Assembly: GCA_017471345.1 (NCBI GenBank)
Contig: JAFUUV010000002.1
Span: 1-49,479, forward strand
Source: Ruminococcus sp.
GTDB lineage: Bacteria; Bacillota; Clostridia; Oscillospirales; Acutalibacteraceae
Length of the DNA stretch: 49,479 bases
Direction of reading: 5' to 3'
In this document: in pieces, positions 1 through 49,479 of the stretch
Position numbering within the stretch: the first letter of the stretch is position 1
Layout: each line of letters begins with the position of its first letter
Notes under the pieces: model-generated
Seen by the model: only the letters and a program-made list of their open reading frames with translations
Database searches by the model: none
Told to the model about the DNA's origin: nothing
Program-made: the position numbers and the translations under genes

Positions 1-508
1 AAATATGATTATCCGCCAACACGGGAATGGGCAGACCAAAGAAGGTGCCGTTGCCGAACACCTCGCGAATCAGCGCCATCAGGCTGAGCGCAAGCGTAAA
101 GCCGGCTCCCATGCCGAGCGCGTCCACAGCGGAATCAAAGACTTTATTTTTATTGGCGAACATTTCCGCTCTGCCGAGGATAATACAGTTGACGACAATC
201 AGCGGCAGATAAATGCCGAGCGACGCGTCGAGCGCCGGCGCGAACGCCTTGACAAGCATCTGCACCATGGTGACAAAGCCGGCGATGAGCACGATGTAGC
301 ACGGAATACGCACCTTGTCGGGGATGACCTTGCGCAGCGCGGAGATGACGACGTTGGAGCAGAGCAGCACCACTGTTGCCGCCAAGCCCATGCCGAGGGC
401 GTTGGAAATGCTCGTCGAGGTGGCGAGTGTGGGACAGGTGCCGAGTACCAGCACCAAAACCGGATTTTCTTTTACCAAGCCCTTGGAGAAATTTTGCAGG
501 GTGTTCAT
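1..508 (-). CDS. rnfE: Rnf electron transport complex subunit E (3' end runs off the window)
   Basis: Minus-strand frame from ATG at 508 reads MNTLQNFSKGLVKENPVLVLVLGTCPTLA, the typical RnfE N-terminus; TGATG overlap with the rnfG stop. Confidence 0.9.
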   Translation of the reverse strand, partial: MNTLQNFSKGLVKENPVLVLVLGTCPTLATSTSISNALGMGLAATVVLLCSNVVISALRKVIPDKVRIPCYIVLIAGFVTMVQMLVKAFAPALDASLGIYLPLIVVNCIILGRAEMFANKNKVFDSAVDALGMGAGFTLALSLMALIREVFGNGTFFGLPIPVLADNHI

Positions 509-1023
509 CACATCGCCTCCTTTTCCAATCTATCAACCGCCTCAAACGCCGCGGCAAGCGCCTTGCGGTATGCCTTGGACGAAATCGTCGCGCCGGTGAC
601 GGTGTCAACGCTTTCATAGTCCTCCTCGGACGTGCCGCAGTAGCTGTCGCCGTAGTCGCTCGCGACGACCTTGGTGCCGATGCCGCTGGTCTCGCTGTGC
701 GAGAGGGTTTTGATTTTGACAATCTTGCCGTCCAGAATACCGCAGGCAAGGATGATTTCGCCGCCGTAGCCCTTGGTGGAGAGCAGCAGGACATAGCCGC
801 CGTTGTCGGCAAGGTACGCTTCCGTGACGCCCTCGGGAAGCTCCGCCTCGAGCGGCTCAAACGAGGTGGCTTCGGGCATGACCTCCAAACGCGCTTCCTG
901 CGCCGCCCGCTGCTCCGCCGCCGTGATAATCGGCGAGGTGACGGAGTTGATGAAGGCAAGCAGAGCGGTGACAATCAGACAAATCGCGCCGAGCACCGCG
1001 ATGGGCTTGAGGATGTCCTTCAT
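508..1023 (-). CDS. rnfG: Rnf complex subunit G (FMN-binding)
   Basis: N-terminal TM, GYGG, HSETSGIG and the flavinylation motif DTVTGATISS; ATG overlaps the rnfD stop. Confidence 0.92.
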   Translation of the reverse strand: MKDILKPIAVLGAICLIVTALLAFINSVTSPIITAAEQRAAQEARLEVMPEATSFEPLEAELPEGVTEAYLADNGGYVLLLSTKGYGGEIILACGILDGKIVKIKTLSHSETSGIGTKVVASDYGDSYCGTSEEDYESVDTVTGATISSKAYRKALAAAFEAVDRLEKEAM

Positions 1024-1955
1024 GGCTTCACACCTCCCGTCAGAGGCTTGGAGCGCGTCAGCTTGGAGATATACGGCGTGAGGATGTTCATAATCAGAAT
1101 GGAATAGCTCACGCCCTCGGGGTAGTTGCCCCAGAAGCGAATCAGGATGGTAATCAGACCGCAGCCAACGCCGAAAATAATCTTGCCCCATTTGGTATTG
1201 GGGGTGGTGGCGTAATCGGTCGCCATGAAAATCGCGGCAATCAGCAGACCGCCGGAGAGCAGCTGCGCGAGTACGTCCTTGCCGCAGATTAGCGAGAGCA
1301 GGGCGACGGTGCCGATAAAGGCGACCGGCGTGTGCCAGCTGATGACGCGGCGTATCAATAAATAGACGCCGCCGAGCAGCAAGGTCAGCGAGCAGGTTTC
1401 GCCGATGCAGCCGCCGTAATTGCCGAGGAACAAATCAAGGTAGGACGGCAGCTCTGTGCCGTTGGTCATGGCGGCAAGCGGCGTGGCGCTTGTCGCGGCG
1501 TCCACAGGCGTCAAAAAGCCTGCGGGCGCAATCCAGTGCGTCATCTCGCCGGAAAACGCGACGAGCATGATGATACGCGCGGTGATGGCGGGGTTGGCAA
1601 AGTTCTGACCGATGCCGCCGAACAGCTGCTTGACCACGATAATCGCGGCTACGCTGCCGATTGCCGCCTGCCAGAGCGGAATGGTGACGGGCAGGTTGAA
1701 GGCAAGGAGCATACCGGTGACGACGGACGAGAGGTCGGACACGGTGTTTTCACGCTTGCAGAGCTTTTCAAACAGAAACTCCGAAAGCACACACACGCCG
1801 ACGCAGACGGCGATGACAAGCATGGCGCGCCATCCGAAAATCACCACGGAGGCAATCGCCGTCGGACACAGGGCGATAATGACGTCCAGCATAATTTTCT
1901 GCGTGGTACGCGTCGTATGGAAATGAGGAGAAACGGTCGAAATCAGCTTGTTCAT
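1020..1955 (-). CDS. rnfD: Rnf complex subunit D
   Basis: SPH N-terminus, KQLFGGIGQNFANPA, DAATSATPL FMN site, MATDY, YPEGVSYSIL. Confidence 0.95.
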   Translation of the reverse strand: MNKLISTVSPHFHTTRTTQKIMLDVIIALCPTAIASVVIFGWRAMLVIAVCVGVCVLSEFLFEKLCKRENTVSDLSSVVTGMLLAFNLPVTIPLWQAAIGSVAAIIVVKQLFGGIGQNFANPAITARIIMLVAFSGEMTHWIAPAGFLTPVDAATSATPLAAMTNGTELPSYLDLFLGNYGGCIGETCSLTLLLGGVYLLIRRVISWHTPVAFIGTVALLSLICGKDVLAQLLSGGLLIAAIFMATDYATTPNTKWGKIIFGVGCGLITILIRFWGNYPEGVSYSILIMNILTPYISKLTRSKPLTGGVKP

Positions 1956-3265
1956 CCTTTTCCCTCCTTTTTGTTGCTTTGATACTGTCTGAGCACGAAT
2001 TTGGCAAGCTTGTTGGTCTGTACCAGCGGACGGTGCGCCGGACAGATGTAGGCGCAGCAGCCGCACTCCATGCACAAGTCCACACAGAGCGTTTCCAGCT
2101 CCTCCGCGCTGTTCTTTTTATAGGCAATCGCGATGGAGCGCGGATCGAGCCGCAGCGGACAATGGTTGACGCAGGCGCCGCAGCTGATGCACGGCGTGGT
2201 CTTGGGCGGCTTGGCTTCCCGGGCGTCCATGGCGACAATCGCGTTGGTGTTTTTGAGAATCGGGCAGTCGAGCGACGGCACGGTCAGTCCCATCATGGGA
2301 CCTCCGTAGAGCACCTTGGCAGGCGCTGTCTTGACGCCGCCGGCTGCCTCGAGCACATCGGCAATCGACATTCCGATGGGGGCAATCACGTTTTTCGGCG
2401 CCTTGACGGCGCTGCCGTCCACGGTCAGGCATTTTTCGACCAGCGGCATACCGGTTTCGAGGTACTCCGCGATGAAGGCGAGGGTGGTGACGTTAATCAC
2501 AATCACGCCGACGTCCAGCGGCAAGCCGCCCTTGGGAACGATTTTGCCGGTACAGTTGAAAATCAGCACCTTTTCGCCGCCCTGCGGATACATCGCCGGC
2601 AGCACCCTGACTTCCACACCGTCTGTTTTTGCCGCCAGCCTGCGCATTTCGGCAATGGCTGCCGGCTTGTTGTTTTCGATGCCGATGATGAATTTTTTGA
2701 TGCCGAGATATGTTTTCAGCAGGTCAATGCCGCGAAACACCGCGTCGGCGCGGTCAAGCATCGTGCGCGTGTCGGAGGTGATGTACGGCTCGCACTCGGC
2801 GGCGTTGATGACAACCTCCTGAAACACCGACATATCCTTGGTGACGAACTTGACGAAGGTCGGAAAGCCGGCGCCGCCCAGTCCGACGGAGCCGCTGTTT
2901 TTGACCGCTTCGACAAAGCTGTCGTAATCGTGCACATCGGGCGGCGTGACGTTGGCGTCGGGCGTCTGCAAGCCGTCGCTCTCGATGATGACACACGGCA
3001 CCTTGGAGCCGTTGCTGACGGTCATTTCGTCGATTTTCTGCACCTTGCCCGAGACACTCGCGTGAATCGGCGCGGAAATGTAGCCGTCCGCCTCGGCAAT
3101 CAGGGTGCCGACCTTCACCTCGTCGCCGCGCTTGACGACGGGCTTCGCCGGTCTGCCGATGTGCATCGACATCGGAATCGACACCGTTTTCGGCGGCGCA
3201 AGCCGGACAGGCGCGCAGTCCGCCGTGTTTTTTTTGTGCGGTACATGAATACCGTGTAGCTTCAT
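1952..3265 (-). CDS. rnfC: Rnf complex subunit C
   Basis: GLGGAGFPT, INAAECEPYITSD, YPQGGEK, GGPMMG and two CxxCxxCxxxCP ferredoxin motifs. Confidence 0.95.
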   Translation of the reverse strand: MKLHGIHVPHKKNTADCAPVRLAPPKTVSIPMSMHIGRPAKPVVKRGDEVKVGTLIAEADGYISAPIHASVSGKVQKIDEMTVSNGSKVPCVIIESDGLQTPDANVTPPDVHDYDSFVEAVKNSGSVGLGGAGFPTFVKFVTKDMSVFQEVVINAAECEPYITSDTRTMLDRADAVFRGIDLLKTYLGIKKFIIGIENNKPAAIAEMRRLAAKTDGVEVRVLPAMYPQGGEKVLIFNCTGKIVPKGGLPLDVGVIVINVTTLAFIAEYLETGMPLVEKCLTVDGSAVKAPKNVIAPIGMSIADVLEAAGGVKTAPAKVLYGGPMMGLTVPSLDCPILKNTNAIVAMDAREAKPPKTTPCISCGACVNHCPLRLDPRSIAIAYKKNSAEELETLCVDLCMECGCCAYICPAHRPLVQTNKLAKFVLRQYQSNKKEGKG

Positions 3266-3299
3266 AATATTCCCCCATTAAAAACGCATACATATATTT

Positions 3300-3328
3300 A
3301 GTATATCATAGTTGTCCGGTTTTGTACA
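3300..3328 (-). promoter_or_regulatory. Putative sigma-A promoter of the rnf operon
   Basis: Minus strand TGTACA-17 bp-TATACT, with extended -10 TG. Confidence 0.5.
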
Positions 3329-3465
3329 GGATTTTTTAGGGCAATTCATAAAGCATCATTCCTGAATTCATAAAACTGACACAGGTTAATATCAATAAAA
3401 ACAAATTAATATGATTACACAACGTAGCGCAATCCGATAATTATGCTCTTTTTTTTACAAAAACA

Positions 3466-3494
3466 TTGACTTTACGGAAACAAAATGATACACT
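3466..3494 (+). promoter_or_regulatory. Sigma-A promoter of the surface protein gene
   Basis: TTGACT-17 bp-TACACT with TG extension; AAGGAG RBS downstream. Confidence 0.65.
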
Positions 3495-3530
3495 TAACTT
3501 GCATAATACTCAAAAAAGGAGCATCTGTTT

Positions 3531-4949
3531 ATGAAGCACATCATAAAAAAAATCGCGGCTACCGGCGTTGCGGCGCTGCTTGTTGCCGGTACTGTGACCG
3601 CTGTGTCCGCCGCGCGTGTTGAAAGCAATCGCGTCATCGCGAAGACATCCGCCAACACGATGGAGTTATACAGCATTGAAGGCAAAAGGCTGCTGTTCAC
3701 CTTCGGTTCTGTCAGTGGCGAGTCAGCCGACGGTACTTCAAAATTTTATGTCAGCGTAGACAATGAATTTGAAAATTTGTATACCGAAGACACTGCCGAC
3801 AACGAGACGTACACCATCACCGGCTCAACTCAGTTGAATAATGTTGACATTACCAAGCACGTCCAAATCATTCCCAACAGCGTTAACGGCAATCTGGACA
3901 CGGTAGAATTTTCTACTGTTTTCACCAACAACACGGAGGAAGCCCATACTGTCGCGTGCAGAATCTTTCTGGATACCATGGTGGAGGACAATGACTACGC
4001 GCCCTTCCGTGTAACGGGCGTCGGCTCCATTGAAAACAGAACCCAGTTTGAGGGCAACGATATTCCCGAATCCTTCCAGGCGTTCAACAGTCTCTCGAAT
4101 CCCTCGATGATTGGCACCGGTTCCTTTGCCAAGGGCGCCGGCAAGCCCGATATCGTGCAGTTCACCAGCTACGGCGCGAACAGCGGCACCCTCATCCCCG
4201 AATGTGATCCGTCAAGAACCACCGGCGACAGCGCGGTCAACGCTATCTGGACCAACCGCACCCTCGCTCCCGGCGAAAGCTTTGTCTGCACTGCCTACTA
4301 CGGCATTGGTCTGATTGACATTCAGGAAAGCAACGAGCTGATACTCGGCGCGACCAGAAACACCTCCAGCTTCACCGTCAACGAGGACGGCACCGGCTAC
4401 AATCCGATTAAGCTGACCGGTTATGTCAGCAACAACGGCACCGGAACACTGAATTCCGTGGCAATGACTCTCAACGTGCCCGACGGCGTCAGCTGCGGCG
4501 AAGCAACGGTCAGCTATCCCGAGCTGAATGTACGCGCGGAAAAGCAGCACACCTGGACGCTCGAAGCGGCTCCCTCCGCTGTGGAGAAAACCGTGACCGT
4601 CACCCTTGAGGCGGAGTCCGCGGAAACCGGCAAGGTGGAGCCTATGTCCTACACCTTTACGATTCCGGCGATTGAAGGCGTGGAGCCGGAACCCACCACC
4701 GAGCCTGCGACCACTGTTCCCGAAACCACCGTAGAAGAGACCACTGTGGCAGAGACCACCGTGGCGCCCACCACCGTTCCCGCTACCACCTCCGCCACCA
4801 AGGACGAGGCGACCAAGAGCGAGGCAACCAAGAGCGAAGCCGCCAACGGCGCTGTTCAGACCGGTCAGGCAATTCCTGCCGCGATGATTCTTGTCGTTCT
4901 GCTCGCCGCTGTCGGTGTGTTATATTTTATGAGAAGAAAAGAAAACTAA
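3531..4949 (+). CDS. Secreted, probably sortase-anchored surface protein (beta-rich domains, Thr/Glu-rich stalk)
   Basis: Signal peptide, T/E/P-rich linker, C-terminal VQTG + hydrophobic segment + RRKEN tail. Confidence 0.85.
   Translation: MKHIIKKIAATGVAALLVAGTVTAVSAARVESNRVIAKTSANTMELYSIEGKRLLFTFGSVSGESADGTSKFYVSVDNEFENLYTEDTADNETYTITGSTQLNNVDITKHVQIIPNSVNGNLDTVEFSTVFTNNTEEAHTVACRIFLDTMVEDNDYAPFRVTGVGSIENRTQFEGNDIPESFQAFNSLSNPSMIGTGSFAKGAGKPDIVQFTSYGANSGTLIPECDPSRTTGDSAVNAIWTNRTLAPGESFVCTAYYGIGLIDIQESNELILGATRNTSSFTVNEDGTGYNPIKLTGYVSNNGTGTLNSVAMTLNVPDGVSCGEATVSYPELNVRAEKQHTWTLEAAPSAVEKTVTVTLEAESAETGKVEPMSYTFTIPAIEGVEPEPTTEPATTVPETTVEETTVAETTVAPTTVPATTSATKDEATKSEATKSEAANGAVQTGQAIPAAMILVVLLAAVGVLYFMRRKEN
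4794..4838 (+). repeat. 3x 15-bp coding repeat (ATKDE/ATKSE/ATKSE)
   Basis: gccaccaaggacgag gcgaccaagagcgag gcaaccaagagcgaa. Confidence 0.8.
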
Positions 4950-4973
4950 GTCTTTATCACTTTTAAGCAATTG

Positions 4974-5016
4974 ACTGCCGCATGAAGCGTACCGCGCTCC
5001 ATGCGGCAGTTTTTTT
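4974..5016 (+). terminator. Rho-independent terminator
   Basis: actgccgcatg...catgcggcagt stem followed by a T-run. Confidence 0.85.
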
Positions 5017-5154
5017 GCGCGCCTTCCCCGAGATTGCGGAAAATTTCACCGATTTTGCGGTGACAAACAGCAACCTTAACAATTAAATCCGCGCGGTACT
5101 GGCAAACGTGCACGAATCCGTACAAAAAAAGTTACCGAACCGAGTTGAAAATAC

Positions 5155-5183
5155 TTGAAAAAGACAGGCTTTTGTGGTAGAAT
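5155..5183 (+). promoter_or_regulatory. Sigma-A promoter of malQ-glgP
   Basis: TTGAAA-17 bp-TAGAAT with TG extension. Confidence 0.65.
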
Positions 5184-5266
5184 ACAGTTGATACTATGTA
5201 CCCGTGCGACTAACAGCGGCAGCATAGAAAAAATTCTAAATCCGTCAGAAATGGAGTTGATGATTT

Positions 5267-6751
5267 ATGGCAAGAAGCGCAGGCGTATTATTATCAATCA
5301 CTTCGCTTCCTTCCCCCTACGGAATCGGCACCATCGGCAAAGAGGCACGCAAATTTGCGGAGTACCTCAAGGAAGCAGGTCAGACCATCTGGCAAATTCT
5401 TCCCGTTGGACCGACAAGCTACGGCGACTCGCCGTACCAGTCTTTTTCAACCTACGCGGGCAACCCGTACCTGATTGACCTTGACACCCTCGCCGAGGAA
5501 GGTCTGGTGACCAAGGAGCAGCTTGACAGCTACGATTGGGGCGACAGCGACACCGAGGTTGATTACGAGAAAATTTACAACAGCAGATTTGAGGTTTTGC
5601 GCATCGCGTTTGAAAACTTCAAGAAACAGGATCAGAGAAAATACCGCTCCTTTACCCGCAAAAACAGCAAGTGGCTGAAAAACTACGCGCTGTATATGGC
5701 GGTGAAGAAGAGCTTTGATATGGTTTCCTGGACCGAGTGGCCCGAGGATATCAAGATGCGCGACGAAATTGCCGTTCGCCGCTATGAGCGCAAGCTCAGA
5801 AAGGAAATCGCGTTCTGGAAGTTTGTACAGTTCAAATTCTATGAGCAGTGGGAAAGCTTCCGCGCGTATGTCAACAATCTCGGCATCAAAATTTTAGGCG
5901 ATATGCCGATTTACGTGGCGATGGACAGCGCCGACACCTGGGCGAATCCCGAGCTGTTCCAGCTGTATGATGACGGCGATCCCATCGCGGTAGCAGGCTG
6001 TCCGCCGGATTACTTCTCCGCCACCGGTCAGCTGTGGGGCAATCCGCTGTACGACTGGGATTATCTTGAGCAGACCGACTACGAGTGGTGGTTTGAGCGC
6101 ATCAAGGCGGCGTCCAAGCTGTACGACATCACCCGTATCGACCACTTCCGCGCGTTTGCCAGCTACTATTCCATTCCTTATCCCGCGGAAAACGCCGTCA
6201 ACGGCAAGTGGGTTGTCGGTCCGCGCATCAAGTTCTTCCGCATGATGGAGGAGGCTGTCGGCAAGTTTGAAATCGTCGCCGAGGATTTGGGCACACTGAC
6301 GCCCGACGTCACCGAGCTGATGGAGCAGACAGGCTATCCGGGCATGAAGGTGCTGGAATTCGCCTTTGACAGCGGCGAGGAAAACGACTATCTGCCGCAC
6401 AAATACGACCACAACTGCGTGGTTTACACCGGTACCCACGATAACGACACCATCATGGGCTGGCTGGAAACCGCCAAGCAAAGCGATATCGACTTTGCGA
6501 GAGAATACTGCAAAATGCCTCCCGACGAGCCGTTTAACTGGGGACTGATCCGCACCGCTTACGAAAGTAAGGCGGACATGGCGATTGTGCCGATGCAGGA
6601 TTTGCTCGGTCTCGGCAAGGAAGCGAGGATGAATACTCCGTCTACCCTCGGCGGCAACTGGACCTGGAGAATGACCGAAGAGGCTATGTCCAAGGAGTTG
6701 GCGGAGAAATTAAAATCAATGTCTGTGAAATGCGGACGATTGGAGGACTAA
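5267..6751 (+). CDS. malQ: 4-alpha-glucanotransferase (GH77)
   Basis: RSAGVLLSITSLPS, GDSPYQS, GQLWGNPLY, RIDHFR, AEDLG, YTGTHDNDT, RMNTPST. Confidence 0.97.
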   Translation: MARSAGVLLSITSLPSPYGIGTIGKEARKFAEYLKEAGQTIWQILPVGPTSYGDSPYQSFSTYAGNPYLIDLDTLAEEGLVTKEQLDSYDWGDSDTEVDYEKIYNSRFEVLRIAFENFKKQDQRKYRSFTRKNSKWLKNYALYMAVKKSFDMVSWTEWPEDIKMRDEIAVRRYERKLRKEIAFWKFVQFKFYEQWESFRAYVNNLGIKILGDMPIYVAMDSADTWANPELFQLYDDGDPIAVAGCPPDYFSATGQLWGNPLYDWDYLEQTDYEWWFERIKAASKLYDITRIDHFRAFASYYSIPYPAENAVNGKWVVGPRIKFFRMMEEAVGKFEIVAEDLGTLTPDVTELMEQTGYPGMKVLEFAFDSGEENDYLPHKYDHNCVVYTGTHDNDTIMGWLETAKQSDIDFAREYCKMPPDEPFNWGLIRTAYESKADMAIVPMQDLLGLGKEARMNTPSTLGGNWTWRMTEEAMSKELAEKLKSMSVKCGRLED

Positions 6752-9123
6752 TGACAATGGGAAACATTATGGAAAAGCTTGAGCTGACCGCTCTGTCCAT
6801 GTACTGTAAGAAGGTTGAGGAGCTGACGGTTTCCGAGCTTCATCTTGCGCTCGGCAAGGCGGTTATGGCGGAAATTGCCCCCAACTGGGCAAAGAGCAAG
6901 GCGAAGCACGACAGTGAAAGACGCGCTTACTATATGTCCGCGGAATTCCTGATGGGCAGAATGATGTACAACAACCTCTACTGCCTGGGCATTTTAGGCG
7001 ACGTCACCAAGCTGCTCGCGAAAAAAGGCATCGACATCAATGTTTTTGAGGATATCGACGACGCGGCGCTGGGCAACGGCGGTCTGGGAAGACTTGCCGC
7101 CTGCTACCTCGACTCTGCCGCTACCCACGAGGTACCCCTCGACGGCTACGGCATCCGCTATAAATACGGTCTGTTCAAGCAGCTGATTCAGGACGGCTAT
7201 CAGGTTGAGGTTGCCGACAACTGGCAGCGCTTTGAGGATCCGTGGTGCATCCGCAAGGAGGACGAGACCGTCTGCGTTTCCTTTAAGAACCAGACCATCA
7301 AGGCTGTTCCTTATGATATGGCGGTTATCGGCTGCAAGACCAACAACATCAACACCCTGCGTCTGTGGCAGGCGGAGGCGCTCAACGAGTTTGACTTCAC
7401 CGCCTTCAACAACACCGAGTACGACTACGCTGTCAAGGAGAAGAACGACGCCGAGAATATTTCCAAGGTGCTCTATCCCAACGACAACAAGTACGAGGGC
7501 AAGGTGCTCAGACTCAAGCAGCAGTATTTCTTCTGCTCCGCTTCTCTTCAGGATATCATCCGCCGCTACAAGGCGAAGCACGGCAACGATTTCAGCTTCT
7601 TTGCTCAGGAAAACGCCATTCAGCTCAACGATACCCATCCCGTTTCCTGCGTGCCCGAGCTGGTCAGACTGCTTGAAATCGAGGGCATGGGCTTTGACGA
7701 GGCGTTTGAGATTGCCAGAAAGACCTGCTCCTACACCAACCACACCGTTCTCGGCGAGGCGCTCGAGAAGTGGCCTGCCGACCTCATGAAAGAGGTTATC
7801 CCCGTTATTTACGACATCATCGCGCTGATTGCCAACAAGTGTCAGGAGGAGCTGACCGCCAAGGGTGTTCCCGAGGAAATGAAGGCGAAGATGCGCATTA
7901 TCGACGGCAATGTGGTACATATGGCAAGACTGGCTACCTATGCCGGCACCTATGTCAACGGCGTCGCCCGGCTGCACACCGAGATTCTCAAGAAGGACCT
8001 GCTCAAAGAGTGGTACGAGGTCTATCCCGAGAGATTCCTCAACAAGACAAACGGTATCACCCAGCGCCGCTGGCTCGGTCTCTGCAACCCCGAGCTTTCC
8101 GAGCTGATTACCAAGAAGGTAGGCTCCGACGCGTGGCTGACCGACCTGAGCAAGCTCAGCGTCCTCAACGACTGTCTTGACGCCAGAACCATCAACAAGT
8201 TCAACGAGATTAAATATAAGAAAAAGCAGCAGCTTGCCGCTTACATCAAGAAGATGGACGGCTTTGACGTCAATCCCGACACCATCTTTGACGTACAGGT
8301 GAAGCGTCTGCACGAGTACAAGAGACAGCTGCTCAACGCCTTCTCCATCATGGCGATTTACTTCCGCCTGAAGGAAAACAAGCTGCCGGATTGGACGCCG
8401 ACCACCTTCATCTTCGGCGCGAAGGCTGCTCCCGGCTACGCCAGAGCCAAGGCGATCATCAAGTACATCACCGAGATTTCCAACCTTGTCAACAACGATC
8501 CCGACACCAAGGATAAGCTGCAGGTTTACTTCATCTCCAACTACAACGTCTCCTACGCGGAGAAGATTGTCGTTGCGGCGGATATTTCCGAGCAGACCTC
8601 TACCGCAGGCCTTGAGGCTTCCGGTACCGGCAACATGAAGTTCATGCTCAACGGCGCGGTTACCCTCGGTACCTGGGACGGCGCGAACATCGAAATCGCC
8701 GAGTGCGCCGGTGAAGAAAACGAGTACATCTTCGGCGCGAGAGTGGAGGATATCGAGCGTCTCAAGGCGCAGGGCTACAATCCCAGAGCGCTGTATGACT
8801 CCAACCCCGAGACCAAGCGCGTGATTGACACCCTCGTTGACGGCACCTTCGACGATGACGGCGCGCAGGGTGAGGGCAGCTTCAGAGAGCTGCATGACGC
8901 GCTGCTGATCGGCACTTCCTGGCAGGTGGCTGACCACTACTTCCTGCTGTACGATCTGCCGCTCTATATCGACGCGAAAATCAAGGCAAACGCCGATTAC
9001 GCCGACAGAAAGGCATTCGGCAAGAAGTGCCTCCTCAATGTCGCCAACGCCGGCAAGTTCTCCTCCGACCGCTCCATCCTCGAGTACGCCAAGGAAATCT
9101 GGCACACCTCCTACAAGGAGTAA
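6751..9123 (+). CDS. glgP: Glycogen/maltodextrin phosphorylase (GT35)
   Basis: LGNGGLGRLAAC, QLNDTHP, YTNHT, KRLHEYKRQ, EASGTGNMKFMLNG (PLP lysine); TAATG overlap with malQ. Confidence 0.96.
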   Translation: MTMGNIMEKLELTALSMYCKKVEELTVSELHLALGKAVMAEIAPNWAKSKAKHDSERRAYYMSAEFLMGRMMYNNLYCLGILGDVTKLLAKKGIDINVFEDIDDAALGNGGLGRLAACYLDSAATHEVPLDGYGIRYKYGLFKQLIQDGYQVEVADNWQRFEDPWCIRKEDETVCVSFKNQTIKAVPYDMAVIGCKTNNINTLRLWQAEALNEFDFTAFNNTEYDYAVKEKNDAENISKVLYPNDNKYEGKVLRLKQQYFFCSASLQDIIRRYKAKHGNDFSFFAQENAIQLNDTHPVSCVPELVRLLEIEGMGFDEAFEIARKTCSYTNHTVLGEALEKWPADLMKEVIPVIYDIIALIANKCQEELTAKGVPEEMKAKMRIIDGNVVHMARLATYAGTYVNGVARLHTEILKKDLLKEWYEVYPERFLNKTNGITQRRWLGLCNPELSELITKKVGSDAWLTDLSKLSVLNDCLDARTINKFNEIKYKKKQQLAAYIKKMDGFDVNPDTIFDVQVKRLHEYKRQLLNAFSIMAIYFRLKENKLPDWTPTTFIFGAKAAPGYARAKAIIKYITEISNLVNNDPDTKDKLQVYFISNYNVSYAEKIVVAADISEQTSTAGLEASGTGNMKFMLNGAVTLGTWDGANIEIAECAGEENEYIFGARVEDIERLKAQGYNPRALYDSNPETKRVIDTLVDGTFDDDGAQGEGSFRELHDALLIGTSWQVADHYFLLYDLPLYIDAKIKANADYADRKAFGKKCLLNVANAGKFSSDRSILEYAKEIWHTSYKE

Positions 9124-9138
9124 TCTTATTGATCCATC

Positions 9139-9170
9139 AGGGCAGCCGTCAGGCTGCCCTTTGTTTTTTT
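9139..9170 (+). terminator. Rho-independent terminator
   Basis: agggcagcc-gtca-ggctgccct followed by ttgttttttt. Confidence 0.85.
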
Positions 9171-9385
9171 GGTATATTGCCCTTGAGAGGGCAAGACTTA
9201 TCGCTGTCCTGTCAGGAGAACCGTTCCCTGTGCTTTCTGTTTTGCGGATTCAGGGAAACCATGAGCACACCGCGGACGCATCGAATTATGCAACGTTTAC
9301 AAATCAGGCTGAAAAACTTTGTTATCCAACCGAGGCGGATTTATGGTATACTGTAGGTGAACACAATCATGTGAGGAGGATGTTT

Positions 9386-12300
9386 ATGAAACAATGGATA
9401 CAACTGACAAGCCTGCTGCTGTCGGTACTGCTGATTGCCGGCATGGTGACCGCGCTGCCGGTTTCCGCGGCGACAGAGGACGAGGCGGTCGGCGGCTACG
9501 GCGATACGACCGAGTATGGCAGCTGGGGCTTCAGTGAAGCGACAGGCGTGCTGACCATCAGCGGCAGCGGCGCCATGACGGATTACTCCGCATCCAATCC
9601 CGCGCCGTGGGAGAGCGACAAGGAGGAAATCAGACGCATTGAGGTAAACAGCGGCATCACCGCTATCGGCAGCAACGCGTTTTCCAACTGTCCGAATGTG
9701 CAGACCGTCAGCCTGCCTGCCGGATTGACGAGCATCGGCAGCAACGCGTTTTTCATGGATAAGCAGCTGTCAGAGGTTGTTTTCAGCGGAGAAGACATCG
9801 CGCTCGAATCCATTGGCTTCGGCGCGTTTTCCAACTGCCAAAGCCTGTGGTATTTTCCGTTTAACCAATGTGAACGGCTGAAAACCATCGGCGTTTCGGC
9901 GTTTATCAGCTCCGGTCTGCACGGCAGAGCGGAAATGCCGCAAAGCCTGCAAAAAATCGACACCGGCGCCTTTGCCTATTCCGCGCTCGGCGGTATGGTG
10001 CTGCCGAATCCGTACACCGAGCTGGTGCAGCTTTCCGTCGGCTTGATAGATAATAACAGCGAAACCGGCGCGTACAATCCCGATTTTACGGTGTACGGCT
10101 ACGAGGCTTCCACCGCTCGGAACTACGCTGACGCGCACGGACTGCGCTTTGTCGATTTGGACGCGCGGGAAAGCCATATCTTTTACAGCGCCGGCAAGGT
10201 GCTGAACCTTGCGACCGGTCAGTACACAGACAGAGCGCTGACAGGCGAACGCCTGCGGCTGATGCTGCCGACAGAGCCGTATGCGCGTTTTCAGCGCTTT
10301 TTCAGTGACGATGTGGAAATCGAGGAAGCGGACGGCAGCTATTACTTCACGATGCCCGACCACACGGTCACCATCACGGCGGAAACGGAGCCTATCCCGA
10401 AGTTAGAGATCGTTTTCGGAACCAACAGCCAAGTGATGCTGCGACGGGCGGCATATGACTGCCTGCTCGACGTGCTGTCAGCGTACAAAACCGGCGCCAA
10501 CACCTATGATTTGGATCAGAACGGCACGGACGATATCGAGGTAGGGGCGTATTACGCGCGGAAGTTAGCGACAAACAGCGTTCCGGTGTCGATTGCTTTT
10601 CCGGCGCTGAACCGCACGGACTTTGCGCCGATTTCCTTTGTCTTTGCGCCGAATGTCTGCACCTCCGGCAGGCTGTGGCTGCAGATGCCCGAAGCCGGAG
10701 ACGCCTACGACTGGCAGACCGACAGCGCAAAGGTGACGCCCGTGGCCGGCGAACCCTTTCAGGTGACGCAGGCGAAGTGGTACAACGAATGGGGCATTGC
10801 TCCCGAGACCTTCGAGGGCGGCAAGAAGTATTTTGTGGAAATGACCATCAAGCCGGACAGCGGCTACGGCTTTATGCTGAGTACGTTTTTCTCGGTCGAT
10901 AACGCGAGCTGCCGCGTGATGGATATGTCAGAGGACGGCAGCGTCAGGGTTGTGACGGCGCCGATGTATGTTGCCGGCGAAAAACATCCTATCCATGTCT
11001 ACGGCGGCTTTGCCAATCCCGAGGAGGGAGAAACCAAAAATTACCGCGCGGTACACGAGGCAGCCGCAGGTGAAAGGCTGTTTCTCTGTATCGGCGAGGA
11101 GGACATTGCCGATGACGAGTATGTGGTGCAGGGCAGCCTGAGGGTTTGGTCCGATCAGGTGGCGTGTCAGGGCGAGGCAGGACAGTATTTCATCATGCCC
11201 GACGAGGATGTCGCGGTGACGCTCGACTACGAAACACGCAAACAGACAAACGGCGTGATGGATTTGCGCGGCGGTTCGTATACCACGCCTCCGCGGGGCG
11301 AAACCTTTGCGGAGCAGGTCACCTCGCAGGACTACGGAATGTATATCTTGCTGCTGAAAGCGTCCGCTGACACCGACACGGTGTTTAACAGCGATACCGG
11401 CAGGATGGAGTACCGCTTCGATATCGACGGCGACGGAAATGCGGATGTGCTGTACACGGGCAACACCTACAGCCTGAGTCCGACGTGCTCGCTGCACGAC
11501 CCCACCGGAAAGGTGACGCTGCGGCTCAGCCGTGAGCAAAGCATGACCGTGCCGATGCGCACGCTGACGATTTTGTTTGCTGACGCCACCGTGCAGCCGC
11601 ACCGGCTTTATATCACCAACGGTATCGCACTAAATCGGGACGGCAACCGCATCACAGAGGCATATGCCGGAGAGAGGGTCTACCTTGATTTTAATCCGGA
11701 TGATATCGCGGCGGATGAATATGTTGTGCAGCGCTCGATGGATTTCATCACCGATGACGTAACGGTGAACAATGAGGGCGACGCGCTGTTCACGATGCCC
11801 GACAAGGACGTCAGCATCACCATTACCTATCAGAAAGCAAAGCTGACGGAGGGTGTGATGGATTTACGCACCGGCAGCTACATTGCCAACGCCGCGAATT
11901 TTGCGCGGAGTGAGGCGTACGGGATGTCGTTCATTCTCGGCAGGCTTTCCAAGCGGCAGCATTCTTACCTTGACGAGGAAACGAATACCTTGGTCGAACA
12001 GTATGACGTGGATAATTACGGCGGCTATGATATCGCCTATGACGACGCCGCGCATACCTTCACCTTACTGGAGGGCAACAGCCTGCGGCCGGCTTCCGGC
12101 AGAATCACGCTCACCCTGCCGCGCAGCGCGTATTATACCGTGCCGATGCTCCGCATGACGATTCTTCTTGCCGGCGAGGACGCGCCGCATACCGTTACCG
12201 TGAAAAACGGCTTTGCGACCTCGGTGCGCGATGACGCGGACTTCCTGCTGACGAAGGAGTATCAGGGACAGGAGGTTTACCTGCTGAACGATCCGCAGGC

Positions 12301-12916
12301 GGTGCCTGAGGGCAAATACATTGTCAGCAGGAGCTTTGCCTCCGATGACGTGACGGTACAGGAGGACGGCTCGTTTGTGATGCCCGACCATGACGTGACC
12401 GTAACCGTCAGCTACCGGCTTGCCGATCAGACGCCCTACACCCTTGATTTGACCTCCGGCAAGGCGGCGGTGACCTTTACGGTTGCCATGGATGTCACCG
12501 CGGCGCTGGAGAATGTTGCCAAGGTGACGACGCGGCAGTCGCATTTTACTCTTTATGATATGGACGGCGACGGCGCGGCGGATATCCGCTTTGACGCGAA
12601 TGTCATGGAATTTGAAAAGTGCTCCGACACGCTGACCGGCGTGATGACACTTGACGTTTCGGAGCAGGTGCGCGCAGAACGCCGCTTCTGTCCGGTGACG
12701 CTTCTGCTGGGCAAAACGCTCACAGGCGATGTGAACGGCGACGGCAAGGTGGACATTACCGACGCCACCTATGTGCAGATGTACATCGCCGGTATGATAC
12801 CCCTCGGCGAAGCCGCGCGGTACAACGCCGACATCAACCGCGACGGCAAGATAGACATCACCGACGCGACCTTCATCCAGATGTACGTCGCCGGTATCCT
12901 TGACCGGTTAGGCTAA
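9386..12916 (+). CDS. Secreted BspA-type LRR protein with four ~200-aa repeats and a C-terminal dockerin
   Basis: AGGAGG RBS, signal peptide, LTISGSGAM, IGSNAF-type LRRs, repeated F(T/I/V)MPD modules, dockerin GDVNGDGKVDITDAT...ADINRDGKIDITDAT. Confidence 0.88.
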   Translation: MKQWIQLTSLLLSVLLIAGMVTALPVSAATEDEAVGGYGDTTEYGSWGFSEATGVLTISGSGAMTDYSASNPAPWESDKEEIRRIEVNSGITAIGSNAFSNCPNVQTVSLPAGLTSIGSNAFFMDKQLSEVVFSGEDIALESIGFGAFSNCQSLWYFPFNQCERLKTIGVSAFISSGLHGRAEMPQSLQKIDTGAFAYSALGGMVLPNPYTELVQLSVGLIDNNSETGAYNPDFTVYGYEASTARNYADAHGLRFVDLDARESHIFYSAGKVLNLATGQYTDRALTGERLRLMLPTEPYARFQRFFSDDVEIEEADGSYYFTMPDHTVTITAETEPIPKLEIVFGTNSQVMLRRAAYDCLLDVLSAYKTGANTYDLDQNGTDDIEVGAYYARKLATNSVPVSIAFPALNRTDFAPISFVFAPNVCTSGRLWLQMPEAGDAYDWQTDSAKVTPVAGEPFQVTQAKWYNEWGIAPETFEGGKKYFVEMTIKPDSGYGFMLSTFFSVDNASCRVMDMSEDGSVRVVTAPMYVAGEKHPIHVYGGFANPEEGETKNYRAVHEAAAGERLFLCIGEEDIADDEYVVQGSLRVWSDQVACQGEAGQYFIMPDEDVAVTLDYETRKQTNGVMDLRGGSYTTPPRGETFAEQVTSQDYGMYILLLKASADTDTVFNSDTGRMEYRFDIDGDGNADVLYTGNTYSLSPTCSLHDPTGKVTLRLSREQSMTVPMRTLTILFADATVQPHRLYITNGIALNRDGNRITEAYAGERVYLDFNPDDIAADEYVVQRSMDFITDDVTVNNEGDALFTMPDKDVSITITYQKAKLTEGVMDLRTGSYIANAANFARSEAYGMSFILGRLSKRQHSYLDEETNTLVEQYDVDNYGGYDIAYDDAAHTFTLLEGNSLRPASGRITLTLPRSAYYTVPMLRMTILLAGEDAPHTVTVKNGFATSVRDDADFLLTKEYQGQEVYLLNDPQAVPEGKYIVSRSFASDDVTVQEDGSFVMPDHDVTVTVSYRLADQTPYTLDLTSGKAAVTFTVAMDVTAALENVAKVTTRQSHFTLYDMDGDGAADIRFDANVMEFEKCSDTLTGVMTLDVSEQVRAERRFCPVTLLLGKTLTGDVNGDGKVDITDATYVQMYIAGMIPLGEAARYNADINRDGKIDITDATFIQMYVAGILDRLG

Positions 12917-12923
12917 GTTTTTT

Positions 12924-12956
12924 CGCCTCCTCTGTCGGTGACAGGGGAGGCGGTTT
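12924..12956 (+). terminator. Terminator hairpin
   Basis: cgcctcctctgtc-ggt-gacaggggaggcg followed by gttt. Confidence 0.7.
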
Positions 12957-13001
12957 GCGTGAAAACCGCGAAAAACATTTTAATTCTTGACTCGAAAATA
13001 C

Positions 13002-13030
13002 TTGACGAAAGCGCGAAAATAAGGTATAAT
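13002..13030 (+). promoter_or_regulatory. Sigma-A promoter of the rpmH operon
   Basis: TTGACG-17 bp-TATAAT. Confidence 0.75.
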
Positions 13031-13071
13031 GCTATATTGCAAGGCTATGTTTTGAAGGGAGGGTTTCGCTT

Positions 13072-13206
13072 ATGTTGAGAACATATCAGCCTAAGAAGCT
13101 CCACAGAAAGAAGGAGCACGGCTTCAGAAAGAGAATGTCAACGTCCAACGGCAGAAAAGTTTTAGCCAGAAGAAGAGCTAAAGGCAGAAAAAGGTTGTCT
13201 TACTAA
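13072..13206 (+). CDS. rpmH: 50S ribosomal protein L34 (too short for the ORF track)
   Basis: Manual translation [44 protein letters not shown]; GGAGGG RBS; lies upstream of rnpA. Confidence 0.97.
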
Positions 13207-13266
13207 AGAAAAGGCCACTTTTCAATGTGGTCTTTCTTTATACGTCAAGACGGTTGGAGGAATGTG

Positions 13267-13623
13267 ATGTCGAGGTATGTCACAATTAAGGAAAACAGGG
13301 AGTTTTCGCGCGTGTACCGCAGAGGAAAGTCCTTTGTCAGTCCGCTGTTAGTGACCTATGTCATTCGCAGCAGGGACAAAAACCGTCCGCCGCGTTACGG
13401 AATTACCACAGGGAAAAAGGTCGGCAATGCTGTCAGGCGTTCAAGGGCAAGACGTGTGATCAGAGCAAGCTACGACCATCTTTATCCCCAGCTTCAAAAC
13501 GGCTGGGAGATGATTTTTGTCGCGAGGGCGAAAACGCCCTTCGTCAAGTCGCAGAATGTGGAAAAGACGATGAAGAACCACCTGAAACAGGCAGGCGTCC
13601 TGATGAATCGGGGATCGGCATGA
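13267..13623 (+). CDS. rnpA: Ribonuclease P protein component
   Basis: [30 protein letters not shown]; GGAGG RBS. Confidence 0.95.
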
Positions 13624-13835
13624 AAGTTATTTTGATCGCGCTCATAAAATTTTATAAGTCCGCAATTTCTCCTCATACCCGTGCCCACTGCAAGTATTAC
13701 CCCACCTGTTCGCAGTACGGACTGGAAGCAATTGAACGCTTCGGAGCGCTCAAGGGCGGCGCTCTGACCATTTGGCGTGTTTTGCGCTGTAACCCTTTTT
13801 CAAAGGGCGGATACGACCCCGTACCCGAAAAATGA
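13620..13835 (+). CDS. yidD: Membrane protein insertion efficiency factor
   Basis: [11 protein letters not shown]...[14 protein letters not shown]. Confidence 0.95.
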
Positions 13836-13853
13836 TTTGAAGCGAGGTTAAAT

Positions 13854-14840
13854 ATGCAAATTTTCGGCTTTCTCGGCTATATTCTCGGATACGCGCTGTG
13901 GGCAGCGTTTTATGTATTCCAGAATTTCGGACTCGCCATTATTGTATTTACCATTCTTGTCAAGCTGCTGGTATTTCCTTTTTCCGTCAAGCAGCAAAAG
14001 TCCATGGCGGGACAGGCCCGTCTGGCAAAAAAACAAAAGGAACTCCGCGAGAAGTACGCGAACAACCGTGAGCTGCTTCAGGAGGAAATGAACAAGCTTT
14101 ATGAAAAAGAAGGCGTAAAGCCGATGGGCGGATGTCTGACCATGATTATTCCGATGCTTGTTCTCTTCGGCGTATTCTACGCCGTTGCTTATCCGCTCAC
14201 CAACACTCTTCACATCAACGGGGACGCCGTGAATTCGGCAGTCAGCTATATGTCCAAAATTCCGGGCTTTGTAGCGAATTCCAATCCTACCTATCAGCAG
14301 ATCGCGCTGATTAAGATTTTCCCCAATATCGTCAATACCGACACCATTCAGAGTCTTTTTACCGCCGCGGATATCGACAAAATCCATATGTTCTCCAACG
14401 GCTTCGGTCTGTTCGGACTGGATTTGCTCGAGGTACCGGCTGACCACGGCTTTTGGTCTTGGTATCTGCTGTTTCCGGCACTCTGCTTGGTTTCCAACAT
14501 CGGCTCTCAGTTTATTATGACCAAGGTCAACAGCGCCAACATGGGTCAGCAGCAGGGCTGCATGAAGTTTGCCATGTATCTGCTGCCGCTGTTCTCCGCC
14601 TACATTACCTACTCCGTTCCCAGTGCGCTGGGCTTTTACTGGATTATTTCCGCGGTCATCAGCCTGATTCAGTCGATTGTTCTCGCGAAGGTATACAGTC
14701 CGGCGAAAATGATTGCCAACAGCGAGGCACGCCATGCCGCGCTGCTCTTTGAAAATGAGGCAAAGGTTCCGTATGTTTACGCGCCGAGAGAGTCCGTCTC
14801 GGCAGGCAACGCGAATGCCAAAAAGAAAAAGAAAAAGTAA
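13854..14840 (+). CDS. yidC: Membrane protein insertase YidC/Oxa1/SpoIIIJ family
   Basis: NFGLAIIVFTILVK, LYEKEGVKPMGGCL, ALGFYW; conserved gene order. Confidence 0.92.
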   Translation: MQIFGFLGYILGYALWAAFYVFQNFGLAIIVFTILVKLLVFPFSVKQQKSMAGQARLAKKQKELREKYANNRELLQEEMNKLYEKEGVKPMGGCLTMIIPMLVLFGVFYAVAYPLTNTLHINGDAVNSAVSYMSKIPGFVANSNPTYQQIALIKIFPNIVNTDTIQSLFTAADIDKIHMFSNGFGLFGLDLLEVPADHGFWSWYLLFPALCLVSNIGSQFIMTKVNSANMGQQQGCMKFAMYLLPLFSAYITYSVPSALGFYWIISAVISLIQSIVLAKVYSPAKMIANSEARHAALLFENEAKVPYVYAPRESVSAGNANAKKKKKK

Positions 14841-14865
14841 GTTTTGGAATTTTCAGAGGTAAAAA

Positions 14866-15666
14866 ATGATTAAAGAAGCAATTTGTGAGGGCTCTGACGT
14901 TCAGGACGCCCTCAATAAAGCGAAGGCTCAGCTCGGCTTGGACGAAACCGCCGAGTATGAGTTCGAGATTGTCCAGACCGAGGAAAAGAAAAAGTTCGGT
15001 CTTTTCGGCGGCAGACCTGCCATTGTGCGCGTGTTCCTCAGGGAAACCCCCGACGAGAAGGCGGAAAAATTTCTTCGCGAGGTGCTCGATAAAATGCTGC
15101 TTCCGGGCGTGGAGATTGAAAAGAAGCTCGATGAAAACGCCGTTGAGTTCAACCTGTCCGGCGAGGACGTCGGCTTTGTCATCGGCAGAAGAGGCGAAAC
15201 GCTCGACGCGCTGCAGTATCTGACCAGTCTGGTTGCCAACCACGGCGAGGAGCCTTACACCAAGGTTTCCGTCAACACCGGCAACTACCGTGAGAAGAGG
15301 GAAAAAACCCTTGAAATTCTCGGCAGAAAGCTTGCTATCAAGGCGGTCAAGACCGGCAGAAAGACTGGCTTGGAGCCGATGAATCCCTATGAAAGACGGA
15401 TTATCCACACCGCCGTGCAGAAGGTGGAGGGCGCCATTTCGTGGAGCGAGGGCGAAAACGCCGCGCGTCACGTTGTCATCGGTCCCGACCCGAAGGTGGT
15501 CAGGAATAACCGCAAGGGCGGCTACAACAACAACCGCAGAGGCGGCGGCAGACGTTCCTACAACGGCGGCCGCAAGCCCAAGCATCAGCCGGCGCCTGTG
15601 AATCCCGACAGAGTACCGCTCAATGAAGGCGGCGAAACAACAGGTCTTTACGGCAGAATTAAATAA
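14866..15666 (+). CDS. jag: Jag/EloR/KhpB RNA-binding protein (Jag_N, KH, R3H)
   Basis: KKFGLFG, IGRRGETLDALQYL, LEPMNPYERRIIH. Confidence 0.95.
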   Translation: MIKEAICEGSDVQDALNKAKAQLGLDETAEYEFEIVQTEEKKKFGLFGGRPAIVRVFLRETPDEKAEKFLREVLDKMLLPGVEIEKKLDENAVEFNLSGEDVGFVIGRRGETLDALQYLTSLVANHGEEPYTKVSVNTGNYREKREKTLEILGRKLAIKAVKTGRKTGLEPMNPYERRIIHTAVQKVEGAISWSEGENAARHVVIGPDPKVVRNNRKGGYNNNRRGGGRRSYNGGRKPKHQPAPVNPDRVPLNEGGETTGLYGRIK

Positions 15667-15675
15667 GCTTCCATG

Positions 15676-15706
15676 CAAAAGAGCGGAGTATCCCGCTCTT
15701 TTTTGT
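15676..15706 (+). terminator. Terminator after jag
   Basis: aaaagagcgg-agtatc-ccgctctttttt. Confidence 0.7.
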
Positions 15707-15758
15707 TGTACGGAACGCTTTTATTATACATATACAAATCATACAGTAGGGAACCGAT

Positions 15759-17129
15759 ATGACGCATAATGATACGATTGCCGCCATCAGCACCGCGCAG
15801 GGCGAGGGCGGTATCGGCGTGATTCGCGTGTCCGGCACAGACGCCGCCGCGATTGCCGACAGAGTTTTTCATCACATCCATCATAAAAAATTAACAGACA
15901 TGAAGGGCTACACCGCCGCCTACGGCGAGATTGTCTTTGAGGGCGAAAAGTTGGACGAGGCGGTCGCGCTGGTATTTCGCGCGCCGCACAGCTACACCGG
16001 TGAGGACGTGGTGGAGCTGTCGTGTCACGGCGGCGTGTACATCACCCAACAGGTGCTTCGCGCGGTGCTCAACGCCGGCGCAAGACCGGCGGAGGCAGGC
16101 GAGTTTACCAAACGCGCGTTTCTCAACGGCAAGTTGGATTTGACCGAGGCGGAGTCGGTGATGGACATCATCGCCGCGAAAAGTCGCAGCGCGGCGCGTT
16201 CGGCAATGTCTGTCCGTGACGGTGCGCTCCGCCGTAAAATGACGGCGGTCAAGGACGCGCTGCTGGCGCAGACGGCGCATCTTGCGGCGTGGGCGGATTA
16301 TCCCGAGGAGGACATCGCCGACGTGAGCGTCGAAGAGATTATCGCCACCTGCGCACAGGCGGAAGCGACGCTGCAGCGCTTGCTCGAAACCTATGACGCC
16401 GGACAGGCGGTCAAGCAGGGCATTGACACCGTGATTGCCGGCAGACCGAATGTCGGCAAAAGCACGCTGATGAATTTGCTCTCGGGCTACGAAAAAAGCA
16501 TTGTGACCGATATCCCCGGCACCACGCGCGACGTGGTGGAGGACACCGTCCTTGTCGGCGACGTGATACTCCGTCTCAGCGATACCGCCGGTCTGCGTGA
16601 CACCGACGACGCGGTGGAGCAAATCGGCGTTGACCGCGCGCGCAAGCGTCTGCAACAGTGCGGCTTGCTGTTGGCGGTCTTTGACAACAGCCGTTCGCTC
16701 GACAGCGAGGACATGGCGCTGCTTGCCTTGGCAAAGGAGGTTCCGACCGTCGCGATTGTCAATAAAACGGATTTAGCGCCGCGGTTGGATGTGGAGCGGA
16801 TTCGTCAGAGCGTCGGCACCGTCGTGAGCATTTCCGCTGTAAGCGGCGAGGGCAGGGAAGAGGTCGTCCGCGCGGTAGAGCGGATTGCCGGTACCGCCAA
16901 CCTCAATCCGAGCGAGGGGATTCTCTCCAACGAGCGACAGCGCGGCAATGTTTACCATGCTTTGCAGTCCGTCCGCGAGGCAAGGGCGGCGGCGGAGATG
17001 GGGATGACCTTTGACGCCATTACGGTTTCGCTGGAGGACGCGATTTCCGAGCTCCTTGAAATGACCGGTGAGAAAACCGGCGAAGAAGTCCTCGACCGTG
17101 TGTTCCACAACTTCTGTGTGGGAAAATAA
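15759..17129 (+). CDS. mnmE: tRNA modification GTPase MnmE (TrmE)
   Basis: DTIAAIST, SYTGED, GEFTKRAFLNGK, GRPNVGKS, DTAG, NKTD, C-terminal FCVGK. Confidence 0.97.
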   Translation: MTHNDTIAAISTAQGEGGIGVIRVSGTDAAAIADRVFHHIHHKKLTDMKGYTAAYGEIVFEGEKLDEAVALVFRAPHSYTGEDVVELSCHGGVYITQQVLRAVLNAGARPAEAGEFTKRAFLNGKLDLTEAESVMDIIAAKSRSAARSAMSVRDGALRRKMTAVKDALLAQTAHLAAWADYPEEDIADVSVEEIIATCAQAEATLQRLLETYDAGQAVKQGIDTVIAGRPNVGKSTLMNLLSGYEKSIVTDIPGTTRDVVEDTVLVGDVILRLSDTAGLRDTDDAVEQIGVDRARKRLQQCGLLLAVFDNSRSLDSEDMALLALAKEVPTVAIVNKTDLAPRLDVERIRQSVGTVVSISAVSGEGREEVVRAVERIAGTANLNPSEGILSNERQRGNVYHALQSVREARAAAEMGMTFDAITVSLEDAISELLEMTGEKTGEEVLDRVFHNFCVGK

Positions 17130-17144
17130 TTGAAAACAGGAATG

Positions 17145-19025
17145 ATGAACATGACATATGAAGCAGGTACCTACGACGTCGCCGTCATCGGCGCCGGACA
17201 CGCCGGCATAGAAGCCGCGCTTGCCGCCGCCAGACTCGGCTGTCATACCGCTGTTTTTACCATCAATATGGACGCCGTCGGCAACTGTCCGTGCAACCCC
17301 TCCATCGGCGGCACCGCCAAGGGGCATTTGGTGCGCGAGCTGGACGCGCTCGGCGGCGAAATGGGCAAGACCGCCGACGCGTGCTTTTTACAATCGCGGA
17401 TGCTCAACCGCGGCAAAGGACCGGCGGTTCATTCGCTGCGTGCGCAGATTGACCGCCGTCAGTATGCCGAGGTGATGAAGCATAAGTTAGAGCTGCAGGA
17501 CAACCTTGATCTGCGGCAGGCGGAAATTACCGCGATTCGTCCCGACGGCGACGGCTATGCCCTGACGACGCGGATGTTGGCGGTCTATCACTGCAAAACG
17601 GTGATTATCGCGACCGGCACCTACCTCGGCGGCAGAATCTATGTCGGCGAGGTCAGCTACGAAAGCGGCCCCGACGGCATTTTTCCGGCGACAGCCTTGG
17701 GCGCGAGTCTGAAAGACCTCGGCCTGCCGCTTCGTCGCTTCAAGACCGGTACACCGGCGCGTGTGCTGCGGCGCTCCATTGACTTCACCGATTTAGAGGT
17801 GCAGAAGGGCGACGAGCCGCCGGAGCCGTTTTCTTATGAAACCGAGAGCCTCGGCGACAACAAGGTGGACTGCCACATCAGCTGGACAAACGACGCGACG
17901 AAACAGGTGATTTTGGAAAATATTCACCGTTCGCCCCTGTACGCCGGACAGATTGAGGGTGTGGGACCGCGCTACTGTCCGAGCTTTGAGGATAAAATCA
18001 TGCGCTTCAAGGACAAGCCGCGCCATCAGCTCTTTATTGAGCCTTGCGGCGAGAATACGGAGGAGATGTACCTGCAGGGCATGAGCAGCTCGCTGCCCGA
18101 GGAGGTGCAGCTGCAATTTTACCGTACCATCAAGGGCTTGGAGCACTGCGTTATCATGCGCCCTGCCTACGCGATTGAATATGACTGCGTGGATCCGACC
18201 GCGATGCGTCCGACGCTGGAATTCAAGACTTACCCGAATCTTTTCGGCGCCGGACAGTTCAACGGCAGCTCCGGTTATGAGGAAGCGGCGGCACAGGGCT
18301 TTGTCGCCGGCGTCAACGCGGCGCATAAGGTGCTTGGCAGAGAACCGTTTGTCCTGCCGCGCGACAGCTCTTACATCGGCACACTGGTGGATGATTTGGT
18401 TACCAAGGGCGCCAACGAGCCGTATCGCATGATGACCTCGCGCAGTGAATACCGTTTGGTGCTGCGTCAGGATAATGCCGACGAACGGCTGACGCCGATA
18501 GGCTATCAGCTTGGACTCATCAGCGAGGAACGCTACCGGCGTTTTCTGCACAAGCAGGAGCAGAAGCAACTCGAAATCAAACGCCTGAAGGCGACGGTGG
18601 TGGCGCCGACCGAGGAGGTCAACGCGATACTTGTTTCACGTGAAACATCGCCGATTTCCACCGGCGTGCGTCTGATTGAGCTCCTGCGACGTCCGCAGTT
18701 AGACTATGAAGCGCTCACGGCGATTGATACAACGCGTCCGCCGCTCAGCCGCCGCATGATGGAGCAGGTGCAGACGGAGATTAAATACGAGGGTTACATC
18801 CAAAAGCAGCTCAGGCAGGTGGAGCAGGCACGCCGACTGGAAGGCAAGCGCCTGCCAACAAATTTTGATTACCGTGCCATTCAGGGCTTGCGCCTCGAAG
18901 CGCAGGAGAAGCTCAACAAGATTCAGCCGCTCAACATCGGTCAGGCGTCCCGTATTTCCGGCGTATCACCGGCGGATATCAGCGTGCTGCTCATCTGGCT
19001 GGCAGCGAACAAGGAGAAGCCGTGA
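17145..19025 (+). CDS. mnmG: tRNA uridine-5-carboxymethylaminomethyl synthesis enzyme MnmG (GidA); start could be 17142-17151
   Basis: VIGAGHAG, CNPSIGG, RFKTGTP, GPRYCPS, AGQFNG, YEEAAAQG. Confidence 0.97.
   Translation: MNMTYEAGTYDVAVIGAGHAGIEAALAAARLGCHTAVFTINMDAVGNCPCNPSIGGTAKGHLVRELDALGGEMGKTADACFLQSRMLNRGKGPAVHSLRAQIDRRQYAEVMKHKLELQDNLDLRQAEITAIRPDGDGYALTTRMLAVYHCKTVIIATGTYLGGRIYVGEVSYESGPDGIFPATALGASLKDLGLPLRRFKTGTPARVLRRSIDFTDLEVQKGDEPPEPFSYETESLGDNKVDCHISWTNDATKQVILENIHRSPLYAGQIEGVGPRYCPSFEDKIMRFKDKPRHQLFIEPCGENTEEMYLQGMSSSLPEEVQLQFYRTIKGLEHCVIMRPAYAIEYDCVDPTAMRPTLEFKTYPNLFGAGQFNGSSGYEEAAAQGFVAGVNAAHKVLGREPFVLPRDSSYIGTLVDDLVTKGANEPYRMMTSRSEYRLVLRQDNADERLTPIGYQLGLISEERYRRFLHKQEQKQLEIKRLKATVVAPTEEVNAILVSRETSPISTGVRLIELLRRPQLDYEALTAIDTTRPPLSRRMMEQVQTEIKYEGYIQKQLRQVEQARRLEGKRLPTNFDYRAIQGLRLEAQEKLNKIQPLNIGQASRISGVSPADISVLLIWLAANKEKP
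18632..18647. promoter_or_regulatory. parS centromere site inside mnmG
   Basis: Perfect palindrome TGTTTCACGTGAAACA, the Firmicute parS consensus. Confidence 0.88.
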
Positions 19026-19729
19026 TGAAACAATATTTATCAAAGGCGCTGCAGGACTTTCGCGTGCAGCTGAACGCGCAGCAAATCGAGCAGCTTGAAG
19101 GCTATTTTCATCTTCTTGTCGAGTGGAATGAAAAAATCAACCTCACCGCGATTACCGACGCGCAGGGGGTGGCTGTCAAGCACTTCGCCGACAGCCTGAC
19201 CATTTTCAATTATATCAACGTGCCGCAGAACGCCAAGGTTATCGACGTCGGCACCGGCGCAGGCTTCCCGGGACTGGTGCTGAAAATCGCGCGTCCCGAT
19301 ATCCGGCTGACCTTGCTCGACAGCCTGCAAAAGCGGCTGCGTTTCCTCGGCGTGGTCTGTGAGGAAATCGGAACGGAAGCCGAGCTGATTCACAGCAGGG
19401 CAGAGGAGGGCGGTCGCTCTCCGGCACTGCGTGAGCGCTATGATTTGGCTGTGTCACGCGCCGTGGCAAGGCTGAATGTCCTCAGCGAATACTGTCTGCC
19501 TTACGTCAGGGTCGGCGGAAGCTTTGTCGCGTTCAAGGCGGCGGCGGAGGAAGAAATTGCCGACGCGCAAAACGCGATTGTTACCCTCGGCGGCAAGGTC
19601 AGGGAAACGTATTCATTCGAGCTGCCGATGAACGGCGGCAGCCGCACGTTAGTGGAAATCGGTAAGGTGAAGCACACGCCCGGGCAGTATCCGCGCCCCA
19701 ACGGGAAGATGAAAGCAAAACCACTCTGA
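19025..19729 (+). CDS. rsmG: 16S rRNA m7G527 methyltransferase RsmG (GidB)
   Basis: WNEKINLTAI, HFADSL, DVGTGAGFPG, SRAVA. Confidence 0.96.
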   Translation: MKQYLSKALQDFRVQLNAQQIEQLEGYFHLLVEWNEKINLTAITDAQGVAVKHFADSLTIFNYINVPQNAKVIDVGTGAGFPGLVLKIARPDIRLTLLDSLQKRLRFLGVVCEEIGTEAELIHSRAEEGGRSPALRERYDLAVSRAVARLNVLSEYCLPYVRVGGSFVAFKAAAEEEIADAQNAIVTLGGKVRETYSFELPMNGGSRTLVEIGKVKHTPGQYPRPNGKMKAKPL

Positions 19730-19852
19730 TTCCGACATGATATTCCAAAACAATCTAAAAACATCGCACAGGATGTGACAGAAACCGCGCCACCCTTATG
19801 GTATGATAATAGCACAGGGACAAGCCCTGATGCTTATAAAGGGTGATGCGGT

Positions 19853-20680
19853 TTGAATTTTTTGGTGAAGAGCGAGAACAGTATCTCGGAAATTCCCATT
19901 ATCAAAATCCGCCCCAACAAAGCGCAGCCACGCAAGCTCTTCAACGAGGATGAGCTGTCGGCGCTGTCGCGGTCGATTGCGGAAAACGGTATACTCCAGC
20001 CGTTGACCGTCCGCAAAATCAGCAGTACGGAATATGAGCTGATAGCCGGTGAACGGCGGCTGCGAGCCGCTGTCATCGCGGGACTGCGCAAGGTGCCGTG
20101 CATTGTGGTGCGCTGCTCGGATGTTGAATCCGCCATCTATGCTCTCCTTGAAAATCTCCAACGAGCCGACCTCGGTATCTTTGAGGAGGCTCGCGGGATT
20201 TCAAGGTTAATCCACCGCTACGGTCTGACACAGGAGCAGGCGGCAACCAAGCTCGGCAAAGGTCAGTCCACCATCGCGAACAAGCTGCGGCTGCTTCGTC
20301 TCAGCGAGGACGAGCAGGAGTGGATTGAAAAGGCGGGACTCAGCGAACGGCACGCACGAGCGCTGCTGCGGCTGGAGGATGAACAGACGCGGCGCGAGGC
20401 GCTGTCGCGCGTGGTCACGGAAAACCTCAACGTCAAGCAGACCGAACACCTTGTAAGCGCACTCCTCCATTCCGCCCCGCCGTCACAACCGTTTCGGGGC
20501 AACAGTAAAGCGGTGATAAAGGACGTCAGAATTTTTCTCAATACGATAACCAAGGCGGTTGACACGATGCGTTTGTCAGGCATTGACGCGGAGTCCCAGA
20601 AAAAAGACACCGGAGATTTTATCGAATACACAATCCGGATTCCGAAGTCAAAGCTGTATCCGCCGGAAAAATCCGCCTGA
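19853..20680 (+). CDS. noc: ParB-family protein in the noc position (nucleoid occlusion/YyaA-like)
   Basis: PNKAQPRK, GILQP, IAGERRLRA, ENLQR, HTH, KDVRIFLNTI C-terminal motif; sits between rsmG and parA. Confidence 0.8.
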   Translation: MNFLVKSENSISEIPIIKIRPNKAQPRKLFNEDELSALSRSIAENGILQPLTVRKISSTEYELIAGERRLRAAVIAGLRKVPCIVVRCSDVESAIYALLENLQRADLGIFEEARGISRLIHRYGLTQEQAATKLGKGQSTIANKLRLLRLSEDEQEWIEKAGLSERHARALLRLEDEQTRREALSRVVTENLNVKQTEHLVSALLHSAPPSQPFRGNSKAVIKDVRIFLNTITKAVDTMRLSGIDAESQKKDTGDFIEYTIRIPKSKLYPPEKSA

Positions 20681-20905
20681 GAAAAGCGTCCACACCCTGA
20701 TTTTGTTTAACACGCAGGACAGGAAGCTTTGATGTACATAAAACACCCCCAATAATCCTTTTCTCTGAAATGAAAGTCTTATCCTGCGTGTTCATTTGCT
20801 TTCCACTTGGATGCTTCGGCATCCGTTCCACTCATACCCATTTCCTTATCTAACCCCTTGCGAGCAGGCGTACCGTTTACGGTGCGCCTGTTTGCGTTTA
20901 AAAAA

Positions 20906-20921
20906 AGTTTCACGTGAAACA
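20906..20921. promoter_or_regulatory. parS site upstream of parA
   Basis: AGTTTCACGTGAAACA, 15/16 match to the consensus. Confidence 0.85.
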
Positions 20922-21021
20922 TTTCCAAAAAGTTTTAAAATACCCTTCAAAATCCTTCCCTGTTGTGGTATAATGGTCTACGGTATTTCAAAAACAGACA
21001 GTAAGGAAGTGTACAGACCTT

Positions 21022-21789
21022 TTGGCAAAGATTATCGCAGTTTCAAACCAGAAAGGCGGCGTCGGAAAAACCACCACGGCAGTCAACCTTGCGGCGTGCT
21101 TAGGCGCGCAGGGAAGGAAGGTGCTTTTGGTGGACGCCGATCCGCAGGGCAACGCTACCAGCGGCGTCGCGATTGACAAAAGCAAAGTCCGCCTGTCAAC
21201 CTACGACCTGTTGGTTTCGGGCGTCAAGGCGGAGGAATGTGTCCTCACCACGCCGTATCAGAACCTTCACCTCTTGCCGTCAAGCATCAATCTTGCGGCG
21301 GCGGAGCTGGAAATCGTCGAAAAGCCGCGGCGTGAGGCACTGCTCAAAAACGCGATTCTGCCGATTAAGCAGTATTACGACTACATCATCATTGATTGTC
21401 CGCCGTCGCTCGGACTGATTACCGCCAACGCCCTCACGGTTGCGGACACCTTTATTGTGCCGATTCAGTGCGAGTACTACGCGCTCGAGGGCTTGTCCCA
21501 GCTGATGAGCACGGTGCGCCGTATCAAACGGCAGTACAACCGCTCCATCGAGCTGGAGGGCGTATTGCTGACCATGTACGACGGAAGACTCAACCTCACC
21601 CAGCAGGTGGTGGAGGAGGTCAAGCGGTTCTTCCCCGGCAAGGTGTTCGGCACCGTCATTTCACGCGGCGTCCGCCTGAGCGAAGCGCCCAGCTTCGGAA
21701 TGCCGGTCATCTACTACGACAAAAGCTGCAAGGGCAGCCACGCGTATATGGAGTTAGCGGCGGAAATTATCGCAAAGGAGAAACGCTGA
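21022..21789 (+). CDS. parA: Chromosome partitioning ATPase ParA/Soj
   Basis: [42 protein letters not shown]. Confidence 0.96.
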
Positions 21790-22652
21790 TGGCAAAAAAA
21801 CTCGGCGGCTTGGGCAAGGGCCTGAACGCCATTTTTATTGAAAACGACAGCGAAAAGGGCGACGGCGCCGTCACCCTGAATATCGCTGAAATCGAGCCGA
21901 ACCGCTCGCAGCCGCGCCGCAGCTTTGACGAGCAGTCCATCGCGGAGTTGGCGGAAAGCATTTCGGCACACGGCGTTCTGCAGCCGCTGCTGGTCAGACC
22001 GCTGCCGCTCGGCGGCTATGAAATCGTCGCCGGTGAGCGCCGCTACCGCGCGTGCCGCATGGCAGGCGTCACAGAGGTGCCGGTGATTATCCGCGAGCTG
22101 ACCGAATCCGAAACCATGGAGCTGGCGCTGATTGAAAACCTGCAGCGCGAGGATTTGACGCCGCTCGAGGAGGCGGAGGGCTACAGTGTGCTGATGAATG
22201 AGCACGGTTTCACGCAGGAAGCCGTCGCGCAGTCGATGGGCAAGTCCCGACCGGCGGTAGCCAACGCGCTGCGCCTGCTGCGCCTGCCCGAAAGCATCCG
22301 TGAGCTGCTGCGTGACGAGAAAATATCCGCCGGCCACGCGCGCGCTTTGCTGACGCTCGAAAGCGAGGAACAGATGCAGGCGGTCGCGGACGAAATCATC
22401 AAAAAGGATTTGTCCGTCCGCCAGACAGAGGCGCTGTGCAAAAAGCCCGTGAAAATCAAAACCGAGGAACCGCCCGTGCGGCAGCCGTCGTTTTACAAGA
22501 TGGTGGAGTTGGCACTGGGGGAGAGCCTCGGCAGAAAAATTACCGTCTCCAAAAACAAGAAAAAGGAAGGCGGCGTACTGCAAATCGAATTCTATTCCGA
22601 TGAGGAGTTACAGGAGTTATCAAATTTACTGAGCAAGGAGAACCAAGCATGA
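21789..22652 (+). CDS. parB: Chromosome partitioning protein ParB/Spo0J
   Basis: [30 protein letters not shown]; TGATG overlap with parA. Confidence 0.96.
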   Translation: MAKKLGGLGKGLNAIFIENDSEKGDGAVTLNIAEIEPNRSQPRRSFDEQSIAELAESISAHGVLQPLLVRPLPLGGYEIVAGERRYRACRMAGVTEVPVIIRELTESETMELALIENLQREDLTPLEEAEGYSVLMNEHGFTQEAVAQSMGKSRPAVANALRLLRLPESIRELLRDEKISAGHARALLTLESEEQMQAVADEIIKKDLSVRQTEALCKKPVKIKTEEPPVRQPSFYKMVELALGESLGRKITVSKNKKKEGGVLQIEFYSDEELQELSNLLSKENQA

Positions 22653-23926
22653 TTGATATTAAGTTTTTACGTGAAAATCCCGACGCGGTCAGAGAGAACA
22701 TCAAAAAGAAATTTCAGGACAGCAAGCTGCCGCTTGTTGACGAGGTCATCAAGCTTGACGCGGAGAGCCGTGCCGCCAAGCAGAAGGCGGACTCCCTGCG
22801 CTCCAACCGCAACAAGCTTTCCAAGCAAATCGGTATGCTGATGGGACAGGGCAAAAAGGAAGAGGCCGCCGCGCTCAAGGCGGAGGTCGGCAAGCAGGCG
22901 GAGGAGTTAGCGGCGCTGGAAGCGCAGGAAACCGAGCTTTCCGCCAAGGTCACCGAAATCATGATGAAGATTCCGCAAATCATCGCGCCGACCGTCCCGA
23001 TTGGCAAGGACGACAGCGAAAACGTGGAGGTAGAGCGTTTCGGCGAGCCGGTTGTGCCCGATTTTGAAGTGCCCTATCACGCGGAAATTATGGAACGTCT
23101 CAACGGTCTTGACCTCGACGCCGCGCGCAAGGTTGCCGGCAACGGTTTCTATTATTTAATGGGCGACATCGCGCGTCTGCACAGCGCGGTCATTTCTTAC
23201 GCGCGTGATTTCATGATTGACCGCGGCTTCACCTACTGCGTGCCGCCGTTCATGATTCGCTCCGAGGTCGTCACCGGTGTCATGAGCTTCGCCGAAATGG
23301 ATTCCATGATGTACAAAATCGAGGGAGAGGACCTTTATCTCATCGGCACCAGCGAGCACTCCATGATTGGTAAGTTCATCAATACCATCAACAAGGAGGA
23401 GGCGCTGCCCTACACCCTCACCAGCTACTCTCCCTGCTTCCGCAAGGAAAAGGGTGCTCACGGCATCGAGGAACGCGGCGTTTACCGCATCCACCAGTTT
23501 GAAAAGCAGGAAATGATTGTTGTCTGCAAGCCCGAGGAAAGCGAGATGTGGTTCGACAAGCTCTGGCAGAACACCGTCGATTTGTTCCGTTCCATGGACA
23601 TTCCTGTCCGCACACTCGAGTGCTGCTCCGGCGACCTCGCGGATTTGAAGGTGCGTTCGCTCGACGTCGAGGCATGGTCTCCGCGTCAGCAGAAATACTT
23701 CGAGGTCGGCTCCTGCTCCAACCTCGGCGACGCGCAGGCACGCCGTCTGAAAATCCGCGTCAGCGGCAAGGGCGGCAAGTACTTTGCCCACACCCTCAAC
23801 AACACCGTCGTGGCGCCGCCGCGTATGCTGATTGCTTTCCTCGAAAACAACCTGAATGCGGACGGCACTGTCCGTATTCCCGAAGCGCTCCGTCCGTACA
23901 TGGGCGGCAAGGAAGTCATTGGATAA
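22649..23926 (+). CDS. serS: Serine--tRNA ligase
   Basis: MIDIKFLRENPD, coiled-coil arm, LIGTSE, CFRKE, HQFEKQE, HTLN. Confidence 0.96.
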   Translation: MIDIKFLRENPDAVRENIKKKFQDSKLPLVDEVIKLDAESRAAKQKADSLRSNRNKLSKQIGMLMGQGKKEEAAALKAEVGKQAEELAALEAQETELSAKVTEIMMKIPQIIAPTVPIGKDDSENVEVERFGEPVVPDFEVPYHAEIMERLNGLDLDAARKVAGNGFYYLMGDIARLHSAVISYARDFMIDRGFTYCVPPFMIRSEVVTGVMSFAEMDSMMYKIEGEDLYLIGTSEHSMIGKFINTINKEEALPYTLTSYSPCFRKEKGAHGIEERGVYRIHQFEKQEMIVVCKPEESEMWFDKLWQNTVDLFRSMDIPVRTLECCSGDLADLKVRSLDVEAWSPRQQKYFEVGSCSNLGDAQARRLKIRVSGKGGKYFAHTLNNTVVAPPRMLIAFLENNLNADGTVRIPEALRPYMGGKEVIG

Positions 23927-23936
23927 GGAGGTCATT

Positions 23937-24359
23937 ATGAATTGTCAAAACTGCGGTGCGACACTCAGCGGCACCGAAAGAGTCTGCCCCTACTGCGGTG
24001 CCGCTACCGGCGTCTCGCAGCCGAATACCAACTACGGCGATAACTACAACCGTCAGCAGCAGACACAGCACGTGTATCATCACCACAACGGCAGCGTGCA
24101 GCAGAGCAACTACGGCTACCACCCCGAGGAGCACGTCAGCACCGGCGGCTGGATTGGACGCTCCATTTTGCTGGCAATCCCGATTCTGAACGTTATCCTC
24201 CTGCTCGTCTGGGGTTTTGGAGGCAGCTCCAAGCGTTCGCTGGTCACCTACGCGAGAGCGCAGCTGATTCTCACTCTCATCGGTATCCTGATTGCGGTCA
24301 TCGTCGCCGCCATCGCCGCCGCGTCCGGCTGGAACTTCGCCGCCATGTTCAACAGATAA
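23937..24359 (+). CDS. Zinc-ribbon membrane protein
   Basis: CQNCG...CPYCG, Q/H/Y-rich linker, two hydrophobic segments; AAGGAGG RBS. Confidence 0.8.
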   Translation: MNCQNCGATLSGTERVCPYCGAATGVSQPNTNYGDNYNRQQQTQHVYHHHNGSVQQSNYGYHPEEHVSTGGWIGRSILLAIPILNVILLLVWGFGGSSKRSLVTYARAQLILTLIGILIAVIVAAIAAASGWNFAAMFNR

Positions 24360-24370
24360 ATACCAACCAA

Positions 24371-24403
24371 GCCCTGTCCTGAGCGGACAGGGCATTATTT
24401 TTT
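24371..24403 (+). terminator. Rho-independent terminator
   Basis: gccctgtcc-tgagc-ggacagggc followed by attatttttt. Confidence 0.8.
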
Positions 24404-24416
24404 GACAAATCATATA

Positions 24417-24625
24417 ATACTATTCTCAAATAAAATCCTTTAGCATCTGTCGTGTAAAATTCCGCATAACTGCGTTGTCGTCCTCGGAATCCGTCTCCGT
24501 TGTATGGGTGCGGTGCCCAAAATCAAAGATTTTGACCGCACCTCAAGGATTCCTGCGTCCTCCGCCTTGTTCTGCGGAATTTTCCATCGACATCTGTTTT
24601 AAAGTCTTTTATCAGAGAATAGTAT
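24417..24625. mobile_element. MITE-like ~209-bp imperfect palindromic element
   Basis: Perfect 11-bp terminal inverted repeats atactattctc/gagaatagtat, extending imperfectly inwards (aaaattccgca/tgcggaatttt, ggaatcc/ggattcc, ggtgcggt/accgcacc); no credible ORF. Confidence 0.6.
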
Positions 24626-24632
24626 AAAACAA

Positions 24633-24661
24633 TTGACAATAATCTGCGGTTACTGTATAAT
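24633..24661 (+). promoter_or_regulatory. Consensus sigma-A promoter of the vWA-tubulin operon
   Basis: TTGACA-17 bp-TATAAT. Confidence 0.8.
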
Positions 24662-24734
24662 GATGATGTATTTTTAGTCAAAATGTATGAAACTGTCGCA
24701 AGGACAGAAATCATTTTGACAAAAGGAGCGTTTC

Positions 24735-26978
24735 GTGTTGAAAAGCATCAAAATCACAATCGCCGTCGTTCTGTGCCTGTGCCTGTGTCTGCTGCCGGCA
24801 TTGGCGGGAACGGCGTTTTTAGCCGCCGAGAACGCGCAGTCAGCGAAAAAAGTAATCTCGGTTGTGTTTGACGACTCCGGCAGCATGACCGATGACGGCG
24901 TGGACAGAATGGGCTACGCCAACTACGCGATGCAAAGTCTGGTGGCGCTGCTCAATCCGCAGGACGAGCTCTACCTGACCTATATGAGTGACGAAAACAC
25001 CGCCCGTTCCGTCAATCTCGGCGACGTCGAGGGCGAGGTTGCCGCCGTGCGGAGCTGGAGCGGTCAGGGCGGTACGCCCTACAATTCCGTCAGCACCGCC
25101 GTGCAGGCGATTCAGGGGGTGGACGGCGACGCCGCCACACAGTATTGGCTGATGGTGTTCACCGACGGTCAGATGGAGGGCGTCACCGACGAAAACCCCA
25201 CCATGCACTGGATGGAAAAGCCGGAAATGCAAAAGGAGTTTGACAAGCTCAAGCAGACCGACATGGCAAACGGCACCAAGCTGAACGTCGCGTATATCGC
25301 GCTCGGCAAGGTGGAGAAGGACAGCGACGGAAACGACACGGTGTATGTGCTCAACGGCGACACCGCAAACGGTCTGTACACCTTCCACGCCGAGGACGGT
25401 GTTTCCATCCGCGATACGCTCAATCAGGTTGCCGGACTGATTTCCGGCAGAATGGACGCGGAAAACGTCAGCCAAAAGAGCGGCAACACCGTTTCCTTCT
25501 CTTCCAAGCTGCCGATGTATTCCGTTTCGGTGCTGTCGCATAATACGGACGCGACGGTCACTGCCGCTAAGGGCAGCGAGGCTGACCTCCTCGTCGAAAA
25601 GCAAATCAAGCTGGACACCACCGACTCGCCGCGCGTGACCACCAAGCTCATCGGCAACGCCGCCACGCTGCGCAACGCCGATTCCGGCGTTATCACCAAG
25701 GCGATTCCCAAGGGCGACTATGAGGTGACCTTTTCCAAGGACGTTAACATCAGCGATGTGCTGATTCAGTACGAGCCGGCAATCGGCATGAAAATGACCG
25801 TCGCCAAGGAAGGCGTGGTCGTCAAGGATACCGGCACCCTGCAAATCGGCGACAAGGTGGATATCGAAATCACCCCCGTCGTTGCCGGCACCAACGAGGA
25901 AATCCCTGAAAGCAATCTTCCCTCCGGCACGGAATGGAAGGTGGAATACAGGGTTGACGACGTCACCAAAAAAGAGGAGTCCGGAAAAAAGCTCTCCGGC
26001 GTCGAGCTGCTCGAGGGCGACAACAAGGTTGTCGGCACCATGAGTATGCCGGGCTTTGCGCCGCTGGTGGTGGAGATGGACTTCAACATCAACGTCCGTG
26101 TGTACGACCTCGGCATCGAGGTCATCCAGCCCGACGACCTCACCTATGAGCGCGGCAAGCTCGGCGAAATCGACGAGAACAACGCGATTGTCTTTCGCCT
26201 GACAGACGGCGGCAAGCCGCTGAGCAAGGAGGAGCTCGAGGCAGGCGGCATTTCTCTCACTGTTGACGATATCACAGTGGACGACAGCACCGCCGGCGCG
26301 GCAGGCTTCCTCGCGTTTCAGAACGCCAAAATGACGCTGCGGCAGAACGACGACGGCACCTTTACGCTGGTGCCCTCCATGCCGGTGCCGCTGATGCCCT
26401 ACATCATCAAGGGCGGCGACTACACCGTCACGGTCAAAACTACCGGCAACGACGATCCCGCCACCGCCACCGGCACGCTGCGTGTGGTGCCGTCTTTGGC
26501 GGACTGGCTGTTCCTGTTCCTGCTGCTGTTAGCGCTTGCGCTGATTGTCTATCTGATTTTCATTTTCTTTATTAAGTATAAATTCGACGGCAGACTGGTG
26601 CACTACGATGTTTACAAGCTCAAGGTGGACGGCAGCGGCACACTGATGCGCGCCTCGTCCTCGTCGATTGAGCTCAAACGCTTCGGCTGTCACCTCTTCG
26701 CGCCGACACGCGCCTGCTATGTCGTCTACAAGGGACTCAAAATCAAGGCGGGTCCCGACGGTACGGCGTACATCACCGGCAAATCCATTGCCGAAAAAAC
26801 CTACAGCTACCGCCAGAGCAAGGCGAATCCCGAACGAAACCTGAACGCGCTGATAAAACAGCTGCGCAGAACCAGAGATAAAAACGGCGAGTTTATCGCG
26901 TCCGATACCGAGCTGTCCAACACGCCGGTTTACTTCCGTTCCTCGGAAAACGACAAGATGATCTGGTCACTGAAATAA
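24735..26978 (+). CDS. Single-pass membrane protein with extracellular vWA (MIDAS) and Ig-like beta domains
   Basis: Signal peptide, VVFDDSGSM (DxSxS), GGT, FTDG; TM near aa 590-615; ~130-aa basic cytoplasmic tail. Confidence 0.85.
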   Translation: MLKSIKITIAVVLCLCLCLLPALAGTAFLAAENAQSAKKVISVVFDDSGSMTDDGVDRMGYANYAMQSLVALLNPQDELYLTYMSDENTARSVNLGDVEGEVAAVRSWSGQGGTPYNSVSTAVQAIQGVDGDAATQYWLMVFTDGQMEGVTDENPTMHWMEKPEMQKEFDKLKQTDMANGTKLNVAYIALGKVEKDSDGNDTVYVLNGDTANGLYTFHAEDGVSIRDTLNQVAGLISGRMDAENVSQKSGNTVSFSSKLPMYSVSVLSHNTDATVTAAKGSEADLLVEKQIKLDTTDSPRVTTKLIGNAATLRNADSGVITKAIPKGDYEVTFSKDVNISDVLIQYEPAIGMKMTVAKEGVVVKDTGTLQIGDKVDIEITPVVAGTNEEIPESNLPSGTEWKVEYRVDDVTKKEESGKKLSGVELLEGDNKVVGTMSMPGFAPLVVEMDFNINVRVYDLGIEVIQPDDLTYERGKLGEIDENNAIVFRLTDGGKPLSKEELEAGGISLTVDDITVDDSTAGAAGFLAFQNAKMTLRQNDDGTFTLVPSMPVPLMPYIIKGGDYTVTVKTTGNDDPATATGTLRVVPSLADWLFLFLLLLALALIVYLIFIFFIKYKFDGRLVHYDVYKLKVDGSGTLMRASSSSIELKRFGCHLFAPTRACYVVYKGLKIKAGPDGTAYITGKSIAEKTYSYRQSKANPERNLNALIKQLRRTRDKNGEFIASDTELSNTPVYFRSSENDKMIWSLK

Positions 26979-27000
26979 CGTATAGAAACAGAAAGGAAGC

Positions 27001-30000
27001 ATGACAATGTCAATGAATAAAGTACCCTCGCTGATTATCGGCATCGGCGGCATCGGCTGCCGCATCGCTGCCGGCATCAGTGATTTGCTCAGCGAAGAGG
27101 ACAGAGAATATGTCGGCGTCATCGGCATGGACACCAATATCAACGACCTCAAAACCATCGAATCACACAAGGTCAAGACCATCCAGACCAGCGACGACCG
27201 CAAGGTCATCGACTATCTCAATCTCAATCCGCAGTATCTTTCGTGGTTTCCTGCCAACAAGTTCACCGTTGGCAGAGGTATGCTCAACGGCGCCGGACAG
27301 ATTCGTTCCATCTCCCGTCTCGCCGCGATTGCCGCCGAGGAAAGCGGCCGCTTTACGCCGATTCGCGAGGAAATCAAGCGCATCCGCAAGCAAAAGGGAG
27401 AGGCGACCAACGGCAACCTCACTGTCATGATTGTCGGCTCCATCACCGGCGGTACCGGCGCGGGACTGTTCATCCAGCTTCCTTATTATATCCGTCAGAT
27501 TATGAAAAACACCGTCGGTCTGGAATCTATCATTATCCGCGGAATGTTCCTCGGACCGGACATCACCGCCGACGTGCAGCCCTCCAAGATTAACCGCAAC
27601 GCCGTCCGCGTCAACGGCTATGCCTGCCTCAAGGAGCTCAACGCGCTCTACATGACGCAGTACAGCGACAACAACAACCTCGATTTCGAGTATTACGAGC
27701 ACCGCAATCTCAAGGAGGAGCGCGACAACGAGGCGCAGATTAAGGGCAGACTCAACCAAGCCCTCAGCGACGCCTTTTATCCCGAGGACAGCTTCAACCT
27801 CGACATCACTCCCGAAGACACCGGCGTCATTGCGCAGAAGTCCCCGAACATCCCCTACGACTATCTGTATCTGATTGAGGGCACCACCCTCAGCGGCGAC
27901 GTCGGCAACGCCTCCATCGGCACCATCGAAAATCAGGTGTCGCGCATGGTCTTTACGCTGCTCTTTACCCCTGTCGTCGAAAACGCCCTCTCCGTCGAGG
28001 ACAACATGGTGCTGCAGGACATGGAAACCGGCGGCATGAACCGCTACTCAAGCGCCGGTATGTGCCGTCTGGTCTATCCCAACGCGCTTGCCAAGGATTA
28101 TGTCACCATGGCGCTCACGCGCGATTTGGTCAAGGACGAATGGCTGCTGATTGAAACCAGCTATCAGGAGGAGGTCAAGGACGCCAAGGACCGCCAGAAA
28201 ACCGACTCCCGCGTCGAAATTCCGCGTTTGCCGCGCAGCTACCGCGACATCTTTACCGCCAAGGTCAAGGACGGCACCTTCGGCAAGTTCTTCAAGGAAG
28301 CCTTCATCGAGGGCGAAAACGGTGTGCAGATTCCGCGCTCGCAAAAGTTCCTGCGCGTCATCTCCGACATGGTGGACGAGGTGCTCGAAAGCGACGAGGT
28401 GCAGGACGCCAAGGCTCCCTGCGAGGTCACGGACGAGAAGTTCCGCAAATTTGAGGACGCGACGAGCGAGGTGTTCCGTGTGGACGCCGCCGTCAGCGAG
28501 TATATGACCTTCGCCAAGAACATCATCAAGACCAAGGAGGGACAGATTGCCAACGAGCTGTTTCCGGTCAGCACCACCAGCCTTGCGTTCCGCAAAAACA
28601 ACGATAACTGCATTTACAACTGGCTGTACAACGTGCATCCGATTACCGCGCGTTTTTTGATTTATGATTTAATCGTCACCCTCGAGGAGCAAATCGAGGA
28701 GCTCGATTCCGAGTTTTTGGGCATCAACCTCAACGACTACCTCGATGAGGACTACGACCCCAAGGAGGAGGGCGTTCAGTCCGCCGACGCTGCCATCCGC
28801 AAAATTCAGGAGAGCAAAATGCCCTTTTTCGGCAACTTCAAGGATGACGCCAAGCGTTTGCACCGCGTCAAAATCAAGTACAAGAGCGTCATGGAAGGTC
28901 AGGTTGACCTGATTGACGACTATATCCGCGTCGGACTGCTCCTTTCCATCAGCCGCACCATGCTCAAGCGGCTGGATATGCTGGCGGAAAACTACCGCGT
29001 TTTCTTCCAGAGCATCAAGGACACCATTGAAGCCAACAACGAGCGCATCGAGCAGCTGGAGCACCTCGAAATGCCCCTCGGTCAGATCGGCGTTTACTGC
29101 TCCAAGGAGGCGTTCCGCAAAATGGCGGAGGAATACCGCCTCAACGGCGTCAACGACCTGCCCGACGAAACCAAAAAGGCGATTTTTGAGGAGCTGTTCC
29201 GCGTGTTCGCCAACGACTACAGCAACCGCACCGGCTCTCTTACCGAGCGTCAGAAGGAGCTTTACGCCATCGAGCGCAAAAAGGTGCTCGCGTCTGTCTT
29301 TCAGAAGGCGGTCATCGACACCATCCGCACCGATGTTTCCAAGAACGACGCCGGCATTGTCGATTTGAACATCCGTCAGGCGCTGCTCAAGGAGATGGAG
29401 CTGAAAAACAACATCTTCAAGGATTTTGCCGACGATTACGACAAGCTTGCCGACGAATATATCCGCGAGAAAATCCAGAGCGCTCTGTACGCCGCCGCGC
29501 CGATGTTGGCGGTGGACAGCTCTACCATGGCGGACAACACCGAGACCGTCTACCTTGCGGTCAATCCCGACTTTGCCGTGCTGTCCGAGGGCAAGCCCAA
29601 CGCCTCCGCCACTGCCGACCTGTATGTGCCGCAGGCGAACGAGGCGACCGATTACATCCGTCCCACCGTGTTAGTGGACGAGGAGTTCTCTCCCTATGAA
29701 ATCATCTGCTTCAAGGCGCGCTATAAGTTCTCCATCGAGGATTTAATCAAGTACCGCAACGGCACCGAAAACGAGCGCGCTTACGCCGAACGCATCCGTT
29801 CGCTCGACCGCGAGCCTGCCGGCGTCAACGATCCCAATGCCGGTATGACCGTTGTCAATCCGCATATCTGCAAGTACTGGCACGAAGAGGGCTTTTTGCC
29901 TGCCATTTCCTCCGCCGACAGAAGAAGAGCGCACACCGACCTGCTCAAAGCCTTTGTCTATTCGATGGGCTACGACCTCTTTGTCCGCGAAATGGACGAG

Positions 30001-30570
30001 AATATCCTTGACGAGAACAACAAGGGACGCCTGGTCTGGATGCTCCTTGCGCCCGGCGGCGCGGTGCCGGTCAAGTCGCGCGGTCAGGTCATCGGCAATT
30101 CCTATGCCAATCTCTTTGCTGCCCTGCCCTTCAACGGCAGAATTAAAAAATACATCCTGCTCTATGCCGAGGCAAAGCGCCACCGTACCAAGGGCTATGC
30201 CGACGTCGAGCAGCTCTATGAAAACATCCTCAGCGACAGCTTTGTGGAGGATTTGATTCAGCGCAGCGAGGAAAAGCTGAGCAACGACGACAATATTCTC
30301 GATATCTTCGTGGAGATGCGCGACTATATGCCCGTGTCCGAGTGGAAGGAGCTGTTTACCGGTCTGATTGAGGCGCTGTGGGAGTACACCGCCTATCTGT
30401 TCGATTACCATGAAAAGAAGGTCAACACTGCGGTCGGCGAAATCCTCAAGCAGATTCTGTACTACAGCGTCCCGGGCAGAAAAACGCGCAACAAGGAGCC
30501 TCTCTCCGCCAACGAAAAACGCGCCGTCGAGCAGATGGAGTACCTGTTCCGGCAGCGTTACAGAAAGTAA
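27001..30570 (+). CDS. Tubulin/FtsZ-like GTPase (Tubulin_2/FtsZl1-type) with long helical C-terminal region
   Basis: IIGIGGIG, MDT, GAGQIR, GSITGGTGAG tubulin signature, NGYACLKEL, PYDYLYL. Confidence 0.88.
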   Translation: MTMSMNKVPSLIIGIGGIGCRIAAGISDLLSEEDREYVGVIGMDTNINDLKTIESHKVKTIQTSDDRKVIDYLNLNPQYLSWFPANKFTVGRGMLNGAGQIRSISRLAAIAAEESGRFTPIREEIKRIRKQKGEATNGNLTVMIVGSITGGTGAGLFIQLPYYIRQIMKNTVGLESIIIRGMFLGPDITADVQPSKINRNAVRVNGYACLKELNALYMTQYSDNNNLDFEYYEHRNLKEERDNEAQIKGRLNQALSDAFYPEDSFNLDITPEDTGVIAQKSPNIPYDYLYLIEGTTLSGDVGNASIGTIENQVSRMVFTLLFTPVVENALSVEDNMVLQDMETGGMNRYSSAGMCRLVYPNALAKDYVTMALTRDLVKDEWLLIETSYQEEVKDAKDRQKTDSRVEIPRLPRSYRDIFTAKVKDGTFGKFFKEAFIEGENGVQIPRSQKFLRVISDMVDEVLESDEVQDAKAPCEVTDEKFRKFEDATSEVFRVDAAVSEYMTFAKNIIKTKEGQIANELFPVSTTSLAFRKNNDNCIYNWLYNVHPITARFLIYDLIVTLEEQIEELDSEFLGINLNDYLDEDYDPKEEGVQSADAAIRKIQESKMPFFGNFKDDAKRLHRVKIKYKSVMEGQVDLIDDYIRVGLLLSISRTMLKRLDMLAENYRVFFQSIKDTIEANNERIEQLEHLEMPLGQIGVYCSKEAFRKMAEEYRLNGVNDLPDETKKAIFEELFRVFANDYSNRTGSLTERQKELYAIERKKVLASVFQKAVIDTIRTDVSKNDAGIVDLNIRQALLKEMELKNNIFKDFADDYDKLADEYIREKIQSALYAAAPMLAVDSSTMADNTETVYLAVNPDFAVLSEGKPNASATADLYVPQANEATDYIRPTVLVDEEFSPYEIICFKARYKFSIEDLIKYRNGTENERAYAERIRSLDREPAGVNDPNAGMTVVNPHICKYWHEEGFLPAISSADRRRAHTDLLKAFVYSMGYDLFVREMDENILDENNKGRLVWMLLAPGGAVPVKSRGQVIGNSYANLFAALPFNGRIKKYILLYAEAKRHRTKGYADVEQLYENILSDSFVEDLIQRSEEKLSNDDNILDIFVEMRDYMPVSEWKELFTGLIEALWEYTAYLFDYHEKKVNTAVGEILKQILYYSVPGRKTRNKEPLSANEKRAVEQMEYLFRQRYRK

Positions 30571-30713
30571 CCCTCAATTGTTCATCAAACGCGTACACGG
30601 CAGGGCGTCGCCTTGCCGTACACGTTTATGGGCGACTCTGAAGACAGACAAAAATCTTTCACAGCTACGATACAAACCGCACCTTTTTCAGAGGTGCCCT
30701 TAAGGAGTTTCCG

Positions 30714-32726
30714 ATGCAAGACTGCTTTCGATTTCTGATCAATACCGATCAGTGCCTGAAAATGTCTAATTTCGATATATTCTTTTACAAGCTCCGCAGC
30801 CGCGACAAGCTGCACGTCAGTGAGGTGCAGCTGTTCGGCGACGACTTCGCCACCTCGCTGCGCGGCGCGATGGGCGACATTCGCTCCTATCTCAACAAGT
30901 ATCCCTACATGGTCGGCGACTTTCACATGATTGTCGCCACGCGCGTCAACTACGGCGAAAACACCTCCGCGTGGAAAAAGACGATTCTCTGCCGTCTGAT
31001 GCAGCTCTACTGCGAGTCCAACGCCGCGCGGGTTTATATCAATTCCAAGGAACGCAACGAAAGAACCCTCAGCCTGCTGATGCTCTACGACGCGGACTTT
31101 TCCGCGCAGCTGCAGCAGTTAGATGATTACCTTTCCGGCGCCCGTCTTGCCGGCGACTGCCGCCTGCTGTTTGCCGAGCTCGGCGTCGGCGAACAGGACG
31201 ACCTGCGCACACTTGACGAAGCCCTGCGGCGTTACGCCGCGCTTGAAGCGCACGACGAAGCGACCGTTGCCTTTCTCGGAGCGTTTTTGGAGCGCCACCG
31301 CGCCGAGTTAGAGGGCATGGAGCGCATCTGCGCGACCGCCGACAGCGACATCTCCGTTGCCGGCGACAGCTATGTGTTTCAGTCGCTGCTCTCGTTTTTG
31401 CCGGAGAGCTTTGCCAATTATCAGGTGTTCGAAACCTATGTGGACAAAAACAACCAGCGTGAAACCATCCTCAGCCTGCTGCGGATTGTCGAGTTCATCA
31501 ACCTCAGCACCGCCCGTGACGACGGCGAGGTGACGCGCCTTCCGGACGCGGTGCGCCGCAACTGGCAGCAGGCGTCGCGTGACGCCGAGCTGGAGCACCG
31601 CTATGCCAAGATGCTCTACGCCTATCAGAAGCGGCTGGAAAAAGCACGCGCCGACATCGAGGACTACAAGCTGGACTACAGCCATGTTGTGCGTCTGCCG
31701 GCAATTGAGATTCCCGCCGAGAGCGAAATTCAGGCGCATGACGGCTCCTTCACCGAGAGCAAGGGCGAGCACCGCTACTCGCGCGATATGCGCAAAAAGT
31801 TGGAGGTGTTCCGCGCGCGCGGTATTGTCGGCAAGGACATCCTCGAACGGTGGGACAAGCTCTACACCGACACCAACCGCACGCTCGAGGACATGGATCT
31901 CAGTCTGCGCCGCTTCGCGCAGGATTTGAGCCACACCTATTCCGGCGTCATCGAGAAGCGCAGCCGCGAGCACTACCGCTTGTCCTCCGCGCAGTTCGCC
32001 GCCGAGGAGAGCACCGCGCGTGAAGCCGAGGATTTGGAGTATGAGCGCGACAAAATTTACAATCGCCTGCGCAGTCCGCGCATGGATCCGGCGCTGCGGT
32101 TTCAGGACCGGCTCAACATGAGCGCCTCGCTCGAACAGGAGAACAAAAATATCCGCTACTGCGTGCGCTGCCTGAAAAGCGTCACCGCGCTGAACCTGAT
32201 TTTGCTGGCGGTCGGCATCACCGCCCTGACCGCCGTGCACTACACCCTTTTGCAGCCCTATGTGTTCGAGAACACCGCCATGGTGTTCCACTACTTCGTC
32301 TATCTGATGGCGATATTTGCCCTGATGATTCTTTCGTGGGGCATTCCGCGGCATTTCTTCCGCAAGAAAATCAAGGACAGCATCGACCGTCTGCTGCAAA
32401 ACCTTGATACCTATGCGGAGGCGTACTACGACAAGGCGCACTATTTTGTGGAGTACATCAACCTCCTCAACCGCCTCGACTACATCACGCGCAGCCACAG
32501 CCTGCGCCGCAGCGCGCTCGAGCGTTCCGCCACGCTGACCAAGGGCTGCCTGTGGCACAAGGTGCAAATTGACGGCCATCTCAACAAGCTGAAATTTTTC
32601 CACGGACTGATTGGCCTTTGTCATCCAGACGAGGTGGAAATCGACGAGCTTCCGGCGTCTCCGCTGACCGAAAACGGCAGCATCAGCGACGTCACCGACA
32701 GTCCGATTTACAGACCGCAGGGATAG
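30714..32726 (+). CDS. Uncharacterised coiled-coil protein with two TM segments
   Basis: AAGGAG RBS, host-like codon usage, helical charged region, hydrophobic hairpin near aa 490-545. Confidence 0.75.
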   Translation: MQDCFRFLINTDQCLKMSNFDIFFYKLRSRDKLHVSEVQLFGDDFATSLRGAMGDIRSYLNKYPYMVGDFHMIVATRVNYGENTSAWKKTILCRLMQLYCESNAARVYINSKERNERTLSLLMLYDADFSAQLQQLDDYLSGARLAGDCRLLFAELGVGEQDDLRTLDEALRRYAALEAHDEATVAFLGAFLERHRAELEGMERICATADSDISVAGDSYVFQSLLSFLPESFANYQVFETYVDKNNQRETILSLLRIVEFINLSTARDDGEVTRLPDAVRRNWQQASRDAELEHRYAKMLYAYQKRLEKARADIEDYKLDYSHVVRLPAIEIPAESEIQAHDGSFTESKGEHRYSRDMRKKLEVFRARGIVGKDILERWDKLYTDTNRTLEDMDLSLRRFAQDLSHTYSGVIEKRSREHYRLSSAQFAAEESTAREAEDLEYERDKIYNRLRSPRMDPALRFQDRLNMSASLEQENKNIRYCVRCLKSVTALNLILLAVGITALTAVHYTLLQPYVFENTAMVFHYFVYLMAIFALMILSWGIPRHFFRKKIKDSIDRLLQNLDTYAEAYYDKAHYFVEYINLLNRLDYITRSHSLRRSALERSATLTKGCLWHKVQIDGHLNKLKFFHGLIGLCHPDEVEIDELPASPLTENGSISDVTDSPIYRPQG

Positions 32727-32735
32727 GAGGTAAAA

Positions 32736-35700
32736 ATGAAAATCTTTTTGTTCTTCCTGTTCCTTGCCGCCGCGGCAGGTATCTTCTTTTTGCTCAACCT
32801 GCTGATGCGCCGTCTGGCGTATCCCATCCGCAAGCGCTATCTGCACGTGCGCACGGTGGTCGCGGTATTTTTGCTCAATTTAGCGCTGACCAACGTCTAT
32901 TCGGTGTCGCTGCTGATGAGCGGCGCCGACAGCGTCATCAACTCGCAGGCGCTGCGCGCGGTGTTTCTTGCCATGCTGCCAAACCGCTCCTACGAGCTGC
33001 TGTATATGATTTTGCTCCTGCTGCTGCTCAACTTCATGCTGACCGCCGCCGCCATCCTCACGGTCTCGCTCGTCCGGCTGTTCTTCCGGAACAAAACGGA
33101 GTTTGTGGACGTCGAGGAGTACTACGGCGTCGCGCGGCTCCTGCGCTTTCCGTGGGCAATCGCGCGGAAGTTCTACCGCACCGAGGGCGACGAGGTGCGC
33201 CTCACCGGTCGGGGCTTCACCCTCGGCTTGTGGATGCGCGGCATCAAAAACGTCTTTCTGATTCTCTGGGCAATCGAAACCATCGTCGCCGGTGTTTCCG
33301 TTCTCTGGGCGGGCGAGGAGTGGAACCAAGCGCTGCTTGTTGCGGTACGCGCGTGGTACATCCTGCCGATGGCGGGCTTTCTGCTGGCGCAGCAGATTCA
33401 GTTTTTCTTTGAAACCGAGTACGAGGGCGAAACCACGGTGTTTGATTCCGAGGCAATCGGCGAACGGCTCGAGGGCAGCGTGCAGCTGCTCATGGAGTTC
33501 CAGAAAAAAGCCTTCGAGGACGCCGACGCGCTGCTCTATGCGGAGTACGAGGAGGACGGCTCGGAAAAAAACGACGGCGCGCACGGCAACGACCTTGCCA
33601 ACACACAGATTCACGACTGCAGGCAGCCGGAGATTCTCAACATCATCGCCGGACAGGTCAAGAGCAGCGGCTGTGTGATGAACGCCGCCTACCTCAATGT
33701 GATTGTCGAGCTGCTCAACGGCAATTCCGTCAATGTCTGCGACTATGTCGAGGGCGAGTTTGTTCCGTATCTGGTCGCCTATCTCAATTTCTTTATGTCG
33801 CAGAGCAAAACCGCCCTGCTGCTTTGTCCCGACCGCGAGTTAGCGGACAGGCTTCGCGAAACCGTCAGCAAAACCCTTTCGTCCATGAACAGCCTGTACA
33901 GCGTCTGGAATGTCTGCGGCATCGACGATATCCGCAAGGATACCTATATCAACATGATTGTCTGCGCCTATGACGACTTCATCAAGCGCCGCGTCATCGA
34001 CAAATGCGGCGACTTCGCGGAAAACCTTGCCGCTGTTGTCTGTGCGGACTGCGGCAACATCTTTTCGCAGGACAGCGTGCACCTCGAGCTGCTCTTCAAC
34101 AGTCTCGGCAAAATCAAGGCGCGTCCGCGCTATATCATGCTGACCGGCGAGGACAACGACTCGCTGCGTACCGCGATGGAAAATTATATCAAGGAGGAGC
34201 TGTATCCTGCCAACAACCTTTACCGCCGTCCCAAAACCGGTCTGATGATCTGGCGCGAGGAAAGCAGCAGCCGCCTGCAGCGCTACCTCGGCATCGGCAA
34301 TACCCTTTCGCCGTATCTCGGCACTGCGCTGCCGCTGGCGCTTGTCGCCGCCAAGCGCGACCTGCCGCGCGTGTACATCATTCCCGACCGCGGCAGAGCC
34401 GACAAGTCCTACCGCGACGCGATGACCATGACCGCCAAGGAGGTCAAAAGCTACCTCGGCTCCGGTCTCAACCTCGACAGCGTGATTCGCTGCAAGCCCT
34501 CCGAGGCGCTGGAGCAGCAGGATATTTCCATGATTATCGCCTACGACACCCAGTGCAATTTCTTCAACGACCTCTGGCGCTGGATGAAGTACGGCGGACG
34601 CGACGGCACACTGGTGCACATCATCTCGCCGCCGTACCTGCTGCGCGAGTATTTTGCCGCCAATTTCCGCGACAAGAAGCTCTACCTCAAAAACAACGAA
34701 TTTGACGCGCTGATTCCCTACAGCCTTGTCATGCGCACCAGCCACCTGTTGGTCATGCTGGTTTCGCTGTGCAACAGCGGCATGAGCGAGGACGAGCTGA
34801 CCGACGTCATCAAGCGCTACGACTGGGACTACGGCAGCGTGGAGGAGCTGCTCACCGAGTGTCTGCGCGTGCTCTACAGCGACGAGGAGGTGCACAACGT
34901 CTACGAGTGCTTCCACTTCGAGACCGTCAAGACCTTCAGCGAGGAGAAAAACGGCTTTGTCTGTCAGACGCGCATCACCCTTACCGACGACACCGTCCGC
35001 GAACGCCTGAACGCCAAAATCGGCTTCGCGTCCATCATCCGCAACAACAACCGTGCCGATACGCTCACGGTTTTCAAAAATAACATTTACAACTACTTCC
35101 TGCGCGGTCAGGTGATTGCCTACAAGGGCAATTTCTACCGCGTTGCCACGGTGACCGACGGCATGGTCTATGTCGAGCAGGAGCTTTCGCGCGATTTGCT
35201 GCAATACTACCCGATTTCGCGCTTCACCTTCGACAGCGATTTCCACATCAAGGACGCCTGCGTCGATACCGATACCATCGACTTCAATCTCTACGCCGTT
35301 TCCGTCACGCGCGAGATTTTCGGCTACTGGTCGAGCAACTGCGGCACCGATTTTTCAAACGGTCATTTTGTACAAGTCAACGACCTCCGCGACGAAACCG
35401 GCGCTCCCGTCAGAACAAGTATGCGCCATGTCAGCGTGCTCGAGCTCAACATCCGCCGCACCGCTCTCGGCGACCGCCCTGTCAATGCCGCCGTCACGCT
35501 CTGCTGCCTGCTCAACGGCTTGTTCCGCACGCTGTTTCCGGCATCCTATCAAAACCTGTTTGCCGCCGCCACGGAAGCGCCGGATGATTCGCTGCTGAGC
35601 GAGGTGCTCAGTCGCGGCACGCAGGCGGATATCAATTCCATTATCTGGAGCACCATTCCCACCTGCGTCAACGCGCGCAAGGTCGATCCCGCCTTTGTTT

Positions 35701-36650
35701 CTATTTATATTATCGAGTTCAGCTGCGTCGAATACGGCATGACGCAGATTCTCTGCAACAAGTTCACCTCCGTTCTCGCCATGGTGCGCGAGTACCTCGA
35801 CTGGTACCTCCGCTCGCAGGTCGCCGACGCCGCGCAGCCGGACACCTCCGACGTCATCCGCGGCAGAAACCTGCACTTTGGTCAGGATACCATTCCCGAT
35901 ATCTTTGCCTGTCAGGAGCTTCTTGACTTCTGCGCCAAGGCGGCTCCCGAGGCAGGGGAGGACTACGAGGTGCGCGACGATGACGCCGTCGAGGGCTACT
36001 CCAGCTGCACCTTCTGCGGCAAGGAATCCCTCTTTGTCACCCGCATGGAGGACGGCAGAGTCATGTGCGGCAGCTGCAAGGAGCACCAGCTCACACGCCG
36101 CGAGGAGGTGCGCGAGCTGTTTGCCGACACCGTCGCGTTTATGGAGAAGGGCTATCACATCAACCTGCCGCGCAAGCTGCACGTCCGCTTCCGCTCCGCC
36201 GCGTCCATCCGCAAGGCGGCAGGCGATACCGTGGGCGGCAGAATCCTCGGTTTTTATAATTCCGCCAACCGCCAGCTGTGGCTGGAATCGCGCGGTCCCA
36301 AGGTCGCCATGCTCAGCACCCTGATTCACGAGCTGACGCACGCGTGGCAGTACCGCGAGCTGGATATGCGCGCGCTGCAGCGCAAGCTCGGCGGAGAGGG
36401 TTTCCTGACGCTCATCGAGGGACACGCCGTTTACACCGAAATCAACACCCTGCGCAAGCACAACGAAACCGAATATGCCGACCGTCTCGAGCGCATCACG
36501 CTGCTGCGTGACGACGAATATGGCAAGGGCTATGTCATGGTGCGCGACGCCTTCCGTGACTTTGAGCCGGACGCCGAAAACGTCAATCCGTTTACGGCAA
36601 TCAAAAAGCTTGCGGACAGCATTCTGAAAGGCGAGGTGAGCACACCGTGA
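32736..36650 (+). CDS. Multi-TM protein with a degenerate SF2 helicase-like core and a C-terminal CxxC Zn-finger + HEXXH (DA1-like) metallopeptidase
   Basis: About 5 N-terminal TMs; ALLLCPDRELA (motif Ia-like); CTFC...DGRVMCGSC; LIHELTHAWQ...LIEG...DEYGKGY; GGAGG RBS. Confidence 0.75.
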   Translation: MKIFLFFLFLAAAAGIFFLLNLLMRRLAYPIRKRYLHVRTVVAVFLLNLALTNVYSVSLLMSGADSVINSQALRAVFLAMLPNRSYELLYMILLLLLLNFMLTAAAILTVSLVRLFFRNKTEFVDVEEYYGVARLLRFPWAIARKFYRTEGDEVRLTGRGFTLGLWMRGIKNVFLILWAIETIVAGVSVLWAGEEWNQALLVAVRAWYILPMAGFLLAQQIQFFFETEYEGETTVFDSEAIGERLEGSVQLLMEFQKKAFEDADALLYAEYEEDGSEKNDGAHGNDLANTQIHDCRQPEILNIIAGQVKSSGCVMNAAYLNVIVELLNGNSVNVCDYVEGEFVPYLVAYLNFFMSQSKTALLLCPDRELADRLRETVSKTLSSMNSLYSVWNVCGIDDIRKDTYINMIVCAYDDFIKRRVIDKCGDFAENLAAVVCADCGNIFSQDSVHLELLFNSLGKIKARPRYIMLTGEDNDSLRTAMENYIKEELYPANNLYRRPKTGLMIWREESSSRLQRYLGIGNTLSPYLGTALPLALVAAKRDLPRVYIIPDRGRADKSYRDAMTMTAKEVKSYLGSGLNLDSVIRCKPSEALEQQDISMIIAYDTQCNFFNDLWRWMKYGGRDGTLVHIISPPYLLREYFAANFRDKKLYLKNNEFDALIPYSLVMRTSHLLVMLVSLCNSGMSEDELTDVIKRYDWDYGSVEELLTECLRVLYSDEEVHNVYECFHFETVKTFSEEKNGFVCQTRITLTDDTVRERLNAKIGFASIIRNNNRADTLTVFKNNIYNYFLRGQVIAYKGNFYRVATVTDGMVYVEQELSRDLLQYYPISRFTFDSDFHIKDACVDTDTIDFNLYAVSVTREIFGYWSSNCGTDFSNGHFVQVNDLRDETGAPVRTSMRHVSVLELNIRRTALGDRPVNAAVTLCCLLNGLFRTLFPASYQNLFAAATEAPDDSLLSEVLSRGTQADINSIIWSTIPTCVNARKVDPAFVSIYIIEFSCVEYGMTQILCNKFTSVLAMVREYLDWYLRSQVADAAQPDTSDVIRGRNLHFGQDTIPDIFACQELLDFCAKAAPEAGEDYEVRDDDAVEGYSSCTFCGKESLFVTRMEDGRVMCGSCKEHQLTRREEVRELFADTVAFMEKGYHINLPRKLHVRFRSAASIRKAAGDTVGGRILGFYNSANRQLWLESRGPKVAMLSTLIHELTHAWQYRELDMRALQRKLGGEGFLTLIEGHAVYTEINTLRKHNETEYADRLERITLLRDDEYGKGYVMVRDAFRDFEPDAENVNPFTAIKKLADSILKGEVSTP

Positions 36651-37702
36651 GAATATGGAGGTCCGTCGCCGCCTGTGTTCTCTGCGCGGCAGTGACAGTG
36701 CCGGCGGCAGGCTGCAAGGTCAATCCGGACAAAATGATGGTCAGCGGCGCCTCGCAATTTGCCGAGGGCAAGGAGGAAGAGGATTATTCTCCGGTCAATT
36801 CCGGCGCGCTGCTCCAAAAGCTGATTGACCGCTACACCGGCGCGATGGAAAATCCCGACCCCAAGCCGATGTCGGACGACGAGTTTCAGAAATTACAGAA
36901 AAAAATCCAAACGCAAACCCAGCCGCCCACCACCGCGCCTGTGGAGGAGGAAAGTGAGCCGTCTACCGAGCCGCCTGCCACCGAGCCGGCGCCTCCGGAC
37001 ACATACACGGTCGGCGACTACGAGGACTTCAAGGCGATGCTGCTGCAGGCGTACACCAACACCGACGAGGTGATTACCTGCACGCTCACCGGCTCCTATG
37101 CCGTCAAGGCGGACGACTACCAACTGGCGCACGAGGAGCTGCGTCGGGATTACTCCATCGAAACCTGCTGTGTGGAAAGGTGGAGCTGGTATCAGCAGGG
37201 CAGCACCTACACCGTGCAGATCAGCTACAGTCTGCCGACGGAGGACGTCAAAAGGCTCAAAACCGAAACCGACCGTCTCGCCAAGGAGGCGGTCGCCAAA
37301 ATCGACACCGAGGGAAAAACCGAGCGTGAAATCGTCGCGCAGGTCAACGACTATCTCTGCGACCTTGTCACCTACACCGCCGGATCCTCGCCGTTTCCGC
37401 CGCTGTCCTACACCGCCTACGGCGCCTTTGCCGACGGCGACGCGGTCTGTGAGGGTTACACCCGTGCCGCCAAGCTGATGCTCAACGCCTTGGGCATCAA
37501 GGCGCTGCACGTGCACGGGGAATGTACCAACGGCGAGCTGCACGCGTGGAACCTTGTCAATGTGGACGGCGCGTGGTACCACCTTGACGTCACATGGAAC
37601 GACAGCTCGCGCAGCCGAGAGGACTACTTCCTCGTCAGCGACGACTATATGCACGTCAGCCGTGACTGGAACGCCGGCCTCTATCCGGCAGCCAACGCCT
37701 GA
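36647..37702 (+). CDS. Transglutaminase-like (Cys-His-Asp) lipoprotein
   Basis: AAGC lipobox-like site, P/T/E linker, AVCEGY, HAWN, HLDVTWND; GTGA overlap with the upstream gene. Confidence 0.85.
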   Translation: MRIWRSVAACVLCAAVTVPAAGCKVNPDKMMVSGASQFAEGKEEEDYSPVNSGALLQKLIDRYTGAMENPDPKPMSDDEFQKLQKKIQTQTQPPTTAPVEEESEPSTEPPATEPAPPDTYTVGDYEDFKAMLLQAYTNTDEVITCTLTGSYAVKADDYQLAHEELRRDYSIETCCVERWSWYQQGSTYTVQISYSLPTEDVKRLKTETDRLAKEAVAKIDTEGKTEREIVAQVNDYLCDLVTYTAGSSPFPPLSYTAYGAFADGDAVCEGYTRAAKLMLNALGIKALHVHGECTNGELHAWNLVNVDGAWYHLDVTWNDSSRSREDYFLVSDDYMHVSRDWNAGLYPAANA

Positions 37703-37774
37703 CAGCCTGCTACTGACAAAAATGTCATTCCGACTCAGGCAGATGAGGTGTTATTTTTTTCAGGTATATACAAC

Positions 37775-37822
37775 AAGGGCTTGGCTCTACTCATGTGTTG
37801 AGTGTGAGCCAAGCCCCTTTTT
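37775..37822. terminator. Probable bidirectional terminator between convergent genes
   Basis: gggcttggctc...gagccaagccc stem followed by a T-run on the plus strand. Confidence 0.7.
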
Positions 37823-38768
37823 ATGGCTGTGCATCGTCTTGATCAAAATTTGAATGCTTGGTGATGTAAATCGGGCGATCCTTGGTTTCCATGTAAATCC
37901 TGCCGATGTATTCGCCGAGGATGCCGATGGACATCTCTGTCAGTCCCCCGAGGAACAGCACCGCGCAGAGGGTGGTGACGTAGCCGGGCGTTTGAATCCC
38001 GAAAAAGAGCGTCTGAATCAGGGTGATGATGATGTACACCAACGAGAGCAAAAAGATAATCGCGCCCATCACCGCGGTAAAGCGCAGCGGCGTCACGGAA
38101 AAGCAGGTGATGCCGTCAATCGCGTACCGGAACAGCGACGAAAACTTCCACGACGATTGTCCCAGCTCGCGGTCAACCGTTTTGAAGGTAATCCATTTGG
38201 TGTGAAAACCAACCCACGAGAAAATGCCCTTGGAAAAGCGCTGCACCTCGCTGAGCTCGAGAATCGCGTTGACCATCTGGCGCGTCATCATGCGGAAATC
38301 CATGGCGCCGTAGGGGTTTTTGACGTCGGTCATGCGGTTGGAAATACGGAAAAAGAGCTTCGAAAACGCGCCTCTGAAAAAGCTTTCGCCCTCGCGCTCG
38401 TCGCGCTTGGTGGCGCAGCAGTCATAGCCCTGCTCCATCGCGTCAAGCATCTGCGGAAACACCGCCGGCGGATGCTGCAGGTCGGCGTCCATCACCACCA
38501 CGTAGTCCGCGTCGCAGTGCTGCAGACCGGCGTACATCGCCGCCTCCTTGCCGAAGTTGCGCGAAAAGGAGATATATTTGATGTTGTCGAACCGCGCGGC
38601 AAGCTTTTTGATGACCAGATAGGTTTTGTCCTTGCTGCCGTCGTTGACCAGTATGTAGCGGAAGGAATAGGCGGGCAGGGTGTCGATGACCTTGTTGGTC
38701 TCCAGCACAAAATGCTCCAGCCCCTCCTCCTCGTTGTAGCAGGGAACGACCAAATCAATTGTTTTCAC
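37821..38768 (-). CDS. GT2 undecaprenyl-phosphate glycosyltransferase (GtrB/CsbB-like)
   Basis: VVPCYNEE, NDGSKD, SRNFGKEAA, DADLQHPP, two C-terminal TMs, GEYIGRIY.ETKDRP. Confidence 0.92.
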   Translation of the reverse strand: MKTIDLVVPCYNEEEGLEHFVLETNKVIDTLPAYSFRYILVNDGSKDKTYLVIKKLAARFDNIKYISFSRNFGKEAAMYAGLQHCDADYVVVMDADLQHPPAVFPQMLDAMEQGYDCCATKRDEREGESFFRGAFSKLFFRISNRMTDVKNPYGAMDFRMMTRQMVNAILELSEVQRFSKGIFSWVGFHTKWITFKTVDRELGQSSWKFSSLFRYAIDGITCFSVTPLRFTAVMGAIIFLLSLVYIIITLIQTLFFGIQTPGYVTTLCAVLFLGGLTEMSIGILGEYIGRIYMETKDRPIYITKHSNFDQDDAQP

Positions 38769-38940
38769 AGTGCAGTCGCCTCACTTGTTAAAATTTCTCC
38801 CTTCTATTATAGCAATCACACGGGAAATTGTCCAATCATTTTTAAAAGTTTTCAAAAAAATGTTTACCTTCTTCCGAAAACGTGTTAAAATAAATAGGTT
38901 AATATTGTTTTTAATATTGTTTTTTTCTTGGAGGTTTTCT

Positions 38941-41715
38941 ATGATGTCCGCTCAAGCAACAAAACAGCCGGCAAGAAGTGCCGCGCCGAAGCAGCGCTTT
39001 CGTGAATTCGCGCTGCGCAACCGGTATCTCTGGCTGTCGTTTTTGGTGCCCTTTGTCCTGATGGTGACCGCCTTCGCGCTGATGAGCGTTTCACCCTTCG
39101 GCGACAAACAGATTCTCGTCACCGACCTGTGGCACCAGTACTATCCGTTTCTTGTCGATTTTCAGCACAAGCTGCAGCACGGCGAGTCGTTTTTCTGGAC
39201 GTGGTCTGTCGGCGGCGGCGTCAACTATTTTTCGTTGATGTCCTACTACCTCGCAAGCCCCGTCAACTTCCTCTCGGTCTTTATCCCCGTGGACTGGCTG
39301 CGCGAGTTTTTGATGTTCTCCGTGTGCCTCAAGGTCGCGCTCGGCGGCGCTTTTACCGCCTATTTCCTCAAGAGCGTCTATAAGCGCAACGACGTCACCC
39401 TGGTGATGTTCGCCTGCTGCTTCTCGTTCTGCGCCTTCTTTATGGGCTACTATTGGAACACCATCTGGCTCGACACCGTCTGTATCACGCCGCTGGTCGC
39501 GCTCGGCACCGTCAAGCTCCTCACCGAGAACCGCTTCCGTCTGTTTACCGTTTCGCTGGCGCTCTCGCTGATTATGAACTACTACATCGGTCTGTTCGTC
39601 TGCGTTTTTGTGCTGATGATTTTCATCGGCTACTCCATCGTCTACTGGAGCGGCGTCAAGAGCTTCTTTGTCAACCTGATCAAAACCGGTGTGTTCTCGG
39701 CAATCGCCATCGGTCTGACGACCTTCTTCCTGCTGCCCGCCTTTATGGCGCTGCAAAACACCCACGCCTCCGGCAGCAGCTTCCCCACCTATTTTGCCAT
39801 CAATATCGGCGGCTCCAACGACCTTTGGGGTGTTCTCAAGGCACTCAAAAGCATCACCGGCAGCTTCGCCAACTTTACCTGCTCCGCCAACAAGGCGGCG
39901 GACGCGCTGCCCAACATCTCCTGTTCGGCATTCGCGCTGTTCTTCTGGCTGCTTTCCTTCACCAGCCCGAAAATCCGTACCAGAGAAAAGGTCGTCAGCG
40001 GCGCGCTCGTGTTCTTTATGTTCCTCAGCTGCGTCATCCGACAGCTGGACTACATCTGGCACGGCTTCCACTTCACCAATATGATTCCCTACCGCTTCAC
40101 CTTCCTGATCAGCTTCATCGTCATTGTCATGGCACACCGCGCCTTTATGACGATTGACAGCATCAGCGTCATCGGCGGCATCATCGCCTCGGCGCTGAGC
40201 ATCATTGTCGTCATGCTGGGCGTCGGCGACGTGCCTACCGACAAGATGTTTACCGACCATCCCGACTGGCTCTATCCCACGCTGATTGCCAGCGCCGCGC
40301 TGCTGACCTTTATCAGCATGGTCGTGCTGCTGTACACGCGGCGGATTATTCCGAAAAACGTCATGGTCATCGCCCTGATGATTGTCACCATCGGTCAGAG
40401 CGGCGTCACCGCCTACTTCGGCGTCAACCGCACCACCGTCACCACGACCATGGACTATCCGCGCGGCGGCGTCAACACCGCGAGCGTCATCAATTACATG
40501 GACAACCTCGAGAAGAACACGCCGGAGCTGTGGCGGGCGGAGATGACCACCACCCAGACGCTCAACGACGGCGCCATCAATCACTACAACGGCTTGTCGA
40601 TGTTCAACTCCATGGCAAACGAGAACATGACGCGCTTCTTTGAGAACTTCGGCATGATGGGCTGGAAGAGCGGCAACCGCTACACCTACGCCGAAAGCTC
40701 GCCCGTCACCAACCTCTTTATGAACCTCAAATACCTGATTGCCCGCAACGGCACGGTGAACAATACCTACGACTTCACCGACGTCACCACCATCGGCGGC
40801 GTCAAGTTAGCGGAGAACACGCACTACATCCCGATGGGCTTCATCACCGACCGGGCGCTGATGAACTGGCAGGAAAACGACAACGAGGATCAGTTCAATC
40901 CCTTTGACCAGCAAAACGAGTTTTTCCAGGACGCCACCGGCATCCACGCCAATGTCTATGAGCGTCTTGAGGTCGTTTCGCAGGGACACACCGACGCGTC
41001 GCAGTTCGCCGTCAACAAAACCGAATACGGCCTTTACAGCTTCAACTGCATTGACACCTCCATCACGCCGCACGTCAAGTGGAATTACGAGGCGCCGCAG
41101 GACGGCTTGTATATGATGTATGCCGACATTCAGGACGGCGACGACGTCACCATCATGCGCAACGATACCGCCCAGCCGGCGAAGTACGGCATGGCGCGTT
41201 CCTATATCGCCTGCATCGGCTACTTCAACAAGGGCGATAAAATTTCGGTCTATGCTGACCTCAAGCAAGGCTCCTCAGGCACCGCGCGTGTCTATGTGGA
41301 TATGCTCAACCAAAGCGTCTTTGAGGCAGGCTACGAAAAGCTTACCGAGAGCGTCATGACCACCACCTCGCTGACCTCCAGCTCCATGCAGGGCACCATC
41401 GACGTCAAAAAGGCAGGTCTGTTCTACACCTCCGTTCCCTATGAGAAGGGCTGGACGGCACGCGTTGACGGCAAGGAAGTCAAAATCACGCCCGTCGGCA
41501 ACTCGCTGCTGGCGTTTCCGCTGTCCGAGGGCGAGCATGAGATTTCGCTCAATTACTATCCCAACGGCTTCTGGCCGGGCTTTGCGGTGTCGGTAATCTG
41601 TGCCGCGCTCTTTGCCGGTATGTGTGTGCTTACCTATGTGCTCAAGAAAAAGCTGATTCCCGATCCGGTCTTTACCTCGCAGATTTCCGAAGAGGAAACA
41701 ACCGAAGCGTTATAA
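38941..41715 (+). CDS. YfhO-family multi-pass membrane glycosyltransferase (GT-C)
   Basis: DLWHQYYPF, YYLASP, NYYIG, WHGFHFTNMIPYRF, SVPYEKGWTARVDGK. Confidence 0.9.
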   Translation: MMSAQATKQPARSAAPKQRFREFALRNRYLWLSFLVPFVLMVTAFALMSVSPFGDKQILVTDLWHQYYPFLVDFQHKLQHGESFFWTWSVGGGVNYFSLMSYYLASPVNFLSVFIPVDWLREFLMFSVCLKVALGGAFTAYFLKSVYKRNDVTLVMFACCFSFCAFFMGYYWNTIWLDTVCITPLVALGTVKLLTENRFRLFTVSLALSLIMNYYIGLFVCVFVLMIFIGYSIVYWSGVKSFFVNLIKTGVFSAIAIGLTTFFLLPAFMALQNTHASGSSFPTYFAINIGGSNDLWGVLKALKSITGSFANFTCSANKAADALPNISCSAFALFFWLLSFTSPKIRTREKVVSGALVFFMFLSCVIRQLDYIWHGFHFTNMIPYRFTFLISFIVIVMAHRAFMTIDSISVIGGIIASALSIIVVMLGVGDVPTDKMFTDHPDWLYPTLIASAALLTFISMVVLLYTRRIIPKNVMVIALMIVTIGQSGVTAYFGVNRTTVTTTMDYPRGGVNTASVINYMDNLEKNTPELWRAEMTTTQTLNDGAINHYNGLSMFNSMANENMTRFFENFGMMGWKSGNRYTYAESSPVTNLFMNLKYLIARNGTVNNTYDFTDVTTIGGVKLAENTHYIPMGFITDRALMNWQENDNEDQFNPFDQQNEFFQDATGIHANVYERLEVVSQGHTDASQFAVNKTEYGLYSFNCIDTSITPHVKWNYEAPQDGLYMMYADIQDGDDVTIMRNDTAQPAKYGMARSYIACIGYFNKGDKISVYADLKQGSSGTARVYVDMLNQSVFEAGYEKLTESVMTTTSLTSSSMQGTIDVKKAGLFYTSVPYEKGWTARVDGKEVKITPVGNSLLAFPLSEGEHEISLNYYPNGFWPGFAVSVICAALFAGMCVLTYVLKKKLIPDPVFTSQISEEETTEAL

Positions 41716-41722
41716 AACCACT

Positions 41723-41756
41723 ACCGCCCTTCCGGCAAAACGGAGGGGCGGTTTTT
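41723..41756 (+). terminator. Rho-independent terminator
   Basis: accgcccttccg-gcaaaa-cggaggggcggt followed by tttt. Confidence 0.8.
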
Positions 41757-41792
41757 AGCACGCGTATTTCAGCACGCGTTTTTTAGCACGCG
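41752..41792. repeat. 3x ~14-bp tandem repeat (tttYagcacgcg)
   Basis: tttttagcacgcg tatttcagcacgcg ttttttagcacgcg. Confidence 0.7.
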
Positions 41793-41891
41793 GACTATAC
41801 GTCGGTGGCTTTGGAAGTGTCGCGTTTACGCGACAGATGTTCATCAGAATCTTACTTTTGGCTACTGTTATGGTGAAAGTGAAACCTGACC

Positions 41892-41967
41892 GTAGGGGAC
41901 GGCATCCTTGACGTCCCACTGCTCAAAACGTCAGGCTTTCAGGGACGTCCGGGAAGCCGTCCCCTAC
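41892..41967. repeat. Inverted GTAG-type REP doublet (REPIN-like)
   Basis: GTAGGGGACGGCATCCTTGACGTCCC ... GGGACGTCCGGGAAGCCGTCCCCTAC. Confidence 0.75.
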
Positions 41968-42029
41968 ATCATGGTTGATGCTGGATGGTTTCAGTTTTAC
42001 GGATTCAGGTAAAAAATTATGAAATGCAA

Positions 42030-42058
42030 TTGACGAAATGCGGAAAATAAGCTAAAAT
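42030..42058 (+). promoter_or_regulatory. Sigma-A promoter
   Basis: TTGACG-17 bp-TAAAAT upstream of the GTG at 42090. Confidence 0.65.
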
Positions 42059-42089
42059 TATACTGTATACCCACAAGTAAGGTGATAGA

Positions 42090-43328
42090 GTGACAGAAAG
42101 AATCAGGAAAACAATCATTATCATCTCGGCGTCGGTATGTCTCCTTGCGGTCGCCATGCTGATTGTGCTGAACAGCGGATTGATTATGCCGCGCTGGGCG
42201 TATTTTTTTCGTCCGGAGCCGACGCTCAGCCGCAGCCTCGGCGAGCAGCGCGACACAGCCGAGCGTGAGCCGTTGGAGATAACCTGCGCGCGCGATACGC
42301 TCGACGAGGATTTGCGGCAGGTGTATGACCAAATCGGCACGCAGCTCTCGCAGGCGTACAGCGAATACTTCACCGCCGACTGCACCGCCGAAAATTTCCG
42401 CAGGACAATGGTGGCTTATTTAGCGGATCACCCCGAGGTGTTCTGGCTGAGTCCCGAGAGCGTTTACGCCTACATAGACTACGGCGACAGCGTTGACGTG
42501 GAGCTGCGGTACGCCTTTGAGGGCGACGACCTCCGCGAAATGCAGGACAAGGTGCACGCCGCCGCGACAGCGGTGATTGACGAAGCGCCGCAGACCGCCT
42601 CGGATTACGAGCTGGAGCTGTATTTCAACGATTACCTCATCAATCATATTACCTATGATAAAGAGACGTCCATGCCGCGCAACGTCTACGGCGGACTGGT
42701 CAACGGCAGGGCGGTCTGCGCCGGCTACTCAAAAGCGTTTCAGTATCTCTGCAACCGCGCCGGAATTATGTGCACCTCTCTGTTCGGCGATATTCTCCGC
42801 ACGGACGAAAACACCGAGCTGGAAACCACCCTGCATTCCTGGAACTGCATCCGGCTCGACGGCGACTGGTACCACATCGACGTGACATGGAACGATTCCA
42901 AAAATGCCGCCTATTCCCACGCGTACTTCAACCTCACCGATGACGCCATCCGAAAAACCCACGCGGTCAGTCCGCTTTACAGCGGGGAGGAGGAAAGCGA
43001 CGTTTTCAATTGCTTCATTCCGGAATGTACCGCGACAGAATATGATTACTTCAACAAAACCGGCGTCACCATCACCGACCTCGATGACGACAACGACGTC
43101 ATCGCCGCTGTGATTGCCGCGTCCCGTGACCACCGCTCCTGCGCGGAGATGCGCGTGGCGGAGAATTTGGATTTTGACGCGACAGCGCAGGCAATCGGCG
43201 ACGCCTACGCCTTCAAATGGCTGGAGGCGGCAAATCATTACAACCACGACAACCCCTCGTTCACGCCGTCGGACTATGTTATCTACAAACGGCTGCGCGT
43301 CATCAACCTTCAACTGAAATATCAATAA
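42090..43328 (+). CDS. Membrane-anchored transglutaminase-like protein
   Basis: N-terminal TM, DHPEVFW, AVCAGYSKAF, HSWN, HIDVTWND. Confidence 0.88.
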   Translation: MTERIRKTIIIISASVCLLAVAMLIVLNSGLIMPRWAYFFRPEPTLSRSLGEQRDTAEREPLEITCARDTLDEDLRQVYDQIGTQLSQAYSEYFTADCTAENFRRTMVAYLADHPEVFWLSPESVYAYIDYGDSVDVELRYAFEGDDLREMQDKVHAAATAVIDEAPQTASDYELELYFNDYLINHITYDKETSMPRNVYGGLVNGRAVCAGYSKAFQYLCNRAGIMCTSLFGDILRTDENTELETTLHSWNCIRLDGDWYHIDVTWNDSKNAAYSHAYFNLTDDAIRKTHAVSPLYSGEEESDVFNCFIPECTATEYDYFNKTGVTITDLDDDNDVIAAVIAASRDHRSCAEMRVAENLDFDATAQAIGDAYAFKWLEAANHYNHDNPSFTPSDYVIYKRLRVINLQLKYQ

Positions 43329-43333
43329 CGCTT

Positions 43334-44590
43334 ATGAAAAAAAGACTGACAATGCTGTCGGCTGTGCTGATGCTGACGCTGACGCTCACCGCCTGCGATA
43401 TGCAGGGCTTTGCTGAAAACTTTTTGAATAATACCATGCCCACGACCAACATCGAGCTCGAAAGCGAGGCGGTCATGCGGCAGAAAAACCTCTCGGGCTA
43501 CGGCTATGAAGCGCTCCAAACCGACGAGGAGCGCCGTGTGTACGCGCTGCTCGACGCCGGACTGTCCTCGCTGTGCGCGCCGGAATTTGTGATTTATGAC
43601 CAGGAAACCCTCGACAATATGGGCAGCATTCTCGAAATGTATAAGAGCGACCACCCCGAGGTGTTCTGGATTGACGACAACTACGGCTACGAGTACACCC
43701 AGTATCCCACCTACACCGCTGTCAAGGTGCTCACGACCGTGGAGTATGACGAGCTCATACAGGCGCACCGGATTTTTGAAGCCGCCGTGGAGGATTTCTT
43801 CGCGGAAATGCCCTCCGACCTTTCCGACTACCGCAAGGAGCTGTATATCAACGACCGCCTCCTTGCCCTCTGCGCCTACGATGACGACGCGGCAAAGCAG
43901 GAAAAGGTGGTCGGCAACGAACAGAACGCCTACGGCGCGCTGGTGGATCACAAGGCGGTCTGCGAGGGCTACACCCGTGCCTTCCAGCTGTTGTGCACCC
44001 GCGCCGGCATTCCCTGTATCTCCGTCAACGGCGTTTGCGACGGCAGCCGCTCCGGCATCAGCGGCAATCACATCTGGAACGCCGTGCGGCTGGACGGCGA
44101 CTGGTACTATGTGGACGCGACGTGGAATGACTTCACACCGGAGGAAAGCGACTACAAGCTGACCGATATCGAAAAACATCTTTATTTCAACGTCACCACC
44201 GAGCGCTTGGAGCGTGACCACGCCATCAATCCTGCCTACGGCGCCGACGGCAAGGCGGATTACTATAACGCGTTTGTGCCGGAATGCACGGCGGAGAAGT
44301 ATAATTATTTCCACCGCAGCGTACCGGCGCTGACCGATTTAGACGACTGCGACGAATTTCTCAGCGCCTTTACCGCCGCCGCCGCCAACGGCGACGAAAC
44401 GTTTTCGTTCCGCGTCAGCGACAATTTAGACTATGGCGACACGATGGAGGAAATCACCAACGGCTACGCCGTCAGCTGGATTGACTACAGCAACAGCGTC
44501 AACGATGACGACCACCAGCTCAGCGAGAAAAGCCTTGTCTTTTCTTACGAGGAGATGAACGTCGCCGCGTTCAGCTTTATTTACCGCTAA
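43334..44590 (+). CDS. Transglutaminase-like lipoprotein (paralog of the upstream gene)
   Basis: MKKR...LTAC lipobox, DHPEVFW, AVCEGYTRAF, HIWN, YVDATWND. Confidence 0.88.
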   Translation: MKKRLTMLSAVLMLTLTLTACDMQGFAENFLNNTMPTTNIELESEAVMRQKNLSGYGYEALQTDEERRVYALLDAGLSSLCAPEFVIYDQETLDNMGSILEMYKSDHPEVFWIDDNYGYEYTQYPTYTAVKVLTTVEYDELIQAHRIFEAAVEDFFAEMPSDLSDYRKELYINDRLLALCAYDDDAAKQEKVVGNEQNAYGALVDHKAVCEGYTRAFQLLCTRAGIPCISVNGVCDGSRSGISGNHIWNAVRLDGDWYYVDATWNDFTPEESDYKLTDIEKHLYFNVTTERLERDHAINPAYGADGKADYYNAFVPECTAEKYNYFHRSVPALTDLDDCDEFLSAFTAAAANGDETFSFRVSDNLDYGDTMEEITNGYAVSWIDYSNSVNDDDHQLSEKSLVFSYEEMNVAAFSFIYR

Positions 44591-44644
44591 CCCCGTCGCG
44601 GAAAAAACCTTCCCACGACGCAACTGCACAGAAAGGATGATTCC

Positions 44645-45403
44645 ATGAAATATGACATTCGTAAGCTGCGGCTGCTTTCCAACGCGGAAATCGCCCAAGG
44701 TATCTTTGATATGCGGCTTGACTACAGCGACAATCCGCTGCCCGTCGCCTGCGGACAATTCGCGCACGTGTACGTGCCCGGCAAAAGCCTGCGCCGCCCG
44801 ATTTCCGTCTGCGACGCGCGTGACGGCGTGCTGCGGCTGGTCTATCAGGTCAAGGGCGAGGGCACGCGCATCATGTCGCAAATGCAGCCCGGCGCCATGG
44901 TCGATGTGCTGGCGCCGCTCGGCAACGGCTTTTCCATTGACAGCGGCAAGCGCTACGCGCTCATCGGCGGCGGCATCGGCGTTCCGCCCATGCTCTACAC
45001 CGCCGCGCAGTGCGACCATCCGCTCGTCATCTCCGGCTTCCGCAACGCGTCGCTCGTGATTTTGCAGGACGACTTCCGCCGCGCCGGCGCGGAAACGCTG
45101 CTGTGCACCGACGACGGCTCCGCCGGTCAAAAGGGCTTTGTCACCGATTTGCTGCGCGAAAATATCAGCGCGGTGGACGCGGTCTGCGCCTGCGGTCCCA
45201 CGCCTATGCTGCGCGCGGTTGCCGCGGTCTGCGCCGAGCTGGGCAAGCCCTGCCAGATTTCCCTTGAGGAGCGCATGGCGTGCGGCATCGGCGCCTGTCT
45301 GGTCTGCGCGGTCAGGGTGCGCAAAGACGGCGAGGAAATCATGCAGCACGTCTGCAAAAACGGTCCTGTATTCAACGCGGAGGAGGTAGTGTTCCATGGC
45401 TGA
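44645..45403 (+). CDS. pyrK: Dihydroorotate dehydrogenase electron transfer subunit
   Basis: GQF, LRRPIS, PLGNGF, GGGIGVPP, CGP, EERMACGIGACLVC...VCKNGPVF. Confidence 0.95.
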   Translation: MKYDIRKLRLLSNAEIAQGIFDMRLDYSDNPLPVACGQFAHVYVPGKSLRRPISVCDARDGVLRLVYQVKGEGTRIMSQMQPGAMVDVLAPLGNGFSIDSGKRYALIGGGIGVPPMLYTAAQCDHPLVISGFRNASLVILQDDFRRAGAETLLCTDDGSAGQKGFVTDLLRENISAVDAVCACGPTPMLRAVAAVCAELGKPCQISLEERMACGIGACLVCAVRVRKDGEEIMQHVCKNGPVFNAEEVVFHG

Positions 45404-46307
45404 TTTATCTGTAAAGGTCGCCGGCGTGACGTTCGCGAATCCGCTGATTGCCGCTTCCGGCACCTTCGGCTTCGGTCGGGAGTTCGCGGAGTTCTATCCG
45501 CTCTCCAAGCTCGGCGGCGTCTCCTGCAAGGGCATCACCCTGAAGCGCCGCGACGGCAATCCGCCGCCGCGTATCGCCGAAACACCCTCCGGCATTCTCA
45601 ACGCCGTCGGGCTGCAAAACCCCGGCGTGGATGTTTTTATCCGCGAGGACTTGCCGTGGCTGAAACAGCAAAACACCGTTGTCATCGCCAACATCGCCGG
45701 CAACACCGTCGAGGACTACTGTCAGATGGCGGAAAAGCTCAGCGAAACCGACGTGGATATGCTCGAGCTCAACATTTCCTGCCCCAACGTCAAGAGCGGC
45801 GGCGTGCAGTTCGGCACCAGCTGTGAGTCCGTGGGCAACATCACCAAAGAGGTGCGCGCGCATTGCCGCAAGCCCTTGGTTGTCAAGCTCAGCCCCAATG
45901 TCACCGACATCGCTTCCATCGCGCAGGCGGCGGAGGCGGAGGGAGCCGACGCGGTTTCGATGATCAACACCCTCACCGGCATGAAAATCGACATTCACAC
46001 CCGTCGTCCCGTCATCCGCAACAACACCGGCGGACTCAGCGGCGCGGCAGTCTTTCCGGTCGCGGTGCGCATGGTCTGGCAGGTTGCCAACGCCGTCAAA
46101 ATCCCGATTATCGGCATGGGCGGCATCACCACCTGGGAGGACGCGGTGGAGATGATGATGGCAGGCGCCACCGCGCTGCAAATCGGCACCGTCCTCTTCT
46201 CGGATCCCTACGCACCCGTCAAAATCACCGAGGGGCTCAACCGCTTCCTCGAAGAAAACCACATTTCTTCCGTTACGGAGCTGACCGGTACTGTCATTCC
46301 GTGGTAA
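45396..46307 (+). CDS. pyrD: Dihydroorotate dehydrogenase (NAD+), class 1B catalytic subunit
   Basis: ASGTFGFG, GNPPPR, NAVGLQNPG, NISCPNV, KLSPN, GGLSG. Confidence 0.96.
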   Translation: MADLSVKVAGVTFANPLIAASGTFGFGREFAEFYPLSKLGGVSCKGITLKRRDGNPPPRIAETPSGILNAVGLQNPGVDVFIREDLPWLKQQNTVVIANIAGNTVEDYCQMAEKLSETDVDMLELNISCPNVKSGGVQFGTSCESVGNITKEVRAHCRKPLVVKLSPNVTDIASIAQAAEAEGADAVSMINTLTGMKIDIHTRRPVIRNNTGGLSGAAVFPVAVRMVWQVANAVKIPIIGMGGITTWEDAVEMMMAGATALQIGTVLFSDPYAPVKITEGLNRFLEENHISSVTELTGTVIPW

Positions 46308-46361
46308 GGAAACCTCATTTTCATATTATTTTTCACATCAAGGCAAGGAGAAAAACGGCAA

Positions 46362-47201
46362 ATGGACTATCAATATGATGTTGTGAATTATGATAAAAAT
46401 ATTCCCGCAACAATTATGTACCTCAACCTCTCATCCGACACACGCAAAACAGAGCTGCAATGGCACCGCGAGCCCGAGCTGGTCTATGTCATCGAGGGCA
46501 GAAGCGAATGCAGCCGCAACGGCGAAATCAAAATCGTAGAGAAGGGTGATTTCATCCTCTTCAACAGCGAGGACGTTCACCTTGTTCGTCCGGTAGCCGA
46601 CACCAGCTGCCGCCTGCTGTGCATCAATCTCTCTTTCGAGTATATGCGTATGTTCTGCAAGAGCGTCGACAGCGTCTTTTTTGATGTCGGCGACAATCCC
46701 GAGCTGCACGAGCGCATCGCGTTTCTGCTGCGCAGCATCGCGGAGCTTGACCTCGAAAGCGACTATGTCTCGCTGATGCAGATTTCGCATATCAACCAGA
46801 TTTATTACCTGCTGCTCAGCCGCTGTATGTGCTTCCGCCGTTCCGCGGAGTCGTCGGCGTTGCCAAAGCGTGATTTCTCCTACGCCAAGACAGCGATTGC
46901 GTATATTAATGAAAACTTCCGCCGCGAAATTCCGCTTGACGAGATTTCGTCGGTGGTCAACCTCTCACCCTCATATTTTTCCAAGTATTTCAAGAGCGTC
47001 ACGCAGGTCAGCTTTTCGGAGTATCTCGCGAATCTCCGCCTGGAAAACGCCATCAATGATATGCTGACCGGCAACGCCACCGTTTCCACCGCAGCGATGG
47101 AAAACGGCTTTGCCAACGTCAAATCCTTCATCACCCAGTGCAAGAAAATCTATCACTGCACCCCCGCGCAGTACAAAAAACGCCTGATTAACAGGGCGTA
47201 A
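46362..47201 (+). CDS. AraC-family transcriptional regulator (cupin + HTH)
   Basis: QWHREPEL cupin motif; YINENF...LSPSYFSKYFK...ENGF...TPAQYKK. Confidence 0.93.
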   Translation: MDYQYDVVNYDKNIPATIMYLNLSSDTRKTELQWHREPELVYVIEGRSECSRNGEIKIVEKGDFILFNSEDVHLVRPVADTSCRLLCINLSFEYMRMFCKSVDSVFFDVGDNPELHERIAFLLRSIAELDLESDYVSLMQISHINQIYYLLLSRCMCFRRSAESSALPKRDFSYAKTAIAYINENFRREIPLDEISSVVNLSPSYFSKYFKSVTQVSFSEYLANLRLENAINDMLTGNATVSTAAMENGFANVKSFITQCKKIYHCTPAQYKKRLINRA

Positions 47202-47423
47202 ATCCTTCGCGCGTTTCATGTCATCCTGAGCAGCGACAGCGCAAGGAGAAGAGCTGCGGCTGCCCGCTTTGACAGCCGTCGGTGCCCCGAGAGGGGCATT
47301 TCTTGCAAATTGAACAATATTTTGCAGGCTGCACAACGGCAAAGCACACGCAAAATAATTCCGAAAAGAAAATATAGCCAAATTATTTGTGCTATCTATA
47401 CAAAACAACACGCTCTTTTTCGT

Positions 47424-47452
47424 TTGACATTACCAAAGCACCGCGTTATAAT
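47424..47452 (+). promoter_or_regulatory. Consensus sigma-A promoter
   Basis: TTGACA-17 bp-TATAAT. Confidence 0.75.
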
Positions 47453-47527
47453 ACCGGACAATACAGGACGGACGCCCGTCGTCCTTCCTGCAAAACGCAT
47501 GGTAACAGCGAAAAGGAGTGTTTCATT

Positions 47528-48655
47528 ATGGCACGACATCCACATAAAACCAACCGTTTTTTCTCCGCCATCGCCATCGCCCTCGCGGCGCTGACCGCCG
47601 GCGGTACGGTGCTCGCTTCGGCTGCCGCGACAACGCCCGACAGCATCCGCTACACGGAAAAGACGGTCAATGATACATCTGTTTATGAAAAGCTCAGCGA
47701 GGGCGGCGACTACCACGTCATCGCCGCGCATGAGGTCACTGTCGTCAACGGCGACACCTCCGTGAAGGTGCTGGCACGCGACTGCCGTGTCGCCGACGTC
47801 CTCGAAACCGCCGGCATCACCCTCGGCAGCCGTCAGATTACCTACCCTCCCATGGGCAGCCCCATCACCGGCGACTGTGAGGTACGCGTCCTCGACGCGA
47901 AGTTAGTGCCGGTCACCGCCGACGGCATGACAAAAAATGTCCTGCTTCCCGACGGTATGGTTGCCGAAAGCCTCCTTCAAGGCGGCGTCGAGCTCGGCAA
48001 GGAGGATATCCTCAACGTTGACCGCACCGCGTCCATGCAGGACGTTGACGCGATCACCATCCAACGCGTCACCTACGCCAACGAGACCGTCTCCGAAAAA
48101 ATCCCCTATGATTCCGTCAAGGAGAACGACGATTCCATCGACCTCGGCGACACCAAGCGCAAAACCGAGGGCGTGGACGGTGAAAAGGCGGTTGTCAAGC
48201 GTGTCCGCTATATCGACGGCAAGCGTGACAGCGCCGAGACCATCGCCGAAAAGGTGGTCAGAAAGCCTGTGGACGAGGTCAACCTCGTCGGCACCAAGGG
48301 AGCCGGTACCGCCGGCGGCGCGGGCAGCTTCACCGACGAAAACGGCGTCAAGGTTTCCTATCAATATGTATTGACCGGCTCCGGCACGGCTTACACCGCT
48401 CCGGCAGGCGCGACCACCGCCACCGGCAAGGCGGTCTATGAGGGCGGCGTCGCGGTCAATCCCGACCTGATTCCCTACGGCTCCAAGCTGTATATCGAGT
48501 CCACCGACGGCAGCGTTGTTTACGGCTACGCCACCGCCATTGATACCGGCGGCGCTCTGATGGACGGCTCCGCGATTGTCGATGTGTTCTACTTCTCGCT
48601 CGATCAGTGCTATCAGTGGGGCAGACGCGAAGTGAACGTGTATGTCATCGGGTAA
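47528..48655 (+). CDS. YabE/Sps-like cell-wall protein (DUF348 x2, G5, 3D domain)
   Basis: Signal/TM, VADVLETAGITL, G5 (TEGVDGEK...VGTK), 3D (TAY...AVNPDLIPYGS...AIDTGG...VDVF); AAGGAG RBS. Confidence 0.88.
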   Translation: MARHPHKTNRFFSAIAIALAALTAGGTVLASAAATTPDSIRYTEKTVNDTSVYEKLSEGGDYHVIAAHEVTVVNGDTSVKVLARDCRVADVLETAGITLGSRQITYPPMGSPITGDCEVRVLDAKLVPVTADGMTKNVLLPDGMVAESLLQGGVELGKEDILNVDRTASMQDVDAITIQRVTYANETVSEKIPYDSVKENDDSIDLGDTKRKTEGVDGEKAVVKRVRYIDGKRDSAETIAEKVVRKPVDEVNLVGTKGAGTAGGAGSFTDENGVKVSYQYVLTGSGTAYTAPAGATTATGKAVYEGGVAVNPDLIPYGSKLYIESTDGSVVYGYATAIDTGGALMDGSAIVDVFYFSLDQCYQWGRREVNVYVIG

Positions 48656-48769
48656 TACGCGTCGTGCATCCCGCCCCTTAAAAAACAGTTGATTTCTGAA
48701 AAGTTTTCATGTATAATAGGTGATGTACTTTGCACGTCACCTATTTTTATTTGAAAAGGAAGGATTTTT

Positions 48770-49303
48770 ATGAAAAAGCTGATTGCCGCGCTGCTTGCGG
48801 CTGTGACAATAGCCGCCTTCGCCACCGGCTGTATGGGCGGCACACCGGCTCCCAAGGTCGCGACCTCCGACGAGGCGCAAAGCAAGGACGCTGCCGATTA
48901 CGAAAATACCTTTGCCGGTCTCTGCAACTACCTCTGGGCATACGGCTATATCAATCCGCACGAGGATAACGCCGATATTACCTATATCACCATGGACTAC
49001 GACCTCATCGGCGCGGTCAAGGGCAGAAAATATACCGAGCAGACCAAAAAGAAGGCTTCCATCGAAATCTATGAGTTCGATACCGCCAAGTCCAACGCCA
49101 CCGCCGACGAGGTGATCAACAGCATCAGGAAGGACGGCACCTTCACCATCCTCGATTTGCCGCCCGTCAAGGCGACGCTCTCCAACAACGGCAAGTATAT
49201 GATGGTGTATCAGGACACCACCATCAAGGAGGACGACCCCGAAAACGAGGCGTACAAGCTCCGCGAGGAAATCACCACCCTGTTCAAGGAGTTCCATCAG
49301 TAA
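48770..49303 (+). CDS. Uncharacterised lipoprotein
   Basis: MKKLIAALL...ATGC lipobox; AGGAAGGA RBS. Confidence 0.8.
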   Translation: MKKLIAALLAAVTIAAFATGCMGGTPAPKVATSDEAQSKDAADYENTFAGLCNYLWAYGYINPHEDNADITYITMDYDLIGAVKGRKYTEQTKKKASIEIYEFDTAKSNATADEVINSIRKDGTFTILDLPPVKATLSNNGKYMMVYQDTTIKEDDPENEAYKLREEITTLFKEFHQ

Positions 49304-49312
49304 TACTATTAT

Positions 49313-49345
49313 AGAACCGGCTTGTAAAAACCGGTTCTTTTTTCT
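49313..49345 (+). terminator. Rho-independent terminator (target of the intron insertion)
   Basis: agaaccgg-cttgtaaaaa-ccggttct followed by tttttct. Confidence 0.8.
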
Positions 49346-49479
49346 GTGCGCCCGACGGCGCACGTTTCTAAAGGGTGAAAGTCCCGAATCCGCCCGACAG
49401 CGGGAAGGATATAGCCGAACACCAAGGGTGTCCGCCGTGAGGCGGAATCTGAAGGAAGGTGCAGGCAAACCTGTGGTCT
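49346..49479 (+). mobile_element. Group II intron, class IIC, 5' end of domain I (truncated by the window edge)
   Basis: Starts GTGCGCCC directly after a terminator; contains AGGGTGAAAGTCCCGAA, CAAGGGTGTCC, GGAATCTGAAGGAAG and GGCAAACC...GGTCT, matching the domain I motif order of IIC introns such as the Oceanobacillus iheyensis intron. Confidence 0.9.

What the first reader, a model, noticed from the sequence alone, without database searches (positions are those of the whole stretch)
24633..37822. Candidate undescribed membrane system: vWA - tubulin-like GTPase - coiled-coil TM - dead helicase/DA1-like protease - transglutaminase operon
Seen: five co-oriented genes under one consensus promoter (24633-24661) with gaps of 22, 143 and 9 bp and a GTGA overlap, ending at a terminator, and placed after the core parB-serS block. 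Established: divergent FtsZ/tubulin families (FtsZl1 of Makarova and Koonin; Pfam Tubulin_2) occur in operons with vWA and membrane proteins and have been proposed to act in membrane remodelling or biological conflict. Not known to me: their coupling to a helicase-fold/DA1-type metallopeptidase fusion plus a transglutaminase lipoprotein. Inference: a trans-envelope sensing and response machine (outside vWA/TGase, inside GTPase polymer and regulated protease), possibly for anti-phage defence or cell contact.
Basis: partly seen in the sequence, partly recalled or inferred. Interest (0 to 1): 0.88.

Follow-up and report, generated by a model that had tools for sequence, protein, structure and literature searches.

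The report
Tubulin-like operon with membrane pseudo-helicase protease
This is a real, conserved five-gene cluster of gut Clostridia that links a predicted surface receptor and a bacterial tubulin relative to a membrane protein built from an ATP-dead DNA-repair helicase fold plus a predicted zinc protease; its four-gene core was tabulated by computer in 2010, and it likely works as a membrane alarm-and-cut machine in conflicts with phages or rival cells.

Summary
Observation confirmed: five genes, the stated gaps, a 12/12 promoter and a terminator hairpin. It is not undescribed. The first four genes are homologous to the vWA - FtsZl1 - 'B5' - 'B12 (zincin + Zn finger, membrane)' operon of Ruminococcus lactaris in the 2010 supplement of Makarova and Koonin. 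The order is kept in 35 of 37 loci long enough to test. Beyond that paper, a confident model (pLDDT 89.5) shows gene 4 carries a whole MrfA/DUF1998 helicase fold lacking Walker A (0 of 48) and DExH, followed by an intact HExxH zincin; 'DA1-type' is unproven. The transglutaminase gene is optional: next gene in 27, fused in 4, absent in 47 of 95 loci (17 too short); here it is a lipoprotein. TIR genes lie near 12 of 50 loci against about 0.1 expected, favouring a conflict role, but this window's own flanks are housekeeping and PADLOC has no match. No function is shown. The scan found this system before on other genomes (8 notes, fused or twin-tubulin forms). Verdict: new variant of a predicted, untested kind.

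The parts
24405..24624 (.). 218-bp palindromic repeat element just upstream of the promoter; polymorphic, not part of the system
   Evidence: missing from a contig of another study that otherwise spans 23794-37930; folds as one long hairpin, 25 further partial blastn matches in the genome
24633..24661 (+). sigma-70-type consensus promoter (TTGACA-17-TATAAT)
   Evidence: activity not shown
24735..26978 (+). gene 1, 747 aa: N-terminal signal/TM (7-25), vWA domain with complete MIDAS, predicted beta-rich stalk, TM (592-610), about 135-aa predicted cytoplasmic tail
   Evidence: 25% identity, E 4e-14, to the 732-aa R. lactaris vWA protein
27001..30570 (+). gene 2, 1189 aa: FtsZl1 / Tubulin_2 GTPase domain (11-378) plus long predicted helical extension
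   Evidence: Pfam E 2.6e-44; G14/G16/G17/G19, D44-T45, G97-A98, G150-G151-T152-G153-G155 invariant in 32 sequences; only copy in the genome
30571..30713 (+). 143-bp spacer with a strong unique stem-loop without a T-run; only 18-32 bp in three of four close relatives
30714..32726 (+). gene 3, 670 aa ('B5' of the 2010 table): no family, two-TM hairpin at 490-540 between predicted helical/coiled-coil arms; fastest-evolving member
   Evidence: profile-profile match to the R. lactaris clade, probability 96.6, E 6.7e-10 over 167 columns around the TM hairpin only
32736..36650 (+). gene 4, 1304 aa ('B12'): five predicted TM helices (5-217), MrfA/DUF1998-type pseudo-helicase, Cys4 ribbon, zincin
33603..35945 (+). 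pseudo-helicase body of gene 4 (residues 290-1070): matches the whole length of MrfA; motifs I, II, III, VI lost
   Evidence: Foldseek 6ZNP E 2.9e-20; VIA Z 18.8, rmsd 6.6, 613 aligned; motif mapping
36006..36341 (+). Cys4 ribbon (C1091, C1094, C1111, C1114) to HELTH (1198-1202); third ligand candidate E1228 lies downstream
   Evidence: all invariant in 54 close homologues; DUF6782 metallopeptidase E 7.7e-7 on the domain alone
36647..37702 (+). gene 5, 351 aa: predicted lipoprotein (lipobox Cys23) with transglutaminase-like core and intact Cys268-His299-Asp314; clade-specific accessory
37777..37822 (+). terminator-like hairpin plus T5, between gene 5 and the convergent glycosyltransferase gene

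Best explanation
The locus is a conserved operon of the vWA-FtsZl1-B5-B12 type that likely encodes a membrane-anchored sensor-switch-protease machine used in biological conflict (phage or rival-cell attack). Shown: gene order, intact MIDAS, GTP-binding loops, HExxH and Cys-His-Asp residues, and a MrfA-type helicase fold without ATPase motifs. Inferred steps: (1) the outward vWA protein binds a ligand or senses envelope damage; (2) its tail and the two-TM gene-3 protein would recruit the FtsZl1 GTPase to the inner membrane face, where GTP-dependent assembly sets a threshold; (3) the ATP-dead helicase ring of gene 4 would act as a scaffold or ligand-gated clamp (nucleic acid or protein) that keeps its C-terminal zincin off until the switch trips; (4) the zincin would then cut a cytoplasmic target such as a regulator or effector; (5) the transglutaminase-like lipoprotein is an optional papain-fold protease or cross-linker that would act on the envelope side in this clade.
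For: Genes 1-3 lie upstream of gene 4 in 35 of 37 loci with at least 7 kb upstream (near-duplicate loci included) although proteins are only 10-25% identical across clades. Catalytic or ligand residues are invariant; 100 of the best 150 representatives keep HExxH. Fold; loss of motifs: 0 of 48 GK[ST], 1 of 48 DE, mapped against six intact MrfA-like helicases. Patchy spread typical of accessory genes: 8 of 300 family genomes for gene 2 and 0 of 2 same-genus genomes, 6 of 398 class genomes, 0 of 400 phylum genomes with the narrow profile, yet 945 clusters at 50% identity. TIR_2 genes at E<=1e-8 lie in the flanks of 12 of 50 loci (233 kb) against about 0.08 expected from 87 matches in 101 genomes (mean genome size assumed); also FtsK/EssC-like genes in 6, CARF-nuclease-like in 4, Tox-GHH in 3 loci. 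Tubulin+vWA gene sets are predicted conflict systems in PMC7159879 (section 29 read).
Against: No PADLOC match for any of the five proteins. This window's flanks are serS, a glycosyltransferase and YfhO, not a defence island; many relatives also sit by housekeeping genes. The TIR excess has no control of other accessory operons, kin are not independent (about 8 lineages), the background is one class only, and one flank (L095) was stretched by a non-adjacent transglutaminase. No variable effector is fused to the core, unlike the systems of PMC7159879. The DNA-contacting motifs Ia, IVa and V are also eroded, so nucleic-acid sensing is doubtful. The zincin is degenerate in 6 and not on the chain in 44 of 150 representatives (split or truncated, not resolved). 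No expression evidence.
Confidence: 0.45

Rival explanations
1. A membrane-remodelling or cell-contact machine as proposed for FtsZl1 operons in 2010: a vWA adhesin anchors a GTP-driven polymer that shapes the membrane (vesicles, contacts), gene 4 is a structural scaffold, and the two peptidase-fold enzymes trim or cross-link components.
For: Three membrane proteins, a lipoprotein and a tubulin relative with long helical extension; perfect consensus promoter suggests steady expression; housekeeping flanks here; PMC2875224 (main text parts 1-2 of 5 read).
Against: Very patchy distribution, absent from 2 of 2 same-genus genomes searched; conflict-type neighbours in relatives; the paper itself could not align the T6-T7 elements needed for FtsZ-type filaments.
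Confidence: 0.25
2. A trans-membrane signalling cascade that controls gene expression or secretion by regulated proteolysis (for example cutting an anti-sigma factor or switching on a neighbouring type VII secretion/toxin locus) rather than acting as defence itself.
For: FtsK/EssC-like genes follow the operon in 6 of 50 loci, with YukD and WXG100 in one and toxin domains in four; a small protein with an HxxxCxxC stretch (anti-sigma-like, motif recalled) lies by the operon in L024 and a similar one in L028.
Against: No such gene beside this window's operon; the partner of the small protein has no Pfam sigma-factor hit; neighbours differ from locus to locus.
Confidence: 0.18
3. Gene 5 is a passenger: transglutaminase-like lipoproteins are common in these genomes and one was captured downstream of a four-gene system without functional coupling.
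For: Absent from 47 of 78 scorable loci including R. lactaris; the genome holds at least four other such genes, two 4.4 kb downstream; 5 of 5 control genomes carry 2-6.
Against: Present as next gene in all 12 scorable related loci of the window's clade and in the window, forming its own clade of 13 (support 100); the same fold is fused to gene 4 in 4 loci and 5 of 150 representatives, in one case inside the linker before the zincin, and in L027, L028, L112 it accompanies a dead zincin.
Confidence: 0.12

Closest known systems
vWA-FtsZl1 predicted operons, B5/B12 subtype (Makarova and Koonin 2010, PMC2875224, Additional file 5: RUMLAC_01529-01526; BACCAP_04124-04121)
   Same: [quoted passage not shown]
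   Different: The table does not recognise the helicase fold; B12 is absent from the main text and from Additional file 6; no transglutaminase gene is listed; the window belongs to a separate clade about 20% identical.
GAP1-N2 double-GTPase conflict systems with tubulin and vWA (Kaur et al. 2020, PMC7159879)
   Same: Tubulin_2 protein with helical extension plus membrane vWA protein in Firmicutes; predicted membrane-near, thresholded assembly.
   Different: No DO-GTPase2 in the genome, no GAP1 family hit in 37 gene-3 proteins, one tubulin and one vWA instead of two each; has pseudo-helicase/zincin instead.
MrfA/YprA DUF1998 SF2 DNA helicases (B. subtilis MrfA, PDB 6ZNP; PMC7797055); also in DISARM and Druantia
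   Same: Whole-length fold match, model residues 2-782 to chain 33-749; profile homology E 5e-5.
   Different: Membrane-anchored, Walker A, DExH, SAT and QxxGRAGR motifs lost, no Cys4 cluster in the MZB-equivalent part, zincin appended; no PADLOC match.
DA1-like zincin peptidases (Pfam PF12315)
   Same: Cys-ribbon followed by HExxH and a downstream EG motif (resemblance recalled).
   Different: Only 1 of 10 domains hits PF12315 (E 0.026); best family is DUF6782.

Membership tests
FtsZl1 (Tubulin_2) | N-terminal FtsZ-like domain with T1 and T4 glycine loops | tested here: met
   PF13809 E 2.6e-44; loops invariant in 32 sequences
FtsZl1 (Tubulin_2) | long coiled-coil and helical C-terminal part, about 1100 aa | tested here: inconclusive
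   length 1189 aa fits; no coiled-coil predictor or model was run on gene 2
FtsZl1 (Tubulin_2) | adjacent vWA gene with intact MIDAS | tested here: met
FtsZl1 (Tubulin_2) | GTP hydrolysis or polymerisation | not testable with these tools
   I found no experimental report
B5/B12 operon subtype (2010 table) | order vWA-FtsZl1-B5-B12 with homologous proteins | tested here: met
GAP1-N2 double-GTPase systems | DO-GTPase and GAP1 genes in the neighbourhood | tested here: not met
   no PF19993 match in the 99.8% complete genome; no GAP1 family among Pfam hits of the five proteins or of 37 gene-3 homologues
MrfA/DUF1998 helicases | dual RecA core plus WH-OB-CON-MZB accessory domains | tested here: met
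   Foldseek E 2.9e-20; VIA Z 18.8-19.2, rmsd 5.7-6.6, 503-613 aligned
MrfA/DUF1998 helicases | Walker A, DExH and motif VI for ATP hydrolysis | tested here: not met
   0 of 48 GK[ST], 1 of 48 DE; mapping
MrfA/DUF1998 helicases | four-cysteine Zn site in the MZB domain | tested here: not met
   no PF09369 hit; the only CxxC pairs are at 436, 1091, 1111, the last two beyond the MrfA-aligned part
DISARM / Druantia / other PADLOC systems | match to system-specific profiles and partner genes | tested here: not met
   0 of 5 proteins hit PADLOC 2.0.0 at E<=0.1; library dates from 2023
DA1-like peptidases | PF12315 match with LIM-like zinc module | tested here: inconclusive
   1 of 10 at E 0.026; the zincin was not folded and searched alone
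Transglutaminase-like (papain fold) | Cys-His-Asp triad in Transglut_core | tested here: met
   C268, H299, D314; whether it cuts or cross-links is not testable here

The most novel reading that the evidence does not exclude
A new class of immune signalling machine in which a tubulin-family GTPase assembly, triggered through a surface vWA receptor, switches on a protease through a domesticated, ATP-dead DNA-repair helicase that still clamps nucleic acid (for instance DNA being injected through the membrane), with interchangeable output enzymes: a zincin inside, and a papain-fold enzyme that is fused inside in some lineages and exported as a lipoprotein in this one.
Probability: 0.15. Interest if true: 0.88.

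Novelty: new variant of a known kind. Interest (0 to 1): 0.52.

Why it matters
FtsZl1 proteins are a widespread branch of the tubulin superfamily for which I found no experimental function. This subtype gives testable handles: four kinds of invariant active-site residues, a high-confidence model of a large pseudo-helicase family (945 clusters), and a cultured commensal (R. lactaris) that carries the core. If the conflict reading holds it would add a tubulin-switched protease to bacterial immunity and show a repair helicase reused as a membrane-bound non-enzymatic clamp.

Tried and rejected
Single-sequence structure prediction was useless (pLDDT 34). Sequence searches of the PDB found nothing significant for genes 1-4. 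Complex prediction of the gene-2 GTPase domain with the first 480 residues of the pseudo-helicase gave no verdict. Gene 3 as a decayed second tubulin: profile comparison probability 1.1%, rejected; its atlas model is poor. Two RNA runs gave only scattered low-depth pieces: no statement on expression or co-transcription. No match of gene 4 in plasmid or phage collections. PF12315 search rang nowhere, controls included, so it shows nothing. 'Transglutaminases were recruited independently': an AU test rejected one origin (p 0.0013), but not once the non-adjacent L095 gene was added (p 0.195; other groupings p 0.06-0.27); unresolved, though the gene-4 tree puts transglutaminase-bearing loci in two separate places (FastTree). 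A first tree missed the window's own gene and was redone (which still lacks 8 named rows). The zincin had no fold match in whole-model searches, which is no evidence. Literature searches found no experimental study of this operon type; subscription papers are mostly outside the library, and the neighbourhood source data of PMC7159879 were not among the 2 supplement files held, so a listing there cannot be excluded.
Full report
Observation. The five ORFs, their gaps (22, 143, 9 bp, 4-bp overlap), the 12/12 promoter at 24633-24661 and a terminator-like hairpin at 37777-37822 are in the sequence. The block follows parB-serS, a small zinc-ribbon/TM gene and a 218-bp palindromic repeat, and is followed by a convergent glycosyltransferase and YfhO. 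A contig from another study covers 23794-37930 in one piece, lacking only the repeat. The organism is a gut bacterium by the run labels; close loci are titled Clostridia.

Gene by gene. Gene 1 has a signal/TM stretch, a vWA domain whose five MIDAS positions are invariant in 26 homologues, and a TM helix at 592-610. Gene 2 is a Tubulin_2/FtsZl1 protein with invariant nucleotide loops in 32 homologues. Gene 3 has a two-helix membrane hairpin and no family; only four positions are at least 90% conserved in 37 sequences. Gene 4 has five predicted TM helices; charge bias (6 and 11 K/R in loops 1 and 3, none in loop 4) puts the long C-terminal part in the cytoplasm (inference). An AlphaFold2 model of residues 289-1304 from 96 sequences reached pLDDT 89.5, pTM 0.78. 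Its best match is the DUF1998 helicase MrfA (Foldseek E 2.9e-20, next other protein 7.5e-8; VIA Z 18.8, 613 residues aligned over model 2-782, where DEAD-box domains tie in Z but cover about 190-310 residues). The language-model atlas independently listed DEAD/Helicase_C/MZB clusters at 0.94-0.95. Profile alignment with six intact MrfA-like proteins maps motif I to DYVEGEF, II to ADCG, III to TGE and VI to RWMKYGGR; none of 48 family members keeps GK[ST]. DNA-contact motifs named in PMC7797055 (section 15 and passages read) are only partly kept, so nucleic-acid binding is open. A Cys4 ribbon, HELTH and E1228 are invariant in 54 close homologues. The DA1 label is a resemblance only. Gene 5 has a lipobox, seen in its clade relatives too, and an intact triad.

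Co-occurrence. Gene 3 lies upstream in 45 of 48 with at least 2.5 kb, genes 2-3 in 42 of 44 with 5 kb, genes 1-3 in 35 of 37 with 7 kb (near-identical loci not collapsed). The transglutaminase is the next gene in 27, fused in 4, absent in 47, not scorable in 17. On the gene-4 tree the window's clade (15 rows, support 98) always has the lipoprotein gene where scorable; its sister (support 95) has the domain fused and HExxH lost; a second group with a separate gene is nested among loci without one. Among the best 150 of 945 representatives, 100 keep HExxH, 6 have it degenerate, 44 lack the zincin on the chain, 5 carry a fused transglutaminase. In several loci the ribbon-zincin is a separate gene. 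So the core is four genes and the output end is modular. Whether the transglutaminases have one origin is unresolved.

Prior description. Additional file 5 of PMC2875224 (parts 1 and 3 of 4 read, plus term searches) lists RUMLAC_01529-01526 and BACCAP_04124-04121 as vWA, FtsZl1, B5, B12, with B12 noted as a membrane zincin with Zn finger. Loci L049-L058 have those gene sizes; exact look-up names their 732-aa and 678-aa proteins as R. lactaris, and the window's proteins are homologous to them. The main text (parts 1-2 of 5 read, whole text term-searched) never mentions zincin, helicase or transglutaminase. The GAP1-N2 systems of PMC7159879 (section 29 and passages read) share tubulin and vWA but need a DO-GTPase and GAP1, which are missing; a twin-tubulin locus with DO-GTPase2 turned up separately (L030). 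PMC9871819 (passages) only uses Tubulin_2 proteins as an outgroup. Other papers were seen as search listings only.

Function. No PADLOC or NCBIfam family names the system. It is patchy and not found on plasmids or phages. I scanned flanking ORFs within 5 kb of 50 loci (233 kb, 178 ORFs; 123 of the 131 not scanned earlier were sent to Pfam, 101 selected ORFs to PADLOC). TIR_2 occurs in 12 loci against about 0.08 expected from the class background, or about 1 from the TIR-richest genome; FtsK/EssC-like, CARF-nuclease, STAND/TPR, KAP, type III CRISPR and Tox-GHH genes recur. The caveats are real: kin, an unmatched background, no accessory-operon control, and housekeeping flanks in this window. 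I therefore put conflict-related sense-switch-cut at 0.45, membrane remodelling or contact at 0.25, regulatory proteolysis at 0.18, and gene 5 as passenger at 0.12.

Earlier notes of this scan (unchecked) reached the same family on other genomes, mostly fused or twin-tubulin forms; I had the 2010 table, the fusion and the atlas lead before reading them and tested the MrfA claim myself. What this window adds is the form with a live zincin and a separately exported lipoprotein. Verdict: new variant of a predicted, experimentally untested kind; interest 0.52.

Noticed in passing
window 24405-24624: Palindromic repeat element (MITE/REP-like) inserted 8 bp upstream of the -35 box; absent in another strain, partial copies on about 20 other contigs of the genome.
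   Followed up: partly
window 42090-43328 and 43217-44590: Two further transglutaminase-like genes after YfhO; the first lies outside the operon-linked lipoprotein clade, the second was not placed.
   Followed up: partly
window 9038-12916: 1292-aa protein with BspA-type LRR, InlB-like repeats and a C-terminal dockerin.
   Followed up: no
window 3531-4949 and 48770-49303: ORFs of 472 and 177 aa without any Pfam hit.
   Followed up: no
L022:12171-17976; L085, L095, L097, L101 downstream: Operon directly followed by FtsK/EssC-like gene, small WXG-like genes and toxin domains (papain-fold toxin 1, Tox-GHH); YukD and WXG100 in L101.
   Followed up: partly
L024:17925-19033; L027:3915-4778; L028:15237-16347: A 268-288 aa gene without Pfam hit, in L024 and L028 paired with a ~100-aa protein (HxxxCxxC stretch seen in L024), sits beside the operon in two clades; possible sigma/anti-sigma pair.
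   Followed up: no
P0086 (2049 aa); P0057, P0062, P0068; P0060: Transglutaminase domain inserted between pseudo-helicase and live zincin, appended after a live zincin, or present with no zincin on the chain.
   Followed up: partly
L030:5588-20000: Different FtsZl1 locus in the same family: vWA, two tubulin-like genes and a DO-GTPase2 gene, i.e. the GAP1-N2-like type.
   Followed up: no
L026:5062-10575; L062: Decayed copies: vWA plus split tubulin without genes 3-4 (L026); a 421-aa zincin-end fragment plus transglutaminase without upstream genes (L062).
   Followed up: no
L033:14234-15874, L073:2920-4686, L027:19261, L028:2-1159: Membrane proteins directly after the operon, with RyR-domain hits in L033 and L073, in several clades.
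   Followed up: no
L025:250-3725: Type III-B CRISPR genes (Cmr4-6) and a CARF nuclease just upstream of the operon.
   Followed up: no
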